This document shows positions 1 through 64,000 of a DNA stretch of 64,000 nt, one piece after another. Below the pieces are notes generated by a model. The model saw only the letters and a list, made by a program, of their open reading frames with translations, was not told the DNA's origin and made no database searches. Source of the stretch: Candidatus Saccharimonadota bacterium (GTDB taxonomy: Bacteria; Patescibacteriota; Saccharimonadia; Saccharimonadales; JAQGHD01); the NCBI GenBank assembly GCA_028288965.1, contig JAQGHD010000019.1, positions 25,202 through 89,201 on the forward strand. Reading direction: 5' to 3'. The position numbers and the translations under genes are program-made. How positions within the stretch are numbered: position 1 is the first letter of the stretch; each line of letters opens with the position of its first letter.

Positions 1-8859: not shown

Positions 8860-9174
8860 ATGGACTTACAACAAAACCCAGAAAGTAACCGAGCAATAGA
8901 TATGACCATAGAAAGTCTGGAAGAAAATTTGGCATTGCATCGAGCTGCTTTTCCGGAACACGTCACGGCTATAAGGCTGCTCATCAGCCACCGAATGCTA
9001 AAAAAGTTACCACCGCTCTCAATGGATGTTGATGAGTATCCAAAAACGGCAACCTTGTCTAGATTTCAAGTAGCCTATTTAGGCAAACGTCTGGTGGGCA
9101 ATGCCATAGACGCCAAAGGCAAAGATTCCCTCAGCGCTCAGTTATCGATGGAGATTGAACAGGCGGGCTATTAA
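8860..9174 (+). CDS. Hypothetical protein
   Basis: 104-aa ORF, no motif. Confidence 0.35.
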   Translation: MDLQQNPESNRAIDMTIESLEENLALHRAAFPEHVTAIRLLISHRMLKKLPPLSMDVDEYPKTATLSRFQVAYLGKRLVGNAIDAKGKDSLSAQLSMEIEQAGY

Positions 9175-9226
9175 CGGTTATGTTTGCACGCTAGACTTTT
9201 AAAACGCTACTGTTAAAATTGAAAGC

Positions 9227-9535
9227 ATGACACATGAAGGCTTTGAGCAACCTCCTGATGCCGAAATTGCCGAAGCATTTAGTGGTGCAGCTTTTCTGGC
9301 AGAGCACGGCCTGGTAGATATAGCCGATGATATGATTGAGGCGCATGGCGGCCGCTTTACAGTGGCTGAAGCTATTGAGGGCTGCCGGCCTTTAGCTGAC
9401 ATGGTTGTCAGCCTGTCTCGTGACCTTAAGGATGTGCCTGGACATATGGGGATTATTAAAAACGCTATTCAATCAGCTGGGGGATCAACAGCTGAACGGC
9501 CAGTGCCGGAAGCAGCTAAAAAAAAATTGAAGTAG
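9227..9535 (+). CDS. Hypothetical acidic protein
   Basis: 102-aa ORF. Confidence 0.35.
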   Translation: MTHEGFEQPPDAEIAEAFSGAAFLAEHGLVDIADDMIEAHGGRFTVAEAIEGCRPLADMVVSLSRDLKDVPGHMGIIKNAIQSAGGSTAERPVPEAAKKKLK

Positions 9536-9552
9536 CAGCCGAAAAGCAAAAA

Positions 9553-10671
9553 GTGCCGAATACGCTTACCCAAAAACTCGCCAAGAAACAATCAGAACCA
9601 GACAGTCATACATACGAAGAACCAATTTTTAAAACGGCGGCACAGCCTAAACTGTCGCAAGACGTACTGGTTGAGACCCGCCAAGCAGAACAGGACCGTG
9701 AGGTCATTGAATACGACAGTGTACAACTGGTTGAGCCAGGCGTAGATATCCTCATCGAACTCAACCAACAAGCACTTGGTAGGGAGGCTGCAGAAGTAGT
9801 TAGTCAGCCTGTTGATTTAGCGAATGAGTTATCGCTCGAGCTGTCCCAGCCAAAGATAATGCCCCAGGCGCTACTCTCTGAAAATGAGTCTGTCGCTACC
9901 TTTGCCGAAATCCAAGTTCCAGAACCGTTGGTAGCCGAACTCAGTGAGCAAATTGCAGCGCTCATCCATAATCCAGATAACTGGCTGGCTGCCGAGCTAC
10001 CGGTTAAGCCGCTAGTTGATCAAACAATTGAGGATGTCTTTACTCCTGGGAAAATTGAAGAACCTGCTACAGAGTTTGAGACTTTCGATTCTGAGGCATT
10101 TTTGCTGGATCTGCAGGAACTTTTTGCCACCAGTAATGTTGGGCTGGAAGACAATCAACAAGAAGAATTAAGGGTTGAACTTGGAGAGGTTGGCATTGAC
10201 CAAGGAAAAGACGCTACATTTATAGATGGTTTAACCGAATTTGTGAAAACCCTCGAACCTCAAAAGGCCGAGCCTGCCGAAGCCTTACTAAACTCAGCCA
10301 TAGCTAAAATAGATCAGCTTCTGGAAATGGCGGACCAAGCAGCAGAAGGCGTTGCCGACACGCTGGAAAGTCAGCCAGAGTACGCAGAAGAACTTATGGA
10401 AATTTGTTTACAGCTGCTGGAATACTTGAGAATTGAAGGTATCGAGTTAAACGCCAACAAGCTATTGGTGACCCTAGTAAACAGCCAATATGCTAAACAG
10501 CATCTGTTACAAGCAAATGTTTTTAAAATTTCCGAATGGCAAGAACTTGGCACGCACGAACAAAAACATGATTCTCACTACGCAAGGAATTTGGGTACTA
10601 TTTGGCAAAGTGGCCAATCGCGGCAGACTATACTAGGCCAATTAGCCATCACTTTTACGGCTGCAGCATAG
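9553..10671 (+). CDS. Hypothetical highly acidic protein
   Basis: 372 aa, E/D/L/Q-rich; co-oriented with the two preceding small ORFs. Confidence 0.45.
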   Translation: MPNTLTQKLAKKQSEPDSHTYEEPIFKTAAQPKLSQDVLVETRQAEQDREVIEYDSVQLVEPGVDILIELNQQALGREAAEVVSQPVDLANELSLELSQPKIMPQALLSENESVATFAEIQVPEPLVAELSEQIAALIHNPDNWLAAELPVKPLVDQTIEDVFTPGKIEEPATEFETFDSEAFLLDLQELFATSNVGLEDNQQEELRVELGEVGIDQGKDATFIDGLTEFVKTLEPQKAEPAEALLNSAIAKIDQLLEMADQAAEGVADTLESQPEYAEELMEICLQLLEYLRIEGIELNANKLLVTLVNSQYAKQHLLQANVFKISEWQELGTHEQKHDSHYARNLGTIWQSGQSRQTILGQLAITFTAAA

Positions 10672-10911
10672 TTAAGTCCCGGTGTAGCTCTTTTAGATTT
10701 TCATAAAGTGCAGGTAATAAACAAGTGTGCCAACAAAGCCCAAAAACCACACCCCGCCGGCTCCACCATGTTGACTGACATTTCGCTTATTGATTAGCAT
10801 TAGATGGCTAGGCGTGAAATGAGTGACTTTGAGTCATATTACAAAGCGCTATTGAGCTAGAGCTTTCCTATTCCCCCGGGAGTATAATTGTAAGAGGCGA
10901 AGGGATGGCTA

Positions 10912-11679
10912 GTGGAGCAGGCTCAATTGCAAATAAGTCGGTGGAGCTGGCTGCGTATTCTGTTGGGCGGCGCGGTGCTGTTTGTGCTACTGGAACGGGC
11001 CTTGCTGGCCACCAGCGACATACTGTATCTACCCTCAATCTTACTTATCGGTGCTTTCACCGTACCGGTAGCTTTTATCGCGCTCCTATATTCAAGGGCG
11101 AAGGTGCCGGACGTACCATGGAGTACTTTAGGCTGGTGCTTTTTGTGGGGAGGTGTAGTGGGCACGGTCTTGGCTGGCCGATTGGAATATGAAACCTTAA
11201 AACACCTGGGAACTTTGCCAACCATTGCTATAGGCGTCAGCGAGGAGCTGGCCAAGATTGTTGTCCCGCTGTATCTGTTATGGCGTTGGCGTTACAAAAG
11301 TGTTTTTGACGGGCTTATTATTGGGGCAGCGACGGGAGCTGGTTTTGCAGCGCTGGAAAGTATGGGGTACGGCCTGGTAGCTCTGATTGCCTCTGGAGGG
11401 AATATCAACGCTGCCGTTGAGACCTTATTGTTTCGCGGTCTGATGGCCCCGGCGGCCCACATTGCCTGGACCAGTTTGCTGTGCGGTGCTTTATGGTATG
11501 CCAAGAGCCATTATGGGTTCAAAGCTCGCCGGCAACTTACGAATACGCTGGTGGGCGTTATACTGCTGCATGCCATCTGGGATAGTGTCACTTCGACGGC
11601 AGTGCTTATTGCATTGGGCTCGGTAAGCCTATTGTGGCTGTTGCTTCGTGTCCGGCAGGCTGAACGCCAGGGTTTATAG
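10912..11679 (+). CDS. PrsW-family-like intramembrane protease (multi-TM)
   Basis: Multi-TM protein with EELAK (EExxK), FAALE (FxxxE) and HAIWD (HxxxD/N)-type motifs on predicted helices, as in PrsW/CPBP-like proteases. Confidence 0.45.
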   Translation: MEQAQLQISRWSWLRILLGGAVLFVLLERALLATSDILYLPSILLIGAFTVPVAFIALLYSRAKVPDVPWSTLGWCFLWGGVVGTVLAGRLEYETLKHLGTLPTIAIGVSEELAKIVVPLYLLWRWRYKSVFDGLIIGAATGAGFAALESMGYGLVALIASGGNINAAVETLLFRGLMAPAAHIAWTSLLCGALWYAKSHYGFKARRQLTNTLVGVILLHAIWDSVTSTAVLIALGSVSLLWLLLRVRQAERQGL

Positions 11680-11756
11680 TTGTATAGGCAATAAACTAGG
11701 GGTACAGCTGCGATGACCTTCACGATGGCTGGCTAATCGCTTATACTAATAGGCAT

Positions 11757-12467
11757 ATGAAGCTCAAACTCTCGGCTCTTGTTGGCTTAATACTCACCGG
11801 CGTATTTGTATTGAGCAGTACCGCTCTGGCTCAAGGTATATACACGGCTGGATCGACCGGTGTTGATATATCATGGCCAAATTGTCGGGCCAAGGTGCCA
11901 ACCAGCGCCAAGTTTGGCATTGTGGGCGTAACCAACGGGCTGGGCTACTCCACTAGTCCTTGCCTAGTTAGTGAGGCAGCGCATTTTTCTAACCTAAGTT
12001 TTTATGTAAATACCGGCTGGAACAGCAGTTCTACGCACATTAACCCTACCAGCCCGCGGCTGTGTGCCGCCGCCGATAATAATTGTTTGGCCTACAATTA
12101 CGGCTATAACGCCGGACTTTATGCTTATAATGCGGCGTCTAGTGCCGGGCTGCACAGCACTACTTGGTGGCTCGACGTAGAATCGAATAATACCTGGTCC
12201 ACTGATGCCTTGCAGAATCAGAATAGCCTACTTGGTGAGCATGATGCATTGCTTGCCAGCGGCGTAGCAATCGTTGGGGCTTACAGCACCACGGCTATGT
12301 GGAACAGTATTACCGGCAGCTGGTTGAACAACTGGCCATCATGGGGTGCGACTACCTGGAAGACCGCTAACCAAGCCAAAACCTACTGCACCGGCCACCA
12401 GTTTACCGGCGGAACCACCTGGTTAATCCAATACCAGGGCCAGCTCGACCAAGACGTGGCTTGTTAA
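11757..12467 (+). CDS. Secreted glycoside-hydrolase-like protein (GH25-lysozyme-like / DUF1906-like fold)
   Basis: Signal peptide; GVDISWPNC near the N-terminus resembles the GH25 GIDVSxWQG start, later WWLDVE. Weak. Confidence 0.35.
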   Translation: MKLKLSALVGLILTGVFVLSSTALAQGIYTAGSTGVDISWPNCRAKVPTSAKFGIVGVTNGLGYSTSPCLVSEAAHFSNLSFYVNTGWNSSSTHINPTSPRLCAAADNNCLAYNYGYNAGLYAYNAASSAGLHSTTWWLDVESNNTWSTDALQNQNSLLGEHDALLASGVAIVGAYSTTAMWNSITGSWLNNWPSWGATTWKTANQAKTYCTGHQFTGGTTWLIQYQGQLDQDVAC

Positions 12468-12477
12468 GAATTTGAGA

Positions 12478-15228
12478 TTACGAACGTGAGGTTTGTTTTC
12501 GGGCGCGGCTGGGCGCCGTTCGGCGCGAAGTTCGTGGCTTAGCCGGCGCTGCCGTTTTGAAGACAATGCCCTTACCAGCGTCATAGCTGACAGTCACGTG
12601 GCTACCCTCGCTGATGCTGCCGCGCAGTATCTCTTTGGCCAGTTTGTTTTCTATCTCGCTTTTAATTTGCCGGCGTAATTCGCGGGCGCCGAGTTCTGGC
12701 TGGTAGCCAACCGCTGCCAAATGTTCAATCACTGGCGTATCAAAATTAAGCTCAATAGCTTGCCCGCGCGCCATGCGCTTGACCCGCTCTAGTTGTAGCC
12801 CGACAATCTGCTTGATTTGCTCACGGCTTAAAGCTTCAAAAATAATGATTTCATCTATCCGGTTCAAAAACTCCGGGCGGAAAGAATTGCGCAGTTGCTC
12901 CAGCAGCGCTGCTTTGAGTTGGTCGTACGTCTTGCGCTCAGCTTTTTTGGCAGTGAGGTTTTCTTGGATAAGTGACGCGCCCATGTTTGACGTGGCAATA
13001 ATAATGGTGTTGGTAAAGTCTACTACTCGGCCTTTGCCGTCGGTTAAACGGCCGTCATCAAAAACTTGCAGCAAAATATTGTGGACATCGGGATGGGCTT
13101 TTTCGATTTCATCCAGCAGCAGCACGCTGTAAGGTTTGCGCCGGACGCGTTCGGTCAGCTGGCCGCCTTCTTCGTAACCAACATAGCCGGGCGGGGCACC
13201 GATCAGGCGGGCCACGCTGTGGCGCTCCATGTATTCGCTCATGTCTATCCGGATCATGGCGTCTTCGTCACCAAAAACGACCCAGGCCAGGGCTTTGGTG
13301 AGCTCGGTTTTGCCGACGCCGGTTGGCCCCAAAAACATGAAGGTGGCGATGGGGCGGTTGCCCTCGCTCAGGCCGGCCCGGCTCAAACGAATGGCATCGG
13401 CGACGGCTTCCACCGCTTCTGCTTGGCCAATGACTCGCTCGTGCAGGCGCTCTTCCAGCTTGAGTAATTTGTTTCTTTCTTCTTCGGTGAGTTCACTGAC
13501 TGGAATGCCGGTGATGCTAGAAACCACTTGGGCAATATGCTCTACCAGCACTTCCTGCGACGTGACGCCACGGTGGGCATGCCACTTGTTCTCCAGTCCG
13601 TCTCGCTGCTTGGTAAGTTTCTTGAGTTCCTTTTCTAGTTTGTTGGCTTCCTCCATACGTTTATGGTTGACAGCATACTCGCGCTCACGCTTGGCCTGCT
13701 GCAGTTTGTTGTTGAGGTCGGCAATATCTTGAGAGTACGTATCGGCACCGATCCGCACCCGCGAAGCGGCTTGGTCAATGAGGTCGATGGCTTTATCTGG
13801 CAAAAAGCGGTTGGCAATGTAGCGATCACTTAGTTCGGCGGCGGCCACGATGGCTGGCTCGGTTATTTTGACTTTGTGGTGGGCTTCGTACTTATCGCGC
13901 AGCCCGCGCAAGATTTCAATGGTTTGTTCCACCGTTGGTTCCGGGACAATCACCGGCTGAAAGCGCCGCTCCAGAGCCGCATCTTTTTCGATATATTTCT
14001 GATATTCGTTGAGCGTGGTAGCGCCGATAAGGTGCAGTTCACCGCGCGCTAGCGCCGGCTTCATGACGTTGGCCACGTCTATGCCGCCCTCGCCGCCGCC
14101 TTGGCCGGCTCCCACCACGGTGTGCAGCTCATCTATAAAAATGATCAATTCATCTTGGTGCGCGGTTATTTCATCCAGCACGGTTTTGATCCGCTCTTCA
14201 AACTCACCCCTATATTTGCTGCCGGCCACCATGGCTGTCAGGCTGAGTTCAACCACCCGTTTGTCTTGCAGGACTTGGGGCACGTGGCTGTGATAAATGC
14301 GCTGGGCTAAGCCCTCTACAATGGCTGTTTTACCAACACCTGGCTCACCAATCAGGACCGGATTGTTTTTGGTACGGCGGGCCAGGATTTCGATGGTGGT
14401 TTCAATTTCTTTGGCCCGGCCAATCACCGGATCCAGCTTGCCCTGTCTGGCTAGCTCCGACAAATCCCTAGAGTATTTGTCTAGTTGCGGCGTGGTGGAT
14501 TGACCCTCCACTCGGCCTTCTTCGGCCCCTTTGCCAACCACTTTGACAATCTTTTGACGCAGACTTTCCGTAGTGAGGCCATAGCGGCGCAACAACTCGC
14601 CGGCCATGCCCTCATCTTCTTGTAACAGTCCGAGCAGCAGGTGTTCTGGGCCGACGTAGCTGTGGCCAAGTTCGCGCGAGTCACGAAAAGCGTTTTCTAG
14701 GACCTGCTTGACGCGCGGCGCCACAGTAACCTCTACAGTGTCTTCACTTTTTGGAATCTGCTCCTGCTTGGGGGCATTGGTCTCGATATAGCCTTTGACG
14801 TCGCTACTCTTGAGCTTAAACTGCTTGAGTATTTCTTGGACAATTTCACTGTCGGCCAGGGCGTAGAGCAGGTGTTCGGTATCGACTTCGCGCCGGCCAA
14901 ACTTGACGGCGGTTTCGGCTGCTTGTTGAATAATTTCTTTGGTGTGCTCAGAGATGTACTCTTCTATATTGGTGGCTTCGCGATCCCTTGGCAGGGGTGA
15001 GCCAAGTCGTGACGCAAAACTGGGGAAATCCTCGCCAAAATTGTCACCAAGACTGTCGCCAACTCCAGAAAACAAATTCTCGAATGGTGAGTTTTGAGAT
15101 TGCCGGCGCAGCAGTTGCTGATAATGCTCATCGCACAACTCCAGGGTCATTTCCTTGCCATCTTGGCGCACCCGCACCGTGTGTGCGGCTGGTTTGCCGT
15201 CGTTCATGTCACAGACACCATCGGCCAT
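12478..15228 (-). CDS. clpC: Clp/Hsp100 ATPase, ClpC/ClpE-like (two AAA+ modules, short middle domain, Cys/His-containing N-terminal extension)
   Basis: Walker A GEPGVGKT and GPTGVGKT, Walker B/sensor motifs, Clp_N repeats, ~60-aa coiled-coil M-domain (ClpC/E-like rather than ClpB). N-terminus [17 protein letters not shown]...LELCDEHY resembles a zinc-ribbon extension as in ClpE. Confidence 0.9.
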
Positions 15229-15388
15229 TGTCTACATCCCTTCTTTACGCGATCCGTTAAGACTACTCTTTTGCATTCCATCTGTCTGCGAAGATTTAGA
15301 CAGTTAAGAAACAATGGCGTCGGTGGTCAGAAATACACTTTGATTATCTGTGTTACCATAACCGTAGGCTTCCAATAATAAAAATACT

Positions 15389-16489
15389 ATGAAACAAAAA
15401 GTCTCCGCACGTGCTCGGCAGGCCCATACCCGGCAAAAAAAGATTGTTCGGGCCAATCGTCCCTACCATAAAAGGCTGCTACTAAGTCCTATTAGCGTCT
15501 TTTTCTTGCTTTGCGTCGGCGTTTTACTGATTGGTGTGACCTATCAGGCTCTAGCCGCGGATGTTACGGTGGTGGCCCAAAAGCCGGCGCCATTGCCCAC
15601 GTCCCCTGCGGTTATCGAACTGTTAACGCCGCAAAATCAAGCTGGCGATAGCCAAGCACCGCAAGCTGTAGCCAGCTCCCCAAAAACCTATCAGGTAGAC
15701 CGACAGATCATTACGCTCAGTGGTAGCTGTCCCAAAGACAGTTACCTAAAGTTTTATAGAAACGATTTATTTGCCGGTGTGACTATGTGCATTGGTGACC
15801 CGGTATTTAGTATTGAAATTAGCCTGGTGGATGGTCTGAATAAGATCGAGGCACATGTCTTTAGCTTGACAGACGGCGAAGGTCCGCTTAGCTTACCGTT
15901 TTACATAAACTACACGCGCCCCAGCCTGGCGGCGCCTGCTGCTAAGGGACCCACCAAAAGCCCAACTATTGTAGTGCCGCTGGCCGGTTCATTTCTGCTG
16001 ACCAGTAACTATCGATTTAGAGGCGTTTTTGTGAACCAGGCATTCAACTGGGATGTCGACATTCATGGCGGGACGCCGCCCTATAAGTTCGACGTCGATT
16101 GGGGAGATAGGAGTAGTAGCAATTCCACCCACCCATCTGTCTCGAACCTAGTACTTGCGCATACCTATTCCAAACCAGGCGGTTATAATGGCAACTATGC
16201 CATTAAAGTCCACGCGACAGATAGCAAAGCGGTATTGGCCAGTATGCAATTGATGGCCGTGGTAAATAATAAACCAAAGCCAAATGTTTTACTCGACACA
16301 ACCTGTGCCTCACCGGCCATTGGTTTTGGCTGTGCCTCGTGGTTGCCGAGCGTCCGGCATTGGCTTTGGGCGGTTTGGCCAACGTACAGCGTCGTGCTGC
16401 TTATGGCACTCAGTTTTTGGCTTGGCGAGCGCCAAGAAATTCGTCAGCTGCTGCTGCCAAAGCGTCGGATCCAGCACCGTCGGCCATGA
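15389..16489 (+). CDS. Membrane protein with PKD-like domain
   Basis: N-terminal and C-terminal TM helices; WDVDIHGGTPPYKFDVDWGDRSS...HTYSKPGGYNGNYAIKVHATDS fits the PKD signature (WxFGDG...HxY...GxYxVxLxVxD). Confidence 0.5.
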   Translation: MKQKVSARARQAHTRQKKIVRANRPYHKRLLLSPISVFFLLCVGVLLIGVTYQALAADVTVVAQKPAPLPTSPAVIELLTPQNQAGDSQAPQAVASSPKTYQVDRQIITLSGSCPKDSYLKFYRNDLFAGVTMCIGDPVFSIEISLVDGLNKIEAHVFSLTDGEGPLSLPFYINYTRPSLAAPAAKGPTKSPTIVVPLAGSFLLTSNYRFRGVFVNQAFNWDVDIHGGTPPYKFDVDWGDRSSSNSTHPSVSNLVLAHTYSKPGGYNGNYAIKVHATDSKAVLASMQLMAVVNNKPKPNVLLDTTCASPAIGFGCASWLPSVRHWLWAVWPTYSVVLLMALSFWLGERQEIRQLLLPKRRIQHRRP

Positions 16490-16522
16490 TAAATATCACT
16501 TCGATGCAGTATAATAACGTTT

Positions 16523-17596
16523 ATGCGTTGGCCAATTCTTGGAGGGTTGCTTTTGTTCGCGGCTCTGCCGGCGACGGCTAATTATCAGTTAAACTCATAT
16601 GGATTCGGCAATGGGGGAGTGGCCAATGCGTCGACTTCCAACTACGCGCTAGAGGGCATTAGCGGTGAGATTGGCGGCCAAACCGCCAGCACTGCCACCT
16701 ACCAAGTCAAACCGGGTTTTATTGAAACTCAGCAGTCCAATGTTCCTAAAATCGCGACGTTCGATAACGGCAGCGGCCGCTACTATAACAAGCTGCACTT
16801 TGTCCTAGACCAGCAGAGCAATCCATCTGACGCCACATATGCCTTGCAGATCAGCACTACCAGCGATTTTTCCAGCGGCAATAACTTTGTCAAAAGCGAC
16901 CTAACCATTGGCGCCACGCTCAATACCACCGATTACCAAACGTACGCGGCTTGGGGTGGAGCCAGCGGCTCAAACATTATTGGCCTGGTGCCCAGCACCA
17001 CCTACTACTTGCGGGCCAAAGTGACCCAGGTAAATTCCTTTAGCGGCGTTTCAACCGAAAGCGGCTACGGTCCGGCCAGCTCGGTGGCCACAGTGGGGCC
17101 GAGTCTGTCGTTTGATATTGATGTGTCGGCCATTGACACCTCCACCAGCCCGCCCTTTACCACCAATTTTGGCAACATACTGCCTAGTACCATCACCGAT
17201 AGCCCGCAGAAGATTTGGTTTAGCTTTGATACCAATGCCGTCAGCGGCGGCAGTATTTATATATCGGGGGCCAGCGGCGGGCTTAGGAGCACCCTTCGCT
17301 CCTACACCATCAGTTCGCTCAGCGGCGATTTGTCATCATCGGCCGAAGGTTTTGGGGCCCAAAACTCGTCTGCAACCCAAACTTCTGGCGGGCCAATCGC
17401 CGCCGCTAGTCCTTATAATGTGTCTTCCCAGAACGTCGGGATTATAGACAGCACCGTACGGCCCATGTATTCGGCGACGGCACCGCTGGTAGCCGGGCGG
17501 GTGTCTTTTTTGCTTAAGGCCAAATCCAAAGCCTTAACTCCACAGGCTACGGACTATGCCGAAACGCTTACTACCATTGCCGCCGGGAGTTTTTAG
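16523..17596 (+). CDS. Secreted S/T/G-rich surface protein (paralog 1)
   Basis: Signal peptide. The C-terminus ...ATDYAETLTTIAAGSF matches the C-terminus of the 18266..19360 protein. Confidence 0.5.
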   Translation: MRWPILGGLLLFAALPATANYQLNSYGFGNGGVANASTSNYALEGISGEIGGQTASTATYQVKPGFIETQQSNVPKIATFDNGSGRYYNKLHFVLDQQSNPSDATYALQISTTSDFSSGNNFVKSDLTIGATLNTTDYQTYAAWGGASGSNIIGLVPSTTYYLRAKVTQVNSFSGVSTESGYGPASSVATVGPSLSFDIDVSAIDTSTSPPFTTNFGNILPSTITDSPQKIWFSFDTNAVSGGSIYISGASGGLRSTLRSYTISSLSGDLSSSAEGFGAQNSSATQTSGGPIAAASPYNVSSQNVGIIDSTVRPMYSATAPLVAGRVSFLLKAKSKALTPQATDYAETLTTIAAGSF

Positions 17597-18182
17597 CTGC
17601 CTTATGCATCTGCCAAAACCAAAATTGTCCAGAGGCCGCGTGGTTTTTGGGCTGATCGGCTTCACGGTTATTATTTTTGCCGCAGTAATTGTTAAGCAAT
17701 TCAGCGGGCCGGCTATCGGCACCGTAAACAACAACATCAGTACGACAAACGATACCGCTCAGCACCTGCTGCACTTTGACGCTAAGCAAGCTAGTTTTGA
17801 TTATCAATCAGACTTAAAACAACAGGATAACGCCAAGGCCCAGCCCAATGTGTTGGAATATTACATATTCAACAAGGGGGCAGGTGATCATTCTGCCGCT
17901 GCCTACCTGGCGGTGAGCATTTATGCCCTGCCCAGTGGTAACCCGGACGATAACAGCGGCTTTCATTACCGCAAGCAGCACCCCGAACTGTACAGTTCGC
18001 GCGTGCTAGCCATAAACACCACTAATTTTGTGATTGTGACCAAAAAAGACAGCCATGAAATAGTAGCCTTTTCTACCCATGGCACCAAGTTGGCGGCTAT
18101 ATCACTGACCGCCGCCCTGGCGACCTCGAGCGAGTTGCAGAGTCGGTTCGATGGGGTGCTGAACTCTTGGGCCTGGAAATAA
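17556..18182 (+). CDS. N-terminally membrane-anchored protein
   Basis: 208 aa, single TM (VVFGLIGFTVIIFAAVIV); overlaps the upstream gene by 41 nt. Confidence 0.4.
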   Translation: MPKRLLPLPPGVFSCLMHLPKPKLSRGRVVFGLIGFTVIIFAAVIVKQFSGPAIGTVNNNISTTNDTAQHLLHFDAKQASFDYQSDLKQQDNAKAQPNVLEYYIFNKGAGDHSAAAYLAVSIYALPSGNPDDNSGFHYRKQHPELYSSRVLAINTTNFVIVTKKDSHEIVAFSTHGTKLAAISLTAALATSSELQSRFDGVLNSWAWK

Positions 18183-18265
18183 ACCTATTGACAAGATATC
18201 GGCCATTGTTCAGAATAAGCATAAGCTACAAATAAAAAATACAAAGCTATAATAAATATCACGGT

Positions 18266-19360
18266 ATGTACATGACCATGGCACGCATTTCAAAATTATC
18301 TACCAAAGGCCTATTGTTGGTAGGGCTGTTGCTGTTTGGTATTGTCGGATCGGTAGCAGTGGCGCGCCATGCCGGTGCCACCAATTTAGGGGTAGCCTTT
18401 GTCCGGCTGGATCGCCTGAAAGCCAGCACTGCCACCGGTGGTCGCGTCTGCGCCAAGCCGTCGGTTACCAATCTTGCTTCTGTCGAAGCCAGCGTCCAAG
18501 TGACGTTCCCGACCGGCTTTACGGTCAATACAACCTTTGGCAACTGGACCGTGAACACTTCTAACCTGGACACCGGTCAAACAGCGTGGCCAGGTATCAA
18601 CACCGCCACGGCGGCGGCTGGCCAGGTGGTTACCTTCCCAAGTACCGACCTAAGCTCCAGCTCGCTTACCTATTGTTTTAACTTTGTGGCCACCACGACC
18701 CTGACTAATGGCACGGCAGCAGCTGATCAAACCGGCACCATTACTACCCGCACCAGCGGACTGGCAACCATTGATTCTTCTAACTATGCCCTGGCCACCA
18801 TTTCAGAAGATACTATTTCGGTTACCGGCACCGTACCGGCTTCTTTTAACTTTGCTATCACCAGCTGTACCTCTGGTAGCTGTAACGACAACTTTACCGG
18901 TAACCTGACACCCGGCACGATTGCCGTTACAGCCGGCAAAGCTGTCACTATTACGACTAATGCGACCAACGGCTGGATAGCCTGGGCCAAAGACTTGAAC
19001 CAAGGCTTAACCTCAGCCAACCGCGCGGCCACCATCGCCACGGCGGGGACAGTGGATGGATCTCCGAGTACCCTGGCAACCGGCACCGAAGGCTATGTGC
19101 TCGATACTGACCTCACGACCGATGCGGCCGGCGGCGGCGCCGTGGTGATAAATGGCGAATACAATTACACGGGTACCGTCAATGGCACCACGGGTGGCGG
19201 TGGAACCCTGTCTGGTAACTTCCAGCCGATTGCCTCAGCTAATGGTGCGGCGGCCGGTGATGTTATTACACTCATTGAACGAGCAGCGGTGGGCGGCTTA
19301 ACCAAAGACGCTACCGATTACACCGATCAAATAACCATTGTCGGTGCCGGCCAGTTTTAA
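18266..19360 (+). CDS. Secreted T/G/A-rich surface protein (paralog 2)
   Basis: Signal peptide; C-terminus ...ATDYTDQITIVGAGQF. Confidence 0.5.
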   Translation: MYMTMARISKLSTKGLLLVGLLLFGIVGSVAVARHAGATNLGVAFVRLDRLKASTATGGRVCAKPSVTNLASVEASVQVTFPTGFTVNTTFGNWTVNTSNLDTGQTAWPGINTATAAAGQVVTFPSTDLSSSSLTYCFNFVATTTLTNGTAAADQTGTITTRTSGLATIDSSNYALATISEDTISVTGTVPASFNFAITSCTSGSCNDNFTGNLTPGTIAVTAGKAVTITTNATNGWIAWAKDLNQGLTSANRAATIATAGTVDGSPSTLATGTEGYVLDTDLTTDAAGGGAVVINGEYNYTGTVNGTTGGGGTLSGNFQPIASANGAAAGDVITLIERAAVGGLTKDATDYTDQITIVGAGQF

Positions 19361-19410
19361 AGTAGCACTTTCTTCACTTTTCAGTGGTAAAAATCATTCA
19401 TCAGCTATAA

Positions 19411-20478
19411 TTGTGGGCAGTGAAGGCAATCTTGAGACAAGCGGGGGTATGGTGCGGACTTTTTGTGGTGCTGTGTTTGCTGTTGGCGACTACGCCGCAA
19501 GCGGCGGCTCAGTCCAGCGGCGAGCTGAACCTGACCACTTCACCGTTACCGATCAATCTGGAGGTCAAGCCCGGAAATACTATCAGCACCGATTTGAGAG
19601 TCCAAAACTCTGGCAACCAAACCGAAACGCTTAAAATAGACCTGCAAAAATTCAAAGCTTATGGCGAAGACGGCAAGCCGCAACTCATTGCTCGGGAGCC
19701 GGGTGATGATTATTTTGACTGGGCGCATTTTTCCCAGACTACGTTCACGGCGGAGCCAAATGTCTGGACGACGATTAAAATGACTATTGCGGTCCCAAAA
19801 ACGGCGGCGTTTGGCTACTACTATGCGGTGGTGTTTTCGCGCGCTCATAACACTGTGGCGTCGCAGCCGCGGGCTAACTCTATTGTTGGCGGCACGGCGA
19901 CCCTGGTGCTGCTCGATGCCCAGGTACCTGGTGCCAAGAAGCAAGTAGACGTTATGGCCTTTATCTCAGATAAAAAGCTGTATGAGTATCTGCCGGCGCA
20001 GTTCACGATTCGCTTGCGGAATGCCGGGGTCGTGCACGTGGCGCCCAGCGGCACTCTGTTCATCCTGCGCGGTAAAAAACAGGTGGATCTCATAAACATC
20101 AACCCCGAAAAAGGCAATATTTTGCCCGGTTCTAACAGAATTTTCCGCATTGGTTGGGATAACGGCTTTCCGCGCTACGTGGCTTCGTCCAGCAATGGCC
20201 AAGTCATAAAAGACAAAAACGGCCAAGACGTCCAAAATCTAAAATGGGATTTTTCCCAGGCCTCACACCTTAGGATCGGACGCTACACTGCCAAATTACT
20301 GCTGACGTACGATAACGGCAGCCGGGACGTACCCATCCAGGCCAGTGTTAGCTTTTGGGTGCTACCCTGGAAGCTGTTAGCTGGCTTCTTGGTTTTCCTG
20401 GGGCTGTGCGGAGCCGGTTTGTGGTTTATTGCCAGGTCTTTGCTGCGCAAACTTAAAGCACCAAAAAGTCCGCGATGA
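19411..20478 (+). CDS. Cell-surface protein, DUF916/DUF3324-like (CscA-like), C-terminal TM anchor + basic tail
   Basis: Signal peptide. LNLTTSPLPINLEVKPGNTISTDLRVQNSGNQTETLKIDL resembles the DUF916 N-terminal domain. C-terminal WKLLAGFLVFLGLCGAGLWFIARSLLRKLKAPKSPR is a TM helix plus basic tail, as in WxL-locus CscA proteins. Confidence 0.5.
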   Translation: MWAVKAILRQAGVWCGLFVVLCLLLATTPQAAAQSSGELNLTTSPLPINLEVKPGNTISTDLRVQNSGNQTETLKIDLQKFKAYGEDGKPQLIAREPGDDYFDWAHFSQTTFTAEPNVWTTIKMTIAVPKTAAFGYYYAVVFSRAHNTVASQPRANSIVGGTATLVLLDAQVPGAKKQVDVMAFISDKKLYEYLPAQFTIRLRNAGVVHVAPSGTLFILRGKKQVDLININPEKGNILPGSNRIFRIGWDNGFPRYVASSSNGQVIKDKNGQDVQNLKWDFSQASHLRIGRYTAKLLLTYDNGSRDVPIQASVSFWVLPWKLLAGFLVFLGLCGAGLWFIARSLLRKLKAPKSPR

Positions 20479-21434
20479 AACGGTTCGCCACCGCCCTAAC
20501 ACTTATATGCATGGGTCTGCTGTTGGGGCAGCCACAACCGACCCGGGCGGCCACCAAGCCTGGACTCACGCTCGAACCATACATCAAAGAATTAACGATT
20601 GGGGCAGACGATGCCAGCAGCGGTTTTGACCTGCATGTTACGAATAACTCCGGTCGAGATGGCAACTTTCAACTGACGGCGGTTGATTTTGGTAGCTTGA
20701 ACGACAGCGGCGGCCTGCTATTTGGCGGCGTGAACGAGAGTAAGTTGGTGAAAAAATATGGCTTGGCGAACTGGCTAACCTTGCCCAAACAGCCAGTAGC
20801 CATAAAACAAGGCGTAAGCACGGCGGTACGCGTAACGCTCACCAATGACCGTAACTTAACACCGGGCGGCCATTATGCGGGGGTGTTTATCACCCCAACG
20901 TTTGGCGCGGCTTCACCAAAGATCAACATTAACCAAACCGTTACGGCTCTGGTGCTGGCGGTCAAAAAAGGCGGCGATGTGCACGATTTGCGGCTGGTTC
21001 ATACCAGCGATGACCATAGTCTTTTTCGGGCTCCAGCGCGCGCGACGCTTAGTTTTCATAACCCAGGCAATGTTCACGTGGTTCCCAGAGGCATTGTCAT
21101 GCTTAAGCAGGGTGACACGGTAGTGGCCAAAGGTATTATCAATGAGCAGTCAGCTTTTGTGCTGCCCGAAGCACGTCGAAAATATGACGTCGCCCTTAAA
21201 CCCCAAAAGGGGGCCAAGCCCGGATGGCTAACCACAACCTATACCATGCAGGTTGATTACCGCTATGACGGCTATCAGTATTATGCCTCGTCCCACTATC
21301 AACTACGGGTATGGAATGCCGCGGCCTATGAAATCGGCGCAGTGGTGGTTCTGGGCTTTGGCGTGGTACTGTTACTGGCGTTCAGGCGAAAAAAATCTCG
21401 CCCCCGGCGGTTTAAACTTTTTCGGCACGAATGA
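20475..21434 (+). CDS. Cell-surface protein, second DUF916/DUF3324-like paralog with C-terminal TM anchor
   Basis: Signal peptide, similar domain order, C-terminal AVVVLGFGVVLLLAFRRKKSRPRRFKLFRHE; start overlaps the upstream stop (ATGA). Confidence 0.5.
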   Translation: MKRFATALTLICMGLLLGQPQPTRAATKPGLTLEPYIKELTIGADDASSGFDLHVTNNSGRDGNFQLTAVDFGSLNDSGGLLFGGVNESKLVKKYGLANWLTLPKQPVAIKQGVSTAVRVTLTNDRNLTPGGHYAGVFITPTFGAASPKININQTVTALVLAVKKGGDVHDLRLVHTSDDHSLFRAPARATLSFHNPGNVHVVPRGIVMLKQGDTVVAKGIINEQSAFVLPEARRKYDVALKPQKGAKPGWLTTTYTMQVDYRYDGYQYYASSHYQLRVWNAAAYEIGAVVVLGFGVVLLLAFRRKKSRPRRFKLFRHE

Positions 21435-22044
21435 GGTCAATCAAAGCTTTTTCGGATTCGATGATAACGGTTTGACGGCGCACTGAAATAATGCCTTTTT
21501 GCTCTAGCTCACGCATAAATCGGTTAACGGTCTCGCGGGTGGTGCTGATTGATTCGGCTATTTCGCCGTGCGTCATGGGTACATCAATAATAATGCGGCC
21601 GCCAGATTTGACACCAAGCCGCATACCAAAGTAATACAGCCGCTCCAGCAAGCGCTGCATGGTTTGGGTGCTCAGCAAGCTATCTATCTGATCACCCTGG
21701 ACGGACATCATATTGGTTAGGGTGTTGAACATTTCGGTACCATATTTGCCAGAGCGTATGGCTTGGTCAAACTTTTGGCGCGATATAGTAACAACGCTCA
21801 AGGTTTTGAGAACTTTGTAATGGAGTGTCCGGCCAGAGTATAAGCTGTTTTTCTGAGGTGTTCTTACCGGAAATATTTCACCACTGAGTCGAATAAGAAG
21901 CAATCTGTTAGTCTTTTTTTGACGGGGGAAGTGACTGTATACCGCCAGCACACCCGAGCGAATGAAGTGAACATCACTGCCGAGGGGTACAGCATCGCCT
22001 TTGGCATATACCGCAACCTTACCACCTTTAAACATCTCTTCCAT
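21412..22044 (-). CDS. Crp/Fnr family transcriptional regulator
   Basis: N-terminal cNMP-binding-like region and C-terminal HTH (THGEIAESISTTRETVNRFMRELEQKGII) typical of Crp/Fnr. Confidence 0.75.
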   Translation of the reverse strand: MEEMFKGGKVAVYAKGDAVPLGSDVHFIRSGVLAVYSHFPRQKKTNRLLLIRLSGEIFPVRTPQKNSLYSGRTLHYKVLKTLSVVTISRQKFDQAIRSGKYGTEMFNTLTNMMSVQGDQIDSLLSTQTMQRLLERLYYFGMRLGVKSGGRIIIDVPMTHGEIAESISTTRETVNRFMRELEQKGIISVRRQTVIIESEKALIDLIRAEKV

Positions 22045-22120
22045 ATGCTAACCTAAGATACCTTATTTATTTGCAACTTTCCAATCTATGTTGCTGTTAA
22101 TTAGGTCTTTTATACTGTGT

Positions 22121-22136
22121 TGTGATATTTGTCATA
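22121..22136. promoter_or_regulatory. Candidate Crp-family operator (TGTGATATTTGTCATA) in the divergent crp / giant-gene intergenic region
   Basis: Matches the TGTGA-N6-TCACA consensus in 9 of 10 half-site positions. A perfect 10-bp palindrome TTGATATCAA lies at 22162-22171. Confidence 0.35.
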
Positions 22137-22193
22137 TACGTGCGTATTTGTTATGCTTACTTTGATATCAAATAGGGATAATAAACACGAGCT

Positions 22194-25100
22194 ATGAGCT
22201 CAAATCGCAAAGTGTTTTTGGTCACATGGCGTGGGCTGCTGGTGATACTACTCGGTACAGTCGGCTGGTTCGTGGCGACCACCGCTCGCGCCCAGGCTGC
22301 CGGCCCGGCCCTCATTAATTTCCAGGGCAAGGTAGTGAACGCTGACGGCACCAATGTAGCCAACGGCAGTTATAACTTTGATTTTGTATTGTTTGATGAC
22401 TCAAGCCTAGGAACACCCAGTGACGGTGTGCATGATAAATGGCATGAACTAACCAAGAGCACCACCGTTACCAACGGTGTTTTTCAGACCAACTTAGGTT
22501 CTGCCACGGCTTTGCCGGACTTTAACGCCAATCCTACGCTGTACCTGGCGGTTAAATTTAACGGTGATGCCGCCGGCTATATGACGCCGCGGGTGCGCAT
22601 AACGTCATCACCGTATGCGCTGAATGCCGATAACCTGAATGGCTTGACCAGCGCGGCCTTTGGACAGCTATCTACCGCCAACGCCTGGACTAATACCACC
22701 TCCATAACTACTACCTCAACTACAGCCTTTCAGGTCAAAAACAGTTCAGGCCAGATCCTCACCGTAGATACCTCTGGCAACCAAGTCATCTTGGGCAAAG
22801 CTGGCGGCAGTGGCATCACCGGGCTGCTGGCCTGGCAAAACTCAACCAACGCCAACACAGTCGGGCTGACCAGTGGCACCACCAGTTCCTCGTATGTTTT
22901 GACGCTGCCCACAGCCCTGCCAGGAACCACTCAGTGTATTGCCAGTAGTAACACCGGCGCGCTGAGCTTCACTGGTTGTTCAGGCGGCAGCAGCACGTTT
23001 GCTACCACCTATAGCGGCGGGGCCAGCCAAACTGACAGCACAGTGACTCTGGATAGCACGCGGCTGGGACTAATCATCAAAGACAACGCTACTCCAGTAA
23101 CGGGCAGTGCCTTTCAGGTCCAAAACTCGGCCGGGCAGCAAGCCTTTGCCGTCAACACCTCCGGCACTAACAGCAACAACCTGATTGGCAACGCTAGTGT
23201 CGAATTGGCTATTGCCGTAGCCGCTGGGAACTGGAAACTAAAAGGTAGCGCGGCCGTCAGCCAAAGCAGCTTGCAAGCCTACCTGGGCACCAACTCACTC
23301 AAAGTTATCTCTACCGCCGCCACCAACGATGGCGCTCAGCAGCAACTGGCCTCGACGCTGAGCGTCAGTTCCCGCTACATTGCCTCGTTCTATGCCAAAC
23401 TCGATGCGGCCTCCAACTTCACGACCACCAATGGTATGAGTACCCTGACGGCTGGTTATTCATCCACCGGTGCTTCCGATGACACGCCGTGCACGCTCAA
23501 TACCTCAACCGTCAACAGCAGTGGCTGGACCAAGATCACTTGTAGCTTTACCACCCCGGCTTCAACCAGTAGCTCCAACTATTTTTATATCAAGCAAACT
23601 GATGCCAAAATCTACACCTACTACATTGATGCGGTGTTGCTGCAGACCGAAGCCAATGCCCAGAATAATTACCGTGAGGGCCAAGTATCGGTCCAAAGCG
23701 TGATAGTCAGCCCGCTGATTTTGCAAAACAGTTCTAATTCGTCGAACGGTTTGCTGGTACAAAACGCCTTGGGTACCAACATATTTGGGGTGGATACCAC
23801 TGACAGTAACCTGATCACCAATCCGGGGTTTGAACTAAACACCACCGGGTGGACTAGCGTCGCTGGTGGCGGCACCTCCACGATCACGAGGGATACCAGT
23901 CAGTCGTGGTTGGGCAATGCCTCCATGGGCATCACAACGGCCAGCGGCACCAATGCCGGCGCCAAATACGTGACCGGCAATGTCCAACCTACCCAATTGG
24001 CGGTGTCTTCTAGCTATACGTTGTCTTGGTATGCCAAGCTTTCGGCCAGTACCTTTACCGATATGCGGGCGGTGTATGCGCGCGATGGTTCCACGGAAAC
24101 GGCTTGCCTATCGAGCTTAACGGTGGTGACCGCTGGCTGGACGCGTTATAGCTGTACGGTCGCAACCGATGGTACGCTGCCGGCTTCTACGGCTTACCTA
24201 GCCATTGAGCAGGTAGGCAGTGCCAGCCGTACCTTTTGGCTGGACGGCGTGCAATTGGAGCCTGGTACCGTAGCCACCCCATATGGTGCCGGTGGCTTTA
24301 GCTTTAACGGCACAGTCAACTCGCCCCTATTTATTAAAAACGTGGCCAACTCTACCACGGCTTTTCAGGTGGCGAATGCTTCTGGCGTAGCCCTGATGAC
24401 CGTTGATACCTTAAACAGCAGCCTGAACCTGGGTTCGGGTTCTGGCCTAACCGGTAAATTGAGCCTCAGCAATGCTACCAATAACAATACCGCAAGCATT
24501 CAATCTGGTGTTACCTCTGGCTCATACACCTGGACGCTGCCCGCAGCTGATGCGGCTGGTTGTTTGCAGTCCAACGGCTCAGGAACCCTTTCTATTTCAG
24601 CTTGCGGCGACACTCACAAAGACGTCGTGAGCTCTACCAGTACCTGGACCAAACCCACCAACGCTTTAATGATCATGGTTGAAGCCTGGGGTAGCGGCGG
24701 GGGCGGGGGCGGTGGTGCTGGGAACTCGACGGCAGCCGCCCGAACTGGCGGCGGTGGTGCCGGTGGCGGGGCGTATAACTCCGTGACCATGGCGGCATCA
24801 GACGTGGGGGCCACCGTGCCTATTACTGTCGGTGTTGGCGGTACGGCCGGTACGGCTGGGGCCACGGCCGTCGGTGGTAATGGCGGTGCTGGTAACACCA
24901 GTTGTTTTAGTACAACCACGGCCTGTGCTGGCACAGTGTATCTCAGATCCTTTGGCGGCGGCGGTGGCTCTGGTGCCGGGGCGGCTGGTAATGGCGGTGG
25001 TGGCGGTGGTGGTTCTCAGCAGGTTGGCTTCAGCTCAGCTGGTTCAACCGGCGGTGGCGGCGGTGGCGGTCCAAGCGGTGGTGGTGTGGGTGCCAATGCC

Positions 25101-26768
25101 GCAGGTTGGGGCGGCGCCGGCGGCCAAACAGCCATAGCTAACCCTTCGGCAGCTGGCGGCGGCGTGGGTGTCTTTGGCGGTGGCGCCGGCGGTGCTTCAT
25201 CAATTGATGGTACGGCGGCCTCTGGCCAAGGCGGCGGCAGTATGAAAGGCGGCGCAGCCGGTGGCGCCGGCGGTAGTTGTGCCATTACCACCTGTACGAC
25301 CCGAGCCGGTGGCGCCGGGGGGAATACATCTTCTGTTACTTTTGGCGGTGCGGCTAACGGCGGCAGTGGTGCCGGCGTAGCTGGCACGGCCGGAACAGCT
25401 GGGGTAGGCTCAGGGGGTTACGGTGGCGGCGGCGGTGCCAGTAACAACGCTGGTGCGGGCGGCGCTGGCGCCGTAGGTGGCGTAGAAGGTGGCGGCGGTG
25501 GCGGCGGTGGCGCTGGTGAAACAACCACTGGTGGCATTGGCGGTATCGGTGGAGCTGGTGAAGTCCGCATTTGGACACTCCGCGGTACGGGTGCCGACTT
25601 AGCCGAAATCTACTGCAGTAACGATACCAGCCTGGCTCCCGGTAATACGGTGGCCATAGATCCGAGCCTGCAGGCCGGGGTCCGCAAAACCACCAAAGCG
25701 TATGATTCAACCGCCCTGGGCACTATCTCTACCAGCCCAGGTTTAGTGACCGGAGCTACCGAAGAAACCTGTGCCAAACCGGTGTTGGTGGCCTTGGCCG
25801 GACGGGTGCCGGTAAAAGTCAATGCCCAGAACGGTCCCATTAAAGCCGGTGATTTATTAACCGCTTCATCTACACCAGGCGAAGCCATGAAAGCCACTAA
25901 GGCCGGTACCATTATTGGCCAGGCTATTACTACCTATGACAGCAGTATGCCGGACGGCTATGTGGTAGCCTTTGTTAAAAGCAGTCAAACCGTTGGCAGC
26001 GGCTTGTTCGATGCCATTCCGGGCCTCACGCCGCCCAGCGATCAAGCCGCGCAAGTGCTTTCATTGCAGCAGCAAGCCCTCGATTACCTTGTCCATCACC
26101 AGCAAGATTTGTCCAAGCAAGCTAACCTATCGGAAATTGTCACCGACCGTGTCAGCGCCGGACTGGAAATCATTACGCCATCGATCCTGGCTGGAAATGT
26201 ATCGGCCAATAGCATTAGTTCGGCCATTGGCAGCGACATAAACCTCGTGCCCGGCAAAGACGGAAAAGTAGTATTAAAAGATCAATCCGGCCAAGTAAAA
26301 ATGAGTTTTGATAGTAGCGGCAGCGCCTCCTTTGCTCTGGACTTAAGTGTGGGTGGACTGCTCAAAGTTGGCGGCGGAATTCAGGTTAGTGGCTTAGCCA
26401 CTTTTGGAGGAACCGTTGAATTTCAGCAACTGGCCAAGTTCCTCGGGGGCGTCGAATTTAATAGCGACGTTAGTTTCCTGGGCCGGCCAATCTTTAATGA
26501 CGACAGCGGCGGCTTTGCGGTGGTTGGTACTGGTCAAACCACCCAAGTCGTGACGTTTGCTAAGCCGTACACGGACCTGCCGGTGGTGAATCTTAGCATC
26601 AGCGATGGCCAGTTTGCCCTGTATGCCTATAGTTACTTGAAGGATAGTGATCAAAAAATTACCGGCTTCACCATTACCCTCCAACAAGCGGCCGCCAGTG
26701 ATATTCGGTTTGCCTGGTCGGCTATAGCTGTTAAAAATGCAAAAACGGTGACTAGCGCTGGCCCGTAG
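22194..26768 (+). CDS. Giant (1524 aa) secreted surface protein with CBM4_9-like carbohydrate-binding modules and a ~280-aa Gly-rich low-complexity region
   Basis: N-terminal TM/signal segment; two regions with NPGFELNTTGW...W.G-type motifs (CBM_4_9-like); a Gly/Ala run from about aa 830 to 1110; conserved-looking C-terminal domain. Confidence 0.7.
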   Translation: MSSNRKVFLVTWRGLLVILLGTVGWFVATTARAQAAGPALINFQGKVVNADGTNVANGSYNFDFVLFDDSSLGTPSDGVHDKWHELTKSTTVTNGVFQTNLGSATALPDFNANPTLYLAVKFNGDAAGYMTPRVRITSSPYALNADNLNGLTSAAFGQLSTANAWTNTTSITTTSTTAFQVKNSSGQILTVDTSGNQVILGKAGGSGITGLLAWQNSTNANTVGLTSGTTSSSYVLTLPTALPGTTQCIASSNTGALSFTGCSGGSSTFATTYSGGASQTDSTVTLDSTRLGLIIKDNATPVTGSAFQVQNSAGQQAFAVNTSGTNSNNLIGNASVELAIAVAAGNWKLKGSAAVSQSSLQAYLGTNSLKVISTAATNDGAQQQLASTLSVSSRYIASFYAKLDAASNFTTTNGMSTLTAGYSSTGASDDTPCTLNTSTVNSSGWTKITCSFTTPASTSSSNYFYIKQTDAKIYTYYIDAVLLQTEANAQNNYREGQVSVQSVIVSPLILQNSSNSSNGLLVQNALGTNIFGVDTTDSNLITNPGFELNTTGWTSVAGGGTSTITRDTSQSWLGNASMGITTASGTNAGAKYVTGNVQPTQLAVSSSYTLSWYAKLSASTFTDMRAVYARDGSTETACLSSLTVVTAGWTRYSCTVATDGTLPASTAYLAIEQVGSASRTFWLDGVQLEPGTVATPYGAGGFSFNGTVNSPLFIKNVANSTTAFQVANASGVALMTVDTLNSSLNLGSGSGLTGKLSLSNATNNNTASIQSGVTSGSYTWTLPAADAAGCLQSNGSGTLSISACGDTHKDVVSSTSTWTKPTNALMIMVEAWGSGGGGGGGAGNSTAAARTGGGGAGGGAYNSVTMAASDVGATVPITVGVGGTAGTAGATAVGGNGGAGNTSCFSTTTACAGTVYLRSFGGGGGSGAGAAGNGGGGGGGSQQVGFSSAGSTGGGGGGGPSGGGVGANAAGWGGAGGQTAIANPSAAGGGVGVFGGGAGGASSIDGTAASGQGGGSMKGGAAGGAGGSCAITTCTTRAGGAGGNTSSVTFGGAANGGSGAGVAGTAGTAGVGSGGYGGGGGASNNAGAGGAGAVGGVEGGGGGGGGAGETTTGGIGGIGGAGEVRIWTLRGTGADLAEIYCSNDTSLAPGNTVAIDPSLQAGVRKTTKAYDSTALGTISTSPGLVTGATEETCAKPVLVALAGRVPVKVNAQNGPIKAGDLLTASSTPGEAMKATKAGTIIGQAITTYDSSMPDGYVVAFVKSSQTVGSGLFDAIPGLTPPSDQAAQVLSLQQQALDYLVHHQQDLSKQANLSEIVTDRVSAGLEIITPSILAGNVSANSISSAIGSDINLVPGKDGKVVLKDQSGQVKMSFDSSGSASFALDLSVGGLLKVGGGIQVSGLATFGGTVEFQQLAKFLGGVEFNSDVSFLGRPIFNDDSGGFAVVGTGQTTQVVTFAKPYTDLPVVNLSISDGQFALYAYSYLKDSDQKITGFTITLQQAAASDIRFAWSAIAVKNAKTVTSAGP
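24690..25560. repeat. Low-complexity GGC/GGT-rich coding repeat (Gly-rich region of the giant protein)
   Basis: Tandem GGCGGTGGTGGC-type units visible directly in the sequence. Confidence 0.7.
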
Positions 26769-26824
26769 GGCGTTTGCACACACAGATGTGATTAAGCTAC
26801 ACTAATACTAGTCAGTGAGGGAAC

Positions 26825-27295
26825 ATGGACGAATCAGACGGTCACACAAAAACGGCCAAGCTCAAAAATCATAACCATTTAAGCACCAAAATTCTATCCG
26901 TGCTGGTAGCGTTATTGCTGGTGAGCACCGTTGTTTTAAGCTGGCGTTATAACCAGGCGCGTCATGAAGTCAAAAATCTTAAGAACCCCCAAAATTCGGT
27001 CAAACAAGAAGCCGATGCTTTGAAGGCCAAAGTTGGTCAACTAGTTGATCTGCCGGCCGAGGAACCAACTATTGCCGCCGTCAGTGATGTCACCAAATTG
27101 CAGGGCCAAGCCTTTTTTGCCAAAGCCCAAAACGGAGATAAAGTTTTGATTTTTCCCAATGCTGCCCGAGCCGTGTTGTACCGGCCGAGCACCAATAAAG
27201 TTATTGAATACGCCCCGGTCAACCTCGGGACCAGCGCCACTGCCGGCACCACCCCAAGCACGCCAATCCCCACTCCCACTGTCAAAAAGAAATAG
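26825..27295 (+). CDS. Membrane-anchored protein (single N-terminal TM)
   Basis: 156 aa, TM helix ILSVLVALLLVSTVVL, T/P-rich C-terminus. Confidence 0.4.
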   Translation: MDESDGHTKTAKLKNHNHLSTKILSVLVALLLVSTVVLSWRYNQARHEVKNLKNPQNSVKQEADALKAKVGQLVDLPAEEPTIAAVSDVTKLQGQAFFAKAQNGDKVLIFPNAARAVLYRPSTNKVIEYAPVNLGTSATAGTTPSTPIPTPTVKKK

Positions 27296-27362
27296 TAGCC
27301 ATAGCTTACAGTTTCTAAAACGCTAAAGCTATAAAGTAGTGGGCATGGTTTGCTATAATCGA

Positions 27363-28499
27363 TTTGAGGAGTACCCAGCGCTCATGAAAGCCAGTTTGCA
27401 AGACTCGTTACAGCGTTTACTAAACTCGGCAGATATCCGGCTGAATGGTAGCCGGCCGTGGGATGTGCAGGTGCATAACTCGGGGCTGTACAAGCGGGCC
27501 ATAGCCGGCGGCAGTTTGGGCGTAGGTGAAGCCTACATGGACGGCTGGTGGGATTGCCGCCGGCTGGACGACATGCTGACCCGAGTTTTTATGGCTCAGA
27601 TCGATCATAAACTGGTCGGCAATTTGCGCATCTTGCTCAAGATGGCCAGCACAAAAATCATTAATCCGCAGACGCTCAGGCGGGCCTTTGTGGTTGGTCA
27701 GCGACATTACGACCTGGGTAATGATCTGTACGAGGCCATGCTGGATTCGCGGCTGACCTACAGTTGCGGCTACTGGAAAACGGCCAAGGATCTGGACCAA
27801 GCTCAAACCGCCAAGCTTGATTTAATTTGCCGAAAGCTTGATTTAAAACCAGGCATGGCCTTACTGGACATTGGTTGTGGCTGGGGCAGTTTGATGGCTT
27901 ATGCGGCAGAAAAATATAAGGTTAAAGCCACCGGTGTAACGGTATCAAGCCAGCAAGCAGATTACATTAAAAAACGTTATAAACATTTGCCAATCTCTGT
28001 TCGCTTGGCCGATTACCGCACGCTGAGCGGCCAGTTTGATCGGATAGCCAGTGTGGGCATGTTTGAACACGTGGGAGCCAAAAACTATCAGACATTTATG
28101 AAGGTAGCCGAGCGTTGCCTAAAAGATGATGGATTATTTTTACTCCACACCATCGGCAGCAGTACTCCTCATTTTGGCACGGACCCTTGGATAGATAAGT
28201 ATATTTTCCCCAACAGTTTAATCCCAGCTGCTTCTATGATTACCAAAGCCTATGAAGGCAAGTTTGTTATGGAAGATTGGCAAAATTTTGGACCGGACTA
28301 TGATAAAACACTGCAAGCTTGGCACAAAAATTTTAATAAAGCTTGGCCGCAATTAAAAGGTATGTACGATGAACGCTTTCGGCGCATGTGGAATTTTTAT
28401 CTTATGGCGTCAATGGCGCAATTTCGAACTCGCAAGTTGCAGCTCTGGCAAATTGTGCTATCCAAAGATCAGCCGCAGCGCTACGACGCCCCGCGTTAG
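27363..28499 (+). CDS. cfa: Cyclopropane-fatty-acyl-phospholipid synthase
   Basis: GSLGVGEAYMDGWWDC, HYDLGNDLYEAMLD, SAM-binding LDIGCGWGSL and FDRIASVGMFEHVG are CFA synthase hallmarks. An alternative upstream start lies at 27339. Confidence 0.85.
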   Translation, partial: FEEYPALMKASLQDSLQRLLNSADIRLNGSRPWDVQVHNSGLYKRAIAGGSLGVGEAYMDGWWDCRRLDDMLTRVFMAQIDHKLVGNLRILLKMASTKIINPQTLRRAFVVGQRHYDLGNDLYEAMLDSRLTYSCGYWKTAKDLDQAQTAKLDLICRKLDLKPGMALLDIGCGWGSLMAYAAEKYKVKATGVTVSSQQADYIKKRYKHLPISVRLADYRTLSGQFDRIASVGMFEHVGAKNYQTFMKVAERCLKDDGLFLLHTIGSSTPHFGTDPWIDKYIFPNSLIPAASMITKAYEGKFVMEDWQNFGPDYDKTLQAWHKNFNKAWPQLKGMYDERFRRMWNFYLMASMAQFRTRKLQLWQIVLSKDQPQRYDAPR

Positions 28500-28581
28500 A
28501 TCTTTATTGCACTAGCACGAATGCTGGCAGGCTTTCAGGCATGAGCACTTTATTCGGAACACTTTTTGCTATTATGCAGGT

Positions 28582-29085
28582 ATGGCAGTTCTTGTAATAC
28601 GACACGGATTATCTGAAGCAAACAATCGAAATAATGTTGGTATGCTAGCTTTTGCTAGCAAAGATGCGCCACTCATGGAGCAGGGTAGGCAACAAGCTCG
28701 AGAACTGACTGCAATACTCCGAATCGAACATGACATTGACACGGCCAAAACCCCAGTGGCTACTTCAGAATTACTCCGAACCCAGCAGACCGCAGAGGAA
28801 GCTGGCTTTACAAATATTTCTATTTATCCGGTGCTTAATGAAGTGGCTCACGGGATTGCCTTGCCGGGTTTGCGAGAGATGCTTGATCAGAAAAAATTGC
28901 CTGATGTTGCTCTCCAGGCAGCCCATGCAATTTTAGAAAATCCGCCGGCAGAAGATATCTGGGTTACCCATGGCTTAGTCATAGCTAGCTTGTGCCAGGT
29001 ATTGGACGTTGCTAGAGAGGATCGTTTTATCCCCAGGTTTTGTGAGAGACGAGAGCTTCCAATTGACTTGCCGGCTGCAGCATAA
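28582..29085 (+). CDS. Histidine phosphatase family protein (phosphoglycerate-mutase-like)
   Basis: VIRHGLSEAN is the RHGxSxxN catalytic motif of branch-1 histidine phosphatases. Confidence 0.65.
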   Translation: MAVLVIRHGLSEANNRNNVGMLAFASKDAPLMEQGRQQARELTAILRIEHDIDTAKTPVATSELLRTQQTAEEAGFTNISIYPVLNEVAHGIALPGLREMLDQKKLPDVALQAAHAILENPPAEDIWVTHGLVIASLCQVLDVAREDRFIPRFCERRELPIDLPAAA

Positions 29086-29149
29086 ATTGTGTCCCTAACA
29101 CTCCAAGCAAAAGACTCCTCAAGTATAAGGAGCCTTTTGGTTAGGGTGT

Positions 29150-30007
29150 TTAGTTGTTGATGTTGTTCATAAGGCCTCCTTTCTTCATTGCGTCGATCAG
29201 CCGCGTTAACCCAATCCCGCCGCCACTGCGAGGGAAGAAGTTAAGCTCCAAGAACTCCTGAAGTTCACTAATGACTCGTTGTTTGCCAAACAGATCGAAT
29301 AATTTCTGTGCATATTTGCCGCCGCTAATGGTGTGGAATTCGTGCTGCATGTCCGTAACGCTACTGCTACGTTCGGCGCTGCCGATGGTTTCGTTGCCAG
29401 CAAGAATAACATCTATTTTGTGGGCATGATCCCGGCCCTTTTTCTTCATGTTCCAGAAAGGCGATGTATAGGTAGGGAAATCCCGGCAAAACACCACCGC
29501 GCCAAAGTCTTGCTGCATTTCGTTTTCGTGAGCATGGGTGAGTTCGCGAGTTTTGTAGTGATGCTTCAGTTCGTCATATTTTTTGAAGTGGTAGTCGCTG
29601 GATTTGCCAAAGCCGAGGTATTCTAGGAGCTCGGTCTCGAATTTCATAAGTTGTTCTATGTTGCCCTTCAGTTCAAACTCGAACATTGGGAATAGTATTT
29701 TATGGCGCCCAGGCACAGGGTGCTGTTCGTTACGGTAGCTGGTGCTGACACAAAATACTCCTGGCACCTCCGGCCGGGTAAGTAGTTCGTACTCCAGCCA
29801 CATTTGCCCGGTTTGGGGCAAGGGCCAGACCTCGCCAGCATAGTGGTAAGTGGCTACTGTGTCAGGATCTTCGCAAGCCGCCAGAATGCTGAGCCTATCT
29901 TGGGTGCTAACTTCAATAAAGCCCTTTTTAAGGCAGAAGCTTCGCAGCTTGTTTACCACGGCACTAAACGCGGTGGTGTCTTCTACTCCTTTATAATTGT
30001 TGACCAT
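29150..30007 (-). CDS. Class II aminoacyl-tRNA-synthetase catalytic-core-like protein (AsnA-type aspartate-ammonia ligase or related amino acid ligase)
   Basis: 285 aa lacking an anticodon-binding domain; motif-2-like STSYRNEQHPVPGRH and motif-3-like SGGGIGLTRL as in AsnA/AspRS/AsnRS cores. Confidence 0.5.
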   Translation of the reverse strand: MVNNYKGVEDTTAFSAVVNKLRSFCLKKGFIEVSTQDRLSILAACEDPDTVATYHYAGEVWPLPQTGQMWLEYELLTRPEVPGVFCVSTSYRNEQHPVPGRHKILFPMFEFELKGNIEQLMKFETELLEYLGFGKSSDYHFKKYDELKHHYKTRELTHAHENEMQQDFGAVVFCRDFPTYTSPFWNMKKKGRDHAHKIDVILAGNETIGSAERSSSVTDMQHEFHTISGGKYAQKLFDLFGKQRVISELQEFLELNFFPRSGGGIGLTRLIDAMKKGGLMNNINN

Positions 30008-30042
30008 TGTTCCTCCTTTTTTGGGTTGATAATTTTAGTGCA

Positions 30043-30075
30043 TAAAAAAACAGCCCCGAAGGGCTGTCCTTTTTG
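30043..30075. terminator. Bidirectional intrinsic terminator (AAAAAAACAGCCCCGAAGGGCTGTCCTTTTT)
   Basis: 7-bp GC-rich stem with CGAA tetraloop flanked by an A-run on one side and a T-run on the other; sits 36 nt upstream of the minus-strand AsnA-like start. Confidence 0.6.
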
Positions 30076-30267
30076 GAAAAAATATCCCGTGTGCTTATGG
30101 CGCATCGGGGTACCTATTTTTATGCATTACGTTACACGTTAGCATAAACGGAATTGGCGTGCAACAATTTTTAAGACTTACACGCATAAAAGAATAACTT
30201 TGTTGGTGATAAATGAGCATTGTCCAGCTGACTGGAGTTGGCGAAGGAATGGTTATAGAATAAGTTT

Positions 30268-30702
30268 ATGGAAGGTTTCCCACATTCAGAAGAGCCAAAG
30301 GAGTTACCGGCCGAATTACCGGTAGCGGACCCGGTTATTCAGGAAAAACTTGAATCACTGCCGCTGCAAGTAGCTGGGGAGAGATATGCGGACTTTCCCA
30401 ATCGCCGACAGGCACTGAGGGGCAAAGATTCGGAAAATCTGACCGTATTCTTATCACATGCGATTGCCCAGAAACTATATCGCTGCCCATGCTGCTCTGG
30501 TGACATCCCAATTGGCAGCGAGCATGTCATAATGAGCCGCGTTCAAATGTCCAAAAAATATACGCATCACCACGTTGATTTTACCTGTACGCAAGCCGTA
30601 ATTTTACCGAGTCTGACCACTATTGAAAAAATAAATCCTCAAGATGCTTCCGCCAGTGCGGTCAACAAACGAGCACGACGTTTTAGGAATAAGCACCGCT
30701 AA
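30268..30702 (+). CDS. Hypothetical protein with CxCC...H-rich putative zinc site
   Basis: 144 aa; YRCPCCSGDIP...HHHVDFTC. Confidence 0.35.
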   Translation: MEGFPHSEEPKELPAELPVADPVIQEKLESLPLQVAGERYADFPNRRQALRGKDSENLTVFLSHAIAQKLYRCPCCSGDIPIGSEHVIMSRVQMSKKYTHHHVDFTCTQAVILPSLTTIEKINPQDASASAVNKRARRFRNKHR

Positions 30703-30752
30703 GTCGTAATTGCAGCAGTGTTAATGACGATTCTTTTTGCTATGATACTGCT

Positions 30753-31022
30753 ATGAAAATAAGGCCGGAGCAATTTATAAAAGATAAGCACGGGCGCATT
30801 GTCCTGTGGCAAACGCCCAACCTACTTTTATGGACTTGGATTGTTCTCAAAATAATTATATTTCTAATAAGCGCTGGCAAACTAAAAAGCAGTCTAGGGC
30901 AATTAAATACCGCGGTGCTTTTTGCCTGGGCGTATCTTGAGGCCACCAAAGGCGTTAGCTATTTTCGGCAAGCACTTGGCACAGTGGTGCTGGCCAGTAT
31001 AATTATTGGCTTCTTTAGATAG
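30753..31022 (+). CDS. Small membrane protein
   Basis: 89 aa, two hydrophobic helices. Confidence 0.3.
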   Translation: MKIRPEQFIKDKHGRIVLWQTPNLLLWTWIVLKIIIFLISAGKLKSSLGQLNTAVLFAWAYLEATKGVSYFRQALGTVVLASIIIGFFR

Positions 31023-31047
31023 CGCATCCGTTTGCTACAATAGCCGC

Positions 31048-31564
31048 ATGCCACACATACATACAGAACACGGCCAGTATGATTTCACCTCCAGTGCTTT
31101 TATAGTACGTATGGATACCCCAGAGCCACAAAGTGTTAGGCACCTATCTGCAATTTGGTGGTCATGTAGAGCTTGATGAAAATCCCTGGCAAACCGTCGC
31201 CCATGAAGTGTTGGAAGAAACCGGCTATGACTTAAATCAACTCAAAATAATGCAACCCAAAAGTCGGCTGCGGAAATTAACCGGCGTGACACTTCATCCA
31301 GAGCCTGTGATAATGCTGTCGCATGAATTCAGCCCCGGACATTTCCATACCGATATTGAATACTTGTTTGTTGCCACAGGTGAGCCAAGTCATGCTGTTG
31401 GCAACGATGAGTCTACCGACATCCGGGCTTTTAGCCAGGCGGAACTCATGGATGAGTCCATTCCAAACATTCCAGAGAACATTCGTGAGGTAGGCTCATT
31501 TATATTAAGCCATCGCTTAATTGAATGGGAACCAGTCGATGTCAGCGAGTTTTCGCTAGATTAG
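31048..31564 (+). pseudogene. NUDIX hydrolase gene disrupted by a +/-1 frameshift (or sequencing indel) near 31125-31135
   Basis: Frame A from ATG 31048 encodes MPHIHTEHGQYDFTSSAFIVRMDTPEPQSV (typical NUDIX N-terminal beta strands) and then hits a stop. Frame B (31133..31564) begins directly with the Nudix box GGHVELDENPWQTVAHEVLEETGY, which is too close to the start. The two parts join cleanly if one base is removed at the AAA run at about 31130. Confidence 0.55.
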
Positions 31565-31944
31565 GTTTGTAGGACAGAGAGAATGTTGCCAGCCGGGTCT
31601 TTGAACCAGGCAATATCGGGACCCTGGTTAGCAGCCTTGCCGCGCATAATACCTTTTTGGTCAGGACTAGCGGGCATGTTGTCATAGTGCTCAAAGCTGA
31701 CGCCGTTTTTAGCTAGATCGTCTACGGTGGCGTCTATGTCATCGACAACAAAGTTTAATATGGTAAAAGTGGCTGGTTGATGATCTGATTTTTCATAGAC
31801 AAATATTTCTCCACCGCCGGGCAACTTAAGTTGTAAGCCCATTTCTTCGTTAGCTATCTCCAGCCCGAGCGTTTGGGTGTAAAACTCCTTGGCCTTAGCT
31901 AAATCGTTTACTGAAAATCCACTAAATGCTGCAGTTGCTTTCAT
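31561..31944 (-). CDS. VOC family protein (glyoxalase/bleomycin-resistance fold)
   Basis: 127 aa; two beta-alpha-beta-beta-beta modules; the N-terminus FSGFSVNDLAKAKEFYTQTLGLEI is typical. Confidence 0.65.
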   Translation of the reverse strand: MKATAAFSGFSVNDLAKAKEFYTQTLGLEIANEEMGLQLKLPGGGEIFVYEKSDHQPATFTILNFVVDDIDATVDDLAKNGVSFEHYDNMPASPDQKGIMRGKAANQGPDIAWFKDPAGNILSVLQT

Positions 31945-32091
31945 ATTTATCTCCTTATGTTGCTCTTTTCATAGTAGCCCAGCGGGGTAGATCACGCAAA
32001 AAATAATTAAGCTTAGCGAAGTGTAGGTCACAAAAAAAGCGCCACATCACCGGAGGGTACGAAGCGCTTTTAAAAATGGTGGTGGGGCTAT

Positions 32092-32538
32092 TTAGTTATT
32101 GGGGTCTTCTGTGCCTCCTTGTTCTGCGCCGGATCCGTTCGGTCCGTTTTCCACGCTAGTTACTTTAAAGTTGGCATCTAATTTAACGGTGACTCGGCTG
32201 CCATCCGATTTCGTGAGGTGGGCTTCATAGGTAGCACCTTCGGCATCGTTCTCTACCCTTTGAACGGTTGCGCCGGGCACCGCGGCTTCGGCTGCTGCCT
32301 TAGCTTTGGAAGCGGTATCGCCAGTTAGCACTGCTTCCTTCGTTCCATTGTCTCCCACATGGCCACCTTGGGTTTGGTCTTGTTGAGAAGTTCCCGTGGC
32401 CGCTGTAGTAGTTGTTGGTGTGGTGGTGGCCGATGCGGCATTGGCGGTCAGTGAGGTTACTGCCGATCCGCCGGCAATGCCAACAAATGCTGCCGCTCCT
32501 AAAACCGCCGGATATAACAATTTTTTTGTAATTTGCAT
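32092..32538 (-). CDS. Secreted PepSY-like domain protein
   Basis: Signal peptide, T-rich linker, C-terminal ~60 aa (AEAAVPGATVQRVENDAEGATYEAHLTKSDGSRVTVKLDANFKV) fits the PepSY pattern. Confidence 0.5.
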   Translation of the reverse strand: MQITKKLLYPAVLGAAAFVGIAGGSAVTSLTANAASATTTPTTTTAATGTSQQDQTQGGHVGDNGTKEAVLTGDTASKAKAAAEAAVPGATVQRVENDAEGATYEAHLTKSDGSRVTVKLDANFKVTSVENGPNGSGAEQGGTEDPNN

Positions 32539-32912
32539 AGTTCCTCCTTATTACTTAAGGCCCTTACTGCGCGCTTATGTGGGCACGCTCAATAATCGCA
32601 CACTAAACTTGGAACGGACTGAATAAAAAAGCCCCAGGCTCTGGGGCTCCTTAAGGTGAGTGTCGAAAGAAGTTATTCGCTATCGCTGTCTGCCATAGAC
32701 TTCTGAAAGTCTTCTAAATCTTTATCACTTATATCCCTCATGAGGTCGATTTTATCCTTATCAATATTCTTGTCATCGGACATATATTCCCCCGTACTTA
32801 TGTTGCCCATCTAGTGTAGCTACTTAACCTGGTGCTGTAAGTGAGATATCTGGTAGTGCTGGTCGGTGCCACTGGTTGCTTATCGTCTCATTTTATATTA
32901 TTGTTTGTACTT

Positions 32913-33899
32913 ATGACGGATTTAGAAGGTGTAATCAAAGGCCCGGAACAACAAGCCGGCGAATACTGGCAAAAAGCTTCAGGAATAATTAAAGATCATC
33001 CAGAATTATTAGAGCACAGAACTTCTATTGATGGTGAGACACATTTATTAATAACCCCCTCATTTAGCCCAGCTCAAAGAACTATTTACAAAAGTCATAA
33101 AGGTGGAGGAAGCCTAAGCCCTTTACTGGTGGTAAAAGAGATTAAGGGCAAAACCCGGTCCGAAACTGAAATTTATTCACAAAGCTATGCTATTGCTGCT
33201 CAAGTCAACAAGGATTGGTGTTATAAGCCCGGCATGCCATTGCTACTTGTTATTAACGACAATACCGCCAATGCTCAAATAAAATTTAACTTTTTTGGGG
33301 ACGGGTTAGTCCGTTTGGACAATAGCTTTGCTGGTATCGATGATAATAATGCAGTTGGCAAGATACTCGACTACATCGATGAGTGCATGGATGCTAAGCA
33401 GGAACGCGAAGAAAATAAGCGGCACAATAGACACGTACGGCGTTGGCTAGCTGGCGGTATGGTGGCTACTTTGCTAGGCACTGGTGGATTAGCTGGTAAT
33501 ATTCTCGTCAATAAACGTGATGCTACACTCAGGCGTGCCGAAGCAGCCCGCGCTTTCGATGCCAGTAATGTGCAAGTTCCCGGTAACGGACCGGCGGCCG
33601 ATACGGCTATCTTTGTAAAATCAGACGGCAGCTTTTTTAGCCAGGCTATTCCTGATGTACAAAACGGGGAGACATTTGTTCATCCTCGGGTTATACATGT
33701 AGATGAAGGTATATGCTACGGTGCCCTGGCAGTTAATCCATTAACAGAAGCAGTTAGATTAGTGACCGATGCTCCTGCCGAATCTATTGTAGCCACACGC
33801 GGCAGTAATGGTGATATACAACTTTGCGCCGAAAATGATAGTGACCCAAGCACATTAACTTCATATAAAGTAGCTGCACAAGTAGTAAATAACGGCTAG
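32913..33899 (+). CDS. Hypothetical protein with central TM segment (ORF could start at 32841)
   Basis: 328 aa from the internal Met; hydrophobic segment RRWLAGGMVATLLGTGGLAGNILV. Confidence 0.4.
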   Translation: MTDLEGVIKGPEQQAGEYWQKASGIIKDHPELLEHRTSIDGETHLLITPSFSPAQRTIYKSHKGGGSLSPLLVVKEIKGKTRSETEIYSQSYAIAAQVNKDWCYKPGMPLLLVINDNTANAQIKFNFFGDGLVRLDNSFAGIDDNNAVGKILDYIDECMDAKQEREENKRHNRHVRRWLAGGMVATLLGTGGLAGNILVNKRDATLRRAEAARAFDASNVQVPGNGPAADTAIFVKSDGSFFSQAIPDVQNGETFVHPRVIHVDEGICYGALAVNPLTEAVRLVTDAPAESIVATRGSNGDIQLCAENDSDPSTLTSYKVAAQVVNNG

Positions 33900-33920
33900 G
33901 CTATTTATCTGTAAGTAAGT

Positions 33921-35339
33921 TTATTCGTAGTGCAGAGCTTCAACAGGATCGAGCTTGGCAGCCCGATGCGCAGGATAGAGCCCGGCTAACATACCAATCA
34001 TGGTGGTAACTGCGATTACAGTTAAAATGAGCCAAATGGGCAGTGTAATAATATCGTGAGCTTGAACACTCTGGCTAGCCAGTTGTTTGTTGATAAATAC
34101 GTTGGCAATCCTGGTTAGGCCGTACCCTACGCCTACGCCGAACACGCCGCCCCAAAAACCAAGTAGGGAAGCCTCAAAGGTAAATAGTCTGCTAACCGTT
34201 GAGCGACGAGCCCCCACGGCACGCATCACACCAATTTCTCGGGTTCGTTCCAGGATGGCCATGACCATGGTGTTAACCACGCCAATGGCCGCGACAGCCA
34301 GGGCGATACCGCCAATGCCGCCGAGTACCAAGCCCACGACGTTAAAGATAGCTAGCTGGGAGTTGATCATACTTTCGGCATCGGCCGCCCCAACATTGAA
34401 TTTCTTGATGTCGGCAGCTACTTGCTTGGCGTTTTTAGCATTATCAGCTTTCACTACCAGCTGGTCATAGCCGTTGGTGTCCACAAAGTTAGTGGTAATA
34501 AGCGACATGTGCTGGGTCGAATTACAGGCGCCGCGTGCATTTTTACAGGCTGCTTCTTGGGCTATTTGGTCGGCTTTAGTGAACTCATAATGACGCTCTT
34601 GGTTCATGCCAATCGCCCAATCCACGGGTACCCGTACAGCTGTAGAAGTGGTGCTGGTGTCCATAATGCCGACGATGGTGGCAGTTAACACTGTAGGCGG
34701 CTGCTGCAGTTTGTTGTCACAGGGGCCATTACACGGCACAGGTTGCTTTACAACCGCCCCAACGCCGCTATAGAAACTGCGGCTTTGCAAACTTATTTGC
34801 TTGCCGATTAATCCGTTATAATTGCCTTTAAAGCCAAACTTGTCCGCGTAATCAGAGGTGAAGACGGCTACGCCTTCTTTGTCACTTGGCTGGAGGTCAT
34901 GGCCGGCGAGAATATTGTTATGGATCACGCCATTGGCATCAGTGGCATAAACCTGTTCCAGGGTATATTTTTTGCCGCTAAAACTCACGGCTTCAAACGC
35001 CCCAACCCGCATCTGTCGCGCCACTTCCACTACGTGCGGCACCGTTTTAATTTTGGTGATTATAGCATCGGTTAATTTGGTACAGCTGTCACAATTACCG
35101 CCACTGTGGCTGGCATCATTAAAGTCTTTGATATCTGATTTTTGCGAGACGGCTACTTGCTGAAGCATACCATTGGCTTCTACTTGGCTGCGGAAAAACG
35201 TTTTAGCGCCAGTGACGAGCGCGAGCATAATGGTCACGGACGTGGCACCAATGACCACGGCAAAAATGGTTAAAAGCGAGCGCAATTTTTGGCGCCAGAT
35301 GTTGCGCAGAGCGGTAACTATGTAATCAATAAATCTCAT
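33921..35339 (-). CDS. ABC transporter permease, FtsX/MacB family (large periplasmic/extracytoplasmic domain)
   Basis: N-terminal TM, ~250-aa extracytoplasmic domain, C-terminal FtsX 3-TM bundle with conserved TREIGVMRAVGA segment. Confidence 0.8.
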   Translation of the reverse strand: MRFIDYIVTALRNIWRQKLRSLLTIFAVVIGATSVTIMLALVTGAKTFFRSQVEANGMLQQVAVSQKSDIKDFNDASHSGGNCDSCTKLTDAIITKIKTVPHVVEVARQMRVGAFEAVSFSGKKYTLEQVYATDANGVIHNNILAGHDLQPSDKEGVAVFTSDYADKFGFKGNYNGLIGKQISLQSRSFYSGVGAVVKQPVPCNGPCDNKLQQPPTVLTATIVGIMDTSTTSTAVRVPVDWAIGMNQERHYEFTKADQIAQEAACKNARGACNSTQHMSLITTNFVDTNGYDQLVVKADNAKNAKQVAADIKKFNVGAADAESMINSQLAIFNVVGLVLGGIGGIALAVAAIGVVNTMVMAILERTREIGVMRAVGARRSTVSRLFTFEASLLGFWGGVFGVGVGYGLTRIANVFINKQLASQSVQAHDIITLPIWLILTVIAVTTMIGMLAGLYPAHRAAKLDPVEALHYE

Positions 35340-36025
35340 CCTCGGTGCTCCACTAATTTTCCGTCATGGATACTGACCATGCGATGTGCCAGGCGGGCAA
35401 TGGTTTGGTCGTGGGTAATAATCAGTAAGGTAATGCCTTGGTGATTGAGGTCTTGCAGTAATTTCATAATTTCGGCGCCACGGGCACTGTCTAAGTTACC
35501 GGTTGGCTCATCGGCAATAATAATACTTGGCTTTACAGCCAGTGCCCGAGCTATGGCCACCCGTTGACGTTGTCCACCAGACAGCTGCGACGGCTTGTGG
35601 TTAACGCGGTCACCCAGACCGACTGCTTGGAGGCACTCTAGTGCCCGGGCTTTACGCTGCTTGCCACGCATCTTAGCGAACACCAGTGGCATAATGACAT
35701 TTTCGAGTGCTGTGTTACTGCCCTGCAAATTAAAACTTTGGAACACAAAGCCAATGTGGTGATTGCGGTAATCGGACAGCGCTCGGTCACGTACATGCGA
35801 TAAATCCTGGCCGTCGACAATCACGTCGCCACTGGTTGGTTTATCCAGGCCGCCAATAATGTTCGCTAAAGTGGATTTACCCGATCCAGACGGGCCGGTA
35901 ATGGCAATAAATTCACCAGCCTGGGCTACTAAGCTGACGTTATCCAGGGCATTGAGTGTTTCGCCACCAAGTTTGTATGTTTTGGTAACGTGTTTTAGTT
36001 CTATGGCGGGAGTTTTTGTTTCCAT
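35336..36025 (-). CDS. ABC transporter ATP-binding protein (MacB/LolD-like)
   Basis: Walker A GPSGSGKST, signature LSGGQRQRVAIARAL, Walker B IIIADEPT; stop overlaps the permease start. Confidence 0.85.
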   Translation of the reverse strand: METKTPAIELKHVTKTYKLGGETLNALDNVSLVAQAGEFIAITGPSGSGKSTLANIIGGLDKPTSGDVIVDGQDLSHVRDRALSDYRNHHIGFVFQSFNLQGSNTALENVIMPLVFAKMRGKQRKARALECLQAVGLGDRVNHKPSQLSGGQRQRVAIARALAVKPSIIIADEPTGNLDSARGAEIMKLLQDLNHQGITLLIITHDQTIARLAHRMVSIHDGKLVEHRG

Positions 36026-36081
36026 CTTAAGTTAGCTTAAGCATAAGCTTTATTGCTACTGAGTTCAAGTACTCCTTACAA

Positions 36082-38322
36082 TTACTGTCCAGTTAACGTG
36101 GCCTGGGGCTGCATGGCTTTTTCAAGATTGACGGCTATCAGGGCCAGATCAGCAATGTCACCATCGTAGGCTAAATATTGCGGTTGCCAGGCCGGCTCAA
36201 ACTTATTCTTAAACTGCTCGAGTCCGCTCGCAGAAAAGCGTTGGCCGCCCAGTGTTCTGGCCAGCCGCGCCACTGCGCCCTTCATGCTGGCTAGCGGTAC
36301 AAAGCCCAGGTCAAAATACTTAAACCGTTGCTGCTGTTCCAACTGCTGAATAAGACTCATGAATAAGTACGGCATGACGCCATCGGCATCGGGCACGAAG
36401 CGCATCAGGTCCACGGTGGCTTGCTTAAGACTATGGAAAATGGGTAGCTCGTTGGCAAAAGCCAGCAGCTGGCCATCTTGGTCACGAACGGTATGTAGGG
36501 TGCAGGCCTGCAGGTAGGTTTCATCAAAGTAGCCCAGCGCAAAGCCGCGCTCTTGGCGGTTATCATGCTGTAGCCAGGCGTCGGAAACACTTTTAAGTTC
36601 CTGCATGACTGTGGCTGTATGCGGCGGCGTTAACTGGGCATAGCTATAGCCGAGTTTTTTGCCACGGTTACGCTGCCAGCGCCACCATTTGTTGTTGAGC
36701 GTTTGAGTGACAAAGTGCTGGACGTCTACCACAGCGCTGGCGCCAACTTTTATGGTGTCTAGTTCGGCAGTTTTATATAGTGACAGTGAGCTTTCTGGTA
36801 TGGGCAAAAAGCAGGCCCGCAGGCCTTTAGAGCGGCAAAACGTAATAAAATTGGTTAACAATTTTTGCTGAATAACTGTGGGTGCAATCGGATCAGCCAA
36901 GGCGTAAGCAATCGAGCCAGCTACGCGGTAAGCAATAAAGCCGGTTTGGTCACTAGCCCAAAAATACTGTTTGTCCGGCGGCCAGAGTTTAAAGAAATCC
37001 TCACTACTATTGGCATGGTTTTGCAAAAGCTGGCGTATACGCTGCGTATTAAAATCATCACCAGTTGTTTCTATGTGCGTTGGTCTAAACAAGCTCCATA
37101 AGATAAACCAAAGCGTAGCTATAATCAGCGCCAATAGTGTATGAGCCAGCAGCGCACTTTGCAACGGCTCCGCAGTCTCGGTATGTACTTTAAAGATAAA
37201 GTCAGTAAAATGATGCAACAGCATTTCGACAATGCGTGAGTGCGATCTGGTGCGGGTCAGTACAAATGCACTGCCGGTAATGGCCAGTGCCACCCCCACA
37301 AGCACCACGTAAATGTCACGCCAGCGATCTTGCCAACTAAAGTAACTAGCGCCTCTATCAAACAGCGGCTTAAGCACAAACAGGCCACTAAACGTCAAAA
37401 TATAGAGCGCCAACAGCCAGGCGTGTGGAAAAATTATGGCAAACTTTAGGGCTTCCATGGCGCTAATAAATAAGAATAATTGCCGGGCGCGCTTTTCGCC
37501 GCGCCACAAATGCCGACTCACGTACAGTAGGGTAACGCCGACTATAACTCCGTGCTGTGCCAGCCAGGCGGTGTCCCCAGCAAAATACAAACTGTGTACG
37601 AATTTATAAGGACGAATAGGTTCCAAGTTATTAATGATGGCCAGTAGTCCGTTGGCTCCAGCCCAGACAGCCACCAGACGCCGAATAATTTGTCCGCTAC
37701 GTGGGCGGGTGGTTAGGGGTTGGCCATCGGCCGCCAGTTGGCCTATGTACCAGGTTAGCCAGACGATGATGCTGGCTTGATACAAGTACTGCATAAGGGT
37801 ATTGATATGGTTGGTACTGGCCAGTTGGGTGACAAACAAGAAACCATACAGCACCTGAAAGCTGACGTAAAACGTAGAGGTTAGCCGCCTTTCTTTGAGT
37901 GCATCGTAGGTAGACACTACAAATACCAGGAGAGAAGTTACCACGGTTTCAATGGCGTGCAAAACAAAGGCTACCGACACATACTCCACGCAATTATTAC
38001 CACTGATGCGGCAGGTAGTGGTAAACAAAGGATCGCCTAAAATGCCCAACCCAATGATGATGAGCCCGTAGGTTACAAGGGCTGGGAGCTTTCGACGCTT
38101 TTGTATGTGATACACGGCAGCAATAATTAAACAGCCGGCCAATATATCGCCAATCCTAAATAACCAAGCATAGGGCTGACCGGGCACTTCGTATTGGCTG
38201 ATCAGGGCTGTTCGGTCGGATAGTAAAGGATTAAGTAGTGGCGCCCAAAACCAAGTGGTTCCCAGCACCAGCAGCAACCATTGCCATATGTACAGGCGTT
38301 TAAGCCGGAGAGTATGAATCAT
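36082..38322 (-). CDS. mprF: MprF-like bifunctional aminoacyl-phosphatidylglycerol flippase/synthase (multi-TM N-terminus + DUF2156/LPG-synthase C-terminal domain)
   Basis: About 14 predicted TM helices followed by a soluble C-terminal domain with the DUF2156 pattern (NNKWWRWQRNRGKKLGYSY...). Confidence 0.65.
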   Translation of the reverse strand: MIHTLRLKRLYIWQWLLLVLGTTWFWAPLLNPLLSDRTALISQYEVPGQPYAWLFRIGDILAGCLIIAAVYHIQKRRKLPALVTYGLIIIGLGILGDPLFTTTCRISGNNCVEYVSVAFVLHAIETVVTSLLVFVVSTYDALKERRLTSTFYVSFQVLYGFLFVTQLASTNHINTLMQYLYQASIIVWLTWYIGQLAADGQPLTTRPRSGQIIRRLVAVWAGANGLLAIINNLEPIRPYKFVHSLYFAGDTAWLAQHGVIVGVTLLYVSRHLWRGEKRARQLFLFISAMEALKFAIIFPHAWLLALYILTFSGLFVLKPLFDRGASYFSWQDRWRDIYVVLVGVALAITGSAFVLTRTRSHSRIVEMLLHHFTDFIFKVHTETAEPLQSALLAHTLLALIIATLWFILWSLFRPTHIETTGDDFNTQRIRQLLQNHANSSEDFFKLWPPDKQYFWASDQTGFIAYRVAGSIAYALADPIAPTVIQQKLLTNFITFCRSKGLRACFLPIPESSLSLYKTAELDTIKVGASAVVDVQHFVTQTLNNKWWRWQRNRGKKLGYSYAQLTPPHTATVMQELKSVSDAWLQHDNRQERGFALGYFDETYLQACTLHTVRDQDGQLLAFANELPIFHSLKQATVDLMRFVPDADGVMPYLFMSLIQQLEQQQRFKYFDLGFVPLASMKGAVARLARTLGGQRFSASGLEQFKNKFEPAWQPQYLAYDGDIADLALIAVNLEKAMQPQATLTGQ

Positions 38323-38454
38323 TATCTATATTGTACTGACTGCCGCACTGACTGCCAAAGCGTCTATTCCAGTTGGCTGTTAAATATATTACAGAGCTTT
38401 TGCTATATGGTGCTTACAATTATGATGCCAACTAAGAAAGCACGGGAGGAAATA

Positions 38455-38565
38455 TGGCAGAGATGAAAAAGAAGTCGAATCGAGGATTAGCCAGCGCTGA
38501 TGCTGCAACTCGGCAGCGTGTTGCTCGTATGGGCGGCAAGGCCAGCCACGGCCGCCGCAAATAAG
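38455..38565 (+). CDS. Small KGG-repeat stress-induced protein (36 aa), not in the ORF track
   Basis: MAEMKKKSNRGLASADAATRQRVARMGGKASHGRRK; the GGKAS / ...QR...G pattern matches the KGG stress-protein repeat. Followed by a terminator. Confidence 0.45.
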
Positions 38566-38603
38566 CAGCTGATCACCCAACTATACCATTAAGAATTAAC
38601 ATA

Positions 38604-38640
38604 GAAGGGGCGTTCATTGTGAGGGCGCCTCTTTTTATTT
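38604..38640 (+). terminator. Intrinsic terminator (GGGGCG..CGCCTC stem + TTTTTATTT)
   Basis: Hairpin plus T-run immediately after the KGG ORF and before folD. Confidence 0.5.
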
Positions 38641-38694
38641 ACCCCTGTCCAGCAGCTTGCTATATTTAGGGGTGGATGGTACGGTTATATCCGT

Positions 38695-39510
38695 ATGAAA
38701 ATACTCAATGGCCGCGAATTAGCGGACTATATCAAAGAGCGCCAAGCTCGCCAAGTTCGCAGTTTGCGCCAAGCAAACCAGGTTGTGCCTCGCCTGGCAA
38801 TTATTCAAACCAAGGACGACCCGGTTATTAATACCTATGTGCGACTAAAAAAGCGCTATGGCGCCGACCTTTTAATTGATGTAGATGTGCATTTTGTGCC
38901 GCAACCGGAAGTACCAGCCCTGCTAAATAAGCTCAATTCTGACGTAGCCGTGCACGGCATTATTGTTCAACTGCCGCTAACCGACCCAACTCAGACCGAA
39001 AAAATTGTTAACTTAGTGGCGCCAGACAAAGATGTGGATGCCCTAGGGACTAAGGCACAATTCGATCCGGCTACACCCATGGCCATTATGTGGCTGTTAA
39101 GCGGCTACAATATTGACCTCACGGGTAAAAAAGTGCTGCTCATTGGCCGTGGCAAATTAGTCGGCGCGCCACTAGAGCGGATGCTCAAAGATTCTGGCAT
39201 TGATGTGCAAGTGGTGGAACGCGGTGTCGATAACCTGGCCAAACTTACCCTGGCCGCCGACGTTATTATCACTGCCACGGGCAGTCCGAGCATTTTGTAT
39301 GCAGACATGCTTAAAACCGGCGCTGTGGTGGTGGATGCTGGCGTAGCTAGCGAGGAAGGCAAAACCGTGGGCGATCTGGCTCCAAATGTCTACGAGCGCC
39401 AAGACTTGATAGTTACACCTCAAAAAGGTGGCGTTGGGCCGCTTACGGTCTGCGCTTTATTTGATAACGTGATTCGAGCTGCACGGCGAACGGTAACTAA
39501 AGATTCATAA
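38695..39510 (+). CDS. folD: Bifunctional methylenetetrahydrofolate dehydrogenase / methenyltetrahydrofolate cyclohydrolase
   Basis: 271 aa; family-typical segments (GRGKLVGAPL, ATGSPSIL, VGPLTVCALFDNV). Confidence 0.85.
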   Translation: MKILNGRELADYIKERQARQVRSLRQANQVVPRLAIIQTKDDPVINTYVRLKKRYGADLLIDVDVHFVPQPEVPALLNKLNSDVAVHGIIVQLPLTDPTQTEKIVNLVAPDKDVDALGTKAQFDPATPMAIMWLLSGYNIDLTGKKVLLIGRGKLVGAPLERMLKDSGIDVQVVERGVDNLAKLTLAADVIITATGSPSILYADMLKTGAVVVDAGVASEEGKTVGDLAPNVYERQDLIVTPQKGGVGPLTVCALFDNVIRAARRTVTKDS

Positions 39511-39593
39511 ATAGAAGGCCCAAGTGAGAGAGAAAGCGGAAACGCGGATGCGTCCCAAACTTTCCCTCCCACCTGGAAGCCCCTGTTGCTGCC

Positions 39594-39914
39594 TTACGCC
39601 GCCGTTCTGGATGCCTGCGATCTCGCAGCATGCCACAAGAAATAGGCAAGCGCGGCGAAGATCACACCCAGGATGTTGCGCCAGGTGATTGACCGGAAGA
39701 ATGCCCAAAGCAGGAGCATGGCCGAAGCGAAGTAGAGCACGCAGGTAGCCAGCGCATTCTTCGTCAGTTCGTACGTCTCGTACCCAGCGATCGCGACGAC
39801 CACGGCAAAGAGCACGACGAAAAGTGTGCCGGCGTTGTGGCCAGAAACCAGTTGGTGCACGCTGATGAGGCCGGCGACCAAGGCGGCGATGTAGGTAATG
39901 AACTTGGGACTCAT
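39594..39914 (-). CDS. Small membrane protein (GC-rich segment)
   Basis: 106 aa, 3 hydrophobic helices; local GC content is clearly above that of the flanks. Confidence 0.4.
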   Translation of the reverse strand: MSPKFITYIAALVAGLISVHQLVSGHNAGTLFVVLFAVVVAIAGYETYELTKNALATCVLYFASAMLLLWAFFRSITWRNILGVIFAALAYFLWHAARSQASRTAA

Positions 39915-39939
39915 AACATGTCTCCTTGGTAGGGAACGA

Positions 39940-40248
39940 TCAGCGGCCGGAAGGCCGGACAGGTTGGCGAAGCAGACGACGCTGGTCGCGCACGCGGTTG
40001 CGGTGATCGAGATCGAGTGCCAGCCACATGATGACTGCCATGCCTAGGGCAATGGCTGCGATCGAGGCAGGCCTGAGCACGATGCTGTGAGGTTGGTGAT
40101 CGGCCAGGGCCGAAGCAATCTCGCAGAAGGCCGCGGGCAACAGCAAGCTGAGGCCGGTACGCCGCTTGTTCAGTTTGACGATGCAGACCCATGCCAGAGC
40201 AGCAAATGGGATGGCCAAAACAGCAAAGGCGGTACTGTCACTCATGAA
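39940..40248 (-). CDS. Small membrane protein (GC-rich segment; start at internal Met of the 39940..40335 ORF)
   Basis: MSDSTAFAVLAIPFAALAWVCIV...; hydrophobic. Confidence 0.35.
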   Translation of the reverse strand, partial: FMSDSTAFAVLAIPFAALAWVCIVKLNKRRTGLSLLLPAAFCEIASALADHQPHSIVLRPASIAAIALGMAVIMWLALDLDHRNRVRDQRRLLRQPVRPSGR

Positions 40249-40551
40249 TGAGCACTTCCTTTCCGGTTGGTGTAACAGGGAACTTGTGAAGGTTCTTTGG
40301 AGCAACTGCTCGACAAAGTATAGATATAATGGCATAAAATACTAAAAATATCAATGTTTGGGTGAGGCGACTATACCATGGCAGCAAGTAGACTACGGGC
40401 TTACTATGCCCACATTTTTTATAAGTTGTGCCGAAAATCACAAAGCTTATGCCAATTAGTTCACAGCTATTTTGCTTATGCTGTGGAAAGATTAAGACGG
40501 CTTATGCTTGCTATTCGGAGAAAAGAGGATAAAGATGTGGGGGAGAAAAGC

Positions 40552-40986
40552 ATGAATTCAATCAGTGCGTATGACGTCGCTAACGTCTTTGCTAAGCTGA
40601 CAGATATTGATTCTGGAGAGGTTTTAACGAACCTAAAAATCCAGAAGCTTGTTTACTACGCCCAAGGTTTTCACCTTGCAATGTTTGATAAGCCTCTTTT
40701 TAACGACCCTATTGTTGCGTGGGAGCATGGCCCTGTTGTTGAAGATTTGTACCACAAGCTAAAGGAGCATAAGTCATCACCAGTAATGATAGCTGGCGCA
40801 ATCAACAAAGACATCTCCACTGAACAAATTGAACTCCTTGTAGAGGTCTACGATGTTTACGGTCAGTTTTCAGCATGGAAACTCAGAGACATGACCCATA
40901 ACGAAACTCCTTGGGCAACAACACCAAAAGGTTACGTGATTACTCACGCTAAACTCAAAACATACTTCAAGAATCAGCTCCAGTAA
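40552..40986 (+). CDS. Panacea-domain (DUF4065) protein, antitoxin-like
   Basis: KIQKLVYYAQGFHLAMFDKPLFNDPIVAWEHGPVVEDLY is the hallmark block of the Panacea/SocA-like domain; strong SD GGGGGAG upstream. The ORF-track start at 40378 is probably too far upstream. Confidence 0.6.
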   Translation: MNSISAYDVANVFAKLTDIDSGEVLTNLKIQKLVYYAQGFHLAMFDKPLFNDPIVAWEHGPVVEDLYHKLKEHKSSPVMIAGAINKDISTEQIELLVEVYDVYGQFSAWKLRDMTHNETPWATTPKGYVITHAKLKTYFKNQLQ

Positions 40987-41420
40987 TGGATAGACGGCAT
41001 CCGCCTAAGCCGAAGAAAATGAAGGGCGTTTCGTTCAATCAGTCTCAAGTTAGAGTAGCTGAGTCCGCTAGTGCGCATAAGTCTGACCACCCAATATTTT
41101 GTTTGAGATATTTAGTAAATGGATACGACCTAGAGAAATGTGATAAAGAGCAAGCACACTTCTTCGTGAAGAAACTAGCAAATATGGCTCAATTATCATG
41201 GACAGCATTATTGCTTGGTGACCATAAAAGTGGGCTTGGTTTTGAGCCATTACCCAAGGACCAAATAAAAGCCCCATTGCCTGCAATTGTGACCAAGGAT
41301 ATAACTAGTATGCAAGTTATAAGATTTAAGCGTGACTACAGAATTATAGGTTTCAGGAGTGACGATACCTATAGAATTACACATATAGAGTTAGACAGGA
41401 GTGCTTATGACCACGGTTGA
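40986..41420 (+). CDS. Hypothetical protein, candidate toxin partner (C-terminus faintly RelE/ParE-like)
   Basis: Start overlaps the upstream stop (TAATGG), so co-transcribed with the Panacea gene; C-terminal RIIGFRSDDTYRITHIELDRSAY loosely resembles the RelE/ParE RxIY..d....i.i..HRxdxY end. Confidence 0.3.
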   Translation: MDRRHPPKPKKMKGVSFNQSQVRVAESASAHKSDHPIFCLRYLVNGYDLEKCDKEQAHFFVKKLANMAQLSWTALLLGDHKSGLGFEPLPKDQIKAPLPAIVTKDITSMQVIRFKRDYRIIGFRSDDTYRITHIELDRSAYDHG

Positions 41421-41462
41421 TAAGTATATAATATAGGTATGAGCAAGAAACTATTCAAACGA

Positions 41463-41711
41463 CTAATCAAACGTGCTTCCCAGCCCGTCCCAAAAGAACA
41501 AGGTAAATCGGTACAGTCCTGAAGTTATAATAAAAACAAAACTGGTTAAGGTAAGACTCTGTAGGTACTTCGGGCTAACGGCGTGATGAGTGCCATCTAT
41601 TGACCGCTTTAGTTGGCTCCAAAAGCCCTCGATGGTGTTGGTGTGGACGTTGCCACGTATATATTCAAGCGTTGAATGATTAACCGTTGTGTGGTTGCAG
41701 CCCGCTTGCAT
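41463..41711 (-). pseudogene. IS1595-family transposase remnant (C-terminal fragment only)
   Basis: NTIEGFWSQLKRSIDGTHHAVSPKYLQ is the conserved C-terminal block of IS1595-family DDE transposases; no N-terminal catalytic region is present upstream. Confidence 0.55.
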
Positions 41712-41725
41712 TCAGAAAAATGATT

Positions 41726-41800
41726 CGCTTTCGCTCTTTTGAGCTCATCAGTATGAATACACATTCATAAAACGAAAACGACAAATAGACAGAGATAAAG
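41726..41800. repeat. ~75-bp direct repeat, copy 1 (CGCTTTCGCTCTTTTGAGCTCATCAGTATGAATACACATTCATAAA...)
   Basis: Near-identical to 42794..42868. The two copies flank a ~1-kb GC-rich segment. Confidence 0.8.
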
Positions 41801-41900
41801 ATACACAAAGCAGCCAGGGAGGTGGCAAGGCTTTGATATATCAATATCACTGCCTATTTGCCATTCTCGCTTTACCGAGAACTTTTCTCGACCGTCAGTG

Positions 41901-42566
41901 TCAGTTGGCGTCCTGCACAATAAACCCAAACGTCAGGTCATCTTGGTCGCGGAGGTAAGGGAACAGACCCACGTAGGAGGTGCTCAAGCGCCCGGCCGCG
42001 ATCTTGCTGATGACGCTTTCCAGGTGCTGTTTTGCCCGATCTACGTCTGTAACGCGCGTGTCGATGTCCAAGGCTGCTGCCCGGAGTTCGAGCACGTAGC
42101 CCTTGACACCGTCTAGGTCTGTCAATTCGATGGCTACTTGCCTGGTTGCGTCAGCGAAAGCCTGCTGGTCCATGATCTGTTTGGTGATGTGGCTCATTGG
42201 CGTGAACCTTGCAAGGTTGCTGTTGAAGGTGATGATCACCCGGCGGAATGGCCATTCTGTCTGCGGTGTTGCGAGAACACGCTTGTCTCCACGCAAGGGG
42301 AACAAGTCCAACAGATTCTGGGTCGCCCAATCGATGGTAACCTGAACCCACTCTGCAACGGCAGCTGAATTCGTGACGTTGTCACGATACTCAACCGACA
42401 TGTCAAAACGGTTGATGTTGCAGCCAAAGACGCCGTCATGTTGCATAATGCGACCCCTAAGGGGCAGCACTGCATCGCGGTGATCCTCTGAGTTAAAGGT
42501 GCCTGTCTCTTCGTTGATTCCGGTTATAGCCGTATTGAATTCGAACGTGAGAGTCTGATTGGTCAT
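41901..42566 (-). CDS. Hypothetical protein (221 aa, soluble), GC-rich foreign-looking gene
   Basis: SD AGGAG 7 nt before ATG; high GC and GC3 versus the flanks; no recognisable motif. Confidence 0.45.
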   Translation of the reverse strand: MTNQTLTFEFNTAITGINEETGTFNSEDHRDAVLPLRGRIMQHDGVFGCNINRFDMSVEYRDNVTNSAAVAEWVQVTIDWATQNLLDLFPLRGDKRVLATPQTEWPFRRVIITFNSNLARFTPMSHITKQIMDQQAFADATRQVAIELTDLDGVKGYVLELRAAALDIDTRVTDVDRAKQHLESVISKIAAGRLSTSYVGLFPYLRDQDDLTFGFIVQDAN

Positions 42567-42633
42567 GTTGGCTCCTGCTTCAACTCACCTGACTGTTTGT
42601 CCCAACTGACGTTGGCGCGTATCCATAATGAAC

Positions 42634-42778
42634 ACACAAAGTGAGATACCAAGACGCATGGGTGTCCTAGTAACTCACTTTGTGTTTCTGTCTATTTGTC
42701 AAATAACACCTTTGGAACCCATTGGCTCAACAAAAGCAAACATTATATTACCATATAATCATAAAAAAGTCCACAATC
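42634..42778 (-). promoter_or_regulatory. Conserved leader module copy 1 (putative promoter TGGACT-17-TAATAT, conserved 45-nt block, 11-bp hairpin) upstream of 41901..42566
   Basis: Shares a ~150-nt architecture with 43430..43580: hairpin CACAAAGTGAG/CTCACTTTGTG plus conserved TTGTCAAATAACACCTTTGGAACC.ATTGGCTCAACAAAAGCAA plus AAAAGTCCACA. Confidence 0.5.
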
Positions 42779-42793
42779 TGTTTGGACGGTTAC

Positions 42794-42868
42794 CGCTTTC
42801 GCTCTTTTGAGCTCATCAGTATGAATACACATTCATAAAGCAGAAATGACGACCAGACAGGAGTTTAG
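42794..42868. repeat. ~75-bp direct repeat, copy 2
   Basis: See copy 1. Confidence 0.8.
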
Positions 42869-42946
42869 GGTAGAGGGATGACCACAAGGGTCAAACGTCT
42901 AGTTTCCTAAACTGCTCCCTGATGGTCATTTTTGCGCGCGATAACG

Positions 42947-43378
42947 CTATCCGTTATCGCACAAGCGTGGGGTCTGTTGAGACGCCGGCAGCTTGTTGAA
43001 ACTGAGGATGTTCTTGAACGACGAGAAGAGCGGCACACGCCAACCCTTGATTTGCACGCTGTACGTCGTCTCGGGCTGGATCTTGCCGTAGGCGTCGGCA
43101 GTGTTAAACCGTGTCTTGCCGAACAGCGAGTCCTTCATGACAAACGTGCCACCACTGGTGTAGATGCGGTATTCGCCGCCGTTTTGGGTAGCTACGCGCT
43201 CCTTGCTGCACACCGTCAGCACGCGAGTGCTGATGTGGTTGTAGTTGTGGAAGATGGCAGAGATGCCGACTACGAGGGCCAAAACGACCGCCGCAATGGC
43301 AACTGCACAACCCGCGCCCTGGAAATTCTCTCGACGACGAGCCCGATACTGGTTCGCATCACTAGTTCTCATGGACAT
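42947..43378 (-). CDS. Hypothetical membrane-anchored protein (143 aa; basic N-terminus, one TM, extracytoplasmic domain), GC-rich
   Basis: Very strong SD (GGAGAGGAGAAAGGAAG); TM VAIAAVVLALVVGISAI; the opposite-strand ORF 42932..43507 is low-complexity antisense. Confidence 0.45.
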   Translation of the reverse strand: MSMRTSDANQYRARRRENFQGAGCAVAIAAVVLALVVGISAIFHNYNHISTRVLTVCSKERVATQNGGEYRIYTSGGTFVMKDSLFGKTRFNTADAYGKIQPETTYSVQIKGWRVPLFSSFKNILSFNKLPASQQTPRLCDNG

Positions 43379-43429
43379 AGGGTCTTCCTTTCTCCTCTCC
43401 TCGGCATACAGCCTAAGGTGTTTATCCTA

Positions 43430-43580
43430 AACACACAAGGTGAGGAACAAAAGTACAATAATTATACGTTTGGTGCTCACCTTGTGCTTTGTCTGGTTGT
43501 CAAATAACACCTTTGGAACCGATTGGCTCAACAAAAGCAATGTAGATAATAACATAAAAATGCGCAAAAGTCCACATCTC
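43430..43580 (-). promoter_or_regulatory. Conserved leader module copy 2 upstream of 42947..43378
   Basis: Hairpin CACAAGGTGAG/CTCACCTTGTG (compensatory A-T to G-C change relative to copy 1) plus the same conserved block. Confidence 0.5.
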
Positions 43581-43607
43581 TACAGATGTGCATGCTACAC
43601 TAGGCTC

Positions 43608-44252
43608 ATGAAAATTGGCGTCTTTGACTCGGGGGTAGGGGGCAAATCGGTAGCTAATGCCATCTCTCGGGCGCTGCCGCAGCATCAGGTTATTTTTATG
43701 ATGGATAGCGCCCATTTTCCGTACGCCACAAAAACTCCACAAGAAATTCATGGCTATGTGGTGCCGATACTGACAGACCTGGTGGGGCAGGGGTGTGAGG
43801 TAATAGTGATTGCCTGTAACACCGTGTCTACTAACCTTATTGATGAACTTCGCGAGACTTTGCCAGTGCCGCTAATTGCCATGGAGCCCATGGTCAAGCC
43901 AGCTGCCGAACAGACCAAAAGCAAGGTTATTGTCGTGTGTGCCACACCGACCACCCTGGCTAGCCCACGTTACCAATGGCTCAAAGACACCTACGCGTCA
44001 GGTATAAAAGTGCTGGAACCGGATTGTAGCAACTGGAGCTACATGATTGAGACCAACCAAATAGATAGGCAAAAAATCCACGACCAAATAGACCAAGCCT
44101 GCCAGGCTGGGGCGGATATGATTGTGCTGGGCTGTACCCATTACCACTGGATTGAGGACATTATTACAGAGGTGGTGCAGGGCAGGGCACAGGTGATCCA
44201 GCCGGAGCAGCCGGTGATCGAGCAACTAAAAAAGGTAATGGCTAGTTTATAA
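43608..44252 (+). CDS. murI: Glutamate racemase
   Basis: KIGVFDSGVGG, IACNTVS, LGCTHY motifs; the 43440 start in the ORF track is an upstream extension through the leader module. Confidence 0.8.
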   Translation: MKIGVFDSGVGGKSVANAISRALPQHQVIFMMDSAHFPYATKTPQEIHGYVVPILTDLVGQGCEVIVIACNTVSTNLIDELRETLPVPLIAMEPMVKPAAEQTKSKVIVVCATPTTLASPRYQWLKDTYASGIKVLEPDCSNWSYMIETNQIDRQKIHDQIDQACQAGADMIVLGCTHYHWIEDIITEVVQGRAQVIQPEQPVIEQLKKVMASL

Positions 44253-45618
44253 CTTTTACGGCCGCTTGGAACTGTTCGGCGCGGTCTTTGTAATTCTTGA
44301 ACATACCAAAGCTGGCGCAGCCCGTAGACAGTAGCACCACGTCGCCAGGGTGGGCGGCGCCTTTGGCCTGAGCCACAATATCGGCCATGGTGTCGCCACC
44401 TTCTATGATGTTGGTATAACCGGCAGTTTTAAGCGCCTCGGCAATCTTTGGTCCTTGATCACCAATGGCAATCACGGCACGAACATTGCTGGTGGCTACC
44501 ACATGCGCCAGTTCGTCATAATTAGAACCTTTGTCGGATCCACCCAAGATACAAATCTTTGGTTGGACAAAAGCCTGAATAGCCACCATGGCTGTCTCCG
44601 GTGTGGTGCCAAACGAATCGTCGTAATACGCTACGCCATCTATCTCTCGGACCAACTGCAAACGGTGCTCTAGCCCCGCAAAGCTGGTGATCACTTTTTT
44701 GGGGGCTATGACATCATGGCTGGTCAATTCCCAGGTGGCAGCAATGGCCGCGCAGATGTTTTCTAGATTGTGATGGCCCAGCAGGGCAACTTCATCGGTG
44801 TTACAGATGGCAGTAGTGGCCATATAAATAGTGTCGCCATAGACGTAAGCACCAGATTTATCGCTTGGCGCCTCTGTTGGCGGCGGAACGTCATAGACGA
44901 TTTTGCGGGCAGGGGAGGCACCGGCAATTTCGGCCGAATGCGCACTGTGGTGATTGTACACCGCCAAATCTTCTGGCTTCTGCCAGCGAAAGAGCTGTTG
45001 CTTGGCAGTCACGTATTCTTCCATGTTGGCGTGCCAGTTTAGGTGTTCTGGCACCACCATCAGGCAAACAGCAATGCCTGGTGAATACTTGAGATCAATT
45101 AGTTGAAAATTAGCCAGTTCTAGCACGATGTAATCATTTGGCTGGATGCCAGCCTCGAGCATGGACAGTGGGGGAGTGCCAATATTACCACCTAGGTGTA
45201 CCCGCTTCCCCACCGCTTCTAAGATTTTGGCAATCAGCGTGGAGGTAGTACCTTTGCCCTTGGTACCCGTTACGCCAATTATATTTTTACTGGGGCAAAT
45301 CTTAAAAAATTCGTTAGTCACAGTAGTGACTTTACTAAGTATAGTCGCATCGTTGTCGTTGGCAGCCAGAATGTCAGCAGGGTGGACCGACGGCCCGCGC
45401 ACCAACAAATCAAACTCCCCTAGTCCGCCCAGGTAATCTTTGCCCAACTGCCCGACTGCACCAACTGGTACCCGTACCTGCTCGTCGGCGTCGCAAATAG
45501 TCAGCTGGTTGTCTGGCTGACTCCAGTACTTAAAGGCCGCTTCTCCCTGCGCCCCATACCCCAAAATGGCTACCCTCATGCCGCTATTATCACTGAAAGT
45601 TTCACCAGTGGCAATCAT
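44242..45618 (-). CDS. murD: UDP-N-acetylmuramoyl-L-alanine--D-glutamate ligase
   Basis: GVTGTKGKGTT P-loop, Mur ligase middle and C-terminal domains (GLEHRLQLV...). Its 3' end overlaps the murI 3' end by 11 nt (convergent). Confidence 0.9.
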   Translation of the reverse strand: MIATGETFSDNSGMRVAILGYGAQGEAAFKYWSQPDNQLTICDADEQVRVPVGAVGQLGKDYLGGLGEFDLLVRGPSVHPADILAANDNDATILSKVTTVTNEFFKICPSKNIIGVTGTKGKGTTSTLIAKILEAVGKRVHLGGNIGTPPLSMLEAGIQPNDYIVLELANFQLIDLKYSPGIAVCLMVVPEHLNWHANMEEYVTAKQQLFRWQKPEDLAVYNHHSAHSAEIAGASPARKIVYDVPPPTEAPSDKSGAYVYGDTIYMATTAICNTDEVALLGHHNLENICAAIAATWELTSHDVIAPKKVITSFAGLEHRLQLVREIDGVAYYDDSFGTTPETAMVAIQAFVQPKICILGGSDKGSNYDELAHVVATSNVRAVIAIGDQGPKIAEALKTAGYTNIIEGGDTMADIVAQAKGAAHPGDVVLLSTGCASFGMFKNYKDRAEQFQAAVKVIN

Positions 45619-45660
45619 AAGTTTTTAGGGCATATAAACCCCATGCTACTATTAACACTC

Positions 45661-46221
45661 ATGAAGGAATTAATATTCTCTACTGGCAATGCGGATAAAT
45701 TTGCCTCAGCGCAGAGTGCATGTACGGAGTACGGGCTGACGTTTACTCAGTCCAAACTAGACATTGATGAGATCCAAGGTGAGAATTCTGAGCGTATAGC
45801 CCGCGATAAGGCCAATAAAGCGTTTGTACTAGTCCAGAAACCGCTAGTTGTCACCGATGATTCTTGGGCATTCTTGGGCCTAAATGGTTTCCCCGGAGCA
45901 TATATGCGTTCTATGAATCATTGGTTTACACCGGAAGATTTTCTGCGATTAACGTTGCCACTCCAAGATAGGCAGGTGTTACTTAAGATGTATGTTGTTT
46001 ATCAAGATGCGCAGCGGCAAAAACTATTTACAGGTGAGGTTAGCGGAAAGCTTTTAAAAGAAGTACGCGGGCATTCAGACAATCCAAGTCATTCTATCGT
46101 TTCACTAGATGGAGATAACGGACTAAGCATCGCAGAGGTGTATGAACAAGGCACAAATCTTTCCCAGCGTCAAAGTGCCATTATCTGGCATCAGTTTGCA
46201 AAATGGTACACAGCAATCTAA
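45661..46221 (+). CDS. rdgB: Non-canonical purine NTP pyrophosphatase (Ham1/RdgB family)
   Basis: LIFSTGNADKF and VVTDDSWAFLGLNGFPGAYMRS match the Ham1 motifs. Confidence 0.7.
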   Translation: MKELIFSTGNADKFASAQSACTEYGLTFTQSKLDIDEIQGENSERIARDKANKAFVLVQKPLVVTDDSWAFLGLNGFPGAYMRSMNHWFTPEDFLRLTLPLQDRQVLLKMYVVYQDAQRQKLFTGEVSGKLLKEVRGHSDNPSHSIVSLDGDNGLSIAEVYEQGTNLSQRQSAIIWHQFAKWYTAI

Positions 46222-46318
46222 ATTAGCTCTACGACTTCACTGTTTACTGCTCGCCGCCATGCTTGACCAAAAGCCCTATGGCCCCACAAGGAGTACAGTG
46301 TCCTTTTTACCTAAGAGA

Positions 46319-46681
46319 TTATAAATGCTGTTTAACGAGTTCGGCTACCTGCCGGGGGGTCATATCGGCCTTTAAGATCACGGCCTCTACGCCAAGTTTT
46401 TTTACATCATCTGGAATTTCTTGCTCGCCCACATTGGTCAGGATCACTACCTTAATCTTTTTGCCCCAATCGGTTTTGCGCATAGCGGCCAGCATTTGGT
46501 CACCGGTCATCTCTGGCATCATCAGATCCAGCAGAATCATGTCTGGGTTCATTTTCTCGGCCAGCTCCAAACCCAGCTTACCGTTTTCAGCGGTTTCTAC
46601 CGTAAAGCCCTCGGCCTCGAACTTAATCCGATACATTTGGCTTATGGCTTGGTCGTCTTCTACAATTGCAATTTTTGCCAT
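46319..46681 (-). CDS. Stand-alone response-regulator receiver domain protein (paralog 1)
   Basis: 120 aa; IVEDD...LLDLMMP (phospho-acceptor Asp)...ILT...K receiver signature, no output domain. Confidence 0.8.
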   Translation of the reverse strand: MAKIAIVEDDQAISQMYRIKFEAEGFTVETAENGKLGLELAEKMNPDMILLDLMMPEMTGDQMLAAMRKTDWGKKIKVVILTNVGEQEIPDDVKKLGVEAVILKADMTPRQVAELVKQHL

Positions 46682-46720
46682 ATTTCTAATCGTACGGGAA
46701 GTTGAGACTTAACTCAATCG

Positions 46721-47107
46721 TTAGTTAGCTGGTTGCGGCTTGGCGATGGTTTGCTGGACAATCTCCAATACCTGGTGGGGCGTGTAATAGGCTTTGACAA
46801 TATACTTCTCGACGTTTAGTTGGCGGACCCTTGGTGGGACCTCATCTTCGCTAATATTGGTCAGAATAATCACTTTAATGTCCTTACCCCAATCTGTTTG
46901 GCGCAGTTCCTCGAGCATCTCGTCACCGCGCATTTCGGGCATCATAACGTCGAGCATTATCAGATCGGGCTTGAATGTTTTGATCAGTTCCAGGCCTATC
47001 TTGCCATTCTCGGCTATTTTGACTTGGTAGCCCTCGGCATCCAGCTTAATGCGATACATATCGCTGATTGCTTGGTCGTCTTCTATAATTGCTATTTTTT
47101 GTGCCAT
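46721..47107 (-). CDS. Stand-alone response-regulator receiver domain protein (paralog 2)
   Basis: 128 aa; closely similar to paralog 1 (IIEDDQAISDMYRIKLDAEGY...MLDVMMPEMRGDEML...TDWGKDIKVIILTN). Confidence 0.8.
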   Translation of the reverse strand: MAQKIAIIEDDQAISDMYRIKLDAEGYQVKIAENGKIGLELIKTFKPDLIMLDVMMPEMRGDEMLEELRQTDWGKDIKVIILTNISEDEVPPRVRQLNVEKYIVKAYYTPHQVLEIVQQTIAKPQPAN

Positions 47108-47224
47108 GTTTTTTCCTATTCAAAAAGCGAGAGCAACTAGGGCCGCTACACGAAAGGCCGTAATTGTTCTCGCTTTGGTCTGATAAAAGAACTACATCTG
47201 ATTCTAGCGCTTATGGTTGGCTTG

Positions 47225-47644
47225 TCAAGCGGAGGCCACGGCATCAGCGTTACTGGAAGCATTGGTGCCCAGAATTTCTTTGATGATTTCTAGCACCTGC
47301 CCTGGCGTATGGTGAGCTTTGACTATGTAGCGGTCTACGCTCAAAAACCGTAGGATATGAGGCGCCTCGTCTTTGCTGATATTGGTCAGCACAATCACCC
47401 GAATATTACTTCCCCAATTGGTGGCGCGTAGGCGCTGGAGCATTTCATCCCCGCTCATTACCGGCATCCGCAAATCAAGCAAGATAAGATCGGGAACGAA
47501 CTCCTTGCACAGCTGCAAGCCCTCTTTCCCGTCATGAGCTGTCTTAACCTCATAGCCAGAACTCTTGAGCTTAAACTCATACATACTACAGATGGGGATA
47601 TCGTCTTCTATGACGGCAATTTTGGTTAGTTGTGTGTCAAACAT
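47225..47644 (-). CDS. Stand-alone response-regulator receiver domain protein (paralog 3)
   Basis: 139 aa; VIEDD...LLDLRMPVMSGDEML...VLTN. Confidence 0.75.
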   Translation of the reverse strand: MFDTQLTKIAVIEDDIPICSMYEFKLKSSGYEVKTAHDGKEGLQLCKEFVPDLILLDLRMPVMSGDEMLQRLRATNWGSNIRVIVLTNISKDEAPHILRFLSVDRYIVKAHHTPGQVLEIIKEILGTNASSNADAVASA

Positions 47645-47675
47645 GATATTTTCGATAAACTAAGTGCTTATTCTT

Positions 47676-47704
47676 GACATATTACACGTCTTATGTTAAA
47701 CTCA
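47676..47704 (+). promoter_or_regulatory. Candidate sigma70 promoter (TTGACA-17-TAAACT) for 47799..48767
   Basis: Read directly from the sequence in the divergent intergenic region. Confidence 0.4.
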
Positions 47705-47798
47705 CAAGCAGTTCTTTAGTAAATTAATGGCGACACAAATTCCTATTCAACTTTAGGAGTCATTGTGGCGTCATTTTTTAATTTACATAGGCAAGGTA

Positions 47799-48767
47799 AT
47801 GACAGACTTCCAGAATCCCATCGAACAGTTTCATCCGGCAGTAGCTGCCGAAGGCTTAACTTGGCCTGCAGCAATACCCAAACAGGTTAATGATAGTAAT
47901 GTTGAGCTCTTCCCACGTGAAGATAGTTTAGCCATTCATACAGCTCATATAGCACGACACACCCCCGATGCGCTAGATGAACTACCTGCAGAAGAAGTTG
48001 GAGTAATTGATTTTGACGCTGAGAGTCCCACTTTTCTTGGCAAGTTGCGTACTGTTATTGCAGCTATCCGAAGCGACTGGAAAAGAGAGTCAAACGCTGG
48101 CAAAGTATGGCTAGTATCAGCAATGGTTGGCCAAGCTGGCGAGCGTACACACTTATTAACTGAGGCAACCATTGCCCCTATTGCTGCACATGTTTTGCGG
48201 AGTACTCATAGTCCGTGGATGACCGGAGTTGCTTTGTTCAGTATGGTTGGAGCCGCCCAAGAGGGTATTGCTGCAACTTGGGTTGAAGGTATGCATCGCG
48301 CGCCAGAGACAACAGAAGCCGTTTATACTCAATTTCCGAAAACTATTGAACTGGCCGAGGATTTAGGCGCTGCCACAGATCGTAATTTGTTATCAAATGT
48401 TCGTGAAGGTATTTCAAGTTTTGCTACCTATGGCGTTACGCCGTACGTTGTTGCTGAAAAGCTGGCAAATCCAGAAACTACCAAGAAACAGAGCCATATT
48501 ACCGCAGCTGTTATGAGTGGTAAATGTGCTGTTACTGGTTTTGTACTTGGTGTTGGGGTAGGTGAGTTTGCTGTTCACAATCCAGCGGTTGGAAATCATG
48601 TTGTGAATTGGTTGGAGAAACCTTGGATATGGTGGGGTATCACTGCAGTTCTTGAAGGTCCGCGACTAATTAATAAACGCCTACAACGTAGAAAAATGCG
48701 TATGGCCGAGGCCGAAAATGCTTCCACAGAGGCTGTAATAGACAATGAACAATTGGAGGAAAGTTAA
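47799..48767 (+). CDS. Hypothetical protein
   Basis: ~322 aa; no motif; the ORF could start at 47763. Confidence 0.4.
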   Translation: MTDFQNPIEQFHPAVAAEGLTWPAAIPKQVNDSNVELFPREDSLAIHTAHIARHTPDALDELPAEEVGVIDFDAESPTFLGKLRTVIAAIRSDWKRESNAGKVWLVSAMVGQAGERTHLLTEATIAPIAAHVLRSTHSPWMTGVALFSMVGAAQEGIAATWVEGMHRAPETTEAVYTQFPKTIELAEDLGAATDRNLLSNVREGISSFATYGVTPYVVAEKLANPETTKKQSHITAAVMSGKCAVTGFVLGVGVGEFAVHNPAVGNHVVNWLEKPWIWWGITAVLEGPRLINKRLQRRKMRMAEAENASTEAVIDNEQLEES

Positions 48768-48769
48768 TC

Positions 48770-49582
48770 ATGCTTGATGTACAACCCAGAGACGGCTTAA
48801 TGCCAGGTTATGATAATTCGTTCGACAATGAGTCGCGATACGATTTGAGTCAAGAAGAACTTAATCTCCTAGAGACGGAGCTAGTTGAAAAAGCAAGAGC
48901 TATGACGGACCAAGAGTTCTGTGTCGCGTGGGTTACCCCAACTAGTCGGTTTGCTAACTTTATTCGCACCAAAGAAGTAAAAGAATTCCCTGAAGCAGCT
49001 GAAGTTGATGACTACTACGATAACCATCAACTATACTTGGCCTTGATAGACCTGCGGGGCGAAGGTAAGTTAGTTCATGCAGCTTCAATAATGGATTTTG
49101 ACGATCATGCTTCTGATCCCATGGAAGCAACAGAATATGATGAAAGAACAGGCTTTTATACCATTGATAGTTTGATTGCTCGCGGTAATTTTACAAAAGA
49201 TGAGTTTGTAGCTTATTACCAGGCACAAGGGGCAGATCTTGGCTCATCCATCTCAGTAGAAGTCAATTTTAAGATTCGTAAATTAGTAGAGCCTTTCTTG
49301 GGGTTGGGGACTGCTGATCTTGCCTACTTAAGCATATTTAACGCACTTATTGATAAAGGAGCTTCCAGAGAAAACACAGTAGTGTTTGCGTCTATCAATG
49401 AGCAACAAGCAAAATCATTAACGCGCAACGGCTTTAGGTATGCCCCATTAATGGATCGAACAGATTTTGATACAGAAGAGGGCGAGCTGGGTAAAGATTC
49501 GCTACCCGTAGCTATTGATTTTTCCAGCGCATACGATGTACTCGCTCCCTTACAAGTCAAATTAGCAGAAATCCACGTCTAG
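48770..49582 (+). CDS. Hypothetical acidic protein
   Basis: 270 aa; the start abuts the upstream stop. Confidence 0.4.
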   Translation: MLDVQPRDGLMPGYDNSFDNESRYDLSQEELNLLETELVEKARAMTDQEFCVAWVTPTSRFANFIRTKEVKEFPEAAEVDDYYDNHQLYLALIDLRGEGKLVHAASIMDFDDHASDPMEATEYDERTGFYTIDSLIARGNFTKDEFVAYYQAQGADLGSSISVEVNFKIRKLVEPFLGLGTADLAYLSIFNALIDKGASRENTVVFASINEQQAKSLTRNGFRYAPLMDRTDFDTEEGELGKDSLPVAIDFSSAYDVLAPLQVKLAEIHV

Positions 49583-49584
49583 TT

Positions 49585-50481
49585 TTAGGCGCCGCGACTT
49601 ATCCAATATTTCTTAAAGTATTTTGTGGGCACATAAGATTGCTTAGCCTTTTTTAAGCCCGATAAGCCCAAATCTTGTTCCCAGTTGACAATCTTCGACT
49701 TTTTTACCAGCGATTGTGCAGCTTCATTGATTAAGACTACACCAGCGCCTAAATAAACATCGTTGAGTGATTTTTCAAAATGACAGAGGGTATATGTCTT
49801 GTTGATGACTTCATGAATCGAAAATCCATTCAACTTGCCATCTATGCGGCACAAAGTAAGGTGTAAATTGAAGTGGTCAGAATTACTAAGCAATCTATTT
49901 ATGGCAATGTATTCAAGGCGAACCTTTTGTATGGGTTGTGTTGAGTGTTTTTCCCAAGCTCTGAAAATCGCTAACATCTCTTGTTGCAAGCTTGGCGTTA
50001 TTGTATTGGTTGTTGTTGTTTCTAATCTTGATCCTAGGATTTCTTTGGTGCTGTTAAAGAGATTCCTTTTGTTTTTATATTTTTTTCCAGACATATCCGC
50101 TAATTTCTTCAAAAAGTACACATAGTCAAAGCTGCCTCTATCTTCGGCAAGGGCTAATCCACCATGGTGTTTTATGGATCCAATAACTATCTCGGGCACG
50201 AGGTCGAGTTGTGGAACATCATCGAGCAGTATCCTAAGAGAATCATCCATTTTATTTGTTCCGAGTATGGAATATATAAACTGGCCAGCTTTTAAATAAT
50301 CGGGCAGTTTAATGACGAGGTTGTTATTTAGCCAAGCAATCCCTGCTCGACCGTTTGTATTCCAAGAGAACAAGTTAATGAAGCTGAAGTCTGAGTACGG
50401 CTCATACTTATGAGTGAAGTTGGTTATTTCGTCCTGAACCTTTAGATCAATAGGCGAAAAGTTTGGGTATTTTGATATCAC
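49585..50481 (-). CDS. Stand-alone DUF2156-like protein (aminoacyl-PG-synthase C-terminal-domain-like / FemAB-like acyltransferase fold)
   Basis: 298 aa; YSDFSFINLFSW and KKYKNKRNLFNSTK resemble the DUF2156 signature blocks also seen in the MprF C-terminal domain. Confidence 0.4.
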   Translation of the reverse strand: MISKYPNFSPIDLKVQDEITNFTHKYEPYSDFSFINLFSWNTNGRAGIAWLNNNLVIKLPDYLKAGQFIYSILGTNKMDDSLRILLDDVPQLDLVPEIVIGSIKHHGGLALAEDRGSFDYVYFLKKLADMSGKKYKNKRNLFNSTKEILGSRLETTTTNTITPSLQQEMLAIFRAWEKHSTQPIQKVRLEYIAINRLLSNSDHFNLHLTLCRIDGKLNGFSIHEVINKTYTLCHFEKSLNDVYLGAGVVLINEAAQSLVKKSKIVNWEQDLGLSGLKKAKQSYVPTKYFKKYWISRGA

Positions 50482-50571
50482 TAGCGAATTATTATATATG
50501 AATATGAGCCTACATTGCTTTCAAATGTGATATGGCTTGTTCGATTTCTCTGTTATTCTTAGATGTAGCTT

Positions 50572-52767
50572 ATGCTTACCGATTTAGTAATTGCTATAGT
50601 CTGTACCATTATCATGTCCATTCTCGGACTAGTGATAGTGCTTAGAAATCCAAAAAATACGACCAATTTACAGTTTGGCTTTTTGTCATTTTCTATATCT
50701 GCCTGGTCTGTTTTTAACTACTTCTCTGGTGGGAGTTCGACTAATCGTTTAGTATTACAACTTGTTTTCTTCTTTGGGGTACTCACGGCCTATTCCCTGA
50801 TAGTATTTATGCTTAACTTCCCGATTAGTATTTCCGCGAGTCGTTTTATTAGTCGAGTTTTAACATATGCAACGGCCATTATGCTGGTTGTGGTTTTTCT
50901 CCCTGGGTTTATAAAAAACATTACAAAAGATAACATCGAAACAGGCAGTCTATATATTGTTTTTATTGTCTATGCCTTGATCGCTCTCGGTTTACTGGCA
51001 TTCTTAGCATCTGTGCAAATTAGAGCCTCAAAGACTAAAACATCAAAGCAACAAGCAAAGCTCATAGCTCTGGGAGTTATGCTCTATGCTGTGTTTGCGC
51101 TTCTGTCCAATGTCATCATCCCTTTATTTGTTGATAATTGGACAAGCTCAAGGTTTGGTCCCGTTTTTTCACTGTTGCTTGTAGCCATGGTTGCGTACAG
51201 CATTGTGAAGCATAGGCTGTTTGATATTCGATTGATCGTGGCCAGGTTTTTGGCATACGTTCTACTGCTCGCTAGTTTGACTACCACCTACGCGATCATT
51301 GTTTACGCATTTACGCAGAAAATTACTTTCAGGGGCGATCTAAGCTTTATTAAGAATGCGATACCTTTCGTGGCAGCTATATTAATTGCACTCAGTTTCC
51401 AGACTGTAAAAAAATTCTTTGATCGAGTGTCAAACAAATATTTTTATCAAGACGCTTATGACCCGCAGCTGTTTCTTGATGAACTAAATAAAATACTTGT
51501 TTCAACAATTGAAATTAAGACTTTGCTGGAGAAAGTAGCTGACCAAATAAACCTCAATCTTAAATCTCAGTTTGCAATATTTAGTATCAAAAGTACTCCT
51601 CACACTGATAGCCGTAGTGCTGGTAGTCCAGGCACGTTACGGGTAGATAGCGATGGTGTTCATGAAGTAATTACTGCCATGAGTAGCCTCAGACAAAAAA
51701 TTATAGTTGCCGATGATATTGAGGATGAAGCAAACTTAAAGAAATTATTAACTAAACATAATATTGCCATGCTTCTCCGATTAACAAGTTCTGGAAAAGA
51801 TTCAAAAGAAAGTGTTGGCTACTTGTTGCTGGGCGCCAAAAAAAGTGGCAGTCCTTATAGCAACAATGACACAAAAATTATGGGCATTATCACCAATGAG
51901 TTAGTCATCGCCATTCAAAATGCGCTACGTTTTGAGGAGATCCAGCAATTCAACCTGACCTTGCAGCAGAAAGTGGACGATGCCACACACAAACTTCGGC
52001 AGACCAACGAAAAACTGAGGCAACTGGATGAGACCAAGGACGAGTTCATTAGCATGGCTTCGCACCAACTGCGAACGCCGTTAACTAGTGTGAAGGGCTA
52101 TGTCAGCATGGTGCTGGAAGGTGACGCCGGTAAGGTGAGCAAATCGCAAAAAGATCTGCTGAATCAAGCGTTTACGAGTAGTCAGCGCATGGTTTACTTG
52201 ATTGCAGATCTGCTCAACGTCTCACGTTTGCGCACCGGAAAATTTGTGATTGACGCCAAACCTACAAACTTGGCTGATGTAGTACAAGGTGAAATCGGTC
52301 AGCTGATAGAAACTGCTAAAGGCCGTAACTTGGAGCTAACCTACCACAAGCCAGACCACTTCCCTGTGCTAAATCTGGACGATACTAAAACCCGCCAGGT
52401 AATTATGAACTTTATAGATAACGCCATTTATTACACCCCTGCCAAAGGGCATATTAAGGTGAATTTGGCCGAGAGCGATGATGCCGTCGAGTTCACGGTG
52501 GTTGATAATGGCTTGGGTGTGCCTAAAGCTGAACAGCACCATTTATTTACCAAGTTTTATCGGGCTGGTAATGCCAAAAAAGCCCGGCCAGATGGCACGG
52601 GACTGGGACTATTTATGGCCAGAAAAGTTATTGTCGCCGAAGGGGGCGCCGTGATCTTTAAGAGTGAAGAAGGCAAGGGCAGTACCTTTGGCTTTAGCTT
52701 CCCCAAGTCCAAGTTGCTGGTACATGACAGCCCCGCCAAAAATTCTCCAGCCGTTGCTACCAAGTAA
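50572..52767 (+). CDS. Sensor histidine kinase with multi-TM N-terminal sensor, central GAF-like region, HisKA + HATPase_c
   Basis: About 7 TM helices; H-box ISMASHQLRTPLTSVKGY; N-box NFIDNAIYYT; G-boxes DNGLGV and GTGLGLFMARKV. Confidence 0.8.
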   Translation: MLTDLVIAIVCTIIMSILGLVIVLRNPKNTTNLQFGFLSFSISAWSVFNYFSGGSSTNRLVLQLVFFFGVLTAYSLIVFMLNFPISISASRFISRVLTYATAIMLVVVFLPGFIKNITKDNIETGSLYIVFIVYALIALGLLAFLASVQIRASKTKTSKQQAKLIALGVMLYAVFALLSNVIIPLFVDNWTSSRFGPVFSLLLVAMVAYSIVKHRLFDIRLIVARFLAYVLLLASLTTTYAIIVYAFTQKITFRGDLSFIKNAIPFVAAILIALSFQTVKKFFDRVSNKYFYQDAYDPQLFLDELNKILVSTIEIKTLLEKVADQINLNLKSQFAIFSIKSTPHTDSRSAGSPGTLRVDSDGVHEVITAMSSLRQKIIVADDIEDEANLKKLLTKHNIAMLLRLTSSGKDSKESVGYLLLGAKKSGSPYSNNDTKIMGIITNELVIAIQNALRFEEIQQFNLTLQQKVDDATHKLRQTNEKLRQLDETKDEFISMASHQLRTPLTSVKGYVSMVLEGDAGKVSKSQKDLLNQAFTSSQRMVYLIADLLNVSRLRTGKFVIDAKPTNLADVVQGEIGQLIETAKGRNLELTYHKPDHFPVLNLDDTKTRQVIMNFIDNAIYYTPAKGHIKVNLAESDDAVEFTVVDNGLGVPKAEQHHLFTKFYRAGNAKKARPDGTGLGLFMARKVIVAEGGAVIFKSEEGKGSTFGFSFPKSKLLVHDSPAKNSPAVATK

Positions 52768-52848
52768 AAGCTTTTATCTATGAGTTAATTCTCACAGATT
52801 TTCACGGTTTATTGCTAGTATTATAGGTAAAGTATTACGGAGGTTACT

Positions 52849-53994
52849 ATGCGACGGATCTTGATGCGTTGGCGAAAAACAGGGGTCGGGCTAGTGGTGG
52901 CGTCTGTGCTACTAGCGGCTGGGGCTGGAAACTTTTCACGGCCCGCTATAGCCCAAACTGGCAATCAACGCGACTGTGACAGCAACGCAGTTATTACCTG
53001 TGGGGCCTTGACCGTCGATGAGCTCAAGAGCAAATACCAAGCCAACAGTAGTGTTCAGGCCATTTATAAAGAGTTTGGCATAACTAGCCTGCAGTCCTTG
53101 GATGGATTGGTGGCTGGCTCCGTGACGCGTGATGGCCAGGTGTTGGTTAATAATAAAGTGGTAGCAACGAATGCCGTGACGGCTGGTCGGCAAAACATGC
53201 CGGGTAGTACCCCTATAGCCAACGGCGCTGCTTTTAAGCGAGCACCAAGCGTATCGTTTGCCAGTGGCGTGACCTCACTTCCGGCCCTGGTGAGTATAGG
53301 CCGAGACAATACTTTTGCTTTTGCCGTACTTACCTCTTGCGGTAATCCGGTTATGGCTACACCAGTGGCTAAGCCGCCTCAACCAAAACCTCAGCCGCAG
53401 CCCAAACCAGCACCCAACTTTACCATTACCAAACAGGTGCGGGTAAAAGGCACCACTAACTGGCAAGGTGATGTTAAGGCCAATACCAATGATCACGTGG
53501 AGTTTAAGGTAGTTATTCATAATACCGGCAACGTAAGTCTCATTAACACCCAGCTGCAAGATACACTGCCAGACGGTTTGTTTCTGGAAAGCAATAGCGT
53601 GGTCATCAATGGTCAGCATGACTCCAGCACTTTCTTCCATACACTAATGAGCTTGGGTGAGCTGAAAAAGGATGGTACCGACACCATTGTGTTCGAAACG
53701 TTTCTGAGCAATAGCGCGGTAGGCTGCGGCAAAGACCGGCTTAAAAACGTAGCCATGGCTAAGACTAGTCAGCTGCCAGCCAAGCAAGCCACGGCCACAG
53801 TTCAGGTTTGCCAGCCGCAAGTATTGGCTACTACAACACCGATTGCTACGCCGCAATCTCCGCAGTCTCCAGCTCCTCCTACAACCATAGCTGCTACGGG
53901 CGCCAGCAATCTTGTGCCTTTATTTGTCGCCACCAGTCTAGGTGCTGGCCTGGCCTACAACGTCTTTATCCGTGTTCGCCGTCTACCGGTATAA
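52849..53994 (+). CDS. Secreted DUF11-domain surface protein with C-terminal sorting-signal-like IAATG + TM + RVRR
   Basis: Signal peptide; ITKQVRVKGTTNWQGDVKANTNDHVEFKVVIHNTGNVSLINTQLQDTLPDGL fits the DUF11 repeat; C-terminus TTIAATGASNLVPLFVATSLGAGLAYNVFIRVRRLPV. Confidence 0.55.
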   Translation: MRRILMRWRKTGVGLVVASVLLAAGAGNFSRPAIAQTGNQRDCDSNAVITCGALTVDELKSKYQANSSVQAIYKEFGITSLQSLDGLVAGSVTRDGQVLVNNKVVATNAVTAGRQNMPGSTPIANGAAFKRAPSVSFASGVTSLPALVSIGRDNTFAFAVLTSCGNPVMATPVAKPPQPKPQPQPKPAPNFTITKQVRVKGTTNWQGDVKANTNDHVEFKVVIHNTGNVSLINTQLQDTLPDGLFLESNSVVINGQHDSSTFFHTLMSLGELKKDGTDTIVFETFLSNSAVGCGKDRLKNVAMAKTSQLPAKQATATVQVCQPQVLATTTPIATPQSPQSPAPPTTIAATGASNLVPLFVATSLGAGLAYNVFIRVRRLPV

Positions 53995-54043
53995 CGTTTG
54001 GCATAAGCGATTTGCACTCAGCTTAAGATTGTTATGCTAAATA

Positions 54044-54072
54044 TTGACATTTACTCTGTTATGTGATATATT
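54044..54072 (+). promoter_or_regulatory. Strong sigma70-type promoter (TTGACA-17-TATATT with extended-10 TG)
   Basis: ATATTGACATttactctgttatgTGaTATATT; near-identical in design to the promoter at 57179. Confidence 0.55.
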
Positions 54073-54435
54073 TGGAACATCCTAACCTTAGGTGTGGAAG
54101 AAGTTCCGTTACTAGAGAAATCAGCGTTAGACAAGCAGAACTCCGTGTAAACGAAAATCTGCTGCTTTTACGTCTGGTTTCACCAGGAATCTAAGGATAT
54201 AGGGGTGCCTTAACAAGTTGAATCATTACAGAACAGTTATTATCTGTTAACGGATATAACCTTGGACAGACCATCTAATACTAGTACTCCTGTGATAACA
54301 GGGGTAGTTTATGCGTGCTAGGCACGCATGGCTAGTGTTAAGGCGGTCTGTCCACGGTTGAGGCATTAATTGCCTCCCGAAAGGCAGATAAGCAACTACA
54401 AAACCTATGCAAATCAAAAGATATTTCCGAACCAT

Positions 54436-54494
54436 GTGAAATGAAAGACATCTTTGCCGATAAATTTTGTCGGCTTAGATGTCTTTCATTTCAC
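54436..54494. repeat. Perfect 17-bp inverted repeat (GTGAAATGAAAGACATC / GATGTCTTTCATTTCAC) with nested 5-bp hairpin in the 25-nt spacer
   Basis: Read directly; lies ~95 nt upstream of the first GC-rich island gene; no flanking T-run. Confidence 0.7.
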
Positions 54495-54590
54495 AATGGA
54501 AATCCTGTGCTTGCCTGTATGTGGAGCAAAGGAGAAAGGCAATCTGCAATATCCCTCAACGCATACCAGCGCAATAGGAAGGAATCGGAA

Positions 54591-55217
54591 ATGCCCATCA
54601 ATGTCACTGACATTGTCACCGCCGCAGCCGACGTCGAGAAGGACGAGGACAAGGCCGCCCAGAAGCGCATCGCCGCCATCATCAATAGGATGGTTCGCGT
54701 GTACAACTCGGGTGGCAATACCACGGTCTTCGATTCGGTCGAGCTGCTCCTCGGCATCAAGCCGGGCGGCGTCAAGGAGCTCCTCACCCAATTGGGCATT
54801 ACCCTGCCCAACGAGGACGAACCCGACAACACACCGCGTGCGTTAAACGCACCCGGAGCCTCACGCAGGAACATCCACAACTGGGTGGACGTGTACGAGA
54901 ACCGAGAGGGCACTGTCAAGTCGACCGATGTCGACAAGGTCCTGGCCGGCGACATGGTGAAGATCAACGAGTACAACCTCGCACCGATCTTCGCTAATGA
55001 CGACCCGAGCCAGATCGTCGGCTACTACAAGCGACCCGTGCCCGCTCCGGCGCCTGCCCCGACCAACGACACCGTCGTGGTTGCCGGCAAGCGTGGGAAG
55101 CCCGACACGGTCATCAACAGAGTTGACTACCAAGCGAACTCGGCTGCATACCGCGTGCTCGAGCACCACCCCGATGGCACGCCGAAGCGAGTCGCCAAGT
55201 TGCCCCGAGTTCTCTAG
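54591..55217 (+). CDS. Hypothetical protein (GC-rich island gene 1)
   Basis: SD AGGAAGGAAT upstream of the MPINVT start; GC3-rich codon usage unlike the flanks; the 54441 start in the ORF track would run through the inverted repeat. Confidence 0.45.
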   Translation: MPINVTDIVTAAADVEKDEDKAAQKRIAAIINRMVRVYNSGGNTTVFDSVELLLGIKPGGVKELLTQLGITLPNEDEPDNTPRALNAPGASRRNIHNWVDVYENREGTVKSTDVDKVLAGDMVKINEYNLAPIFANDDPSQIVGYYKRPVPAPAPAPTNDTVVVAGKRGKPDTVINRVDYQANSAAYRVLEHHPDGTPKRVAKLPRVL

Positions 55218-55303
55218 GAACCAAGACGAAAGCCCGGAAAGCTAACTAAATTTCCGAGGGGGCGTTCCGAACGAGCGGACATGCTTTGGCATGAGAGAAT
55301 GTC

Positions 55304-56731
55304 ATGTTCTCTACGTCCACGAAGTCGTACAGTTCACCTAAGACAGGAGGTGACCAGTTGGTCATCAAGTTACTACTGCTGATCATGGCCGCCGCATCCC
55401 TCGCGCTTGTGGTGGTTAGCTGGAAAAGAAAGGTGGCCATTGGTCGCCGCTACCACTACTTCAGGGCACTGCCGATGACTGCGGCCGCCGCTGTGGTGTT
55501 GGTAATCGCTGCCACACTTGCGTGGTCAAACACGCACGCGGACGGCCAGACGGTTACTACCACGACCACTACGTCGTCGACCACGGTTGGTCTCCCGACC
55601 AACGGCTCCATCCCCAAGGGCGGAGTCACCATCAAGGTCAGCGACGAGGTGATCAAGAAGATCACAGTCCGTACGGCATCGTTCGACTGCCCGACGCTGG
55701 TTACCAGCCACGGCGGAAGCACGATGGCCTCACTCAACGAGACGGTTGTTGTCCCCAGCGTGAACGTGTACAAGGATGTTTCGACCAGCCGCAAGGCCTC
55801 GGACAACCTCGACACGCCACTGCCGGGCAAGACGCCGACTCAGCAACGGGACTACCTGCGAGCCCGCATCTGCGAGAACGCCCTTTTGGGTGGCTCGTGG
55901 GCGAACATGCTCGCTGGGTTGAACTTCGACGGCATTTCGGTGCTGAAGCAAAACCCATGGTTGCGCCAGTTCGCTGACGTGTCCAAGGTGAACGATCGAG
56001 CGGAGTACTACTTTCCGTTCATCAACATCAAGTCCCCCGAAAAGACGCTGACCGATGCCCAGAAGGTCCTCGCCGTCCGGCGCAACATTGCCTGGCAGCA
56101 AGAGGCCGAGCTCATCGGGACGCTCATCGGGCAGTTCCAGATCGTTGGTGACCAAGCGCCTACAAGCGTGCGGAACTGGCATCTGGCAATGCACGGAAGT
56201 GAGGTCAAGGCCCACGCGTTCCCCGAAGTCGGGCTCAACCCCCTCCAGGAGAACCGTCCGGCGTTGGTAATTCGGTTGATTGACAAGGGCGCTTGCGCTC
56301 CTTGGCTCGCAATCGGTGCCAACCTGGAAGACAAGCGACCGGAAGTCTTCATGGAAGCTCCGAAGCTCGTCTGCCAACGGCCTAAGCCCAAGCCGCGTCC
56401 TGGTACGCCTGGTTCGACGAGCCCTCACCGGCCGCCGACACACGGAACGACCACGACCACCCGGCCGGGGACGACCACGACCACTCAGCCGACAACGTCG
56501 ACCACAGTGGTTTGTTCCTCCGGCAAATGCCAGCCACCAAACACAGTTGCACCACCCCCAATAACGGCAGCGCCGTCTACCACGACAACCACGTCACACG
56601 GCGCTGGACAAGGTGGTTCCGGTACTGGTGAGTCGACAAACACGACGACTCCGTCGCCGACGTCTGTACCTTCGGGCACGACGCCGACTTCTACCGCTAC
56701 CGGCGGGGATACTGGGGCTCCGCCTCCGTAA
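55304..56731 (+). CDS. Membrane-anchored secreted protein with T/P-rich C-terminal tail (GC-rich island gene 2)
   Basis: N-terminal TMs, central domain, C-terminal TTTTRPGTTTTTQPTTSTT... mucin-like tail; very GC-rich. Confidence 0.5.
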   Translation: MFSTSTKSYSSPKTGGDQLVIKLLLLIMAAASLALVVVSWKRKVAIGRRYHYFRALPMTAAAAVVLVIAATLAWSNTHADGQTVTTTTTTSSTTVGLPTNGSIPKGGVTIKVSDEVIKKITVRTASFDCPTLVTSHGGSTMASLNETVVVPSVNVYKDVSTSRKASDNLDTPLPGKTPTQQRDYLRARICENALLGGSWANMLAGLNFDGISVLKQNPWLRQFADVSKVNDRAEYYFPFINIKSPEKTLTDAQKVLAVRRNIAWQQEAELIGTLIGQFQIVGDQAPTSVRNWHLAMHGSEVKAHAFPEVGLNPLQENRPALVIRLIDKGACAPWLAIGANLEDKRPEVFMEAPKLVCQRPKPKPRPGTPGSTSPHRPPTHGTTTTTRPGTTTTTQPTTSTTVVCSSGKCQPPNTVAPPPITAAPSTTTTTSHGAGQGGSGTGESTNTTTPSPTSVPSGTTPTSTATGGDTGAPPP

Positions 56732-57178
56732 GCCGCTGTAGCGACGAGTTTGCGCCTATTGCGCAAAATAGACTGGTCTCTCGCCCATCCCTCTAAGTAC
56801 GTATGCCGCTCACCCGGTGTACTTAGCTGTCTAGTAAGGGAGAAACAAAATTTCGAGCATCCGCTCGAAATGCGAGTGAGGTTCCTGGGACGTCATGTTG
56901 ACGTGCATCCTTTGGATTCGTGAGAATTCATAAAAACCAGGTCGATTTGCATTGGTCATGATCGCACCCTCACGGGTTGCTTGAACATGGAGCTGTAGTT
57001 GCGCTCAAGCTGGGGCTGTTTGGTTCGAAATTTGATCTCCTTTTGGAGACCACCTTTCGATATCAAATAGCCCCGCTTTACCCATGTTTTGTAATGATTT
57101 AACTTTACCTCCGCCAAAAGCAATTGACGAAGGAGAAGCTAGGTTCATTAACAATTGAAAACAATTAAACGTAAGCAT

Positions 57179-57207
57179 ATTGACATTACGTACAAGTTGT
57201 GATAAAG
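57179..57207 (+). promoter_or_regulatory. Sigma70-type promoter (TTGACA-17-TAAAGT, extended-10 TG) for the LPXTG gene
   Basis: ATATTGACATtacgtacaagttgTGaTAAAGT; twin of the 54044 promoter. Confidence 0.5.
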
Positions 57208-57330
57208 TAAGCTTAAACTGTGTGGTGGGTCGTTTATGGTAAGCAAACGACGCCCGGGCGGTTCATGGTCTTTAACAACTCGGTAAGCAATAAAAGTGTG
57301 GTGGGATACATTAATTATTTAGGAGGTGTT

Positions 57331-58599
57331 ATGAATATATTCAAACACTTGCCAAAACAAGCTGTTGCCGTGCTATCTGCCATTGTCATAATGGTTGGAT
57401 TAAGCTCACCAGCAATGGCTGCTTTTGGCCCAGACCGTCCTACCAAGGCATGGAGTCCTACGGTAAGCGGTTTTGACCACGTAACTTTCAACTCATTTAC
57501 TGGCGTCGGCAACGGCGTTGGAGACGAGCGTGATTTTATGCGTGGCATACAAGTTGGTCGCGACAGTACTTGGACTGATCCAGTCAAAAACGTGTCGCAG
57601 GACGCAGAAGTAGAAGCAAAAATCTACATACATAACAACGCCGACGCTACTTTAAATGATGCCCCTGGCAACCCTGGTGTTGCCAAGAACGTAACCGTTC
57701 GTGTGGCATTACCTAGTGGTGCTAAGCAAACTCAAGAAGCTACTGCTTTCATTAAGGCAGATAACGCTCAGCCTGGTACGGTAACAGATACCTTAACTAT
57801 GACTGGCGCTAACAATGGTTTCTTTCAGTTAGCTTACGAAAACGGTACAGCTCAAGTTCACGACCAAAGTGGCCATGTCACTGCCTTAACAGCTGCTCAA
57901 GAGCAAGCCTTGACAGGTACCGGTTGGAACATGGGTGACCAAAAAGGTTGTTTCGCATTCGTAAAGGAAATTACCTTTAAAATGCGAGTTCAAATGCCAG
58001 AGCACTCAATCTCTAAGCAAGTTGCCCTTCCTGGTCAAACTGCTAAAGATTGGACCGAGAAAGTAAATGTTAAGCAAGGCGACACCGTCTCTTGGTTAGT
58101 TACTTTCCGAAACGCTGGTAAGACTGAGCTTGATCACATCAAGATCGTTGACGATATTCCGGTTGGTTTAACAGTTGTTCCTGGTACGGTAAAACTTACC
58201 AACGGCAACTACCCAAACGGCTATGTCTACGCCGATAAAGACGTTGTTCAAGCCAATGGTCGCCAACTCAATATAGATATTGGTAACTATCTGCCAGGTG
58301 GCGCAGCTTACATTTCTTATCGAACAACTATCGATAAGACGGCTGAGCCGGTATGTAAGCCTATGGCTTTGGTTAACAAAGCCTTTGCTACACCTGCAGG
58401 TTACGGTGCTGTTTGGGATGTCGCTGAAGCTGATGTTGCCGCACAAAGTTGCGCAACCACTCCTCCAGCCACTCCTGTCACTACCACGAGCTTGCCAAAC
58501 ACTGGTGCTGGAAACGTAGTTGCAATTTTTGCCGCTACAACCGCCGCTGGTGCTGTTGCTTACCGATGGTTTGTCGGTCGACGTCTGTCTCGTCGATAA
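57331..58599 (+). CDS. LPXTG-anchored DUF11-domain surface protein
   Basis: AGGAGG SD; signal peptide MNIFKHLPKQAVAVLSAIVIMVGLSSPAMA; DUF11-like KQGDTVSWLVTFRNAGKTELDHIKIVDDIPVGLTVVPGTV; C-terminal LPNTG + hydrophobic + RRLSRR sortase signal. Confidence 0.7.
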   Translation: MNIFKHLPKQAVAVLSAIVIMVGLSSPAMAAFGPDRPTKAWSPTVSGFDHVTFNSFTGVGNGVGDERDFMRGIQVGRDSTWTDPVKNVSQDAEVEAKIYIHNNADATLNDAPGNPGVAKNVTVRVALPSGAKQTQEATAFIKADNAQPGTVTDTLTMTGANNGFFQLAYENGTAQVHDQSGHVTALTAAQEQALTGTGWNMGDQKGCFAFVKEITFKMRVQMPEHSISKQVALPGQTAKDWTEKVNVKQGDTVSWLVTFRNAGKTELDHIKIVDDIPVGLTVVPGTVKLTNGNYPNGYVYADKDVVQANGRQLNIDIGNYLPGGAAYISYRTTIDKTAEPVCKPMALVNKAFATPAGYGAVWDVAEADVAAQSCATTPPATPVTTTSLPNTGAGNVVAIFAATTAAGAVAYRWFVGRRLSRR

Positions 58600-58608
58600 A
58601 CATGTCAA

Positions 58609-58645
58609 CAGTGGTTGACCTGTGAAAACCACTAGCATTTTTGCA
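58609..58645 (+). terminator. Intrinsic terminator (AGTGGTT..AACCACT stem + CATTTTTGC)
   Basis: Hairpin plus T-run 10 nt after the LPXTG gene stop. Confidence 0.45.
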
Positions 58646-58699
58646 AAAAATATGCTAAGGTTTTAAATAACGAGCAAGACTGACCGCTCTAACTTCTGA

Positions 58700-58735
58700 G
58701 ATCCCCTTCTAGTAATAGGAGGGGATTTCTTTTTG
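58700..58735 (+). terminator. Intrinsic terminator (GATCCCCT..AGGGGAT stem + TTCTTTTTGG)
   Basis: Strong stem-loop plus T-run. Confidence 0.6.
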
Positions 58736-58779
58736 GCCTCTGTTATGGTATGATCTTGCGGACTAGCGCCGAGTAACCC

Positions 58780-58854
58780 GGCCCCTTCGTCTAACGGTTA
58801 GGACACCAGGTTTTCATCCTGGCAACAGGGGTTCGATTCCCCTAGGGGTCACCA
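58780..58854 (+). tRNA. tRNA-Glu (anticodon UUC), 75 nt including CCA
   Basis: Manual fold: acceptor GGCCCCT/AGGGGTC (one G-U), D-arm GTC-TAACGGTTAG-GAC, anticodon stem CCAGG/CCTGG with loop TTTTCAT (anticodon TTC), T-arm GGGG-TTCGATT-CCCC, discriminator A, encoded CCA. Confidence 0.85.
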
Positions 58855-60406
58855 CAAGAGACTCATCATTTGATGGGTCTTTTTTGTTGGCTTCGTACTG
58901 ACGTTCTATATCTGATGTTTCCTGTAAAATAGGGCTGAGAATTGCGGTTCCAAAAGACTTATCTGGATTTACGACAATTCCAGCCTCACAAATGGCGTTT
59001 TGGAACCGCTGCTGGTCATTTAGTTCCGCAGTACGCCACGCAACAGGGAGGTTTACTAGAAATGACACTGCCTGATCTACTATTTGCTCATTGCGAGCCT
59101 CTGTGTCTTTTAACTCGTTTCTAGCGACCTCTAACTCTACTCGCTGGATTGCGAGCCGGCTCTCCTGCTCCTGATAGGTCTCAGCCGGTATTATGTCCTT
59201 GAGGAACTTATCCATTAGGCTATTCTTCATGTCCTCGGCATTTTTGAGCTGTTGGTCGATCTTGCGTCTTTCTAGTTGGGCATCTACAAAGTCGTTGTTC
59301 CAACGCCGCAGCACCACTTGCTTGAATATTTCAGGCACCCAAGACGCTGGTTCTGCTTTGGCGAGTAATGCCTCGAATTGTTCATGAGCTTTTAACTTGG
59401 GTATTCGGACAGTGTTGCCGGTAGCCTTGCGAGTACAGGTGGTGCAGTGATACGCAGCAAAATGTCCTGTCCTGCCTTTTGAGGCACTTGCAGTCAGTGG
59501 CTTATTGCAAATGCCACAGATTAAAAAACCACGAAGCGGATAGGCTGGTTTATTTCGTGGCAGGCTAGATTTTGGTCGTCCTTTACCGTCTAATATGCTT
59601 TGATTGAGCAAATAGTGGTCGAGCGTAATGACCGGCGTATGAATCCCTTTAATGCGTACACCATCTGAAAGATCATTCTGAATGTAGCCAGCATATACAG
59701 GGTTCCGAAGAAGTTTGATTGTTCCATTTCTCGAAATGGGATCGTTGCCTTTACCACAAATACCATGCTTATGAGCAAGCTCTACGGCTTGAGTCTGAGT
59801 GTAATTTCCAGTGGCAAACTCAGAAAAAAAGCCGAACAATTTCTCGGCACTTTCAGTAGTGATCGCTAGCGTTGGTCTCTTTGCTACATCCTTGATGTTA
59901 ATATAGCCAGCCGGTGCTTTACTGACCCAACAGCCCTCTTTCACTCTTGCTACCATACCTCCACGAGACCTTTCGGATCGCACGTCATTATCGAACTGTG
60001 CAAAGCTGGCAAGTACGTTTTCTAGCAACATGCCAGTGGTGGTCGAATCAATCGGTTCGGATGCTGACCAAAGAATGATGTCCAACTTCTTGAGTAACGC
60101 CCTGAGAGCTGAATGGTCAGCTACCTTTCTGGAAAATCTATCGACCTTGTAAACGACTAGATGTCCGATTGTTTTGCGGTTGGCGAGACAAAACTTTAAC
60201 AACTCTTGCAGCTCAGTACGATCTGCGGTTTTGGCACTTTCGCCTTCCTCGGTGAACTCCTTAATTACCGTCAATTCTTTTAGCTTACAGAAGTCTTTGC
60301 AGATACGCAGTTGTTCACCGAGACTCATATTATCAACCTGTCGGTCACTTGATACTCGTGTGTATATCACGGCACCAGTTTTGACGTTAGGTAGTTTCTT
60401 CTTCAT
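58814..60406 (-). CDS. Large serine recombinase (resolvase catalytic domain + recombinase domain + zinc ribbon + coiled coil)
   Basis: N-terminal AVIYTRVSSDRQ (catalytic Ser), recombinase-domain blocks, CGICNKPL...CTTCTRK zinc ribbon, C-terminal coiled coil. The 3' end overlaps the tRNA-Glu 3' half on the opposite strand. Confidence 0.8.
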   Translation of the reverse strand: MKKKLPNVKTGAVIYTRVSSDRQVDNMSLGEQLRICKDFCKLKELTVIKEFTEEGESAKTADRTELQELLKFCLANRKTIGHLVVYKVDRFSRKVADHSALRALLKKLDIILWSASEPIDSTTTGMLLENVLASFAQFDNDVRSERSRGGMVARVKEGCWVSKAPAGYINIKDVAKRPTLAITTESAEKLFGFFSEFATGNYTQTQAVELAHKHGICGKGNDPISRNGTIKLLRNPVYAGYIQNDLSDGVRIKGIHTPVITLDHYLLNQSILDGKGRPKSSLPRNKPAYPLRGFLICGICNKPLTASASKGRTGHFAAYHCTTCTRKATGNTVRIPKLKAHEQFEALLAKAEPASWVPEIFKQVVLRRWNNDFVDAQLERRKIDQQLKNAEDMKNSLMDKFLKDIIPAETYQEQESRLAIQRVELEVARNELKDTEARNEQIVDQAVSFLVNLPVAWRTAELNDQQRFQNAICEAGIVVNPDKSFGTAILSPILQETSDIERQYEANKKDPSNDESLVVTPRGIEPLLPG

Positions 60407-60481
60407 AGTTCACCTCTAATTCTGACCCGATGGGTCGGTTAATTCAATAACCTATCGTGGGATTTGGAACCGGCATTTATT

Positions 60482-60643
60482 CCTTAACTTGCAGATCCTT
60501 TTTAGCTTGTTTTATATAGATTTGAGCCATGATGTCGAGCTGGCGAATCACCTCTACGACTTGTTCATCGGAGATTTGTGCGGAGGCGAATCCAGTTAGG
60601 CTCCTGAACTCCTCGATTGTGATGATTGCCTGCTCGTTCATGA
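60482..60643 (-). CDS. Small ORF (54 aa), possible recombination directionality / helper protein
   Basis: MNEQAIITIEEFRSLTGFASAQISDEQVVEVIRQLDIMAQIYIKQAKKDLQVKE; sits between the recombinase and cargo genes; not in the ORF track (<60 aa). Confidence 0.25.
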
Positions 60644-60701
60644 CACTGGAAGTCTAAGGCAGACGAAGAATTAGCTGTGATTGTCGATAATTGTCGGGGG
60701 G

Positions 60702-61490
60702 CTAGGCGGTGATCCCTAGATGTGCGGCTATCTTTCCTCGATAATGTTCGTTAATCTTCGATACAAGTTCAATTATTTGCCTGCGGTTCAATACGCTAGG
60801 ATTCTGTAAGGCAATATGCTTCTTATTTAATACCGGCAGCATAGGTGCCAGCCATAAGTAATGATTCTTAGTCAGTAGTTGCTTGAAGTCGAGGTCGTCA
60901 TCAAGCGGTGCAAAATCGATAGCGTTAAGCGGCTGACCTGATGGCATCTTTTGCAGCTGTGTCAAAAGTTGCGGTACCATTCCCTCTATCGGTCGTGCCA
61001 CCTGAAAATCTTCGTTATTGATGCTTAGCATTAACTTATTGTCTCTTTGCCATAGCTTGCAAACGTATTCTGTCGGTGCCGGTGCGACATGTCCTGTTTC
61101 CATGATAAGTTTGTCGAACAGCCGTTGGAACGTATATGGCGTGATATCCAGCATCACTTCATCTGATAGCTCACGATAGTCGATATGGAATCCCATCGGT
61201 ATCTTCGCTGGGTTCAGTAGCGTACCGTCACGATAGATTGCTGAAACATCAATACATAATTCTCGGTATAGCTTGAAAATCAGCATCCATTGCATCTCTG
61301 ACGACTGCGGTGCCAGCCCAAGTGCTGTAAAAAGAGGTGCAGTCTGGTCGAGGTGTAGCCACACCTGGTTGGTCTTTACACCAATCTCCTCGCTTTCATG
61401 GAGTGAGTGCTGGGCAAGAAGCACTCGCATAAAATCGAGCAATAGGGTATCAATGTCAGCTGGGCTGACTTTGGATTCGCCTCCGGTCAT
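60702..61490 (-). CDS. Hypothetical protein (262 aa)
   Basis: ORF with no motif; element cargo. Confidence 0.4.
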   Translation of the reverse strand: MTGGESKVSPADIDTLLLDFMRVLLAQHSLHESEEIGVKTNQVWLHLDQTAPLFTALGLAPQSSEMQWMLIFKLYRELCIDVSAIYRDGTLLNPAKIPMGFHIDYRELSDEVMLDITPYTFQRLFDKLIMETGHVAPAPTEYVCKLWQRDNKLMLSINNEDFQVARPIEGMVPQLLTQLQKMPSGQPLNAIDFAPLDDDLDFKQLLTKNHYLWLAPMLPVLNKKHIALQNPSVLNRRQIIELVSKINEHYRGKIAAHLGITA

Positions 61491-61547
61491 AAGCTAATTA
61501 TACAATAATTTTACTTCTCGTAATTATGATTATGAGAAGTAACAAGC

Positions 61548-62378
61548 TTATTTGCTTGAGAAATCGAGTCCAAGATGACCATTTTTGCGTGAGATAAGCT
61601 CATCCTTTGAGATCTCGGTATGGCTTACTAACTTGTAATGCCGCTCGTCAACCACACTAAGGCGTAATATTTCATCCTCTTCAACGACAGCCAACTCAAT
61701 AGCGGCAACCTCGTTTGTACTGACAAACATGAACGCCAGCGGTCTGCATATTGCTTCTGGGTATTTCAGATTACAGAAGGTAAGATCTTGGATTACTTGA
61801 ACGATGCCGAAGCGGTCACCTGGTGACTTAGCTTGAATTGGTAAGACGTAATTCACACCGGTGCGGTCTATGCCGACATAAAATTCGTCAATCTCAATCT
61901 GTCCGATGCTTTCAACCGTAGTTCGTAAATGATTCTGTACCGAGTAGCAGGTTAAGCCGGTGAAAGTATCGATAAGGCGGTTGTATCTGACTCTTGCAAG
62001 CAGTGCTTGCTCATCACGACCAGCCGCATAGTGCTTGAGTATCTCTGGTGTAGAGTCAGGTATGCTCAGATTTATAAGATTAGGATTCGGAGACACTTTG
62101 CCAGGAGCAGCCAGTCGAAACTCGTAATTTGCTATACCACTGCCCACAATAATCCATTCCGCTCCTGCCGGTGCGGTCTTCTGGATCGATTCTGGCAGTT
62201 CTTTTCTGAACCGGAAACTGTATGTTATATCGCCGAGATTTCGGATTCGAGGGATTTCTAATTCATCACATGCAGCAACAAGGTCTTCTCTATGGAAGGC
62301 TAAACGCTTCAATCCCACTTGGTACTTCTTGTGGAATATCAATGCTATTATCTGGCTGTATTTGCTGCTTTTTTCCAT
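61548..62378 (-). CDS. Putative type II restriction endonuclease (partner of the adjacent m5C methyltransferase)
   Basis: Downstream of and co-oriented with the MTase; IGQIEIDEF...VLPIQAK is a possible PD-(D/E)xK-like arrangement. The 5' region overlaps the MTase 3' end by ~89 nt, so the true start may be internal. Confidence 0.35.
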   Translation of the reverse strand: MEKSSKYSQIIALIFHKKYQVGLKRLAFHREDLVAACDELEIPRIRNLGDITYSFRFRKELPESIQKTAPAGAEWIIVGSGIANYEFRLAAPGKVSPNPNLINLSIPDSTPEILKHYAAGRDEQALLARVRYNRLIDTFTGLTCYSVQNHLRTTVESIGQIEIDEFYVGIDRTGVNYVLPIQAKSPGDRFGIVQVIQDLTFCNLKYPEAICRPLAFMFVSTNEVAAIELAVVEEDEILRLSVVDERHYKLVSHTEISKDELISRKNGHLGLDFSSK

Positions 62379-63657
62379 CTAGGGCTATAAGTCTTTTCCG
62401 AATTGGGATGATTCCTCTGTCAACGCTGAAAAACGCTGCTGCGTCTGTCATATTGAATTGTAGAAGCTTTGCATCCTGTTTGTCCAGCTCATAGACCGGT
62501 AGATCACTTGGATTGATGCCCAATTTACGAATAACCTCGTCACCGAGTGCTTTCCCGAACATCGGAGCCACGGCATTGCCTATCTGGCGGAAACCATGCC
62601 AAACAGTTCGATGAAACTGAAACCAATCAGGGAATGAGTGCAGTCTAGCCGCTTCTCTAATGGAGATACAGCGAGGGAGTTTATAGTGGATTGGTCGGGG
62701 TGCAGTATGAGCGCCCTTATCGCTTGTCGTGCCAGCCCTCAGTGTGTTGCAGGGTCGGTCAGGGTGTAAGCGAAAGAATCGGCTGGTAGTTTCCGTAGTG
62801 CCTGGCTCGGTGTCGATAAAGCGGTCGATAGATATTTGACCATGCACGGAGCCAACATGCCCCCATAAAAGTCCATCAGTCTGTCGAATATGACAAAGAT
62901 TGAACAGTGAGCCTTCGTGCCGGTTATAGTTCTTACGGTACTCGTGATCATAAGTTAGGTTGTTCGGTAAGCCCTTATCATTCTTGATATTGACTGGGAT
63001 ATCTTCAAGATCTCCGATTGCACTCTTTGCCCCTACAAATGCAGTCGAATCGAATAAGCTTACGACTTTATCACTCTTCTCTATATGCGTAGGATCAGGA
63101 TACTTCAATTCAGGCATATCACCCCGACTTCCCAGAATAATAAGCCTTCGTCGCTTCTGCGGTACACCATAGCTGGCTGCACTTAACACCTTGATTTGTT
63201 TATGTATCTTGTAGCCGAGCTTCTCACACTCTTCAACCAGCTCCTCAACAAACTTAATCTGCTTGCCGGCAATCATGCCTGGCACGTTTTCAAGCAAGAA
63301 GTACTTCGGTCGTAAATCTTTCACGACACGCAGATACTCGAATACAAGCTTGTTGCGAGGATCATCGAGTTGACGCTTGCCAATGGTAGAGAACCCCTGG
63401 CAGGGCGGTCCACCTACAAGCATATCCAGCTCGTCATAACCCTTCTCTTGCAGGGCTTTTTTGAGTTCGATAGTCTCAAGCTTGTTCATGTCGGTACAGA
63501 AGGTTTTCGAGTAAGGAAAATTAAACTCATGAGCAGCTGCATGAACAGGATCAAACTCAACGGCGGCAACAACATCAAAGCCTGCTGCCTCAAAGCCTAG
63601 CGACAATCCGCCGACACCGGCAAACAAGTCAATAACAGATGGTCGTTTTCCCCTCAT
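62290..63657 (-). CDS. DNA (cytosine-5)-methyltransferase
   Basis: Motif I DLFAGVGGLSLG, motif IV GGPPCQGFS, motif VI ENV, C-terminal motifs (RLHSFPDWF, GNAV). Confidence 0.85.
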   Translation of the reverse strand: MRGKRPSVIDLFAGVGGLSLGFEAAGFDVVAAVEFDPVHAAAHEFNFPYSKTFCTDMNKLETIELKKALQEKGYDELDMLVGGPPCQGFSTIGKRQLDDPRNKLVFEYLRVVKDLRPKYFLLENVPGMIAGKQIKFVEELVEECEKLGYKIHKQIKVLSAASYGVPQKRRRLIILGSRGDMPELKYPDPTHIEKSDKVVSLFDSTAFVGAKSAIGDLEDIPVNIKNDKGLPNNLTYDHEYRKNYNRHEGSLFNLCHIRQTDGLLWGHVGSVHGQISIDRFIDTEPGTTETTSRFFRLHPDRPCNTLRAGTTSDKGAHTAPRPIHYKLPRCISIREAARLHSFPDWFQFHRTVWHGFRQIGNAVAPMFGKALGDEVIRKLGINPSDLPVYELDKQDAKLLQFNMTDAAAFFSVDRGIIPIRKRLIALDGKKQQIQPDNSIDIPQEVPSGIEAFSLP

Positions 63658-63672
63658 AGTACTTCTATTCTA

Positions 63673-63876
63673 TCAGTTTTCATGGCTACCAACGATAAGC
63701 GTATTCACATTTGATGGGCAAACCGGAAGTAAAGAGGGGAAGATTTTGCTAAACGTGCTGGAACGGAGCCATGTTTTCCAGAGGTGGCGAAATCTGGCAG
63801 TCAGCTTTATGCTGTTTTTTCCTGTTATTTCCTGTTCAATATAAAGGCTGATGCTGTTGTTTCCTTTACACGTCAT
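63673..63876 (-). CDS. Small hypothetical ORF (67 aa)
   Basis: ORF only; weak. Confidence 0.2.
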   Translation of the reverse strand: MTCKGNNSISLYIEQEITGKNSIKLTARFRHLWKTWLRSSTFSKIFPSLLPVCPSNVNTLIVGSHEN

Positions 63877-64000
63877 ACTAGAACTTTCTCAAATATATGA
63901 TCATGCTTAGGAAAGTTCTTAGCTTGCATGACGGTATCGTTGTAGGTTTGTAACTGTTCGAGGCTCCGGTGTCGTGTGAAGCTCATTATCATAAACAAAT

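Follow-up and report, generated by a model that had tools for sequence, protein, structure and literature searches.

A probable Pam-type pilus locus in a Saccharimonadota genome, with chaperone-like proteins related to WxLIP

The Pam pilus of ultrasmall bacteria of the CPR/Saccharimonadia was described in Candidatus Mycosynbacter amalyticus, where the filaments were shown by cryo-EM (Troman et al. 2026, bioRxiv 10.64898/2026.03.03.709456). Its pilins have two domains, a nine-strand N-domain and a truncated Ig-like C-domain, joined by a linker, and the donated linker was among the most conserved pilin regions in a ConSurf analysis. The system also comprises two chaperones with C-terminal TM helices and the RbmA-like protein PamR. 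Pam systems occur mostly in Saccharimonadia, a tail-fibre-like gene is consistently co-located with the pam operon, and ATP synthase genes are frequent neighbours (10.64898/2026.03.03.709456). In the WxL/Csc clusters of Firmicutes, the WxLIP protein consists of DUF916, DUF3324 and a TM segment, and is predicted to bind its partner via strand insertion (Hassan, Chaudhuri and Williamson 2023, PMC10599100). Here we analyzed a six-gene locus in a window of 64,000 nucleotides, the whole stretch of DNA under study. Its product is probably a Pam-type pilus, which would be built through donor-strand exchange on the cytoplasmic membrane, the cell having no outer membrane.

Gene content, PamR homology and synteny

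Six open reading frames (ORFs) lie co-directionally at positions 15389-21434, separated by short spacers or overlapping; the start of g6 overlaps the stop of g5 by 4 nt. A fibre gene follows, beyond the interval covered by the first-pass annotation. The features are:

15389..16489, + strand: g1, ORF of 366 aa, PamR-like (RbmA-like) protein
15560..15586, + strand: g1 N-terminal strand DVTVVAQKP, residues 58-66, resembling the pilin linker
16523..17596, + strand: g2, ORF of 357 aa, secreted two-domain pilin-like protein
17546..17593, + strand: g2 C-terminal strand ATDYAETLTTIAAGSF, residues 342-357, from sequence comparison
17604..18182, + strand: g3, 192 aa (the longest ORF, from 17556, has 208 aa), N-terminally membrane-anchored protein
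18266..19360, + strand: g4, ORF of 364 aa, secreted two-domain pilin
18809..18838, + strand: g4 inter-domain linker DTISVTGTVP, residues 182-191, from conservation and the monomer model
19310..19357, + strand: g4 C-terminal strand ATDYTDQITIVGAGQF, residues 349-364, from conservation and the model
19411..20478, + strand: g5, ORF of 355 aa, membrane-anchored, chaperone-like protein with two Ig domains
20475..21434, + strand: g6, ORF of 319 aa, second membrane-anchored chaperone-like protein, paralogue of g5
22194..26768, + strand: fibre-like secreted protein of 1524 aa, downstream of g6

ORF and topology analysis confirmed that this is a six-gene surface cluster with signal peptides, C-terminal anchors and a shared C-terminal strand, as the first-pass annotation had described it. 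Deposited proteins from a Candidatus Saccharibacteria MAG match g4 and g5 at 100% identity. The deposited g4 annotation begins at the third codon of our ORF, and that of g5 has 348 aa, so translation of g5 probably begins after the TTG at 19411 that opens the longest ORF. For g3, the ATG at 17604 is a likelier start than position 17556, which lies inside g2.

The g1 product matched the NCBIfam model NF058578 (CPR_pilus_PamR) with an E-value of 3.4e-48, residues 45-354 aligning to positions 11-290 of the 297 in the model, at a score of 164 bits, below the curated (equivalog) cut-off of 300 bits. PamR-like orthologues in syntenic loci with the same gene set scored 166-305 bits, and the protein from locus L059 (305.4 bits) lies above the cut-off. 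No NCBIfam model matched g2-g6, even at E<=10. The topology of g1, an N-terminal TM or signal segment and a hydrophobic C-terminal stretch with a basic tail, agrees with its earlier label of PKD membrane protein; the PKD part of that label found no Pfam PKD match at E<=1, although the two domains are Ig/FnIII-PKD-like and several homologues carry PKD/Big_13 labels. Immediately after the signal peptide, the g1 family has the consensus Y.V.A.VPGP, which may be compared with IVVTATVPP in the g4 linker. The suggestion that such a complex would be a novelty among organisms of this kind can no longer stand, given the 2026 description of this gene set and the PamR homology of g1.

We examined synteny in a sample of 80 related loci. 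The order g2-g4-g5-g6-fibre protein recurred in about 70-80 of the 80, with fixed orientation. Every locus had g5, often duplicated; g6 was found in 77 and g2 in 69, and the fibre protein followed g6 in 70. The cluster is thus strongly syntenic and conserved as a unit in related genomes, a point that had been raised for checking. Relatives of g5 are encoded in 388 species genomes. A PamR-like gene was detected within 10 kb in only 18 of the 80 loci. The g3 gene occurred in 31, adjoining the PamR-like gene or after g6; its family is uncharacterised (302 representative clusters) and had no match in Pfam or the PDB, and its profile showed no similarity to g1, g2, g4, g5 or g6, including the pilin C-domain. 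Its description as a membrane-anchored protein was borne out by a single N-terminal TM helix. The fibre-like protein contains Bdello_MAT_N (E 1e-6) and CBM_4_9 (E 2e-19) domains.

Pilin-like and chaperone-like products

Both g2 and g4 have an N-terminal signal peptide, no other hydrophobic segment and a composition rich in T, G and S (in g4, 17.9% T and 12.1% G). They had been annotated as two paralogous secreted T/G-rich proteins, and this held for secretion and composition, while the paralogy is confined to the C-terminal ~170 residues (27% identity; family profiles of g2 189-357 and g4 188-364 aligned at 99.2% probability, E 3e-19) and the N-domains are unrelated in sequence. The C-terminal motif, contained in ATDYAETLTTIAAGSF of g2 and ATDYTDQITIVGAGQF of g4, is as originally quoted and is conserved across 104 g4 homologues, in which D351, Y352, D354 and T357 are invariant. 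Judged by this sequence comparison, the shared motif is not due to chance.

The AlphaFold models of g4 and g5 were read as secondary structure and pLDDT. The g4 model (pLDDT 92.6) has strands at 43-179, an unstructured segment at 180-193 and strands at 194-362. These correspond to an N-domain of nine strands, in which the Cys62-Cys137 pair is invariant, then the linker, then a C-domain of 13 strands that ends with strand 356-362. The three most conserved windows of the g4 family are the C-terminal strand (351-360, the top-ranking 10-residue window), the linker 182-191 (second; family consensus DQIVVxAxVP, with D182 and V190 invariant in the 104 homologues) and a motif in the C-domain, a pattern that agrees with the ConSurf statement for Pam pilins (10.64898/2026.03.03.709456). 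In the monomer model the linker forms no intramolecular strand. We propose that it is the donor strand and that the C-terminal strand is the edge of the donor-strand groove. With more than 1000 homologues, 1-3 tandem copies in related loci and a PamB-like size, g4 is probably the major pilin subunit. The N-domain of g2 is weakly FN3-like (fn3-type matches in 8 of 31 family members), and since g2 is single-copy and the first gene of the conserved core, it is probably a minor or adaptor pilin.

Both g5 and g6 begin with a signal peptide and end in a C-terminal TM helix plus a basic tail, with 6-8 K/R among the final 15 residues. They share 23% identity over 228 aa, and their family profiles aligned over the full length (99.9%, E 2e-32). 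The g5 model (pLDDT 92.3) comprises two Ig-like beta domains and a helix at 320-349. Foldseek ranked the Enterococcus faecium WxLIP (DUF916-DUF3324; 9i25_C, 9i1y) first in the PDB (E 1e-10), followed by the chaperones CfaA, CsuC, YadV and CupB2 (E 4e-9 to 7e-7) and then RbmA. Furthermore, hhalign of family profiles to actinobacterial DUF916 proteins gave probabilities of 98.7% for g5 and 99.3% for g6, or 97.7% and 98.3% when the signal peptide and TM helix were removed, with controls below 1%. These actinobacterial proteins adjoin small WxL genes, and EfmWxLIP1 was their sole match in the PDB sequence set. The annotation of g5 and g6 as DUF916/DUF3324-like anchored proteins was therefore upheld by structure and profile comparison but not by Pfam, in which DUF916 (PF06030) reached only E 0.2 and 12 bits, far below the 27.3 threshold, DUF3324 and WxL gave nothing, and no PapD matches were found. 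Altogether, g5 and g6 are homologues of DUF916/WxLIP proteins with a fold like that of chaperone-usher chaperones. In g5, a low-confidence loop at 151-160 (pLDDT 62) precedes a highly conserved strand, GGTAxLVLL, at 160-169; the two seem to resemble the F1-G1 loop and G1 strand of usher-pathway chaperones. Directly established for this locus are its gene content, topology, PamR homology, g4/g5 domain anatomy, paralogy, conservation and synteny, together with the DUF916/WxLIP relationship of g5 and g6 and their chaperone-like fold.

Proposed assembly and alternative explanations

From the work on M. amalyticus we infer polymerisation, strand exchange, the identity of the donated strand, subunit order and involvement in host contact. 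All six products would be exported by Sec. The pilins, g4 (probably major) and g2 (minor or adaptor), would each have a C-terminal beta domain one strand short, and g5 and g6 would lend a strand to newly exported pilins by donor-strand complementation. The incoming pilin would then displace the chaperone strand with its inter-domain linker (182-191 in g4), which would pack along the conserved C-terminal strand, the filament growing from its base. Because of the PamR model in the preprint (10.64898/2026.03.03.709456), we propose that residues 58-66 of g1, the linker-like N-terminal strand, act as a donor strand and so cap the final pilin; g1, with its C-terminal helix as a membrane tether, would be the anchor and terminator of the pilus. 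The g3 product would be an accessory protein and the fibre protein a conserved companion. No usher, sortase or ATPase is proposed for a Pam-type system.

An alternative that we regard as improbable is a non-filamentous WxL/Csc-type complex, in which g5 and g6 hold g2 and g4 on the surface 1:1 by strand insertion and no polymer forms. It draws on g5 and g6 being homologous to DUF916/WxLIP proteins, on a g5 homologue named by NCBI as a DUF916 domain-containing protein, and on the fact that a pilus in this organism is predicted from its genes. The first-pass annotation had read g2 and g4 as W-less WxL-like proteins, and this was not supported: none of the 104 family members had a Pfam WxL match, hhalign to small WxL proteins gave 0.8%, the global score fell within the shuffle null, and WxL chains were absent from the PDB profile search and from the top 50 Foldseek matches of g4. 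Beyond the 11-residue C-terminal motif, no similarity of g2 or g4 to WxL domains was detectable. Dual Trp-x-Leu motifs and an LPxTG partner are also missing. Moreover, a holder-only arrangement does not account for why an inter-domain linker unstructured in the monomer is so extremely conserved, or why the PamR N-terminus mimics it, and the PamR link connects the locus to a system seen as filaments by cryo-EM.

Weaker still is the idea, which we think very unlikely, that Ig-fold adhesins, or a coat of S-layer type, are independent of the membrane proteins and only by chance encoded with them, with no chaperone-subunit relation. It would fit the Foldseek results for g4, which returned only generic two-Ig adhesins and pilins (FnBPA, SdrG/SdrD, Cna, cohesins) with TM-scores <0.3; promoter and terminator scans at the locus also scored no better than chance and do not prove an operon. 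However, the fixed order and orientation in about 70-80 of 80 loci, the spread of g5 relatives over 388 species genomes, the tight spacing or overlap of the genes and the conservation of the C-terminal strand and linker all argue against it, as does the resemblance of g5 and g6, in fold and profile, to proteins that bind partners through strand insertion. A Pam-type pilus thus remains our preferred reading.

Comparison with known systems

The locus comes from the same lineage as the Pam pilus, Saccharimonadia, and has a PamR homologue. By the preprint's description, it also shares secreted two-domain pilins, in which a conserved linker connects a nine-strand N-domain to a C-domain, and a paralogous pair of chaperones, each built from two Ig domains followed by a C-terminal TM helix. 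Every product carries a signal peptide, a fibre-like gene is found next to the cluster, and we found no gene for an usher, sortase or ATPase within it. It differs in the sub-cut-off score of g1 (164 vs 300 bits); in gene order, which is g1-g2-g3-g4-g5-g6 here as against the M. amalyticus order suggested by the preprint's accession numbers; in having two pilins with mutually unrelated N-domains; and in a g3-family gene that could not be assigned to a Pam component. A PamT-like single-domain tip pilin was not recognised in the locus, nor were ATP synthase genes found in the scanned parts of the window. A further difference is a Crp/Fnr gene inserted ahead of the fibre gene.

Chaperone-usher pili (Pap/Fim, CFA/I, Csu) are alike in principle, with incomplete Ig-like subunits, a conserved C-terminal subunit strand, a two-Ig-domain chaperone and donor-strand exchange, and the g5 model matches CfaA, CsuC, YadV and CupB2. 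In contrast to these Gram-negative systems, there is here neither an usher nor an outer membrane, the chaperones are membrane-anchored and lack Pfam PapD matches, the subunits have two domains, and the proposed donor is an inter-domain linker rather than an N-terminal extension.

WxL/Csc clusters differ in that g2 and g4 have no detectable WxL domain or Trp-x-Leu pairs, Pfam thresholds for DUF916 and DUF3324 are unmet, and no LPxTG occurs in any of the six proteins; neither a PamR-type anchor nor polymerisation through a linker is known from those clusters. The likenesses are that the partner proteins are secreted and beta-rich with a conserved C-terminal domain, and that g5 and g6 have the WxLIP architecture. 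The g5 model is matched best by WxLIP, and at profile level both proteins are homologous to DUF916 proteins adjoining small WxL genes. What had not been reported before is this connection of Pam chaperones with WxLIP.

Gene order and conservation of the locus

The best-supported reading of the six-gene cluster g1-g6 is that it is a somewhat divergent locus for Pam pili, a system of CPR bacteria described only in 2026 (bioRxiv 10.64898/2026.03.03.709456), of which it would be one further example. It was the name of the NCBIfam model for PamR, the RbmA-like protein of this system, that led us to the preprint. The six genes all run in one direction, with short spacers or overlapping ORFs, and are given here with their neighbours.

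Genes of the cluster and its surroundings (window positions, strand)
15389-16489, + strand: g1, ORF
16523-17596, + strand: g2, ORF
17556-18182, + strand: g3, ORF; the likelier start is the ATG at 17604, just past the g2 stop
18266-19360, + strand: g4, ORF
19411-20478, + strand: g5, ORF
20475-21434, + strand: g6, ORF
21412-22044, - strand: Crp/Fnr-family regulator, convergent, between g6 and the fibre gene
22194-26768, + strand: fibre-like secreted protein of 1524 aa, downstream of the Crp/Fnr gene
26825-27295, + strand: 156-aa ORF after the fibre gene, present in 22 related loci
27339-28499, + strand: CMAS-family methyltransferase (mycolic acid cyclopropane synthase family), E 1e-88
36082-38322, - strand: MprF-like lysyl-phosphatidylglycerol synthase

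The GC content of the cluster (0.51-0.53) was like that of its surroundings, and g1, g4 and g5 were identical to deposited 'Candidatus Saccharibacteria bacterium' MAG proteins from a 99-kb contig. Upstream lies a ClpC gene on the minus strand, and promoter and terminator scans performed no better than on shuffles. The Crp/Fnr gene overlaps the end of g6 by 23 nt; a counterpart at the equivalent position was found in 0 of 80 related loci. The N-terminus of the fibre protein matches the 'mosaic adhesive trimer' fibre family of Bdellovibrio (E 1e-6); the protein also carries two CBM_4_9 domains and an extended Gly-rich region (GC 0.60), and may be a host-recognition fibre functionally linked to the pilus. 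The CMAS and MprF-like lipid-modifying enzymes may bear on the envelope or on host-lipid handling.

To examine conservation, the g5 alignment was scanned against one genome per GTDB species, which revealed relatives in 388 genomes, and the best 80 loci, many of which end at contig edges, were analyzed by tblastn and ORF analysis. Within these 80 loci, g5 was present in all 80, g6 in 77, g4 in 73 (as one to three tandem copies), the fibre gene in 70, g2 in 69, g3 in 31 and a g1-like gene in 18. The order was almost always g2-g4-g5-g6-fibre on a single strand, so that this core unit is fixed across hundreds of Saccharimonadia-type genomes. Many related loci (L013, L015, L023-L025, L028, L029, L049, L068 and others) came from MAGs labelled as non-CPR, i.e., Bdellovibrionales, Burkholderiaceae, Terrimonas, Limnocylindria and Fimivivens, and had the gene content of Saccharimonadia loci. 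These labels probably reflect mislabelling or mis-binning, a question that bears on the claim of a system restricted to CPR.

PamR-like and pilin-like products

Previously, cryo-EM of filaments from Ca. Mycosynbacter amalyticus, a Saccharimonadia parasite, identified two pilins, PamA (WP_260763287.1) and PamB (WP_260763280.1), with PDB entries 25PZ and 25QA. In both, a nine-strand sandwich at the N-terminus is joined by one linker strand to a truncated, Ig-like C-domain, into which the adjacent subunit donates its own linker; the donated linker and its binding site in the C-domain are the most conserved regions of these pilins (bioRxiv 10.64898/2026.03.03.709456). The same study described PamE and PamT (WP_260763289.1) as further pilins, and PamC (WP_260763277.1) and PamD (WP_260763284.1) as chaperones of the FimC/PapD type, unusual in having a TM helix at the C-terminus. 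PamR was described as RbmA-like, with a pair of FnIII/Ig domains, an additional strand at the N-terminus and a TM helix at the C-terminus, and was proposed to terminate and anchor the pilus.

The g1 product matched the NCBIfam PamR model NF058578 (CPR_pilus_PamR, pilus system RbmA-like protein PamR) over its full length (model positions 11-290 of 297) with E 3.4e-48. The score of 164 bits lies below the equivalog cut-off of 300 bits and therefore establishes homology to PamR, not equivalog status. All ten g1-like proteins from related loci also matched PamR, with 166-305 bits, and that of locus L059 (305.4 bits) exceeded the curated cut-off, indicating that loci which the NCBI model would call pam share the gene set of the window. 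The protein starts with a TM/signal segment and ends in a hydrophobic stretch with a basic tail; for all six products, a script for hydropathy and motifs gave the topology that the first-pass annotation had described. The mature N-terminus of 93 PamR-like sequences has the consensus Y.V.A.VPGP, which closely resembles the pilin linker IVVTATVPP, a likeness that fits the proposed capping by PamR. The PKD label previously given to g1 was rejected in favour of PamR, as g1 had no Pfam match; nor did Pfam return anything for g2, g3 or g4.

The products of g2 and g4 have a signal peptide, are otherwise soluble, rich in T, G and S and free of LPxTG, and end in AG(S/Q)F without a TM helix; the C-terminal motif quoted for both in the first-pass annotation was indeed present. 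An AlphaFold model of g4 built with 104 homologues (pLDDT 92.6) contained nine strands in residues 43-179 and 13 in 194-362, with the stretch 180-193 free of secondary structure, so that, at the level of predicted secondary structure, g4 has the Pam pilin layout of nine-strand N-domain, linker and C-domain. Among 10-residue windows in 93 family sequences, the most conserved was 351-360 in the C-terminal strand (consensus DYTDTLTVVG); next were 182-191 in the linker (DQIVVxAxVP) and 231-240 in the C-domain (TNAxxGWIAW). Residues D351, Y352, D354 and T357 were invariant in the 104 homologues. This agrees with the Pam pattern, in which the linker and its C-domain binding site are the most conserved regions, and the strong conservation of a g4 linker that pairs with nothing in the monomer model fits an intermolecular role.

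g2 and g4 had been described as paralogues, and this holds for the C-terminal ~170 residues only (27% identity and E 1e-7 by BLASTP; 99.2% and E 3e-19 for the family profiles of g2 189-357 and g4 188-364). At its mature N-terminus (g2 residues 20-49, positions 16580-16669), the g2 family carries a strongly conserved double motif, NYQLxSYGFGSGG..N..S.NYALxGIxGE, the second half of which resembles the end of the g4 N-domain (SSNYALATISED). This double motif could be a second strand-donating element. Foldseek of g4 against PDB returned only generic two-Ig adhesins and pilins with TM-scores <0.3, and NCBIfam gave no match for g2-g6, even at E<=10. The M. amalyticus Pam proteins were not among the best 120 homologues of g4 and g5, the 95 homologues of g1 or the best 80 genome loci, and g2 and g4 are putatively Pam-type by architecture, conservation and synteny.

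The g3 product has a single N-terminal TM helix and belongs to a family of N-terminally anchored proteins of ~190 aa, with 302 representative clusters (E<=1e-3), for which no Pfam or PDB relative was found: when two g3 alignments were searched against both databases and phmmer was run in addition, the only hint, a weak one, was PsbP_2 in 2 of 70 members. Elsewhere, its gene separates g2 from the PamR-like gene or g6 from the fibre gene. As the sole single-domain candidate for the role of PamT, g3 showed no profile similarity to the pilin C-domain, and no gene for a PamT-like tip pilin was recognised in the locus.

Chaperone-like products and the relationship to WxL/Csc clusters

Both g5 and g6 encode proteins that start with a signal peptide and end in a TM helix plus basic tail, and the two are paralogous over their full length (family profiles 99.9%, E 2e-32). 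The AlphaFold model of g5 (pLDDT 92.3) folds into two beta domains with a terminal helix (320-349), and its best Foldseek match was WxLIP, the membrane-anchored DUF916 protein of WxL/Csc clusters, from Enterococcus faecium (9i25_C, E 1.1e-10; 9i1y), followed by the chaperone-usher chaperones CfaA, CsuC, YadV and CupB2, and by RbmA. Like the Pam system, the locus thus encodes a pair of PapD/FimC-like chaperones with C-terminal TM helices, g5 being modelled and g6 assigned by paralogy.

We also examined the first-pass proposal that these are DUF916/DUF3324-type proteins. Pfam gave only sub-threshold Ig-type matches (fn3_5, 8e-4; PF06030 (DUF916), E 0.2 and 12 bits against a cut-off of 27.3 bits, with 4 of 110 family members at E<=0.01), and PF11797 (DUF3324) had no match in g5 or g6. 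One g5 homologue is named 'DUF916 domain-containing protein' by NCBI, and tblastn of g5 against plasmids found a DUF916 gene of Arthrobacter. A profile of five DUF916 proteins from this set, the Arthrobacter protein and its plasmid relatives, aligned by hhalign to the g5 family with 98.7% and E 2e-16 over 300 columns and to the g6 family with 99.3% and E 3e-20; values remained at 97.7% and 98.3%, respectively, after removal of signal peptides and TM helices, and the controls g1, g2, g3 and g4 were all <1%. Searched against all PDB sequences, this same actinobacterial profile matched only EfmWxLIP1 (E 0.008). The DUF916 call therefore stands at the superfamily level by Foldseek and hhalign and falls short of the Pfam thresholds: g5 and g6 are superfamily relatives, not members by Pfam criteria.

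The plasmid relatives (L081-L085) are from Arthrobacter, Streptomyces, Curtobacterium and Deinococcus. On the actinobacterial plasmids (L081-L084), the TM-anchored DUF916-type gene directly follows a small gene with a weak Pfam WxL match (E 3e-4) or a 'WxL domain-containing protein' annotation, and these pairs often adjoin a MarR regulator; the neighbours of the Deinococcus relative (L085) are unannotated hypothetical genes only. The actinobacterial pairs indicate that WxL-type clusters are not confined to Firmicutes gut commensals.

The companion proposal, that g2 and g4 are Trp-less WxL domains, was not borne out. PF13731 (WxL) did not match g2 or g4 at E<=1 and matched 0 of 104 members of the g4 family at E<=0.1, and no WxL chain appeared in the PDB profile search or the Foldseek top 50. 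When the pilin C-domain was aligned by hhalign with four actinobacterial small WxL proteins, the result was 0.8%, with a global score (z = 0.7) indistinguishable from 31 shuffles; a PDB search with the small-WxL profile gave no match. The sole trace was an 11-residue motif in the C-terminal strand, which has no Trp in g2 or g4 and formed the best local alignment (LAASDYEATIT with PAASDYTDTLT, 11 columns, E 0.07).

We consider it possible, although rather doubtful, that Pam pili and WxL/Csc clusters are two branches of one ancient outer-membrane-free surface-assembly system, which would also take in the small-WxL and DUF916 pairs of Actinobacteria and Deinococcus. Under this hypothesis, the membrane-anchored DUF916/WxLIP-type protein would be a PapD-like chaperone, and the C-domain of Pam pilins and the WxL domain would be homologues, each a strand-deficient beta domain, with the C-terminal D-Y-x-x-T-[IL]-T strand in common. 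Its chaperone half is well supported; its subunit half, the homology of WxL domain and pilin C-domain, is not supported. If true, WxL complexes would assemble by donor-strand complementation or exchange. Previous studies described WxLIP as DUF916 plus DUF3324 plus a TM segment, an architecture like that of g5 and g6, and AlphaFold predicted that a strand inserted by WxLIP completes the WxL sandwich (PMC10599100). The Pam preprint (bioRxiv 10.64898/2026.03.03.709456) does not mention WxL or DUF916, and within the incomplete coverage of our literature search, which gives absence of evidence only, we found no work linking DUF916/WxLIP with PapD or usher-type chaperones, or WxL with donor strands. 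Because the former link is absent from that literature, the chaperone homology is the part worth reporting: it gives the Pam system relatives outside CPR and offers a testable mechanism for the poorly understood WxL/Csc clusters of lactobacilli, enterococci and Listeria, i.e., chaperone-like strand donation from a membrane anchor.

Proposed assembly and comparison with known systems

Three other pilus types were considered and rejected. Type IV pili would call for a prepilin-type leader, which was absent on inspection, and no pilus ATPase or secretin match was found among the scanned neighbours. For sortase pili, the pilins lack LPxTG and no sortase was present among the scanned proteins; for classical chaperone-usher pili, neither a PF00345 or PF02753 match nor an usher was found in the cluster or scanned neighbours, and the same search returned no sortase or ATPase either.

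A pilus assembled by donor-strand exchange without an usher is the best-supported reading. In this scheme, Sec would export the pilins, and g5 and g6 would cap the strand-deficient pilin C-domain until the incoming pilin's linker takes the place of the chaperone strand. The g5 model and conservation revealed a conserved strand at ~160-169 preceded by a low-confidence loop. By analogy with usher-pathway chaperones and their F1-G1 loop and G1 strand, g5 and g6 probably donate this strand. The PamR-like g1 would then cap the filament and anchor it. Polymerisation, subunit order and a function in host contact are suggested by analogy with the M. amalyticus study.

WxL/Csc clusters encode at least two WxL-domain proteins (dual Trp-x-Leu) and frequently an LPxTG partner, whereas no WxL domain was detected in g2 or g4 and the motif script found no LPxTG in g1-g6 or the fibre protein. 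Chaperone-usher pili use a soluble periplasmic chaperone of the PapD family and an outer-membrane usher, whereas g5 and g6 are membrane-anchored and similar at the level of fold only. ATP synthase genes are reported as common neighbours of the pam operon (bioRxiv 10.64898/2026.03.03.709456) but none turned up in the ORFs scanned (354-12467 and 26825-40986). A tail-fibre-like gene consistently adjoins the operon in the same study, and here a fibre gene lies nearby.

Follow-up and report, generated by a model that had tools for sequence, protein, structure and literature searches.

The folD-murI interval of the window (the whole 64-kb stretch of DNA that was analyzed) is probably a composite 4.1-kb insertion, made up of at least four separately acquired modules that include two tandem hammerhead cassettes, in the genome of a soil or groundwater member of the Saccharimonadales. 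Module 1 would be a two-gene operon for small membrane proteins with an ordinary intrinsic terminator at its end. Module 2 would be a PanA antitoxin gene with an overlapping gene for a 144-aa partner, the same pair as in temperate phages of Proteobacteria, and module 3 would be the remaining 3' end of an IS1595 transposase gene. Module 4 would consist of two tandem single-gene "hammerhead cassettes," each a self-contained minus-strand expression unit in which a sigma-70-type promoter is followed by a leader, a Shine-Dalgarno sequence, one ORF, a 3' hairpin, and a type III hammerhead ribozyme. The features are listed in Table 1.

Table 1. Features of the folD-murI interval and its flanks (positions in the window)
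Feature	Position	Strand	Evidence
folD, left conserved flank	38695..39510	+	Pfam PF00763 (THF_DHG_CYH), PF02882 (THF_DHG_CYH_C)
m106, small predicted membrane protein	39594..39914	-	ORF; GC3 0.77
m131, small predicted membrane protein, in tandem with m106	39940..40335	-	ORF; GC3 0.66 (0.66-0.69)
PanA-type antitoxin candidate, Panacea/SocA-like domain	40552..40986	+	PF13274, E=5.9e-23, 82 bits
144-aa PanA partner, putative toxin	40986..41420	+	phrog_8366, E=3.5e-19
IS1595-family transposase C-terminal remnant	41463..41711	-	PF12762, E=5.6e-14; NF033547
Type III hammerhead, cassette 1, predicted cut 3' of U41770	41724..41776	-	RF00008 23.7 bits, E=0.05; R1 88.7 bits
3' UTR hairpin, cassette 1; 5' arm box 41850-41862, trailer CTGTCTATTTGTC 41780-41792	41780..41866	-	fold
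g1, 221-aa cassette 1 cargo protein, tandem ferredoxin-like fold	41901..42566	-	AlphaFold pLDDT 95
Cassette 1 promoter and structured leader	42567..42773	-	coordinates, folds, covariation
Cassette 1 promoter elements	-35 42768-42773; -10 42745-42750	-	
Cassette 1 leader elements	P0 42707-42737; leader box 42688-42702; P1 42634-42685; Shine-Dalgarno 42570-42576	-	
Type III hammerhead, cassette 2, predicted cut 3' of U42838	42793..42843	-	RF00008 29.8 bits, E=9e-4; R1 86.9 bits
3' UTR hairpin, cassette 2; trailer 42848-42860, local partner 42915-42929	42848..42931	-	fold z = -5.4
g2, 143-aa cassette 2 cargo, N-terminal transmembrane segment and "secreted protein" domain	42947..43378	-	phrog_301, E=1.7e-15
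Cassette 2 promoter and structured leader	43379..43574	-	promoter scan, folds
Cassette 2 promoter elements, TGGACT-17-TATTAT	-35 43569-43574; -10 43546-43551	-	promoter scan
Cassette 2 leader elements	leader box 43489-43503; P1 43433-43487; RAGATH-10-like 43387-43449; Shine-Dalgarno 43384-43395	-	
Promoter-like TTGGCT-16-GATAAT within cassette 2 leader	43523..43550	+	promoter scan; duplicate at 42722-42749
murI, right conserved flank	43608..44252	+	PF01177 (Asp_Glu_race), start codon, synteny with murD and response regulator

Flanks and composition of the interval

The initial annotation described compositionally distinct blocks bracketed by folD and murI, and both parts of that description hold, the first in sliding-window GC and GC3 (GC at the third codon position) and the second in Pfam matches and a start-codon check. 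FolD is 63 to 77% identical to its counterparts in 80 Saccharimonadales loci. The interval measures 4,097 bp because the real murI start is the ATG at 43608. In 300-nt windows, GC is 0.57 to 0.61 at positions 39500 to 40300, 0.38 to 0.43 at 40200 to 41800, 0.54 to 0.57 at 41800 to 42500, 0.41 to 0.44 at 42500 to 42900, and 0.55 to 0.57 at 42900 to 43400. GC3 separates the blocks more sharply: it is high in m106 and m131 (Table 1) as well as in g1 (0.67) and g2 (0.73), low in the genes for PanA (0.44) and its partner (0.38), and 0.50 to 0.58 in folD, murI, murD, and mprF. These values match the GC-rich pair of small membrane proteins, the AT-rich Panacea gene, and the two GC-rich genes before murI that had been recognized at the outset. 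Across the whole window, GC per kb ranges from 0.37 to 0.62, so that patchy composition is not peculiar to the folD-murI interval.

Comparison with relatives

Comparison of the interval across 75 species-representative Saccharimonadales loci, which had been proposed as a check, finds the cargo absent from all of them. The murI gene usually comes directly after folD; folD and murD lie ~590 to 720 bp apart (murI only) in 45 of the 75 loci, 0 to 30 bp in 6, and 1.2 to 1.8 kb in the rest. In the window, the distance is 4,732 bp. A tblastn search with the seven cargo proteins finds none of them at the locus in any of these relatives, and repeats X and Y (see below) have no DNA similarity there. Since the cargo genes are absent from the relatives, the folD-murI block appears to be a lineage-specific insertion, and the sequence comparison supports its reading as a mosaic set into an otherwise conserved folD-(murI)-murD-response regulator block. 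Different origins of the blocks are likewise supported by the relatives of the PanA pair (in Escherichia and Pseudomonas phages) and of g2 (mainly in actinophages) and by the IS remnant.

The folD-murI junction might also be a preferred landing site that receives different mobile or defense cargo in each strain, which we consider rather unlikely. The insertion is unique to the window genome among the 75 relatives, its at least four origins include an IS remnant and a toxin-antitoxin-like pair, and the junction itself does vary: eight relatives have a ~185-aa ORF inserted there, and in L106, the locus with the closest folD in the collections (82% identity, with no strain-level relative among them), folD is followed by an ABC-transporter pair. 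However, L106 differs from the window on both sides of folD and may therefore reflect rearrangement, not alternative cargo. Most relatives have murI only or simple alternatives, without mobile or defense genes, the states being no murI, murI alone, one ~185-aa ORF plus murI, and a ~430-aa ORF replacing murI. No recombinase or integrase is found among ORFs of at least 150 aa within ~10 kb on either side, no att-type repeats mark the island ends, and there is no tRNA nearby. PADLOC returns nothing except one weak match (NsnC, 2.9e-5) to the PanA partner, so that the term "defense island" rests on one toxin-antitoxin-like pair. The integration hotspot or defense island of the initial annotation is partly supported, as a lineage-specific mosaic of mixed origins with one such pair, whereas no integrase, att repeats, or diverse mobile cargo were found. 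The hotspot prediction of differing cargo between the flanks is likewise partly supported: the junction varies, but among a few simple states.

Modules 1 to 3

No homolog of m106 is found among 5.8e9 clusters, and neither m106 nor m131 matches a family in Pfam, PHROG, PADLOC, or NCBIfam. The m131 protein probably starts at Met31 (~40245). A weak 29-nt repeat common to the two genes suggests that they may be distant paralogs. The terminator scan detects a terminator-like hairpin downstream of m106, at 39539 to 39556.

The Panacea-domain gene, whose stop codon is overlapped by the partner ORF as ATGA at 40986, confirms the gene pair listed initially. Its product matches phrog_1281 (E=5e-43) in an alignment that begins at residue 58; the longest ORF begins at 40378, and the true start is likely the ATG at 40552, which follows a Shine-Dalgarno sequence. 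Identification of this protein as SocA was rejected (60.5 bits versus an NCBIfam cutoff of 190). ORFs with 27 to 33% identity to the partner occur in 12 phage records, and in both of the records examined (EC.P3 and CF60a), a 147-aa Panacea-domain ORF lies directly upstream of the partner homolog. The window pair shares with the PanA-PanT pairs (including SocAB) the translational coupling of a Panacea-domain protein with a small neighboring ORF and the conservation of the pairing in phages. In contrast to those pairs, the searches found no Pfam family and no solved relative for the window partner, a putative toxin.

The C-terminal remnant of an IS1595 transposase, also listed initially, is recovered by both PF12762 and the NCBIfam profile transpos_IS1595 (E=2e-13). 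It covers only positions 93 to 142 of the 153 in the DDE profile, and its N-terminal truncation falls exactly at the start of cassette 1.

Repeats and cassette layout

Instead of the single ~75-bp direct repeat pair initially reported, there are two interleaved pairs. Repeat Y (41726-41792 and 42794-42860) comprises 67 nt with 90% identity and includes 46 nt that are fully identical; repeat X (42631-42775 and 43430-43576) comprises ~146 nt with ~80% identity and includes a 44-nt stretch with 1 mismatch. The layout is IS remnant/Y-g1-X/Y-g2-X/murI. The X and Y cores occur nowhere else in the window, with a chance expectation of 0 matches. They represent predicted minus-strand RNA elements, leaders and hammerhead ribozymes, that frame g1 and g2.

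Each leader consists of a small P0 hairpin, a single-stranded 13- to 15-nt box (TTGACAAnnAGACAG), and a long P1 hairpin. The leader box has its complement in the 3' arm of the 3' hairpin (the trailer), and the hammerhead lies 3 to 5 nt beyond this arm. The same architecture is conserved in other genomes and metagenomes around ORFs of 100 to 230 aa that are mutually unrelated. Tandem arrays of cassettes are found in the window and in loci L017, L083, L092, and L102.

Hammerhead ribozymes and 3' ends

Both window ribozymes score below the RF00008 gathering threshold of 48.5 bits (Table 1, which also gives scores for R1, our own model of the ribozyme, separate from the Rfam one). RF00008 aligns over the full CUGAUGAG...CGAAA core of both copies and of 12 other loci (27 to 41 bits). 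A metagenome pattern scan returned 21 loci, ~17 of them homologous, and R1 added copies in L092, L102, and the Saccharimonadales genome locus L017; in all, at least 22 homologous ribozymes come from metagenomes and another Saccharimonadales genome. A canonical type III parse is obtained for 20 of 20, with a helix III of 5 to 8 bp, a U-H cleavage site, a helix I of 7 bp, and a helix II of 4 to 5 bp, and the centroid fold of the cassette 1 ribozyme contains helices I to III. The catalytic core is invariant and the helices covary: in the structure-registered alignment, 93% of cells pair (100% in helices I and II), and compensatory changes affect 16 of 20 pairs in all three helices, values that 0 of 500 shuffles reach. 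These covariation alignments, like those of the leader, favor the proposed structures in that they were fitted to them by hand, and they contain few (12 to 20), related sequences. The cleavage triplets of the window ribozymes, UUU and CUU, are less than most efficient.

The cassette 1 hairpin and hammerhead fold together at -59.1 kcal/mol (z = -8.3); for the cassette 2 hairpin and hammerhead, z is -5.4. The terminator scan finds no terminator-like site on the minus strand downstream of g1 or g2. In the proposed model, the ribozyme would cut the nascent RNA just past the 3' hairpin, and the cut would define a hairpin-protected 3' end with a 2',3'-cyclic phosphate, standing in for a terminator. 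It would also keep read-through out of the cassette that follows; the cassette 2 ribozyme ends ~19 nt upstream of the cassette 1 -35 element.

Promoters and leaders

The promoters are consensus matches, with a scan total of 5 versus a shuffle expectation of 5.2. The plus-strand site within the cassette 2 leader is the only candidate murI promoter found, and we infer that it may serve this gene.

Base pairs covary both in P1, where 94.6% of cells pair and 8 of 11 pairs are compensated, and between the 13-nt leader box and its complement 450 to 900 nt downstream, with pairing in 92% of cells, compensation at 4 pairs, and double changes in 9 cells versus 2.7 expected. The clearest case of the latter is the second cassette of L092, with GATAAGTAGAAAG against CTTTCTACTTATC. 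However, the 3' hairpin offers the trailer a local partner that pairs more strongly, and the leader-trailer pairing may therefore never form in RNA; its covariation could instead have arisen in the DNA, for example by gene conversion or through terminal inverted repeats.

In both window leaders, folding without the P1 5' arm pairs the P1 3' arm with the ribosome-binding site. Pairing of the two P1 arms would leave the ribosome-binding site free; alternatively, the 3' arm would pair with a GAUGAGG-like segment at this site, giving a RAGATH-10-type fold. These two competing pairings suggest that the leader is probably a translational switch; the box-trailer pairing may link this switch to 3'-end completion or processing.

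Alternative explanations of the repeats

The repeats might be DNA recombination sites, either an integron-like attC array or small modules with 13-nt terminal inverted repeats that a trans-acting recombinase moves or inverts, a reading to which we assign a low probability. It would account for tandem single-ORF units that are each followed by an 83- to 87-nt imperfect palindrome, for 13-nt inverted repeats that flank each ORF and covary within the unit, for the adjoining IS remnant, and for the concentration of identity at the unit junctions (46 of 46 nt in the hammerhead, 43 of 44 nt in the P0 region). However, a DNA site needs neither an invariant hammerhead core nor strand-specific G-U pairs nor compensation in three helices. 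Similarity between the units extends precisely to the -35 element on one side and to the last helix of the ribozyme on the other, and the ORF is in the sense orientation relative to promoter and ribozyme in 14 of 14 cassettes, with no inverted state seen. Direct reading shows that the boxes do not fit the integron R''/R' consensus (RYYYAAC/GTTRRRY), and the ~10-kb integrase search described above was negative.

Local tandem duplication of an intergenic segment with a fortuitous hammerhead likeness and no RNA function is highly improbable. In its favor, both Rfam matches are under the curated threshold, and the two copies in the window differ so little in the core that they show little covariation by themselves. 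However, the comparative data contradict it: homologous elements frame unrelated ORFs in another Saccharimonadales genome as well as on at least 17 independent metagenome contigs, every helix has compensatory changes, and both g1 homologs (39 to 41% identity) have the same leader and ribozyme. The RNA reading of the repeats is followed below.

Cargo proteins

Both cargo genes, g1 with its modeled tandem ferredoxin-like fold and g2 with its actinophage-type secreted protein, are predicted accessory genes. Only three matches to g1 are found among 5.8e9 clusters, the identical source protein and relatives at 41% and 39% identity; a profile search gives 98 cluster representatives. Its fold matches are generic ACT/HMA-type ones only (TM 0.2 to 0.3). 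For g2, there is a weak DUF1523 match, and tblastn relatives occur in 97 phage records, mostly those of Gordonia, Mycobacterium, Streptomyces, and Arthrobacter phages.

Relation to known systems

The leaders resemble the RAGATH-10 motif, whose outer helix pairs CCUCAUCU with GGAUGAGG at the ribosome-binding site. In a related cassette of locus L102, the segment from P1 to the start codon scores 43.5 bits against a gathering score of 41.2; scores elsewhere are below threshold, and the window leaders give only a weak match (18.8 bits, cassette 2) or none (cassette 1). The model of the motif leaves out the upstream half of the cassette leader (P0, the leader box, and the P1 5' arm), which would compete for the same strand and link it to the 3' trailer.

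Like integron gene cassettes, the window units are compact and single-gene, carry diverse accessory ORFs head to tail, and have a structured element after each ORF; like phage morons, each has its own promoter and 3' end signal. In contrast to integron cassettes, that element is a predicted ribozyme and not an attC site, with neither an integrase nor the attC consensus found, and in contrast to both systems, the 3' end would arise by self-cleavage and not at a terminator. In synthetic ribozyme insulators such as RiboJ, a ribozyme placed between expression units insulates them. The tandem hammerheads, 1,068 nt apart, also recall retrozymes and viroid-like circular RNAs and would release a unit-length RNA with 5'-OH and 2',3'-cyclic-phosphate ends. 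However, the window elements are part of the DNA of a bacterial chromosome and have protein-coding cargo, with no reverse transcriptase and no sign of circles or replication.

The literature search found no paper linking hammerheads to Saccharimonadales (candidate phyla radiation). Bacterial type III hammerheads (RF00008) adjoin short nonconserved ORFs, often several per locus, and mRNA processing has been suggested as their role (PMC6155905, PMC6765202). The window ribozymes share with them the catalytic core, the three-helix topology, and the position of the cleavage site, but differ in their subthreshold Rfam scores, in the arrangement of one ribozyme per gene, always 3' and straight after a long hairpin, and in neighborhoods that look chromosomal, not prophage. 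With these differences, the window cassettes join a known, still unexplained class of ribozyme-associated bacterial genes.

Gene content and composition of the folD-murI island

The ORFs and domains between folD and murI, and their base composition, are as described in the initial annotation. Two small membrane proteins, m106 and m131, are followed by a Panacea-domain ORF whose stop codon is overlapped by a 144-aa ORF, an 82-aa ORF whose match to the IS1595 DDE domain is confined to the C-terminal third, and the minus-strand genes g1 (221 aa) and g2 (143 aa), neither of which belongs to a Pfam family. No homologue of m106 was found among 5.8 billion protein clusters. The GC content alternates along the island (about 0.60, 0.40, 0.55, 0.42, and 0.56). 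Third-position GC is 0.66 to 0.77 in the four GC-rich ORFs (g1, g2, m106, and m131), 0.38 to 0.44 in the Panacea pair, and 0.50 to 0.58 in housekeeping genes; the high values of the first group would fit a source in a GC-richer gene pool. Because the whole 64-kb window is patchy too, with GC per kb ranging from 0.37 to 0.62, composition alone is weak evidence. The 191-aa ORF antisense to g2 is very probably not a gene, given its third-position GC of 0.49 versus 0.73 in g2. Downstream of the island, an AT-rich stretch (GC of 0.37 to 0.40) may be another acquired block; in the same part of the window, a second, shorter LPG_synthase_C protein adjoins a 7TM histidine kinase.

Coordinates of features in the window and at other loci
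Feature	Locus	Coordinates	Strand
folD	window	38695-39510	
Two small membrane ORFs (m106, m131)	window	39594-40335	minus
191-aa ORF antisense to g2	window	42932-43507	plus
RAGATH-10 match, unit 2	window	43387-43449	minus
Promoter-like site upstream of murI	window	43523-43550	
murI, true start	window	43608	
Ham1-family gene (PF01725)	window	45643-46221	plus
AT-rich stretch	window	49000-52000	
Shorter LPG_synthase_C protein	window	49585-50481	minus
7TM histidine kinase	window	50572-52767	
Two tandem variant cassettes	L017	17540-19001	plus
Region of the cassette start next to the tRNA-Asp(GTC) gene	L081	5493-5580	
Region of the next small minus-strand gene with flanking repeat	L081	6580-6960	
First of two tandem leaders with 112-aa ORF	L083	863-1437	minus
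Conserved ~430-aa ORF in place of murI	L014	976-2283	minus
~185-aa ORF ahead of murI	L001	10806-11378	

The Panacea domain (PF13274) scores 82.4 bits against a Pfam threshold of 25.7. Its co-oriented 144-aa partner, joined to it by an ATGA overlap, is a member of phrog_8366, with relatives of 27 to 33% identity in 12 phage records (Escherichia, Pseudomonas, and Salmonella). In both phage records examined, the partner homologue lies 5 to 10 nt downstream of a Panacea ORF, which encodes a 147-aa Panacea-domain protein (E value of about 1e-24). The two genes form a conserved PanA-type module, with the 144-aa partner as a putative toxin; no solved relative of the partner was found. The earlier reading of the island as an integration hotspot or defence island is partly supported. 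PADLOC returned no defence system and only a weak NsnC match to this partner. The IS1595 element is a remnant: its DDE transposase retains profile positions 93 to 142 of 153, and cassette 1, the unit that carries g1, takes the place of the N-terminal part.

Predicted hammerhead ribozymes in the direct repeats

Direct repeats are indeed present around g1 and g2, but as two interleaved pairs, X and Y, in the layout Y-g1-X / Y-g2-X, rather than the single pair of ~75 bp initially annotated. The first clue to their nature lay in the flanks of g1's only two homologues (41% and 39% identity), which resemble X and Y. On the upstream side of these homologues, a promoter is accompanied by the sequence TTGACAAGyAGACAG and by the hairpin ACAAAGTGAG...CTCACTTTGT; on the downstream side, CTGTCTGCTTGTC and a hairpin precede CTGATGAG-stem-CGAAA-GCGAA, which is a hammerhead catalytic core. 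At gathering thresholds, Rfam reports only tRNAs. In E-value mode, both window copies of Y (minus strand) align to Hammerhead_3 over the full core, with scores of 29.8 and 23.7 bits; the best relative reaches 41.2 bits, and all of these are below the Rfam gathering threshold of 48.5 bits.

The core, CUGAUGA-helix II-GAAA, is found in both window copies and is invariant in all 20 aligned homologues. Two further relatives deviate: direct reading of the sequences shows CUGACGA in the second copy at L017 (a locus from a Saccharimonadales genome), a change at what we take to be a variable position, and a mismatched helix II closing pair in cassette 2 of locus L092. A metagenome scan for the trailer (the 3' arm of the hairpin that precedes the ribozyme) plus the core returned 21 loci, about 17 of them clearly homologous. 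Each of the 20 distinct sequences parses as a canonical type III hammerhead, in which loops close helices I and II and leave helix III as the open one. When these were aligned by hand in register with the structure, 93% of cells paired (100% in helices I and II) and 16 of 20 pairs showed compensatory changes; none of 500 shuffles reached the observed values, and sliding the pairing partners destroyed the covariation signal. At the N-U-H cleavage site, all 20 sequences have the A15.1-U16.1 pair and H is C, U, or A; the predicted cleavage triplets in the window are UUU and CUU. A covariance model built from these sequences, R1, detects only the two copies in the window, additional copies in L092 and L102, and two in L017 that end tandem variant cassettes with membrane proteins. 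Scans of viral contigs with exact and degenerate X/Y patterns gave no match.

A hammerhead split by the ORF was considered and dropped, because each ribozyme is complete and local. The repeats belong to a pair of unannotated gene cassettes with predicted hammerhead ends and RAGATH-10-like leaders.

Cassette anatomy and distribution

Each unit, read on the minus strand, consists of a promoter, a small leader hairpin (P0), a single-stranded leader box, a second hairpin (P1), the ribosome-binding site and ORF, the long 3' hairpin, and the hammerhead, which lies 3 to 5 nt past the trailer. The promoters read TGGACT-17-TAATAT or TATTAT, and a consensus scan picks up one of the two. The likeness of the two window units ends exactly at the -35 element on one side and at the ribozyme's final helix on the other; between the end of the unit 2 ribozyme and the -35 element of unit 1 that follows it, there are about 19 nt. 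At other loci, the same frame encloses mutually unrelated ORFs of 100 to 230 aa, which encode soluble acidic, lipoprotein-like, and multi-pass membrane proteins, with two or three units in several loci. The neighbourhoods, which include ABC transporters, pilin-like genes, DNA ligase, and glycosyltransferases, look chromosomal rather than prophage.

The g1 family has 98 cluster representatives; its confident model (pLDDT of 95) is a tandem ferredoxin-like fold, for which no informative structural neighbour was found. The g2 protein resembles "secreted proteins" of actinobacteriophages, which is noteworthy because Saccharibacteria live on Actinobacteria.

Several loci display variants of this arrangement. 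The L017 units encode membrane ORFs of 98 and 172 aa; each has a TTGACA-17-TAATAT promoter, a 3' UTR common to both, and a type III hammerhead, but a different, shorter leader. Past the second ribozyme lies a third promoter, similar to these. At L081, a cassette begins 3 nt after a tRNA-Asp(GTC) gene, and the small minus-strand gene that comes next lies within a further short direct repeat, AAAGTTCTAAC...TCCG; the same AAAGTTCTAAC...TCCG motif is found ahead of the cassette promoter at L082. At L083, the first of two tandem leaders precedes a 112-aa ORF with no R1-detectable hammerhead; this unit may have lost the ribozyme or use a different element.

Leader and trailer

P1 is conserved: pairing holds in 94.6% of cells, compensatory changes occur at 8 of 11 pairs, and its many G-U pairs are present on the sense strand only. 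In related cassettes, the segment from the 3' arm of P1 to the start codon matches RAGATH-10 (RF03147), an orphan Rfam family, with 43.5 bits in cassette 1 of L102 (above the 41.2-bit gathering threshold) and 32.3 bits in cassette 2 of L092. Unit 2 of the window scores 18.8 bits (E = 2.6), below that threshold. In the RAGATH-10 model, the partner of the strand CCUCAUCU is GGAUGAGG, at the ribosome-binding site; in P1, that strand is paired with the upstream arm. Folded with the upstream arm, the window leaders form P1 and leave the ribosome-binding site largely free; folded without it, they adopt the RAGATH-10-type pairing, which buries that site. In these predicted folds, the three-segment leader looks like a translational switch.

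The 13-nt leader box directly ahead of P1 is complementary to the trailer ahead of the ribozyme, 450 to 900 nt away. Among 12 distinct cassettes, 92% of cells pair and four positions are compensated, with 9 double-change cells versus 2.7 expected and none of 500 shuffles reaching 9. The most divergent pair of boxes, GATAAGTAGAAAG and CTTTCTACTTATC in cassette 2 of L092, is perfectly complementary. The trailer also pairs with a local partner about 65 to 75 nt upstream in a very stable hairpin, which, folded together with the ribozyme, gives z-scores of -8.3 and -5.4. The long-range pairing of leader box and trailer may form in the RNA, may compete with the local hairpin, or may instead reflect an event at the DNA level. 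The leader box was also considered as a -35 promoter element and set aside, as no -10 element lies at the right spacing.

Probable mode of action

The structure of the units, its conservation, and its covariation are shown by the data; the most likely mode of action, set out next, is inferred. The ribozyme would cut the nascent transcript just past the 3' hairpin, leaving a defined, hairpin-protected 3' end; no terminator was found at the cassette 3' ends. The same cut would separate neighbouring units. The leader would control translation through the alternative between P1 and anti-Shine-Dalgarno pairing, and the leader-trailer complementarity may couple this control to what happens at the 3' end.

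A bolder reading, that tandem hammerhead cassettes make protein-coding circular RNAs, appears improbable. Under this reading, read-through from cassette 2 into cassette 1 and cutting at both ribozymes would release a 1,068-nt RNA with 5'-OH and 2',3'-cyclic-phosphate ends. These ends could re-form a hybrid helix III between the 5' strand UUCGUU of cassette 1 and the 3' strand AGCGG of cassette 2, and an RtcB-type ligase could seal the RNA, by analogy with retrozymes and viroid-like RNAs. Leader-trailer pairing and the P1/anti-Shine-Dalgarno switch would then gate translation of the circular or end-paired mRNA. In a milder form, the cassettes of Saccharibacteria might be a portable expression format, in which cleavage and 5'-3' pairing license the translation of completed transcripts only.

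Comparison with relatives

The window folD is 63 to 77% identical to folD in 80 species-representative genomes, nearly all labelled Candidatus Saccharibacteria or Saccharimonadales. Exact-sequence look-ups of folD, g1, and g2 gave no entry. A FolD and a g1 protein identical to those of the window are known from a 99-kb contig of a metagenome-assembled genome of Candidatus Saccharibacteria; the next closest FolD in a set of 5.8 billion protein clusters is 82% identical. The order folD(+), murI(+), murD(-), response regulator(-) is kept in 75 relatives. The folD-murD distance corresponds to murI alone in 45 of them (about 590 to 720 bp), is 0 to 30 bp in 6, is ~1.2 kb with a ~185-aa ORF ahead of murI in 8, and is ~1.3 kb with a ~430-aa minus-strand ORF instead of murI in about 13, with few relatives in other classes; in the window, it is 4,732 bp. 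The folD-murD loci of these 75 relatives encode none of the seven cargo proteins, and blastn searches with X, Y, and the whole island against the loci of the 80 relatives show no DNA similarity. The island is therefore lineage specific, and we read it as a real composite insertion.

The interval had been taken for an integration hotspot. A lineage-specific mosaic between conserved flanks agrees with that description, but an integrase, att repeats, and a tRNA were not found: the ORFs scanned within about 10 kb of the island contain no recombinase domain, no tRNA is close to it, and no att or other repeat bounds it. With conserved flanks, cargo unique to the window, and relatives no more than 82% identical in folD, a hotspot at the folD-murI junction is possible but unproven. 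Other readings of the repeats were set aside, namely, an att-site duplication from one integrative element, an inverton, and an integron attC array. For the latter, direct reading shows that the boxes GACAAGCAGAC / GTCTGCTTGTC depart from the R''/R' core sequences RYYYAAC / GTTRRRY, and no recombinase domain was found in the ORFs scanned within about 10 kb.

In the closest FolD relative (L106, 82%), the neighbours of folD differ on both sides, with BacA and DUF1761 upstream and a 66-aa ORF, an ABC ATPase, and a 502-aa ORF downstream; the genes around folD thus do not keep a fixed order in the nearest lineage known. The next closest (L107, 79%) has the canonical compact arrangement, in which murI overlaps folD.

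The ~430-aa ORF has no Pfam match and is found in L014, L002, L010, L020, L023, L026, L035, L040, L049, L050, L057, L072, L074, and L079. MurD in these relatives is less similar to the window MurD (43 to 53% versus 55 to 65%), and the arrangement may represent an alternative D-glutamate route of the MurD2/MurL type. The ~185-aa ORF, also without a Pfam match, occupies the same folD-murI junction as the window island in L001, L006, L036, L039, L058, L068, L070, and L075. Because murD and the response regulator are adjacent in nearly all relatives, the Ham1-family gene between them in the window represents another small insertion specific to this lineage. Whereas murI of the relatives adjoins folD or overlaps it, murI of the window is 4.1 kb away, and the sole promoter-like site upstream of it, antisense inside the cassette 2 leader, may drive murI.

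Relation to known ribozyme-associated genes

The cassettes provide a compact and complete picture of one unit, with promoter, switch-like leader, ORF, protective hairpin, and hammerhead in a fixed order. The leader overlaps the orphan RAGATH-10 motif, and the leader box covaries with a 3' box hundreds of nucleotides away. This picture turns a vague association into a testable one. Genomic hammerheads are thereby extended to Saccharibacteria, whose tiny genomes have few accessory genes, and those genes probably matter for life on hosts. For annotation, the case shows that unannotated ribozymes scoring below Rfam's thresholds can present as repeats in an apparent "island".

Why self-cleaving ribozymes sit beside small non-conserved genes in bacteria is acknowledged to be an open problem (PMC6155905, PMC6765202), and the RNA motifs known from the vicinity of such genes remain mostly orphans (PMC11061315). 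That bacterial hammerheads flank small non-conserved ORFs is a long-standing observation (PMC6155905), which the mode of action suggested here would fit; it would also agree with the earlier proposal that bacterial hammerheads process mRNAs (PMC6765202). The window cassettes join this known, functionally unexplained class of ribozyme-associated genes, which is now documented in Saccharibacteria.

What the first reader, a model, noticed from the sequence alone, without database searches (positions are those of the whole stretch)
40552..41420. Panacea-domain (antitoxin-like) gene translationally coupled to a downstream unknown ORF, a candidate toxin-antitoxin or anti-phage pair
The Panacea/DUF4065 block (KIQKLVYYAQGFHLAMFDKPLFNDPIVAWEHGPVVEDLY) is characteristic of promiscuous antitoxins that neutralise many unrelated toxins. 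The partner ORF (TAATGG overlap) has no assignable family, only a weak RelE/ParE-like C-terminus. It could therefore be a new toxin type.
Basis: partly seen in the sequence, partly recalled or inferred. Interest (0 to 1): 0.55.

Follow-up and report, generated by a model that had tools for sequence, protein, structure and literature searches.

The report
Common Panacea antitoxin–RelE-like toxin pair
This is a two-gene Panacea (PanA) plus RelE/YoeB-fold partner cassette in a Saccharibacteria genome; the partner belongs to a predicted Panacea-associated toxin family that was already catalogued in 2022, so it is not a new toxin type.

Summary
ORF 40552..40986 is a standalone Panacea/DUF4065 protein (Pfam E 3e-23). 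Its TAA stop overlaps the ATG of ORF 40986..41420 by one base.

The interpretation "no assignable family, possibly a new toxin type" does not hold.
- The partner belongs to a family with 458 representative clusters.
- The family is almost always found directly downstream of a closely related PanA.
- It includes Salmonella phage Emek YP_006560566 and the Pedobacter namyangjuensis partner. Kurata et al. 2022 list both as PanT cluster T1, with about 217 matching rows in a dataset of 1,268 predicted PanAT pairs, labelled "mRNase".
- An alignment-based AlphaFold model (pLDDT 87.7) matches only RelE/YoeB/YafQ/HigB/ParE toxins.
- The family also matches the C-terminal RNase effector domain (PB-BECR1) of the Menshen defence protein NsnC.

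The window protein keeps the best-conserved polar residues (E87, R113, R124, Y141, H143). It lacks two semi-conserved histidines.

The pair sits in a 1.6-kb low-GC islet next to an IS1595 remnant.

Most likely it is a type II-like toxin-antitoxin or abortive-infection module with an RNase toxin. Toxicity is unproven: published tests found two T1 members non-toxic and one toxic but not neutralised.

It is a new member of a known kind, of low to moderate interest.

The parts
40200..41800 (.). Low-GC islet (about 40-42% GC against about 47-60% in the flanks) that carries the two-gene cassette and a transposase remnant. It is probably horizontally acquired.
   Evidence: Composition profile.
40540..40545 (+). 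GGGGAG Shine-Dalgarno-like motif 6 nt upstream of the panA ATG.
   Evidence: Read directly from the sequence. No sigma-70-like promoter was found on the + strand.
40552..40986 (+). panA: a 144-aa standalone Panacea/DUF4065 protein with no HTH or other N-terminal domain. It is the putative antitoxin or sensor.
   Evidence: Pfam PF13274 E 3.1e-23, residues 30-121. phrog_1281 E 3.6e-43. 45% identical to the phage Emek PanA (E 2e-43). 46-66% identical to the PanAs of nine other loci that carry the same partner family.
40984..40988 (+). TAATG stop/start overlap of 1 nt, consistent with translational coupling.
   Evidence: Homologous pairs show spacings from +12 to -20 nt.
40986..41420 (+). panT, a 144-aa member of cluster T1. 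Residues 1-35 form a basic, low-confidence N-terminal tail. Residues 36-144 form a RelE/YoeB-like (BECR) domain and are the putative RNase toxin or effector.
   Evidence: phrog_8366 E 3.5e-19. PADLOC NsnC C-terminal positions 187-284, E 2.9e-5, matched by 46 of 62 family members, best 2.6e-11. NCBIfam MAG6450_fam matched by 43 of 62 members. 458 representative homologues. AF2 pLDDT 87.7. Foldseek top hits are YoeB, RelK, YafQ, HigB and ParE2. Conserved residues E87, R113, R124, Y141 and H143 are retained.
41463..41711 (-). Truncated IS1595-family transposase remnant. Its first 50 of 82 aa match positions 93-142 of the 153-position DDE domain profile. It flanks the cassette inside the low-GC islet and is not part of the system.
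   Evidence: Pfam PF12762 E 5.6e-14.

Best explanation
This is a PanA-PanT(T1) cassette. A standalone Panacea-domain protein (PanA, 40552..40986) is co-translated with a 144-aa partner (40986..41420). The partner has a RelE/YoeB-type (BECR) fold and most likely acts as an RNase, by analogy a translation-blocking mRNA endonuclease. PanA most likely binds the partner directly and keeps it inactive. Loss of PanA, or a trigger such as phage infection, would free the nuclease and arrest the cell. That would make it a type II toxin-antitoxin or abortive-infection logic.

The cassette sits on a small horizontally acquired islet in a Candidatus Saccharibacteria chromosome.

Shown here: the domain identities, the fold, the obligate gene pairing, membership of cluster T1, and the mobile context. 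Inferred only: RNase activity, toxicity, direct neutralisation, and any defence role.
For: The Panacea hit is strong.

The partner family is real and large: 458 representatives at E<=1e-3.

The pairing with PanA is consistent.
- PanA is immediately upstream on the same strand for all 8 homologues looked up in the assembly collection.
- The same arrangement is found in E. coli, Salmonella and Pseudomonas phages.
- It is found in 69 of the best 80 PanA-clade loci, out of at least 582 hits in the one-genome-per-species collection. These span Cyanobacteria, Acidobacteria, Bacteroidota, Proteobacteria, Planctomycetes, Firmicutes and several Patescibacteria, including Saccharibacteria.
- PanA and PanT identities co-vary across loci (Spearman 0.60, 55 non-independent pairs), which suggests inheritance as a unit.

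The identity with Kurata's cluster T1 is anchored twice.
- The Emek pair: PanT E 7e-16 and PanA E 2e-43.
- Pedobacter namyangjuensis 5G38: its 8-nt overlap reproduces the Dataset S1 gap of -8.

The fold evidence points one way.
- The AF2 model has pLDDT 87.7 and a b-a-a-b-b-b-b topology.
- The top 25 Foldseek PDB hits are all RelE/ParE-superfamily toxins, with probability up to 0.97.
- The family matches the NsnC C-terminal domain. PMC12065111 places that domain in the BECR RNase superfamily, next to YafQ.

The best-conserved polar residues lie at positions topologically equivalent to the YoeB residues E46, R65, H83 and Y84. These are E87 on b2, R113 and R124 on b3 and b4, and Y141 and H143 at the C-terminus. 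All are present in the window protein. The YoeB residue numbers are from my own knowledge.

Ernits et al. 2023 showed that standalone Panacea neutralises its toxin directly.

The context is mobile: low GC and an IS1595 remnant.
Against: No T1 pair has been validated as a toxin-antitoxin system. In Kurata et al. the E. coli MOD1 and phage Emek T1 proteins were not toxic in E. coli. The Clostridium cadaveris one was toxic but was not neutralised by its PanA.

The fold matches are statistically marginal: Foldseek E 0.02-0.1, and TM about 0.6 only when normalised to the smaller target.

There is no sequence-level link to RelE, YoeB or ParE. No Pfam family of that kind is hit, and hhalign against YoeB and YafQ sequences gave nothing.

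The window protein lacks two semi-conserved histidines. H82 is replaced by S, with a His two residues earlier in a one-residue insertion. H130 is replaced by R. If the published H-R-H triad of PB-BECR1 uses these positions, the protein could be inactive.

No promoter or terminator was recognised by the consensus scan.
Confidence: 0.6

Rival explanations
1. It is a latent defence effector rather than a classical toxin-antitoxin pair. T1 PanT would be an RNase that is inert on its own and is switched on only by a phage cue. PanA would act as the sensor or activator rather than as a simple inhibitor, so the pair would be a two-gene abortive-infection system.
For: Two of three tested T1 proteins were non-toxic when over-expressed alone. 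The domain is homologous to the effector domain of the Menshen anti-phage protein NsnC. T1 pairs sit at moron-like positions in prophages, next to integrases, and beside a restriction-modification system. They are rare on plasmids: 3 of 72,556 records. Ernits et al. proposed that Panacea is a sensor.
Against: No phage-defence phenotype is reported for any T1 pair in the papers read. Non-toxicity may be a construct artefact: the Emek protein as annotated starts at a TTG 22 codons upstream of the likely ATG. One T1 member was toxic alone.
Confidence: 0.22
2. It is a decaying or inert cassette. The pair was brought in with an IS element and is no longer functional in this reduced Saccharibacteria genome, or PanT has lost catalysis.
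For: A truncated IS1595 remnant lies next to it, in a low-GC islet. The window PanT has S82 and R130 where 56% and 62% of the family have His, and E135 where 86% have Asp. No recognisable promoter was found. Only this one sequence exists in its 90% cluster.
Against: Both ORFs are intact and full length with the family-typical stop/start overlap. Most positions conserved at 80% or more (P36, F38, C52, W72, G85, E87, P99, R113, G122, R124, Y141, H143) are retained; I89, F129 and D135 carry conservative L, Y and E. R at position 130 recurs in 10 other family members, and the H80/S82 variant is shared with three others, P0003, P0004 and P0066.
Confidence: 0.1
3. PanT is a ParE-like gyrase poison, or another non-nucleolytic protein of the RelE/ParE fold, rather than an RNase.
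For: ParE2 is among the Foldseek hits. One family member weakly hits Pfam ParE_like at E 0.018. The RelE/ParE fold supports both activities (PMC10440598).
Against: The best fold hits are YoeB, RelK and YafQ. The family keeps an invariant Glu, Arg residues and a C-terminal Tyr-x-His, as RNase members do. It is sequence-related to PB-BECR1, which is classed as an RNase. Kurata et al. labelled T1 as 'mRNase'.
Confidence: 0.06

Closest known systems
PanAT systems, PanT cluster T1 (Kurata et al. 2022, PNAS, PMC8832971), for example the Salmonella phage vB_SemP_Emek pair YP_006560565/YP_006560566
   Same: The two-gene order is the same (PanA first). PanA is standalone ('noNTD'). Stop and start overlap. 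Both proteins are homologous: PanA 45% identity, PanT 27% identity at E 7e-16. The predicted toxin class is 'mRNase'.
   Different: The host is a Candidatus Saccharibacteria MAG. The PanT is divergent: its best relative is 43% identical, and it has S82 and R130 in place of two semi-conserved histidines. The cluster itself has never been validated experimentally.
YoeB, RelE and YafQ ribosome-dependent mRNA endonuclease toxins (RelE/ParE or BECR superfamily)
   Same: The predicted fold and topology match. A Glu, Arg residues and a C-terminal His/Tyr lie at comparable positions (the comparison with YoeB residues is my inference).
   Different: There is no detectable sequence similarity. The protein is about 50 residues longer, with a basic disordered N-terminal tail and an insertion between b2 and b3. 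The partner is Panacea rather than YefM, RelB or DinJ.
Menshen anti-phage system effector NsnC, C-terminal PB-BECR1 domain (PMC12065111)
   Same: Residues 43-144 match the C-terminal 187-284 of the PADLOC NsnC model (E 2.9e-5). 46 of 62 family members match, down to 2.6e-11.
   Different: There is no inPIN N-terminal domain and no NsnA or NsnB genes nearby. The protein is free-standing and paired with Panacea. This link is not mentioned in the Menshen paper: 'Panacea', 'DUF4065' and 'SocA' each occur zero times.
SocAB type VI toxin-antitoxin system of Caulobacter
   Same: SocA carries the Panacea domain.
   Different: The NCBIfam SocA equivalog scores 62 bits against a cutoff of 190. The partner is not SocB. 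A proteolytic-adaptor mechanism is not expected for PanAT pairs.

Membership tests
PanA (Panacea/DUF4065 antitoxin-like proteins) | Pfam PF13274 hit above the gathering threshold | tested here: met
   83.3 bits against a cutoff of 25.7, E 3.1e-23.
PanAT two-gene locus (criteria of Kurata et al.) | Partner within 100 nt, with the architecture conserved in at least two species and no longer operon | tested here: met
   1-nt overlap. The same pair occurs in phages and in many phyla with different flanking genes.
PanAT two-gene locus | The toxin inhibits growth and PanA neutralises it | not testable with these tools
   Published tests on T1 members: two not toxic, one toxic but not neutralised.
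PanT cluster T1 | Sequence homology to listed T1 members | tested here: met
   Emek YP_006560566 at E 7e-16. Pedobacter namyangjuensis 5G38 partner at E 2e-22. Both are T1 rows in Dataset S1.
RelE/ParE (BECR) superfamily | Fold with N-terminal helices packed on an antiparallel beta-sheet, similar to solved members | tested here: met
   AF2 pLDDT 87.7. The top 25 Foldseek PDB hits are all RelE/ParE-superfamily toxins, with probability up to 0.97. E-values are only 0.02-0.1, and TM is about 0.6 when normalised by the target.
RelE/ParE (BECR) superfamily | Sequence-profile match to a RelE, YoeB, HigB or ParE family | tested here: not met
   No Pfam hit for the window protein. One of 62 family members hits ParE_like at E 0.018. 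hhalign against YoeB and YafQ sequences found nothing.
RelE/ParE (BECR) superfamily | Catalytic acid/base residues present | tested here: inconclusive
   E87, R113, R124, Y141 and H143 are conserved and present. H82 and H130 are replaced. No 3D superposition or assay was possible.
Menshen (NsnABC) defence system | NsnC with an inPIN N-terminal domain, plus adjacent NsnA (ParB-DUF262) and NsnB (ABC ATPase) | tested here: not met
   Only the C-terminal effector part of the NsnC model matches. The neighbours are PanA, an IS remnant and housekeeping genes.
NCBIfam MAG6450 family (NF046006) | Score above the curated cutoff of 40 bits | tested here: not met
   19.3 bits for the window protein. 43 of 62 family members match at E<=0.1, best 2e-11, so the family is related but this protein is not a member by NCBI's threshold.
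SocA (type VI antitoxin) equivalog | NCBIfam NF047745 score of at least 190 bits | tested here: not met
   62.1 bits.

The most novel reading that the evidence does not exclude
T1 PanT proteins, including this one, may not be constitutive toxins. They may be latent RelE-fold RNases of the same domain family as the ancestral Menshen effector (PB-BECR1). Their Panacea partner would act as a phage-sensing switch. In that case the commonest Panacea pairing would be a minimal two-gene abortive-infection system, present even in ultra-small Saccharibacteria, rather than a growth-regulating toxin-antitoxin pair.
Probability: 0.2. Interest if true: 0.55.

Novelty: new member of a known kind. Interest (0 to 1): 0.25.

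Why it matters
The locus itself adds only another, rather divergent, example of a catalogued PanAT pair in a Saccharibacteria MAG.

Two side results are of some use.
- The largest uncharacterised Panacea partner cluster (T1) is sequence-related to the RNase effector domain of the Menshen defence system. This suggests one effector domain is reused under two different control modules.
- The published 'not toxic' result for the Emek T1 protein may have used an ORF with 22 spurious N-terminal residues. Cluster T1 therefore deserves re-testing from the correct start and under phage challenge.

Tried and rejected
- The word-indexed homology search with the single PanT sequence found only the protein itself. 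The exhaustive HMMER search was needed.
- A single-sequence AlphaFold model was useless, with pLDDT 42. It was replaced by an alignment-based model.
- phmmer and a family profile against PDB sequences found nothing meaningful.
- The search for related loci with the PanT alignment failed because no stretch was conserved enough. I used the PanA alignment instead.
- The promoter and terminator scan found no + strand promoter for the operon and no terminator after panT. Repeats in and around the cassette were at chance level, with no operator-like palindrome.
- The T1 accessions were not found in the held supplements of the NetFlax paper. A 2026 BECR-classification preprint was listed but could not be read.
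- Rejected: SocAB membership, a Menshen system (no NsnA or NsnB), and the longer 202-aa PanA ORF starting at 40378.
- There is no second copy of either gene in the window.

Full report
**1. The observation**

The region 40552..41420 holds two co-directional ORFs of 144 codons each. ORF1 contains the quoted Panacea block. It hits Pfam PF13274 (SocA_Panacea) over residues 30-121 at E 3.1e-23, 83.3 bits against a cutoff of 25.7. It also hits phrog_1281 at E 3.6e-43.

The mechanical ORF is longer, starting at 40378. ATG 40552 is the better start for three reasons. It is preceded by GGGGAG at a 6-nt spacing. The N-terminus MNSISAYDVANVF aligns with the N-termini of homologous PanA proteins. The 58-aa extension matches nothing in Pfam.

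The stop TAA (40984-40986) shares its last A with the ATG of ORF2.

**2. What the partner is**

ORF2 has no Pfam hit, and the word-indexed protein search found only itself. That record is annotated as a hypothetical protein of a Candidatus Saccharibacteria MAG. It is not an orphan, however.
- It hits phrog_8366 at E 3.5e-19.
- An exhaustive HMMER search found 458 representative clusters at E<=1e-3, almost all 130-150 aa long.
- tblastn found homologues in 12 phage records, from P22-like Salmonella and E. coli phages and from Pseudomonas phages.

In these phages the gene immediately upstream is again a Panacea protein. The same held for all eight metagenomic or genomic homologues whose contigs I looked up, although their flanking genes are unrelated to one another. 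The flanks were:
- a tail tape-measure gene
- a resolvase
- a phosphate-transport operon
- an integrase
- an NgoPII restriction-modification system
- housekeeping genes

I also searched one genome per species with an alignment of the associated PanAs. This gave at least 582 hits. Of the best 80 loci, 69 carry a family-HMM-positive partner directly downstream on the same strand. These 80 loci span many phyla, including Saccharibacteria, Paceibacteria and Moraniibacteriota. PanA and partner identities co-vary across loci (rho 0.60). The two genes therefore form one inherited module.

**3. The module is already catalogued**

Dataset S1 and Table S1 of Kurata et al. 2022 (PMC8832971) list the Emek pair YP_006560565/YP_006560566 as PanA plus PanT cluster T1, predicted 'mRNase'.
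- The window proteins are homologous to both Emek proteins: PanA 45% identity at E 2e-43, PanT 27% identity at E 7e-16.
- A second anchor is Pedobacter namyangjuensis 5G38, a T1 row with gap -8. My locus L047 from that strain has PanA and a family member overlapping by exactly 8 nt. That partner matches the window PanT at E 2e-22.
- The string pT1 occurs 217 times in the dataset. T1 is thus one of the two largest of the 88 clusters among 1,268 predicted pairs.

**4. Fold and likely chemistry**

With a 44-sequence alignment, AlphaFold gave a confident model (pLDDT 87.7). Residues 1-35 are a basic tail of lower confidence. Residues 36-144 form strand-helix-helix followed by four strands.

Foldseek against the PDB returned only RelE/ParE-superfamily toxins among its top 25 hits: YoeB, M. 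tuberculosis RelK, YafQ, HigB, ParE2 and P. horikoshii RelE. Probabilities reached 0.97. The E-values were marginal (0.02-0.1), and TM was about 0.6 relative to the smaller targets.

Independently, the protein matches the C-terminal 100 positions of the PADLOC NsnC model at E 2.9e-5. 46 of 62 family members match it, down to 2.6e-11. That region is the PB-BECR1 domain. PMC12065111 assigns it to the Barnase/EndoU/Colicin/RelE RNase superfamily, with YafQ as its closest structure. 43 of 62 members also match NCBIfam MAG6450_fam.

Across 179 family members the most conserved positions are P36, F38, C52, W72, G85, E87, P99, R113, G122, R124, D135, Y141 and H143.

By position in the secondary structure, three groups of residues resemble the YoeB set E46, R65, H83 and Y84. 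These are E87 on b2, R113 and R124 on b3 and b4, and the C-terminal Y141-x-H143. This comparison rests on my own knowledge of YoeB and is an inference.

The window protein keeps all of these residues. It has S82 where 56% of the family have His, with a His two residues earlier in a one-residue insertion that it shares with three other family members. It has R130 where 62% have His, and E135 where 86% have Asp.

**5. Mechanism**

The best-supported reading is a type II-like PanAT module. A standalone Panacea protein directly binds and silences a RelE-fold RNase. Release of the nuclease arrests translation.

Direct neutralisation by standalone Panacea was shown for other PanAT pairs by Ernits et al. 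2023.

The main caveat is experimental. In Kurata et al. the T1 proteins from E. coli MOD1 and from phage Emek were not toxic in E. coli. The Clostridium cadaveris one was toxic but was not rescued by its PanA.

The Emek ORF as annotated begins at a TTG 22 codons upstream of an ATG (MARKSKRIIPP...) that matches the family N-terminus. The annotated ORF overlaps panA by 62 nt. The tested construct may therefore have carried a spurious extension. This is my inference, not a shown fact.

An alternative that I cannot exclude is that T1 proteins are latent effectors activated by a phage cue, with Panacea as the sensor. Three observations would fit this: the relationship to the Menshen effector, the prophage and defence-island contexts, and the rarity on plasmids, 3 of 72,556 records.

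**6. Context in the window**

The cassette lies in a segment of about 1.6 kb with 40-42% GC, between flanks of about 47-60% GC. A truncated IS1595 transposase remnant lies at 41463..41711 on the minus strand.

The surroundings are housekeeping genes. By my reading of the translations, which I did not test, these are MprF-like, FolD-like, MurI-like and MurD-like. No second copy of either gene occurs in the window. No promoter, terminator or operator-like repeat was recognised.

**7. Verdict**

The locus is a new, divergent member of a known and common predicted PanAT type (T1).

Interest is low to moderate. The residual value lies in three points. Cluster T1 is still unvalidated. The link to the Menshen PB-BECR1 effector is not made in either paper I read. 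A published negative toxicity result may stem from a mis-annotated start.

Noticed in passing
window 41463-41711 (-): Truncated IS1595-family transposase remnant directly downstream of the cassette. Its first 50 of 82 aa match positions 93-142 of the 153-position DDE domain profile.
   Followed up: partly
window 39600-40200: Locally high GC (about 60%) just upstream of the low-GC islet, with overlapping minus-strand ORFs (39940..40335, 39911..40192) that have no Pfam match. It is unclear which of them, if any, is a real gene.
   Followed up: no
window 41901-42566 (-): 221-aa ORF with no Pfam hit, at 52-55% GC, lying between the islet and a small ORF of 143 aa (42947-43378, only a sub-threshold DUF1523 Pfam hit). 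Function unknown.
   Followed up: no
L004 1369-1854 (Salmonella phage vB_SemP_Emek, YP_006560566): The annotated T1 ORF starts at a TTG 22 codons upstream of an ATG (MARKSKRIIPP) that matches the family N-terminus, and it overlaps panA by 62 nt. This accession was the one tested as 'not toxic' in Kurata et al. 2022, so the construct may have carried a spurious N-terminal extension.
   Followed up: partly
L042 2926-3336 (-) (Chloroflexia MAG): Here a T1 family member lies convergent (tail-to-tail) to PanA instead of downstream on the same strand. This arrangement is unusual for the pair.
   Followed up: no
L065 2458-3461 (+) (Desulfobacterales MAG): A PanA of the same clade is followed by two unrelated ORFs of 168 and 166 aa instead of T1. 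This may be a partner swap of the kind described as Panacea hyperpromiscuity. Nine other loci of the 80 (L044, L052, L056, L069, L081, L088, L094, L095, L096) have no T1 partner either.
   Followed up: no
L015 3461-5725: The closest PanA relative (66-67% identity) and its T1 partner sit directly beside an HTH regulator and an NgoPII-type restriction endonuclease plus DNA methylase, that is, in a defence-island-like context.
   Followed up: no
P0186 (202 aa); L017 1738-2481: One family hit (P0186) carries a Panacea Pfam domain in the same 202-aa product, which is either a fusion or a gene-call artefact. One PanA (L017) is called at 247 aa, with an N-terminal extension starting at GTG.
   Followed up: no

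Follow-up and report, generated by a model that had tools for sequence, protein, structure and literature searches.

Type III hammerhead ribozymes in bacterial genomes have been found, in surveys from several laboratories, to flank small non-conserved ORFs, and the role of many of them is an acknowledged open question (review PMC6155905). Conserved flanks around changing genes have also been described in T4-type phages, where the PeSL 'mobile regulatory cassettes' place a promoter and a stem-loop around variable ORFs and are thought to allow the swapping of unrelated genes by recombination (PMC2839356, PMC4122927). A third element, long-distance pairing between 5' and 3' UTRs, is known from hok mRNA, which it closes and stabilises in its full-length form (PMC9841398).

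The two minus-strand genes considered here lie in a window of 64,000 nt, the whole stretch of DNA that was analysed, and each of them sits in a unit which we call a cassette. Like the bacterial genomic hammerheads reviewed in PMC6155905, the ribozymes of these cassettes are intergenic, co-oriented with small ORFs of unknown function, sometimes arranged in arrays and loosely linked to phage-like genes, but here the ribozyme belongs to a fixed unit together with a conserved promoter, a leader of three parts and a box complementary to this leader. With PeSLs the cassettes share short conserved regulatory flanks around variable, mostly unknown ORFs; PeSLs, however, are terminator/promoter composites of hyperplastic phage regions with neither ribozyme nor 5'-3' pairing, whereas the cassettes are chromosomal in a CPR bacterium and may recombine through their flanks. 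Integron cassettes and phage morons are also single-gene units of foreign base composition that stand in tandem at a variable spot, and morons moreover carry their own promoter and 3' end signal as the cassettes do. Integron gene cassettes, which are promoterless ORFs each followed by a local attC hairpin, nevertheless differ, as no integrase, attC, attI or shared Pc promoter was found near the cassettes, each of which has its own promoter, a hammerhead instead of a terminator as 3' signal, boxes that pair across the ORF, and housekeeping neighbours within ~8 kb. We propose, with a probability of roughly 55%, that the 143-aa and 221-aa ORFs are the cargo of two adjacent, independent and self-insulated monocistronic cassettes, in which the ribozyme would form the 3' end of the mRNA, which would then be sealed by 5'-3' pairing.

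Organisation of the two cassettes

Both ORFs were confirmed as real ORFs on the minus strand, at the positions given by the original prediction, and each is preceded by a purine-rich SD as it had stated. The SD of the 221-aa ORF ends 5 nt before its ATG. The raised GC3 that had been claimed for the pair was also borne out, as both values (Table 1) lie clearly above the window mean of 0.49 (sd 0.10; 44 non-overlapping window ORFs, each of at least 150 aa). High GC3 is not unique to them in the window, where two ORFs at 54441-56731 reach 0.72-0.74. The predicted neighbours are likewise present, namely the truncated remnant of an IS1595 transposase (PF12762, E 6e-14) and an antitoxin gene of the SocA/Panacea type (PF13274, E 6e-23), downstream of which lies a partner ORF; the cassettes sit between murI and the IS remnant.

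The leader element that had been said to be common to both genes is an 87-nt direct repeat upstream of each ORF (80% identity), of which a 35-nt core has exactly two exact copies in the window against none expected by chance, and each copy is followed by a long hairpin (P2). A second direct repeat of 67 nt, 90% identical and located 3' of each ORF, had been missed along with the hammerhead ribozyme that it contains. Neither leader nor ribozyme was found at the two GC-rich membrane ORFs at 39594-40335 of the window. Each cassette reads in the order promoter, P1 hairpin, 5' box, P2 hairpin, SD with GC-rich ORF, 3' box and hammerhead, and as neither gene shares its promoter, leader or 3' ribozyme with the other, the two form monocistronic units placed head to tail.

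Table 1. Features of cassettes A and B and their direct repeats in the window
Feature	Position	Strand	Description	Basis
Putative promoter, cassette A	43546-43574	-	-35 TGGACT 43574-43569, 17-nt spacer, TG-extended -10 TATTAT 43551-43546	Promoter scan
P1 hairpin, cassette A	43509-43538	-	GCUUUUG...CAAAGG, near predicted mRNA 5' end	Whole-mRNA minimum-free-energy fold
5' box, cassette A	43489-43502	-	UGACAACCAGACAA; pairs with 42847-42860 (12/14)	Covariation across 14 cassettes
P2 hairpin, cassette A	43434-43486	-	~24 bp	Inverted repeat I1 (26-nt arms, 85% complementary)
Cargo ORF, cassette A	42947-43378	-	143-aa protein; SD GAGGAGAGGAG upstream of ATG 43378; GC3 0.74	
3' box, cassette A	42847-42860	-	CUGUCUGGUCGUCA; pairs with cassette A 5' box	Sequence
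Type III hammerhead, cassette A	42789-42847	-	Predicted cleavage between 42838 (U17) and 42837	
Putative promoter, cassette B	42745-42773	-	-35 TGGACT 42773-42768, 17-nt spacer, -10 TAATAT 42750-42745	Alignment with promoter A and sequence reading
P1 hairpin, cassette B	42708-42737	-		Whole-mRNA fold
5' box, cassette B	42688-42701	-	UGACAAAUAGACAG; pairs with 41779-41792 (13 Watson-Crick and one G.U)	
P2 hairpin, cassette B	42634-42685	-		Inverted repeat I2 and consensus fold
Cargo ORF, cassette B	41901-42566	-	221-aa soluble protein; SD AGGAG 42576-42572, ATG 42566; GC3 0.67	
3' box, cassette B	41779-41792	-	CUGUCUAUUUGUCG	Sequence and box covariation
Type III hammerhead, cassette B	41721-41779	-	Predicted cleavage between 41770 (U17) and 41769	
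Leader direct repeat	42689-42775 / 43490-43576		87 nt	
Downstream direct repeat	41726-41792 / 42794-42860		67 nt	

The position of promoter A is kept in the leader alignment of the other cassettes and marks a predicted transcription start. Promoter B, with 8/12 consensus matches, falls just below the cut-off of the promoter scan and begins 15 nt past the end of the cassette A hammerhead; the scan also returned two weak plus-strand promoter-like sites inside the leaders. At the position of P1 the other cassettes, judged by eye, hold a hairpin of different sequence. The predicted cleavage sites of the two cassettes are 1068 nt apart.

Hammerhead family and proposed mechanism

Both ribozymes of the window carry the full catalytic core CUGAUGA...GAAA with U16.1 and U17. 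Three helices surround the core, stems I and II being capped and stem III open, and in cassette A this three-way junction is the minimum-free-energy fold. Stem III covaries between the two copies (CUGC/GCGG versus UUCGU/GCGAA). Core and three-helix topology are those of Rfam Hammerhead_3 (RF00008), but stem II is shorter than in its consensus (4 bp with a 4-nt loop). The scores against RF00008 were 29.8 bits (E 9e-4) for cassette A and 23.7 bits for cassette B, and as both stay below the gathering score of 48.5 bits, with no match at the gathering threshold, the two ribozymes are overlooked by standard Rfam annotation. With the family model R1 they score 72.5 and 72.8 bits, respectively. The full-model search found no further hammerheads in the window.

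The family to which they belong occupies more than 119 genomic loci, almost all of them in Patescibacteria, and is marked by a stem II of GCUC-AAAA-GAGC or GUCC-AAAA-GGAC and a loop I of UGUGU. Among 121 family sequences, stems I and III pair in 97.1% of cells (slid controls 30-48%), with 505 compensatory cells against 146 in shuffles and compensatory changes at 7/7 stem I and 4/5 stem III pairs; stem II pairing was fixed by the search pattern, and relatives found later have GUCC/GGAC. Out of 124 family copies, 123 keep the NUH rule at the cleavage site, 123 have U at position 16.1 and 123 have a base other than G at position 17, which is U in both window copies and in 31% of the family, C being commoner. 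A large Patescibacteria hammerhead family missed by standard Rfam annotation is thus exposed, and our literature search on hammerheads in CPR, Patescibacteria or Saccharibacteria found no paper linking them. GTTCTTTGAAAA comes after many CPR hammerheads and not after the window copies; the idea that it acts as a boxA 3' of the ribozymes was therefore set aside for the window.

The predicted cleavage site lies 9-10 nt after a helix, formed in the cassettes by the predicted long-range pairing of the boxes and in other CPR lineages by a local hairpin. Such a local perfect hairpin of at least 6 bp, ending at most 6 nt from stem III, accompanies 51% of the hammerheads of the wider family and 12% in shuffles. 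As read from these predicted elements, transcription of each cassette would start at its own sigma-70-type promoter, and the hammerhead would cut the nascent RNA, leaving a defined 3' terminus that bears a 2',3'-cyclic phosphate and needs no intrinsic terminator; the same cut would separate the message from any read-through into the following unit. The 3' and 5' boxes would then pair and close the mRNA as a panhandle, protecting both of its ends from exonucleases; the panhandle might also gate translation or the folding of the ribozyme. In the other CPR lineages the local hairpin before the same ribozyme would play this protective part for the 3' end. The cassettes in this way offer a testable hypothesis for bacterial hammerheads, namely that they provide a protected mRNA 3' end and insulate neighbouring units from each other.

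Box pairing, distribution and competing explanations

Just before each ribozyme lies a 14-nt 3' box that is complementary to a 14-nt box in the leader of its own gene, where this 5' box is a single-stranded stretch between P1 and P2. Across 14 cassettes the two boxes pair in 91.8% of cells, against 29-43% in slid controls, and compensatory changes at 5/14 pairs, among them the variable dinucleotide that is AU/AU in cassette B, give a covariation score reached by none of 500 shuffles, from few independent events (8 cells) in sequences that are all metagenomic. When seven whole mRNAs were folded, the minimum-free-energy fold contained the box pairing in three and lacked it in four. In the consensus fold of P2, compensatory changes are seen at 15 of the 24 pairs. 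A third leader hairpin, P3, after P2 was rejected because its support is weak and its covariation term close to zero. A ribozyme or riboswitch identity of the leader was rejected as well, since the Rfam matches (some miRNA models, and RAGATH-10 with E 2.6) were at chance level. Two of the cassettes depart from the common plan, one with degraded box pairing (L162) and one with boxes and no hammerhead (L121).

The 14 copies come from Saccharimonadales-like contigs and have promoter, leader, boxes and hammerhead in common, and a fifteenth locus is partial (L163). The cassette is apparently undescribed and is found in a subgroup of the Saccharimonadales (Patescibacteria/CPR). A metagenome scan with the leader pattern returned only four contigs, searches of the phage and plasmid collections gave neither the leader nor the hammerhead, and the two matches to the 3'-box and hammerhead pattern in viral contigs were both chance occurrences inside coding regions. 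The cargo belongs to six unrelated protein families of 131-239 aa, including an acyltransferase (PF01553, E 7.5e-24) and a phrog_26039 protein, and has in every cassette a GC3 of 0.67-0.85 against a locus GC of 0.47-0.55. Chromosomal sites are unrelated between genomes; one cassette (L120) directly follows tRNA-Asp and another (L004) stands beside an ORF whose translation reads as prolyl-tRNA synthetase-like. Cargo GC3 above that of the flanks, the phage relatives of the 143-aa protein and the presence of the cassette at unrelated sites all support the original view that the genes were horizontally acquired. With such cassettes, genome-reduced epibionts may have a platform already in place for expressing phage-like genes of foreign origin.

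As inverted repeats the boxes bracket exactly the variable part of the cassette, P2 and the ORF, and they could instead work at the DNA level, perhaps with P2, as recombination sites (terminal inverted repeats or single-strand DNA structures) for a recombinase or transposase which moves or swaps the cargo, the hammerhead being an unrelated neighbour. The swapped cargo between conserved flanks, the spread over genomic sites that are unrelated (in one case immediately behind a tRNA gene) and the truncated IS1595 that the window cassettes abut would all suit such sites. We consider this unlikely, however, as conservation reaches beyond the boxes to the promoter and P1 upstream and to the hammerhead downstream, and genuine terminal repeats normally keep their sequence instead of changing in a compensatory way. 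G.U pairs in the boxes appear only when the sense strand (mRNA) is read and become A-C mismatches on the opposite strand. Besides, the surrounding 8 kb holds housekeeping genes with no recombinase or intact transposase, and no target-site duplication was seen at the window cassettes.

If the pairing does act in the mRNA, it might serve as a lock in the manner of hok, with harmful cargo on a full-length mRNA kept stable and untranslatable until it is processed. Long-distance pairing of 5' and 3' UTRs is a hallmark of hok mRNA control (PMC9841398), the 14-bp pairing of the cassettes resembles hok tac/fbi in this respect, one of the cargo proteins is a small single-pass membrane protein, and the cassettes adjoin a toxin-antitoxin pair. 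The hok mRNA, however, encodes a peptide toxin of ~50 aa, is accompanied by an antisense RNA and becomes active when trimming at its 3' end takes fbi away. The predicted hammerhead cut would spare the 3' box and hence not open the 5'-3' pairing. The cassette cargo is also diverse, at 131-239 aa, and includes an ordinary acyltransferase and soluble proteins, where type I toxin-antitoxin systems have a small hydrophobic toxin of less than ~60 aa and a cis-encoded antisense RNA; an antisense RNA gene is not evident in the cassettes. Moreover, the SD is ~100 nt from the 5' box, and no conserved partner that sequesters it was found. Such a lock is therefore considered unlikely, and sealing of the mRNA by the panhandle is preferred.

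The two hammerheads in direct orientation that flank cassette B raise the further question of whether RNA cut at both is joined into a circle or, as in retrozymes, moves by way of an RNA intermediate. With a unit of ~1 kb and an ORF of ~215 aa, the cassettes recall retrozymes and Obelisk-type agents in size, and in L162 too a hammerhead-like motif precedes the promoter. This is nonetheless very improbable: in most cassettes the only hammerhead is the one at the 3' end, whereas retrozymes have one at both ends of the unit, or in both polarities, and yield unit-length circles, and an upstream copy is limited to cassette B and L162, where its core is mutated (CUGACGA). No reverse transcriptase was found near the cassettes, and the modelled tandem ferredoxin fold of the 221-aa protein is unlike Oblin-1 of Obelisks, which is helical.

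Cargo proteins

The 221-aa protein had no family match in Pfam, NCBIfam, PHROGs or PADLOC, so that the statement that neither protein could be matched to a known family holds for this one and fails for the 143-aa protein, which matches phrog_301. A first AF2 model from 3 sequences was too poor (pLDDT 57) and was replaced by one from a 67-sequence alignment (pLDDT 95), in which two ferredoxin-like domains (beta-alpha-beta-beta-alpha-beta) are seen; the protein also gave matches to CopA and ATP7B. The conserved residues of this alignment are G45, F89, P90, G153 and P203, and it contains no invariant or near-invariant Cys. An HMA metal-binding identity was considered and rejected, as the fold occurs twice but CxxC is absent; lacking CxxC and a conserved Cys, the protein is taken to be ferredoxin-like and not a metal-binding member of HMA. 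By its model it is a tandem ferredoxin fold of the HMA/ACT/RRM-like kind, and it probably binds a ligand or RNA.

Its family comprises 88 cluster representatives, and all nine of the relatives examined, down to 24% identity, lie inside a cassette; in these cassettes conservation is higher in the RNA elements than in the protein of this family. We put forward tentatively, and as rather doubtful, that the cassettes are a new kind of bacterial genetic element whose mRNA processes itself and pairs its own ends, and which spreads in Saccharimonadales and takes up foreign genes. The 221-aa family would be the signature protein of this element, working in trans as an RNA-binding regulator, a chaperone or a mobilisation factor for the leader that the cassettes share. 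Such action in trans would explain both its constant residence in the cassettes and the better conservation of the RNA elements. If this is true, the wider Patescibacteria hammerhead family would serve mRNA 3'-end formation and insulation beside a protective helix. The promoter-leader-ribozyme module is compact and could serve as a genetic tool for Saccharibacteria.

We give almost no credence to the original suggestion of a single module of two components, acquired horizontally and active in defence or as a toxin system. The genes are indeed adjacent, co-oriented and both raised in GC3, a toxin-antitoxin pair and an IS remnant share their small variable islet, and a membrane protein is paired with a soluble one, a common layout of abortive-infection systems. 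However, their homologs are never together in 12 other loci (nine with a 221-aa homolog and none of the 143-aa protein, three with the reverse), an outcome that the original prediction itself had named as its refutation. The two genes also have separate promoters with a ribozyme between them, no PADLOC model matches and no toxin-like domain was found in either protein, and elsewhere the cassette carries unrelated single genes. As cargo of separate cassettes, the 143-aa and 221-aa proteins would act independently of each other.

The 143-aa protein has a basic N-terminus, one hydrophobic helix and an outer domain of ~95 aa. Residues 24-129 match phrog_301 ('secreted protein', E 1.7e-15), and the protein scores 17.8 bits with DUF1523 of Pfam, under the cut-off of 23, while a relative of 64% identity (P0004) reaches 24.6 bits. 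From its sequence it is a putatively membrane-anchored or exported, DUF1523-like member of phrog_301, a family common in phages. Its tblastn relatives were found in 97 phage genomes, mostly of actinophages.

Architecture of the cassettes

Both GC-rich ORFs of the original prediction, of 221 and 143 aa, are present on the minus strand (table). Each is preceded by a purine-rich Shine-Dalgarno site, and their GC3 (0.67 and 0.74, respectively) is elevated, as claimed, against 0.49±0.10 for 44 non-overlapping ORFs of the window. The leader said to be common to them was recovered as an 87-nt repeat (80% identity), each copy of which leads into a long hairpin; a 35-nt core of the repeat is present at exactly two places in the window, with none expected by chance. 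A second repeat of 67 nt (90% identical), overlooked in that prediction, lies 3' of each ORF, and each copy contains a complete type III hammerhead ribozyme, here hammerhead A (143-aa gene, cassette A) and hammerhead B (221-aa gene, cassette B). Both have stem I UAUGAAU-GUGU-AUUCAUA, the core CUGAUGA plus GAAA after stem II, and stem II GCUC-AAAA-GAGC; stem III is open and unlike in sequence between the copies, with pairing kept (CUGC/GCGG vs UUCGU/GCGAA). The Rfam model Hammerhead_3 matches them at 29.8 and 23.7 bits, under its gathering score of 48.5, and a covariance model built from a 121-copy alignment detected no further hammerheads in the window.

Features in and around the cassettes (window positions, except for locus L162)
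Feature	Position	Strand	Remarks
Two small GC-rich ORFs, 106 and 131 aa	39594-40335	minus	GC3 0.77 and 0.66
SocA/Panacea antitoxin gene and partner ORF	40378-41420	plus	PF13274 E 6e-23; NCBIfam SocA_antitoxin E 5e-17
IS1595-family transposase remnant	41463-41711	minus	profile positions 93-142 of 153 left
221-aa ORF	41901-42566	minus	cassette B cargo
Candidate hairpin P3	42610-42640	minus	
Promoter-like site	42722-42749	plus	TTGGCT, 16-nt spacer, TATATT or GATAAT; would yield predicted antisense transcript across cassette A
143-aa ORF	42947-43378	minus	cassette A cargo
Candidate hairpin P3	43415-43440	minus	
Promoter-like site	43523-43550	plus	motifs as for the other site; faces murI, may be its promoter
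Two adjacent ORFs, 258 and 475 aa	54441-56731	plus	GC3 0.74 and 0.72, as high as cassette cargo; may be a further foreign segment
Degenerate hammerhead in L162	3526-3584	plus	core CUGACGA, 32.5 bits

Cassettes were collected by retrieving relatives of the 221-aa protein and by scanning public data for the leader, and both routes repeatedly gave one unit of promoter, leader, ORF, box and hammerhead. Transcription would start from a sigma-70-type promoter (-35 TTGACT or TGGACT, 17-nt spacer, -10 such as TATTAT, TG often upstream). Hairpin P1, whose sequence varies, the conserved single-stranded stretch UUAUUUGACAAnnAGACAG, the long hairpin P2 (24 pairs, compensatory changes in 15) and a spacer with the Shine-Dalgarno site lead to the GC-rich ORF, which is followed by the 3' box (CUGUCUnnUUGUCA) and, 9-10 nt past it, by the hammerhead. 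The window cassettes abut, promoter B starting 15 nt past hammerhead A. In L162, a degenerate hammerhead lies directly 5' of the promoter of a cassette for a relative of the 221-aa protein, mirroring cassette B behind hammerhead A. A candidate third hairpin, P3, was seen in 13 cassette leaders, overlapping P2 at the latter's 3' end; its loop is purine-rich and AGGA-like, and RNAalifold gave it 8 pairs with a covariation term near zero.

Pairing of the boxes and its interpretation

The 3' box and the 14-nt 5' box in the leader are reverse complements of each other. Across 14 cassettes, 91.8% of cells are paired vs 29-43% with a slid partner; compensatory changes affect 5 of the 14 pairs, and the observed covariation score was reached by none of 500 shuffles. 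The variable dinucleotide is CC in the 5' box and GG in the 3' box of cassette A and AU in both boxes of cassette B, while AAACAG corresponds to CUGUUU in L158 and UGACAAUUAGGU to ACCUAAUUGUCA in L161. Exceptions are L162, where the pairing is degraded, and L121, which keeps both boxes with the hammerhead absent. Of seven whole-mRNA minimum-free-energy folds, three contained the pairing, which supports it weakly because folding is unreliable at 700-1000 nt.

We favour, at a probability of about 0.55, self-contained monocistronic cassettes. Cleavage by the hammerhead would generate the mRNA 3' end and insulate the unit from its neighbour, and the 3' box would then pair with the 5' box in vivo, sealing both mRNA ends, with a possible effect on stability or translation. 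For cargo exchange, the nearest precedent is recombination at conserved flanks, proposed for the PeSL cassettes of T4-type phages (PMC4122927). As a rival reading, it is unlikely that the boxes are DNA recombination sites; G.U pairs between the boxes occur only in the sense-strand reading, and this speaks for an RNA structure rather than a DNA repeat. A hok-like translational lock (compare PMC9841398) is just as doubtful, and a circular RNA or retrozyme-like element is very improbable. Least credible is the defence module of two components first proposed, which is refuted on the very point named against it in advance, because homologs of the two proteins are never found in one locus; moreover, each gene has a separate promoter, leader and ribozyme, unrelated single genes occupy the same platform elsewhere, and no PADLOC model matches either protein.

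Hammerheads adjoining small unknown ORFs are already known. In the searchable literature we found no fixed promoter-leader-box-ribozyme unit, no leader-tail pairing beside a cleavage site, no Patescibacteria-wide ribozyme family below Rfam thresholds and no protein family travelling with a cassette.

Cargo proteins

Horizontal acquisition, also part of the original prediction, is supported by cargo GC3 of 0.67-0.85 against an overall locus GC of 0.47-0.55 and by phage relatives of the 143-aa protein. The cargo is diverse: a 221-aa homolog (41% identical) directly 3' of tRNA-Asp in L120, an unrelated acidic 157-aa ORF in L004, beside an ORF whose translation reads as prolyl-tRNA synthetase-like, an acyltransferase (PF01553) in L121, a 131-aa phrog_26039 protein in L122 and L124, a Cys-rich 140-aa ORF in L123, and members of the 221-aa protein's family, with identity down to 24%, in L155, L158, L159, L161, L162, L164 and L165.

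That family comprises 88 representatives at 50% clustering, and all members with a readable locus lie inside a cassette; no phage relative was found. The NCBI entry identical to the 221-aa protein is annotated as hypothetical and comes from a metagenome-assembled genome of Candidatus Saccharibacteria. The family profile matches HMA- and YAM-type ferredoxin-fold domains in the PDB, and the AF2 model (67 sequences, pLDDT 95.3) consists of two beta-alpha-beta-beta-alpha-beta domains, for which Foldseek returned tandem HMA, ACT and RRM pairs at low TM-scores. The CxxC motif is absent from the protein; the most conserved family residues are G45, F89, P90, G153 and P203.

The 143-aa protein has a basic N-terminus, a single hydrophobic helix and a C-terminal domain of ~95 residues. 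It matches phrog_301 'secreted protein' (E 1.7e-15) and, under threshold, DUF1523, for which a relative at 64% identity clears the cut-off. By tblastn, 97 phage genomes carry relatives (Gordonia 38, Vibrio 23, Mycobacterium 19, also Streptomyces and Arthrobacter phages), one of them among the early genes of Mycobacterium phage Theia. Its nearest metagenome relatives (L156, L157) lie outside cassettes.

Hammerheads in other lineages and the surrounding islet

More than 119 stretches of the genome collection contain the exact 23-nt hammerhead core, nearly all of them labelled as Patescibacteria (Saccharibacteria, Paceibacterota, Nomurabacteria, Uhrbacteria, others); some loci carry 2 or 3 cores spaced 400-1700 nt. 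The core is also present in 28 IMG/VR contigs. The 121-copy alignment has 97% of its cells paired (slid controls 30-48%), with compensatory changes in 7 of 7 stem I and 4 of 5 stem III pairs. The NUH rule at the cleavage site holds in 123 of 124 copies, and position 17 is U in 31% of the 124, as in the window copies. The copies are intergenic, for the most part between co-oriented small ORFs, and the adjoining ORFs are nearly all mutually unrelated (n=181, biggest cluster 8). This agrees with the published picture of bacterial hammerheads flanking small non-conserved ORFs in a role described as unknown (PMC6155905). Our literature search found no paper linking hammerheads to CPR bacteria.

Among CPR hammerheads at large, a local hairpin tends to precede the ribozyme in place of long-range pairing: in 51% of them, a perfect stem of 6 bp or more ends at most 6 nt from stem III, vs 12% in shuffles. 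A helix directly upstream of the cleavage site is a theme common to the cassettes and the wider family. Within 30 nt 3' of the ribozyme, 48 of 124 CPR copies have a conserved motif like AAAGTTCTTTGAAAA (L015, L016, L039, L052 and L105, for example, among L001-L119), which is absent after both window hammerheads and which we take to resemble the boxA antitermination sites of rRNA operons. A conserved context recurs in eight loci (L008, L011, L032, L051, L060, L065, L073, L116), where the ribozyme adjoins a gene for a ~210-280-aa protein with, read by eye, an apparent P-loop NTPase motif; in four of these the other flank has a ~190-aa gene that, likewise read by eye, looks Nudix-like. Four other Patescibacteria loci (L042, L061, L071, L103) have 2-3 hammerheads 700-950 nt apart with small unrelated ORFs between, and these arrays appear to lie inside operons, with no obvious promoter between units.

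The TA-like neighbour predicted beside the window cassettes was confirmed as a SocA/Panacea antitoxin gene plus partner ORF, and the IS neighbour as an IS1595 transposase remnant. The partner (144 aa, one-base overlap with the antitoxin gene) has weak matches only (PADLOC NsnC E 3e-5, MAG6450 family E 1e-3), and the two genes probably constitute a toxin-antitoxin pair whose toxin is uncharacterised. The remnant starts 12 nt past the end of hammerhead B and so lacks its N-terminal part precisely where the cassette array stops. Housekeeping genes lie to both sides of the islet: one flank has an ABC transporter, lysyl-phosphatidylglycerol synthase and folD, the other murI, murD, a Ham1-family gene and response regulators. 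The 106-aa and 131-aa ORFs of the same islet form a bicistronic pair with hydrophobic products; they have no family match, cassette leader or hammerhead. The two plus-strand promoter-like sites fall within the two leader repeats.
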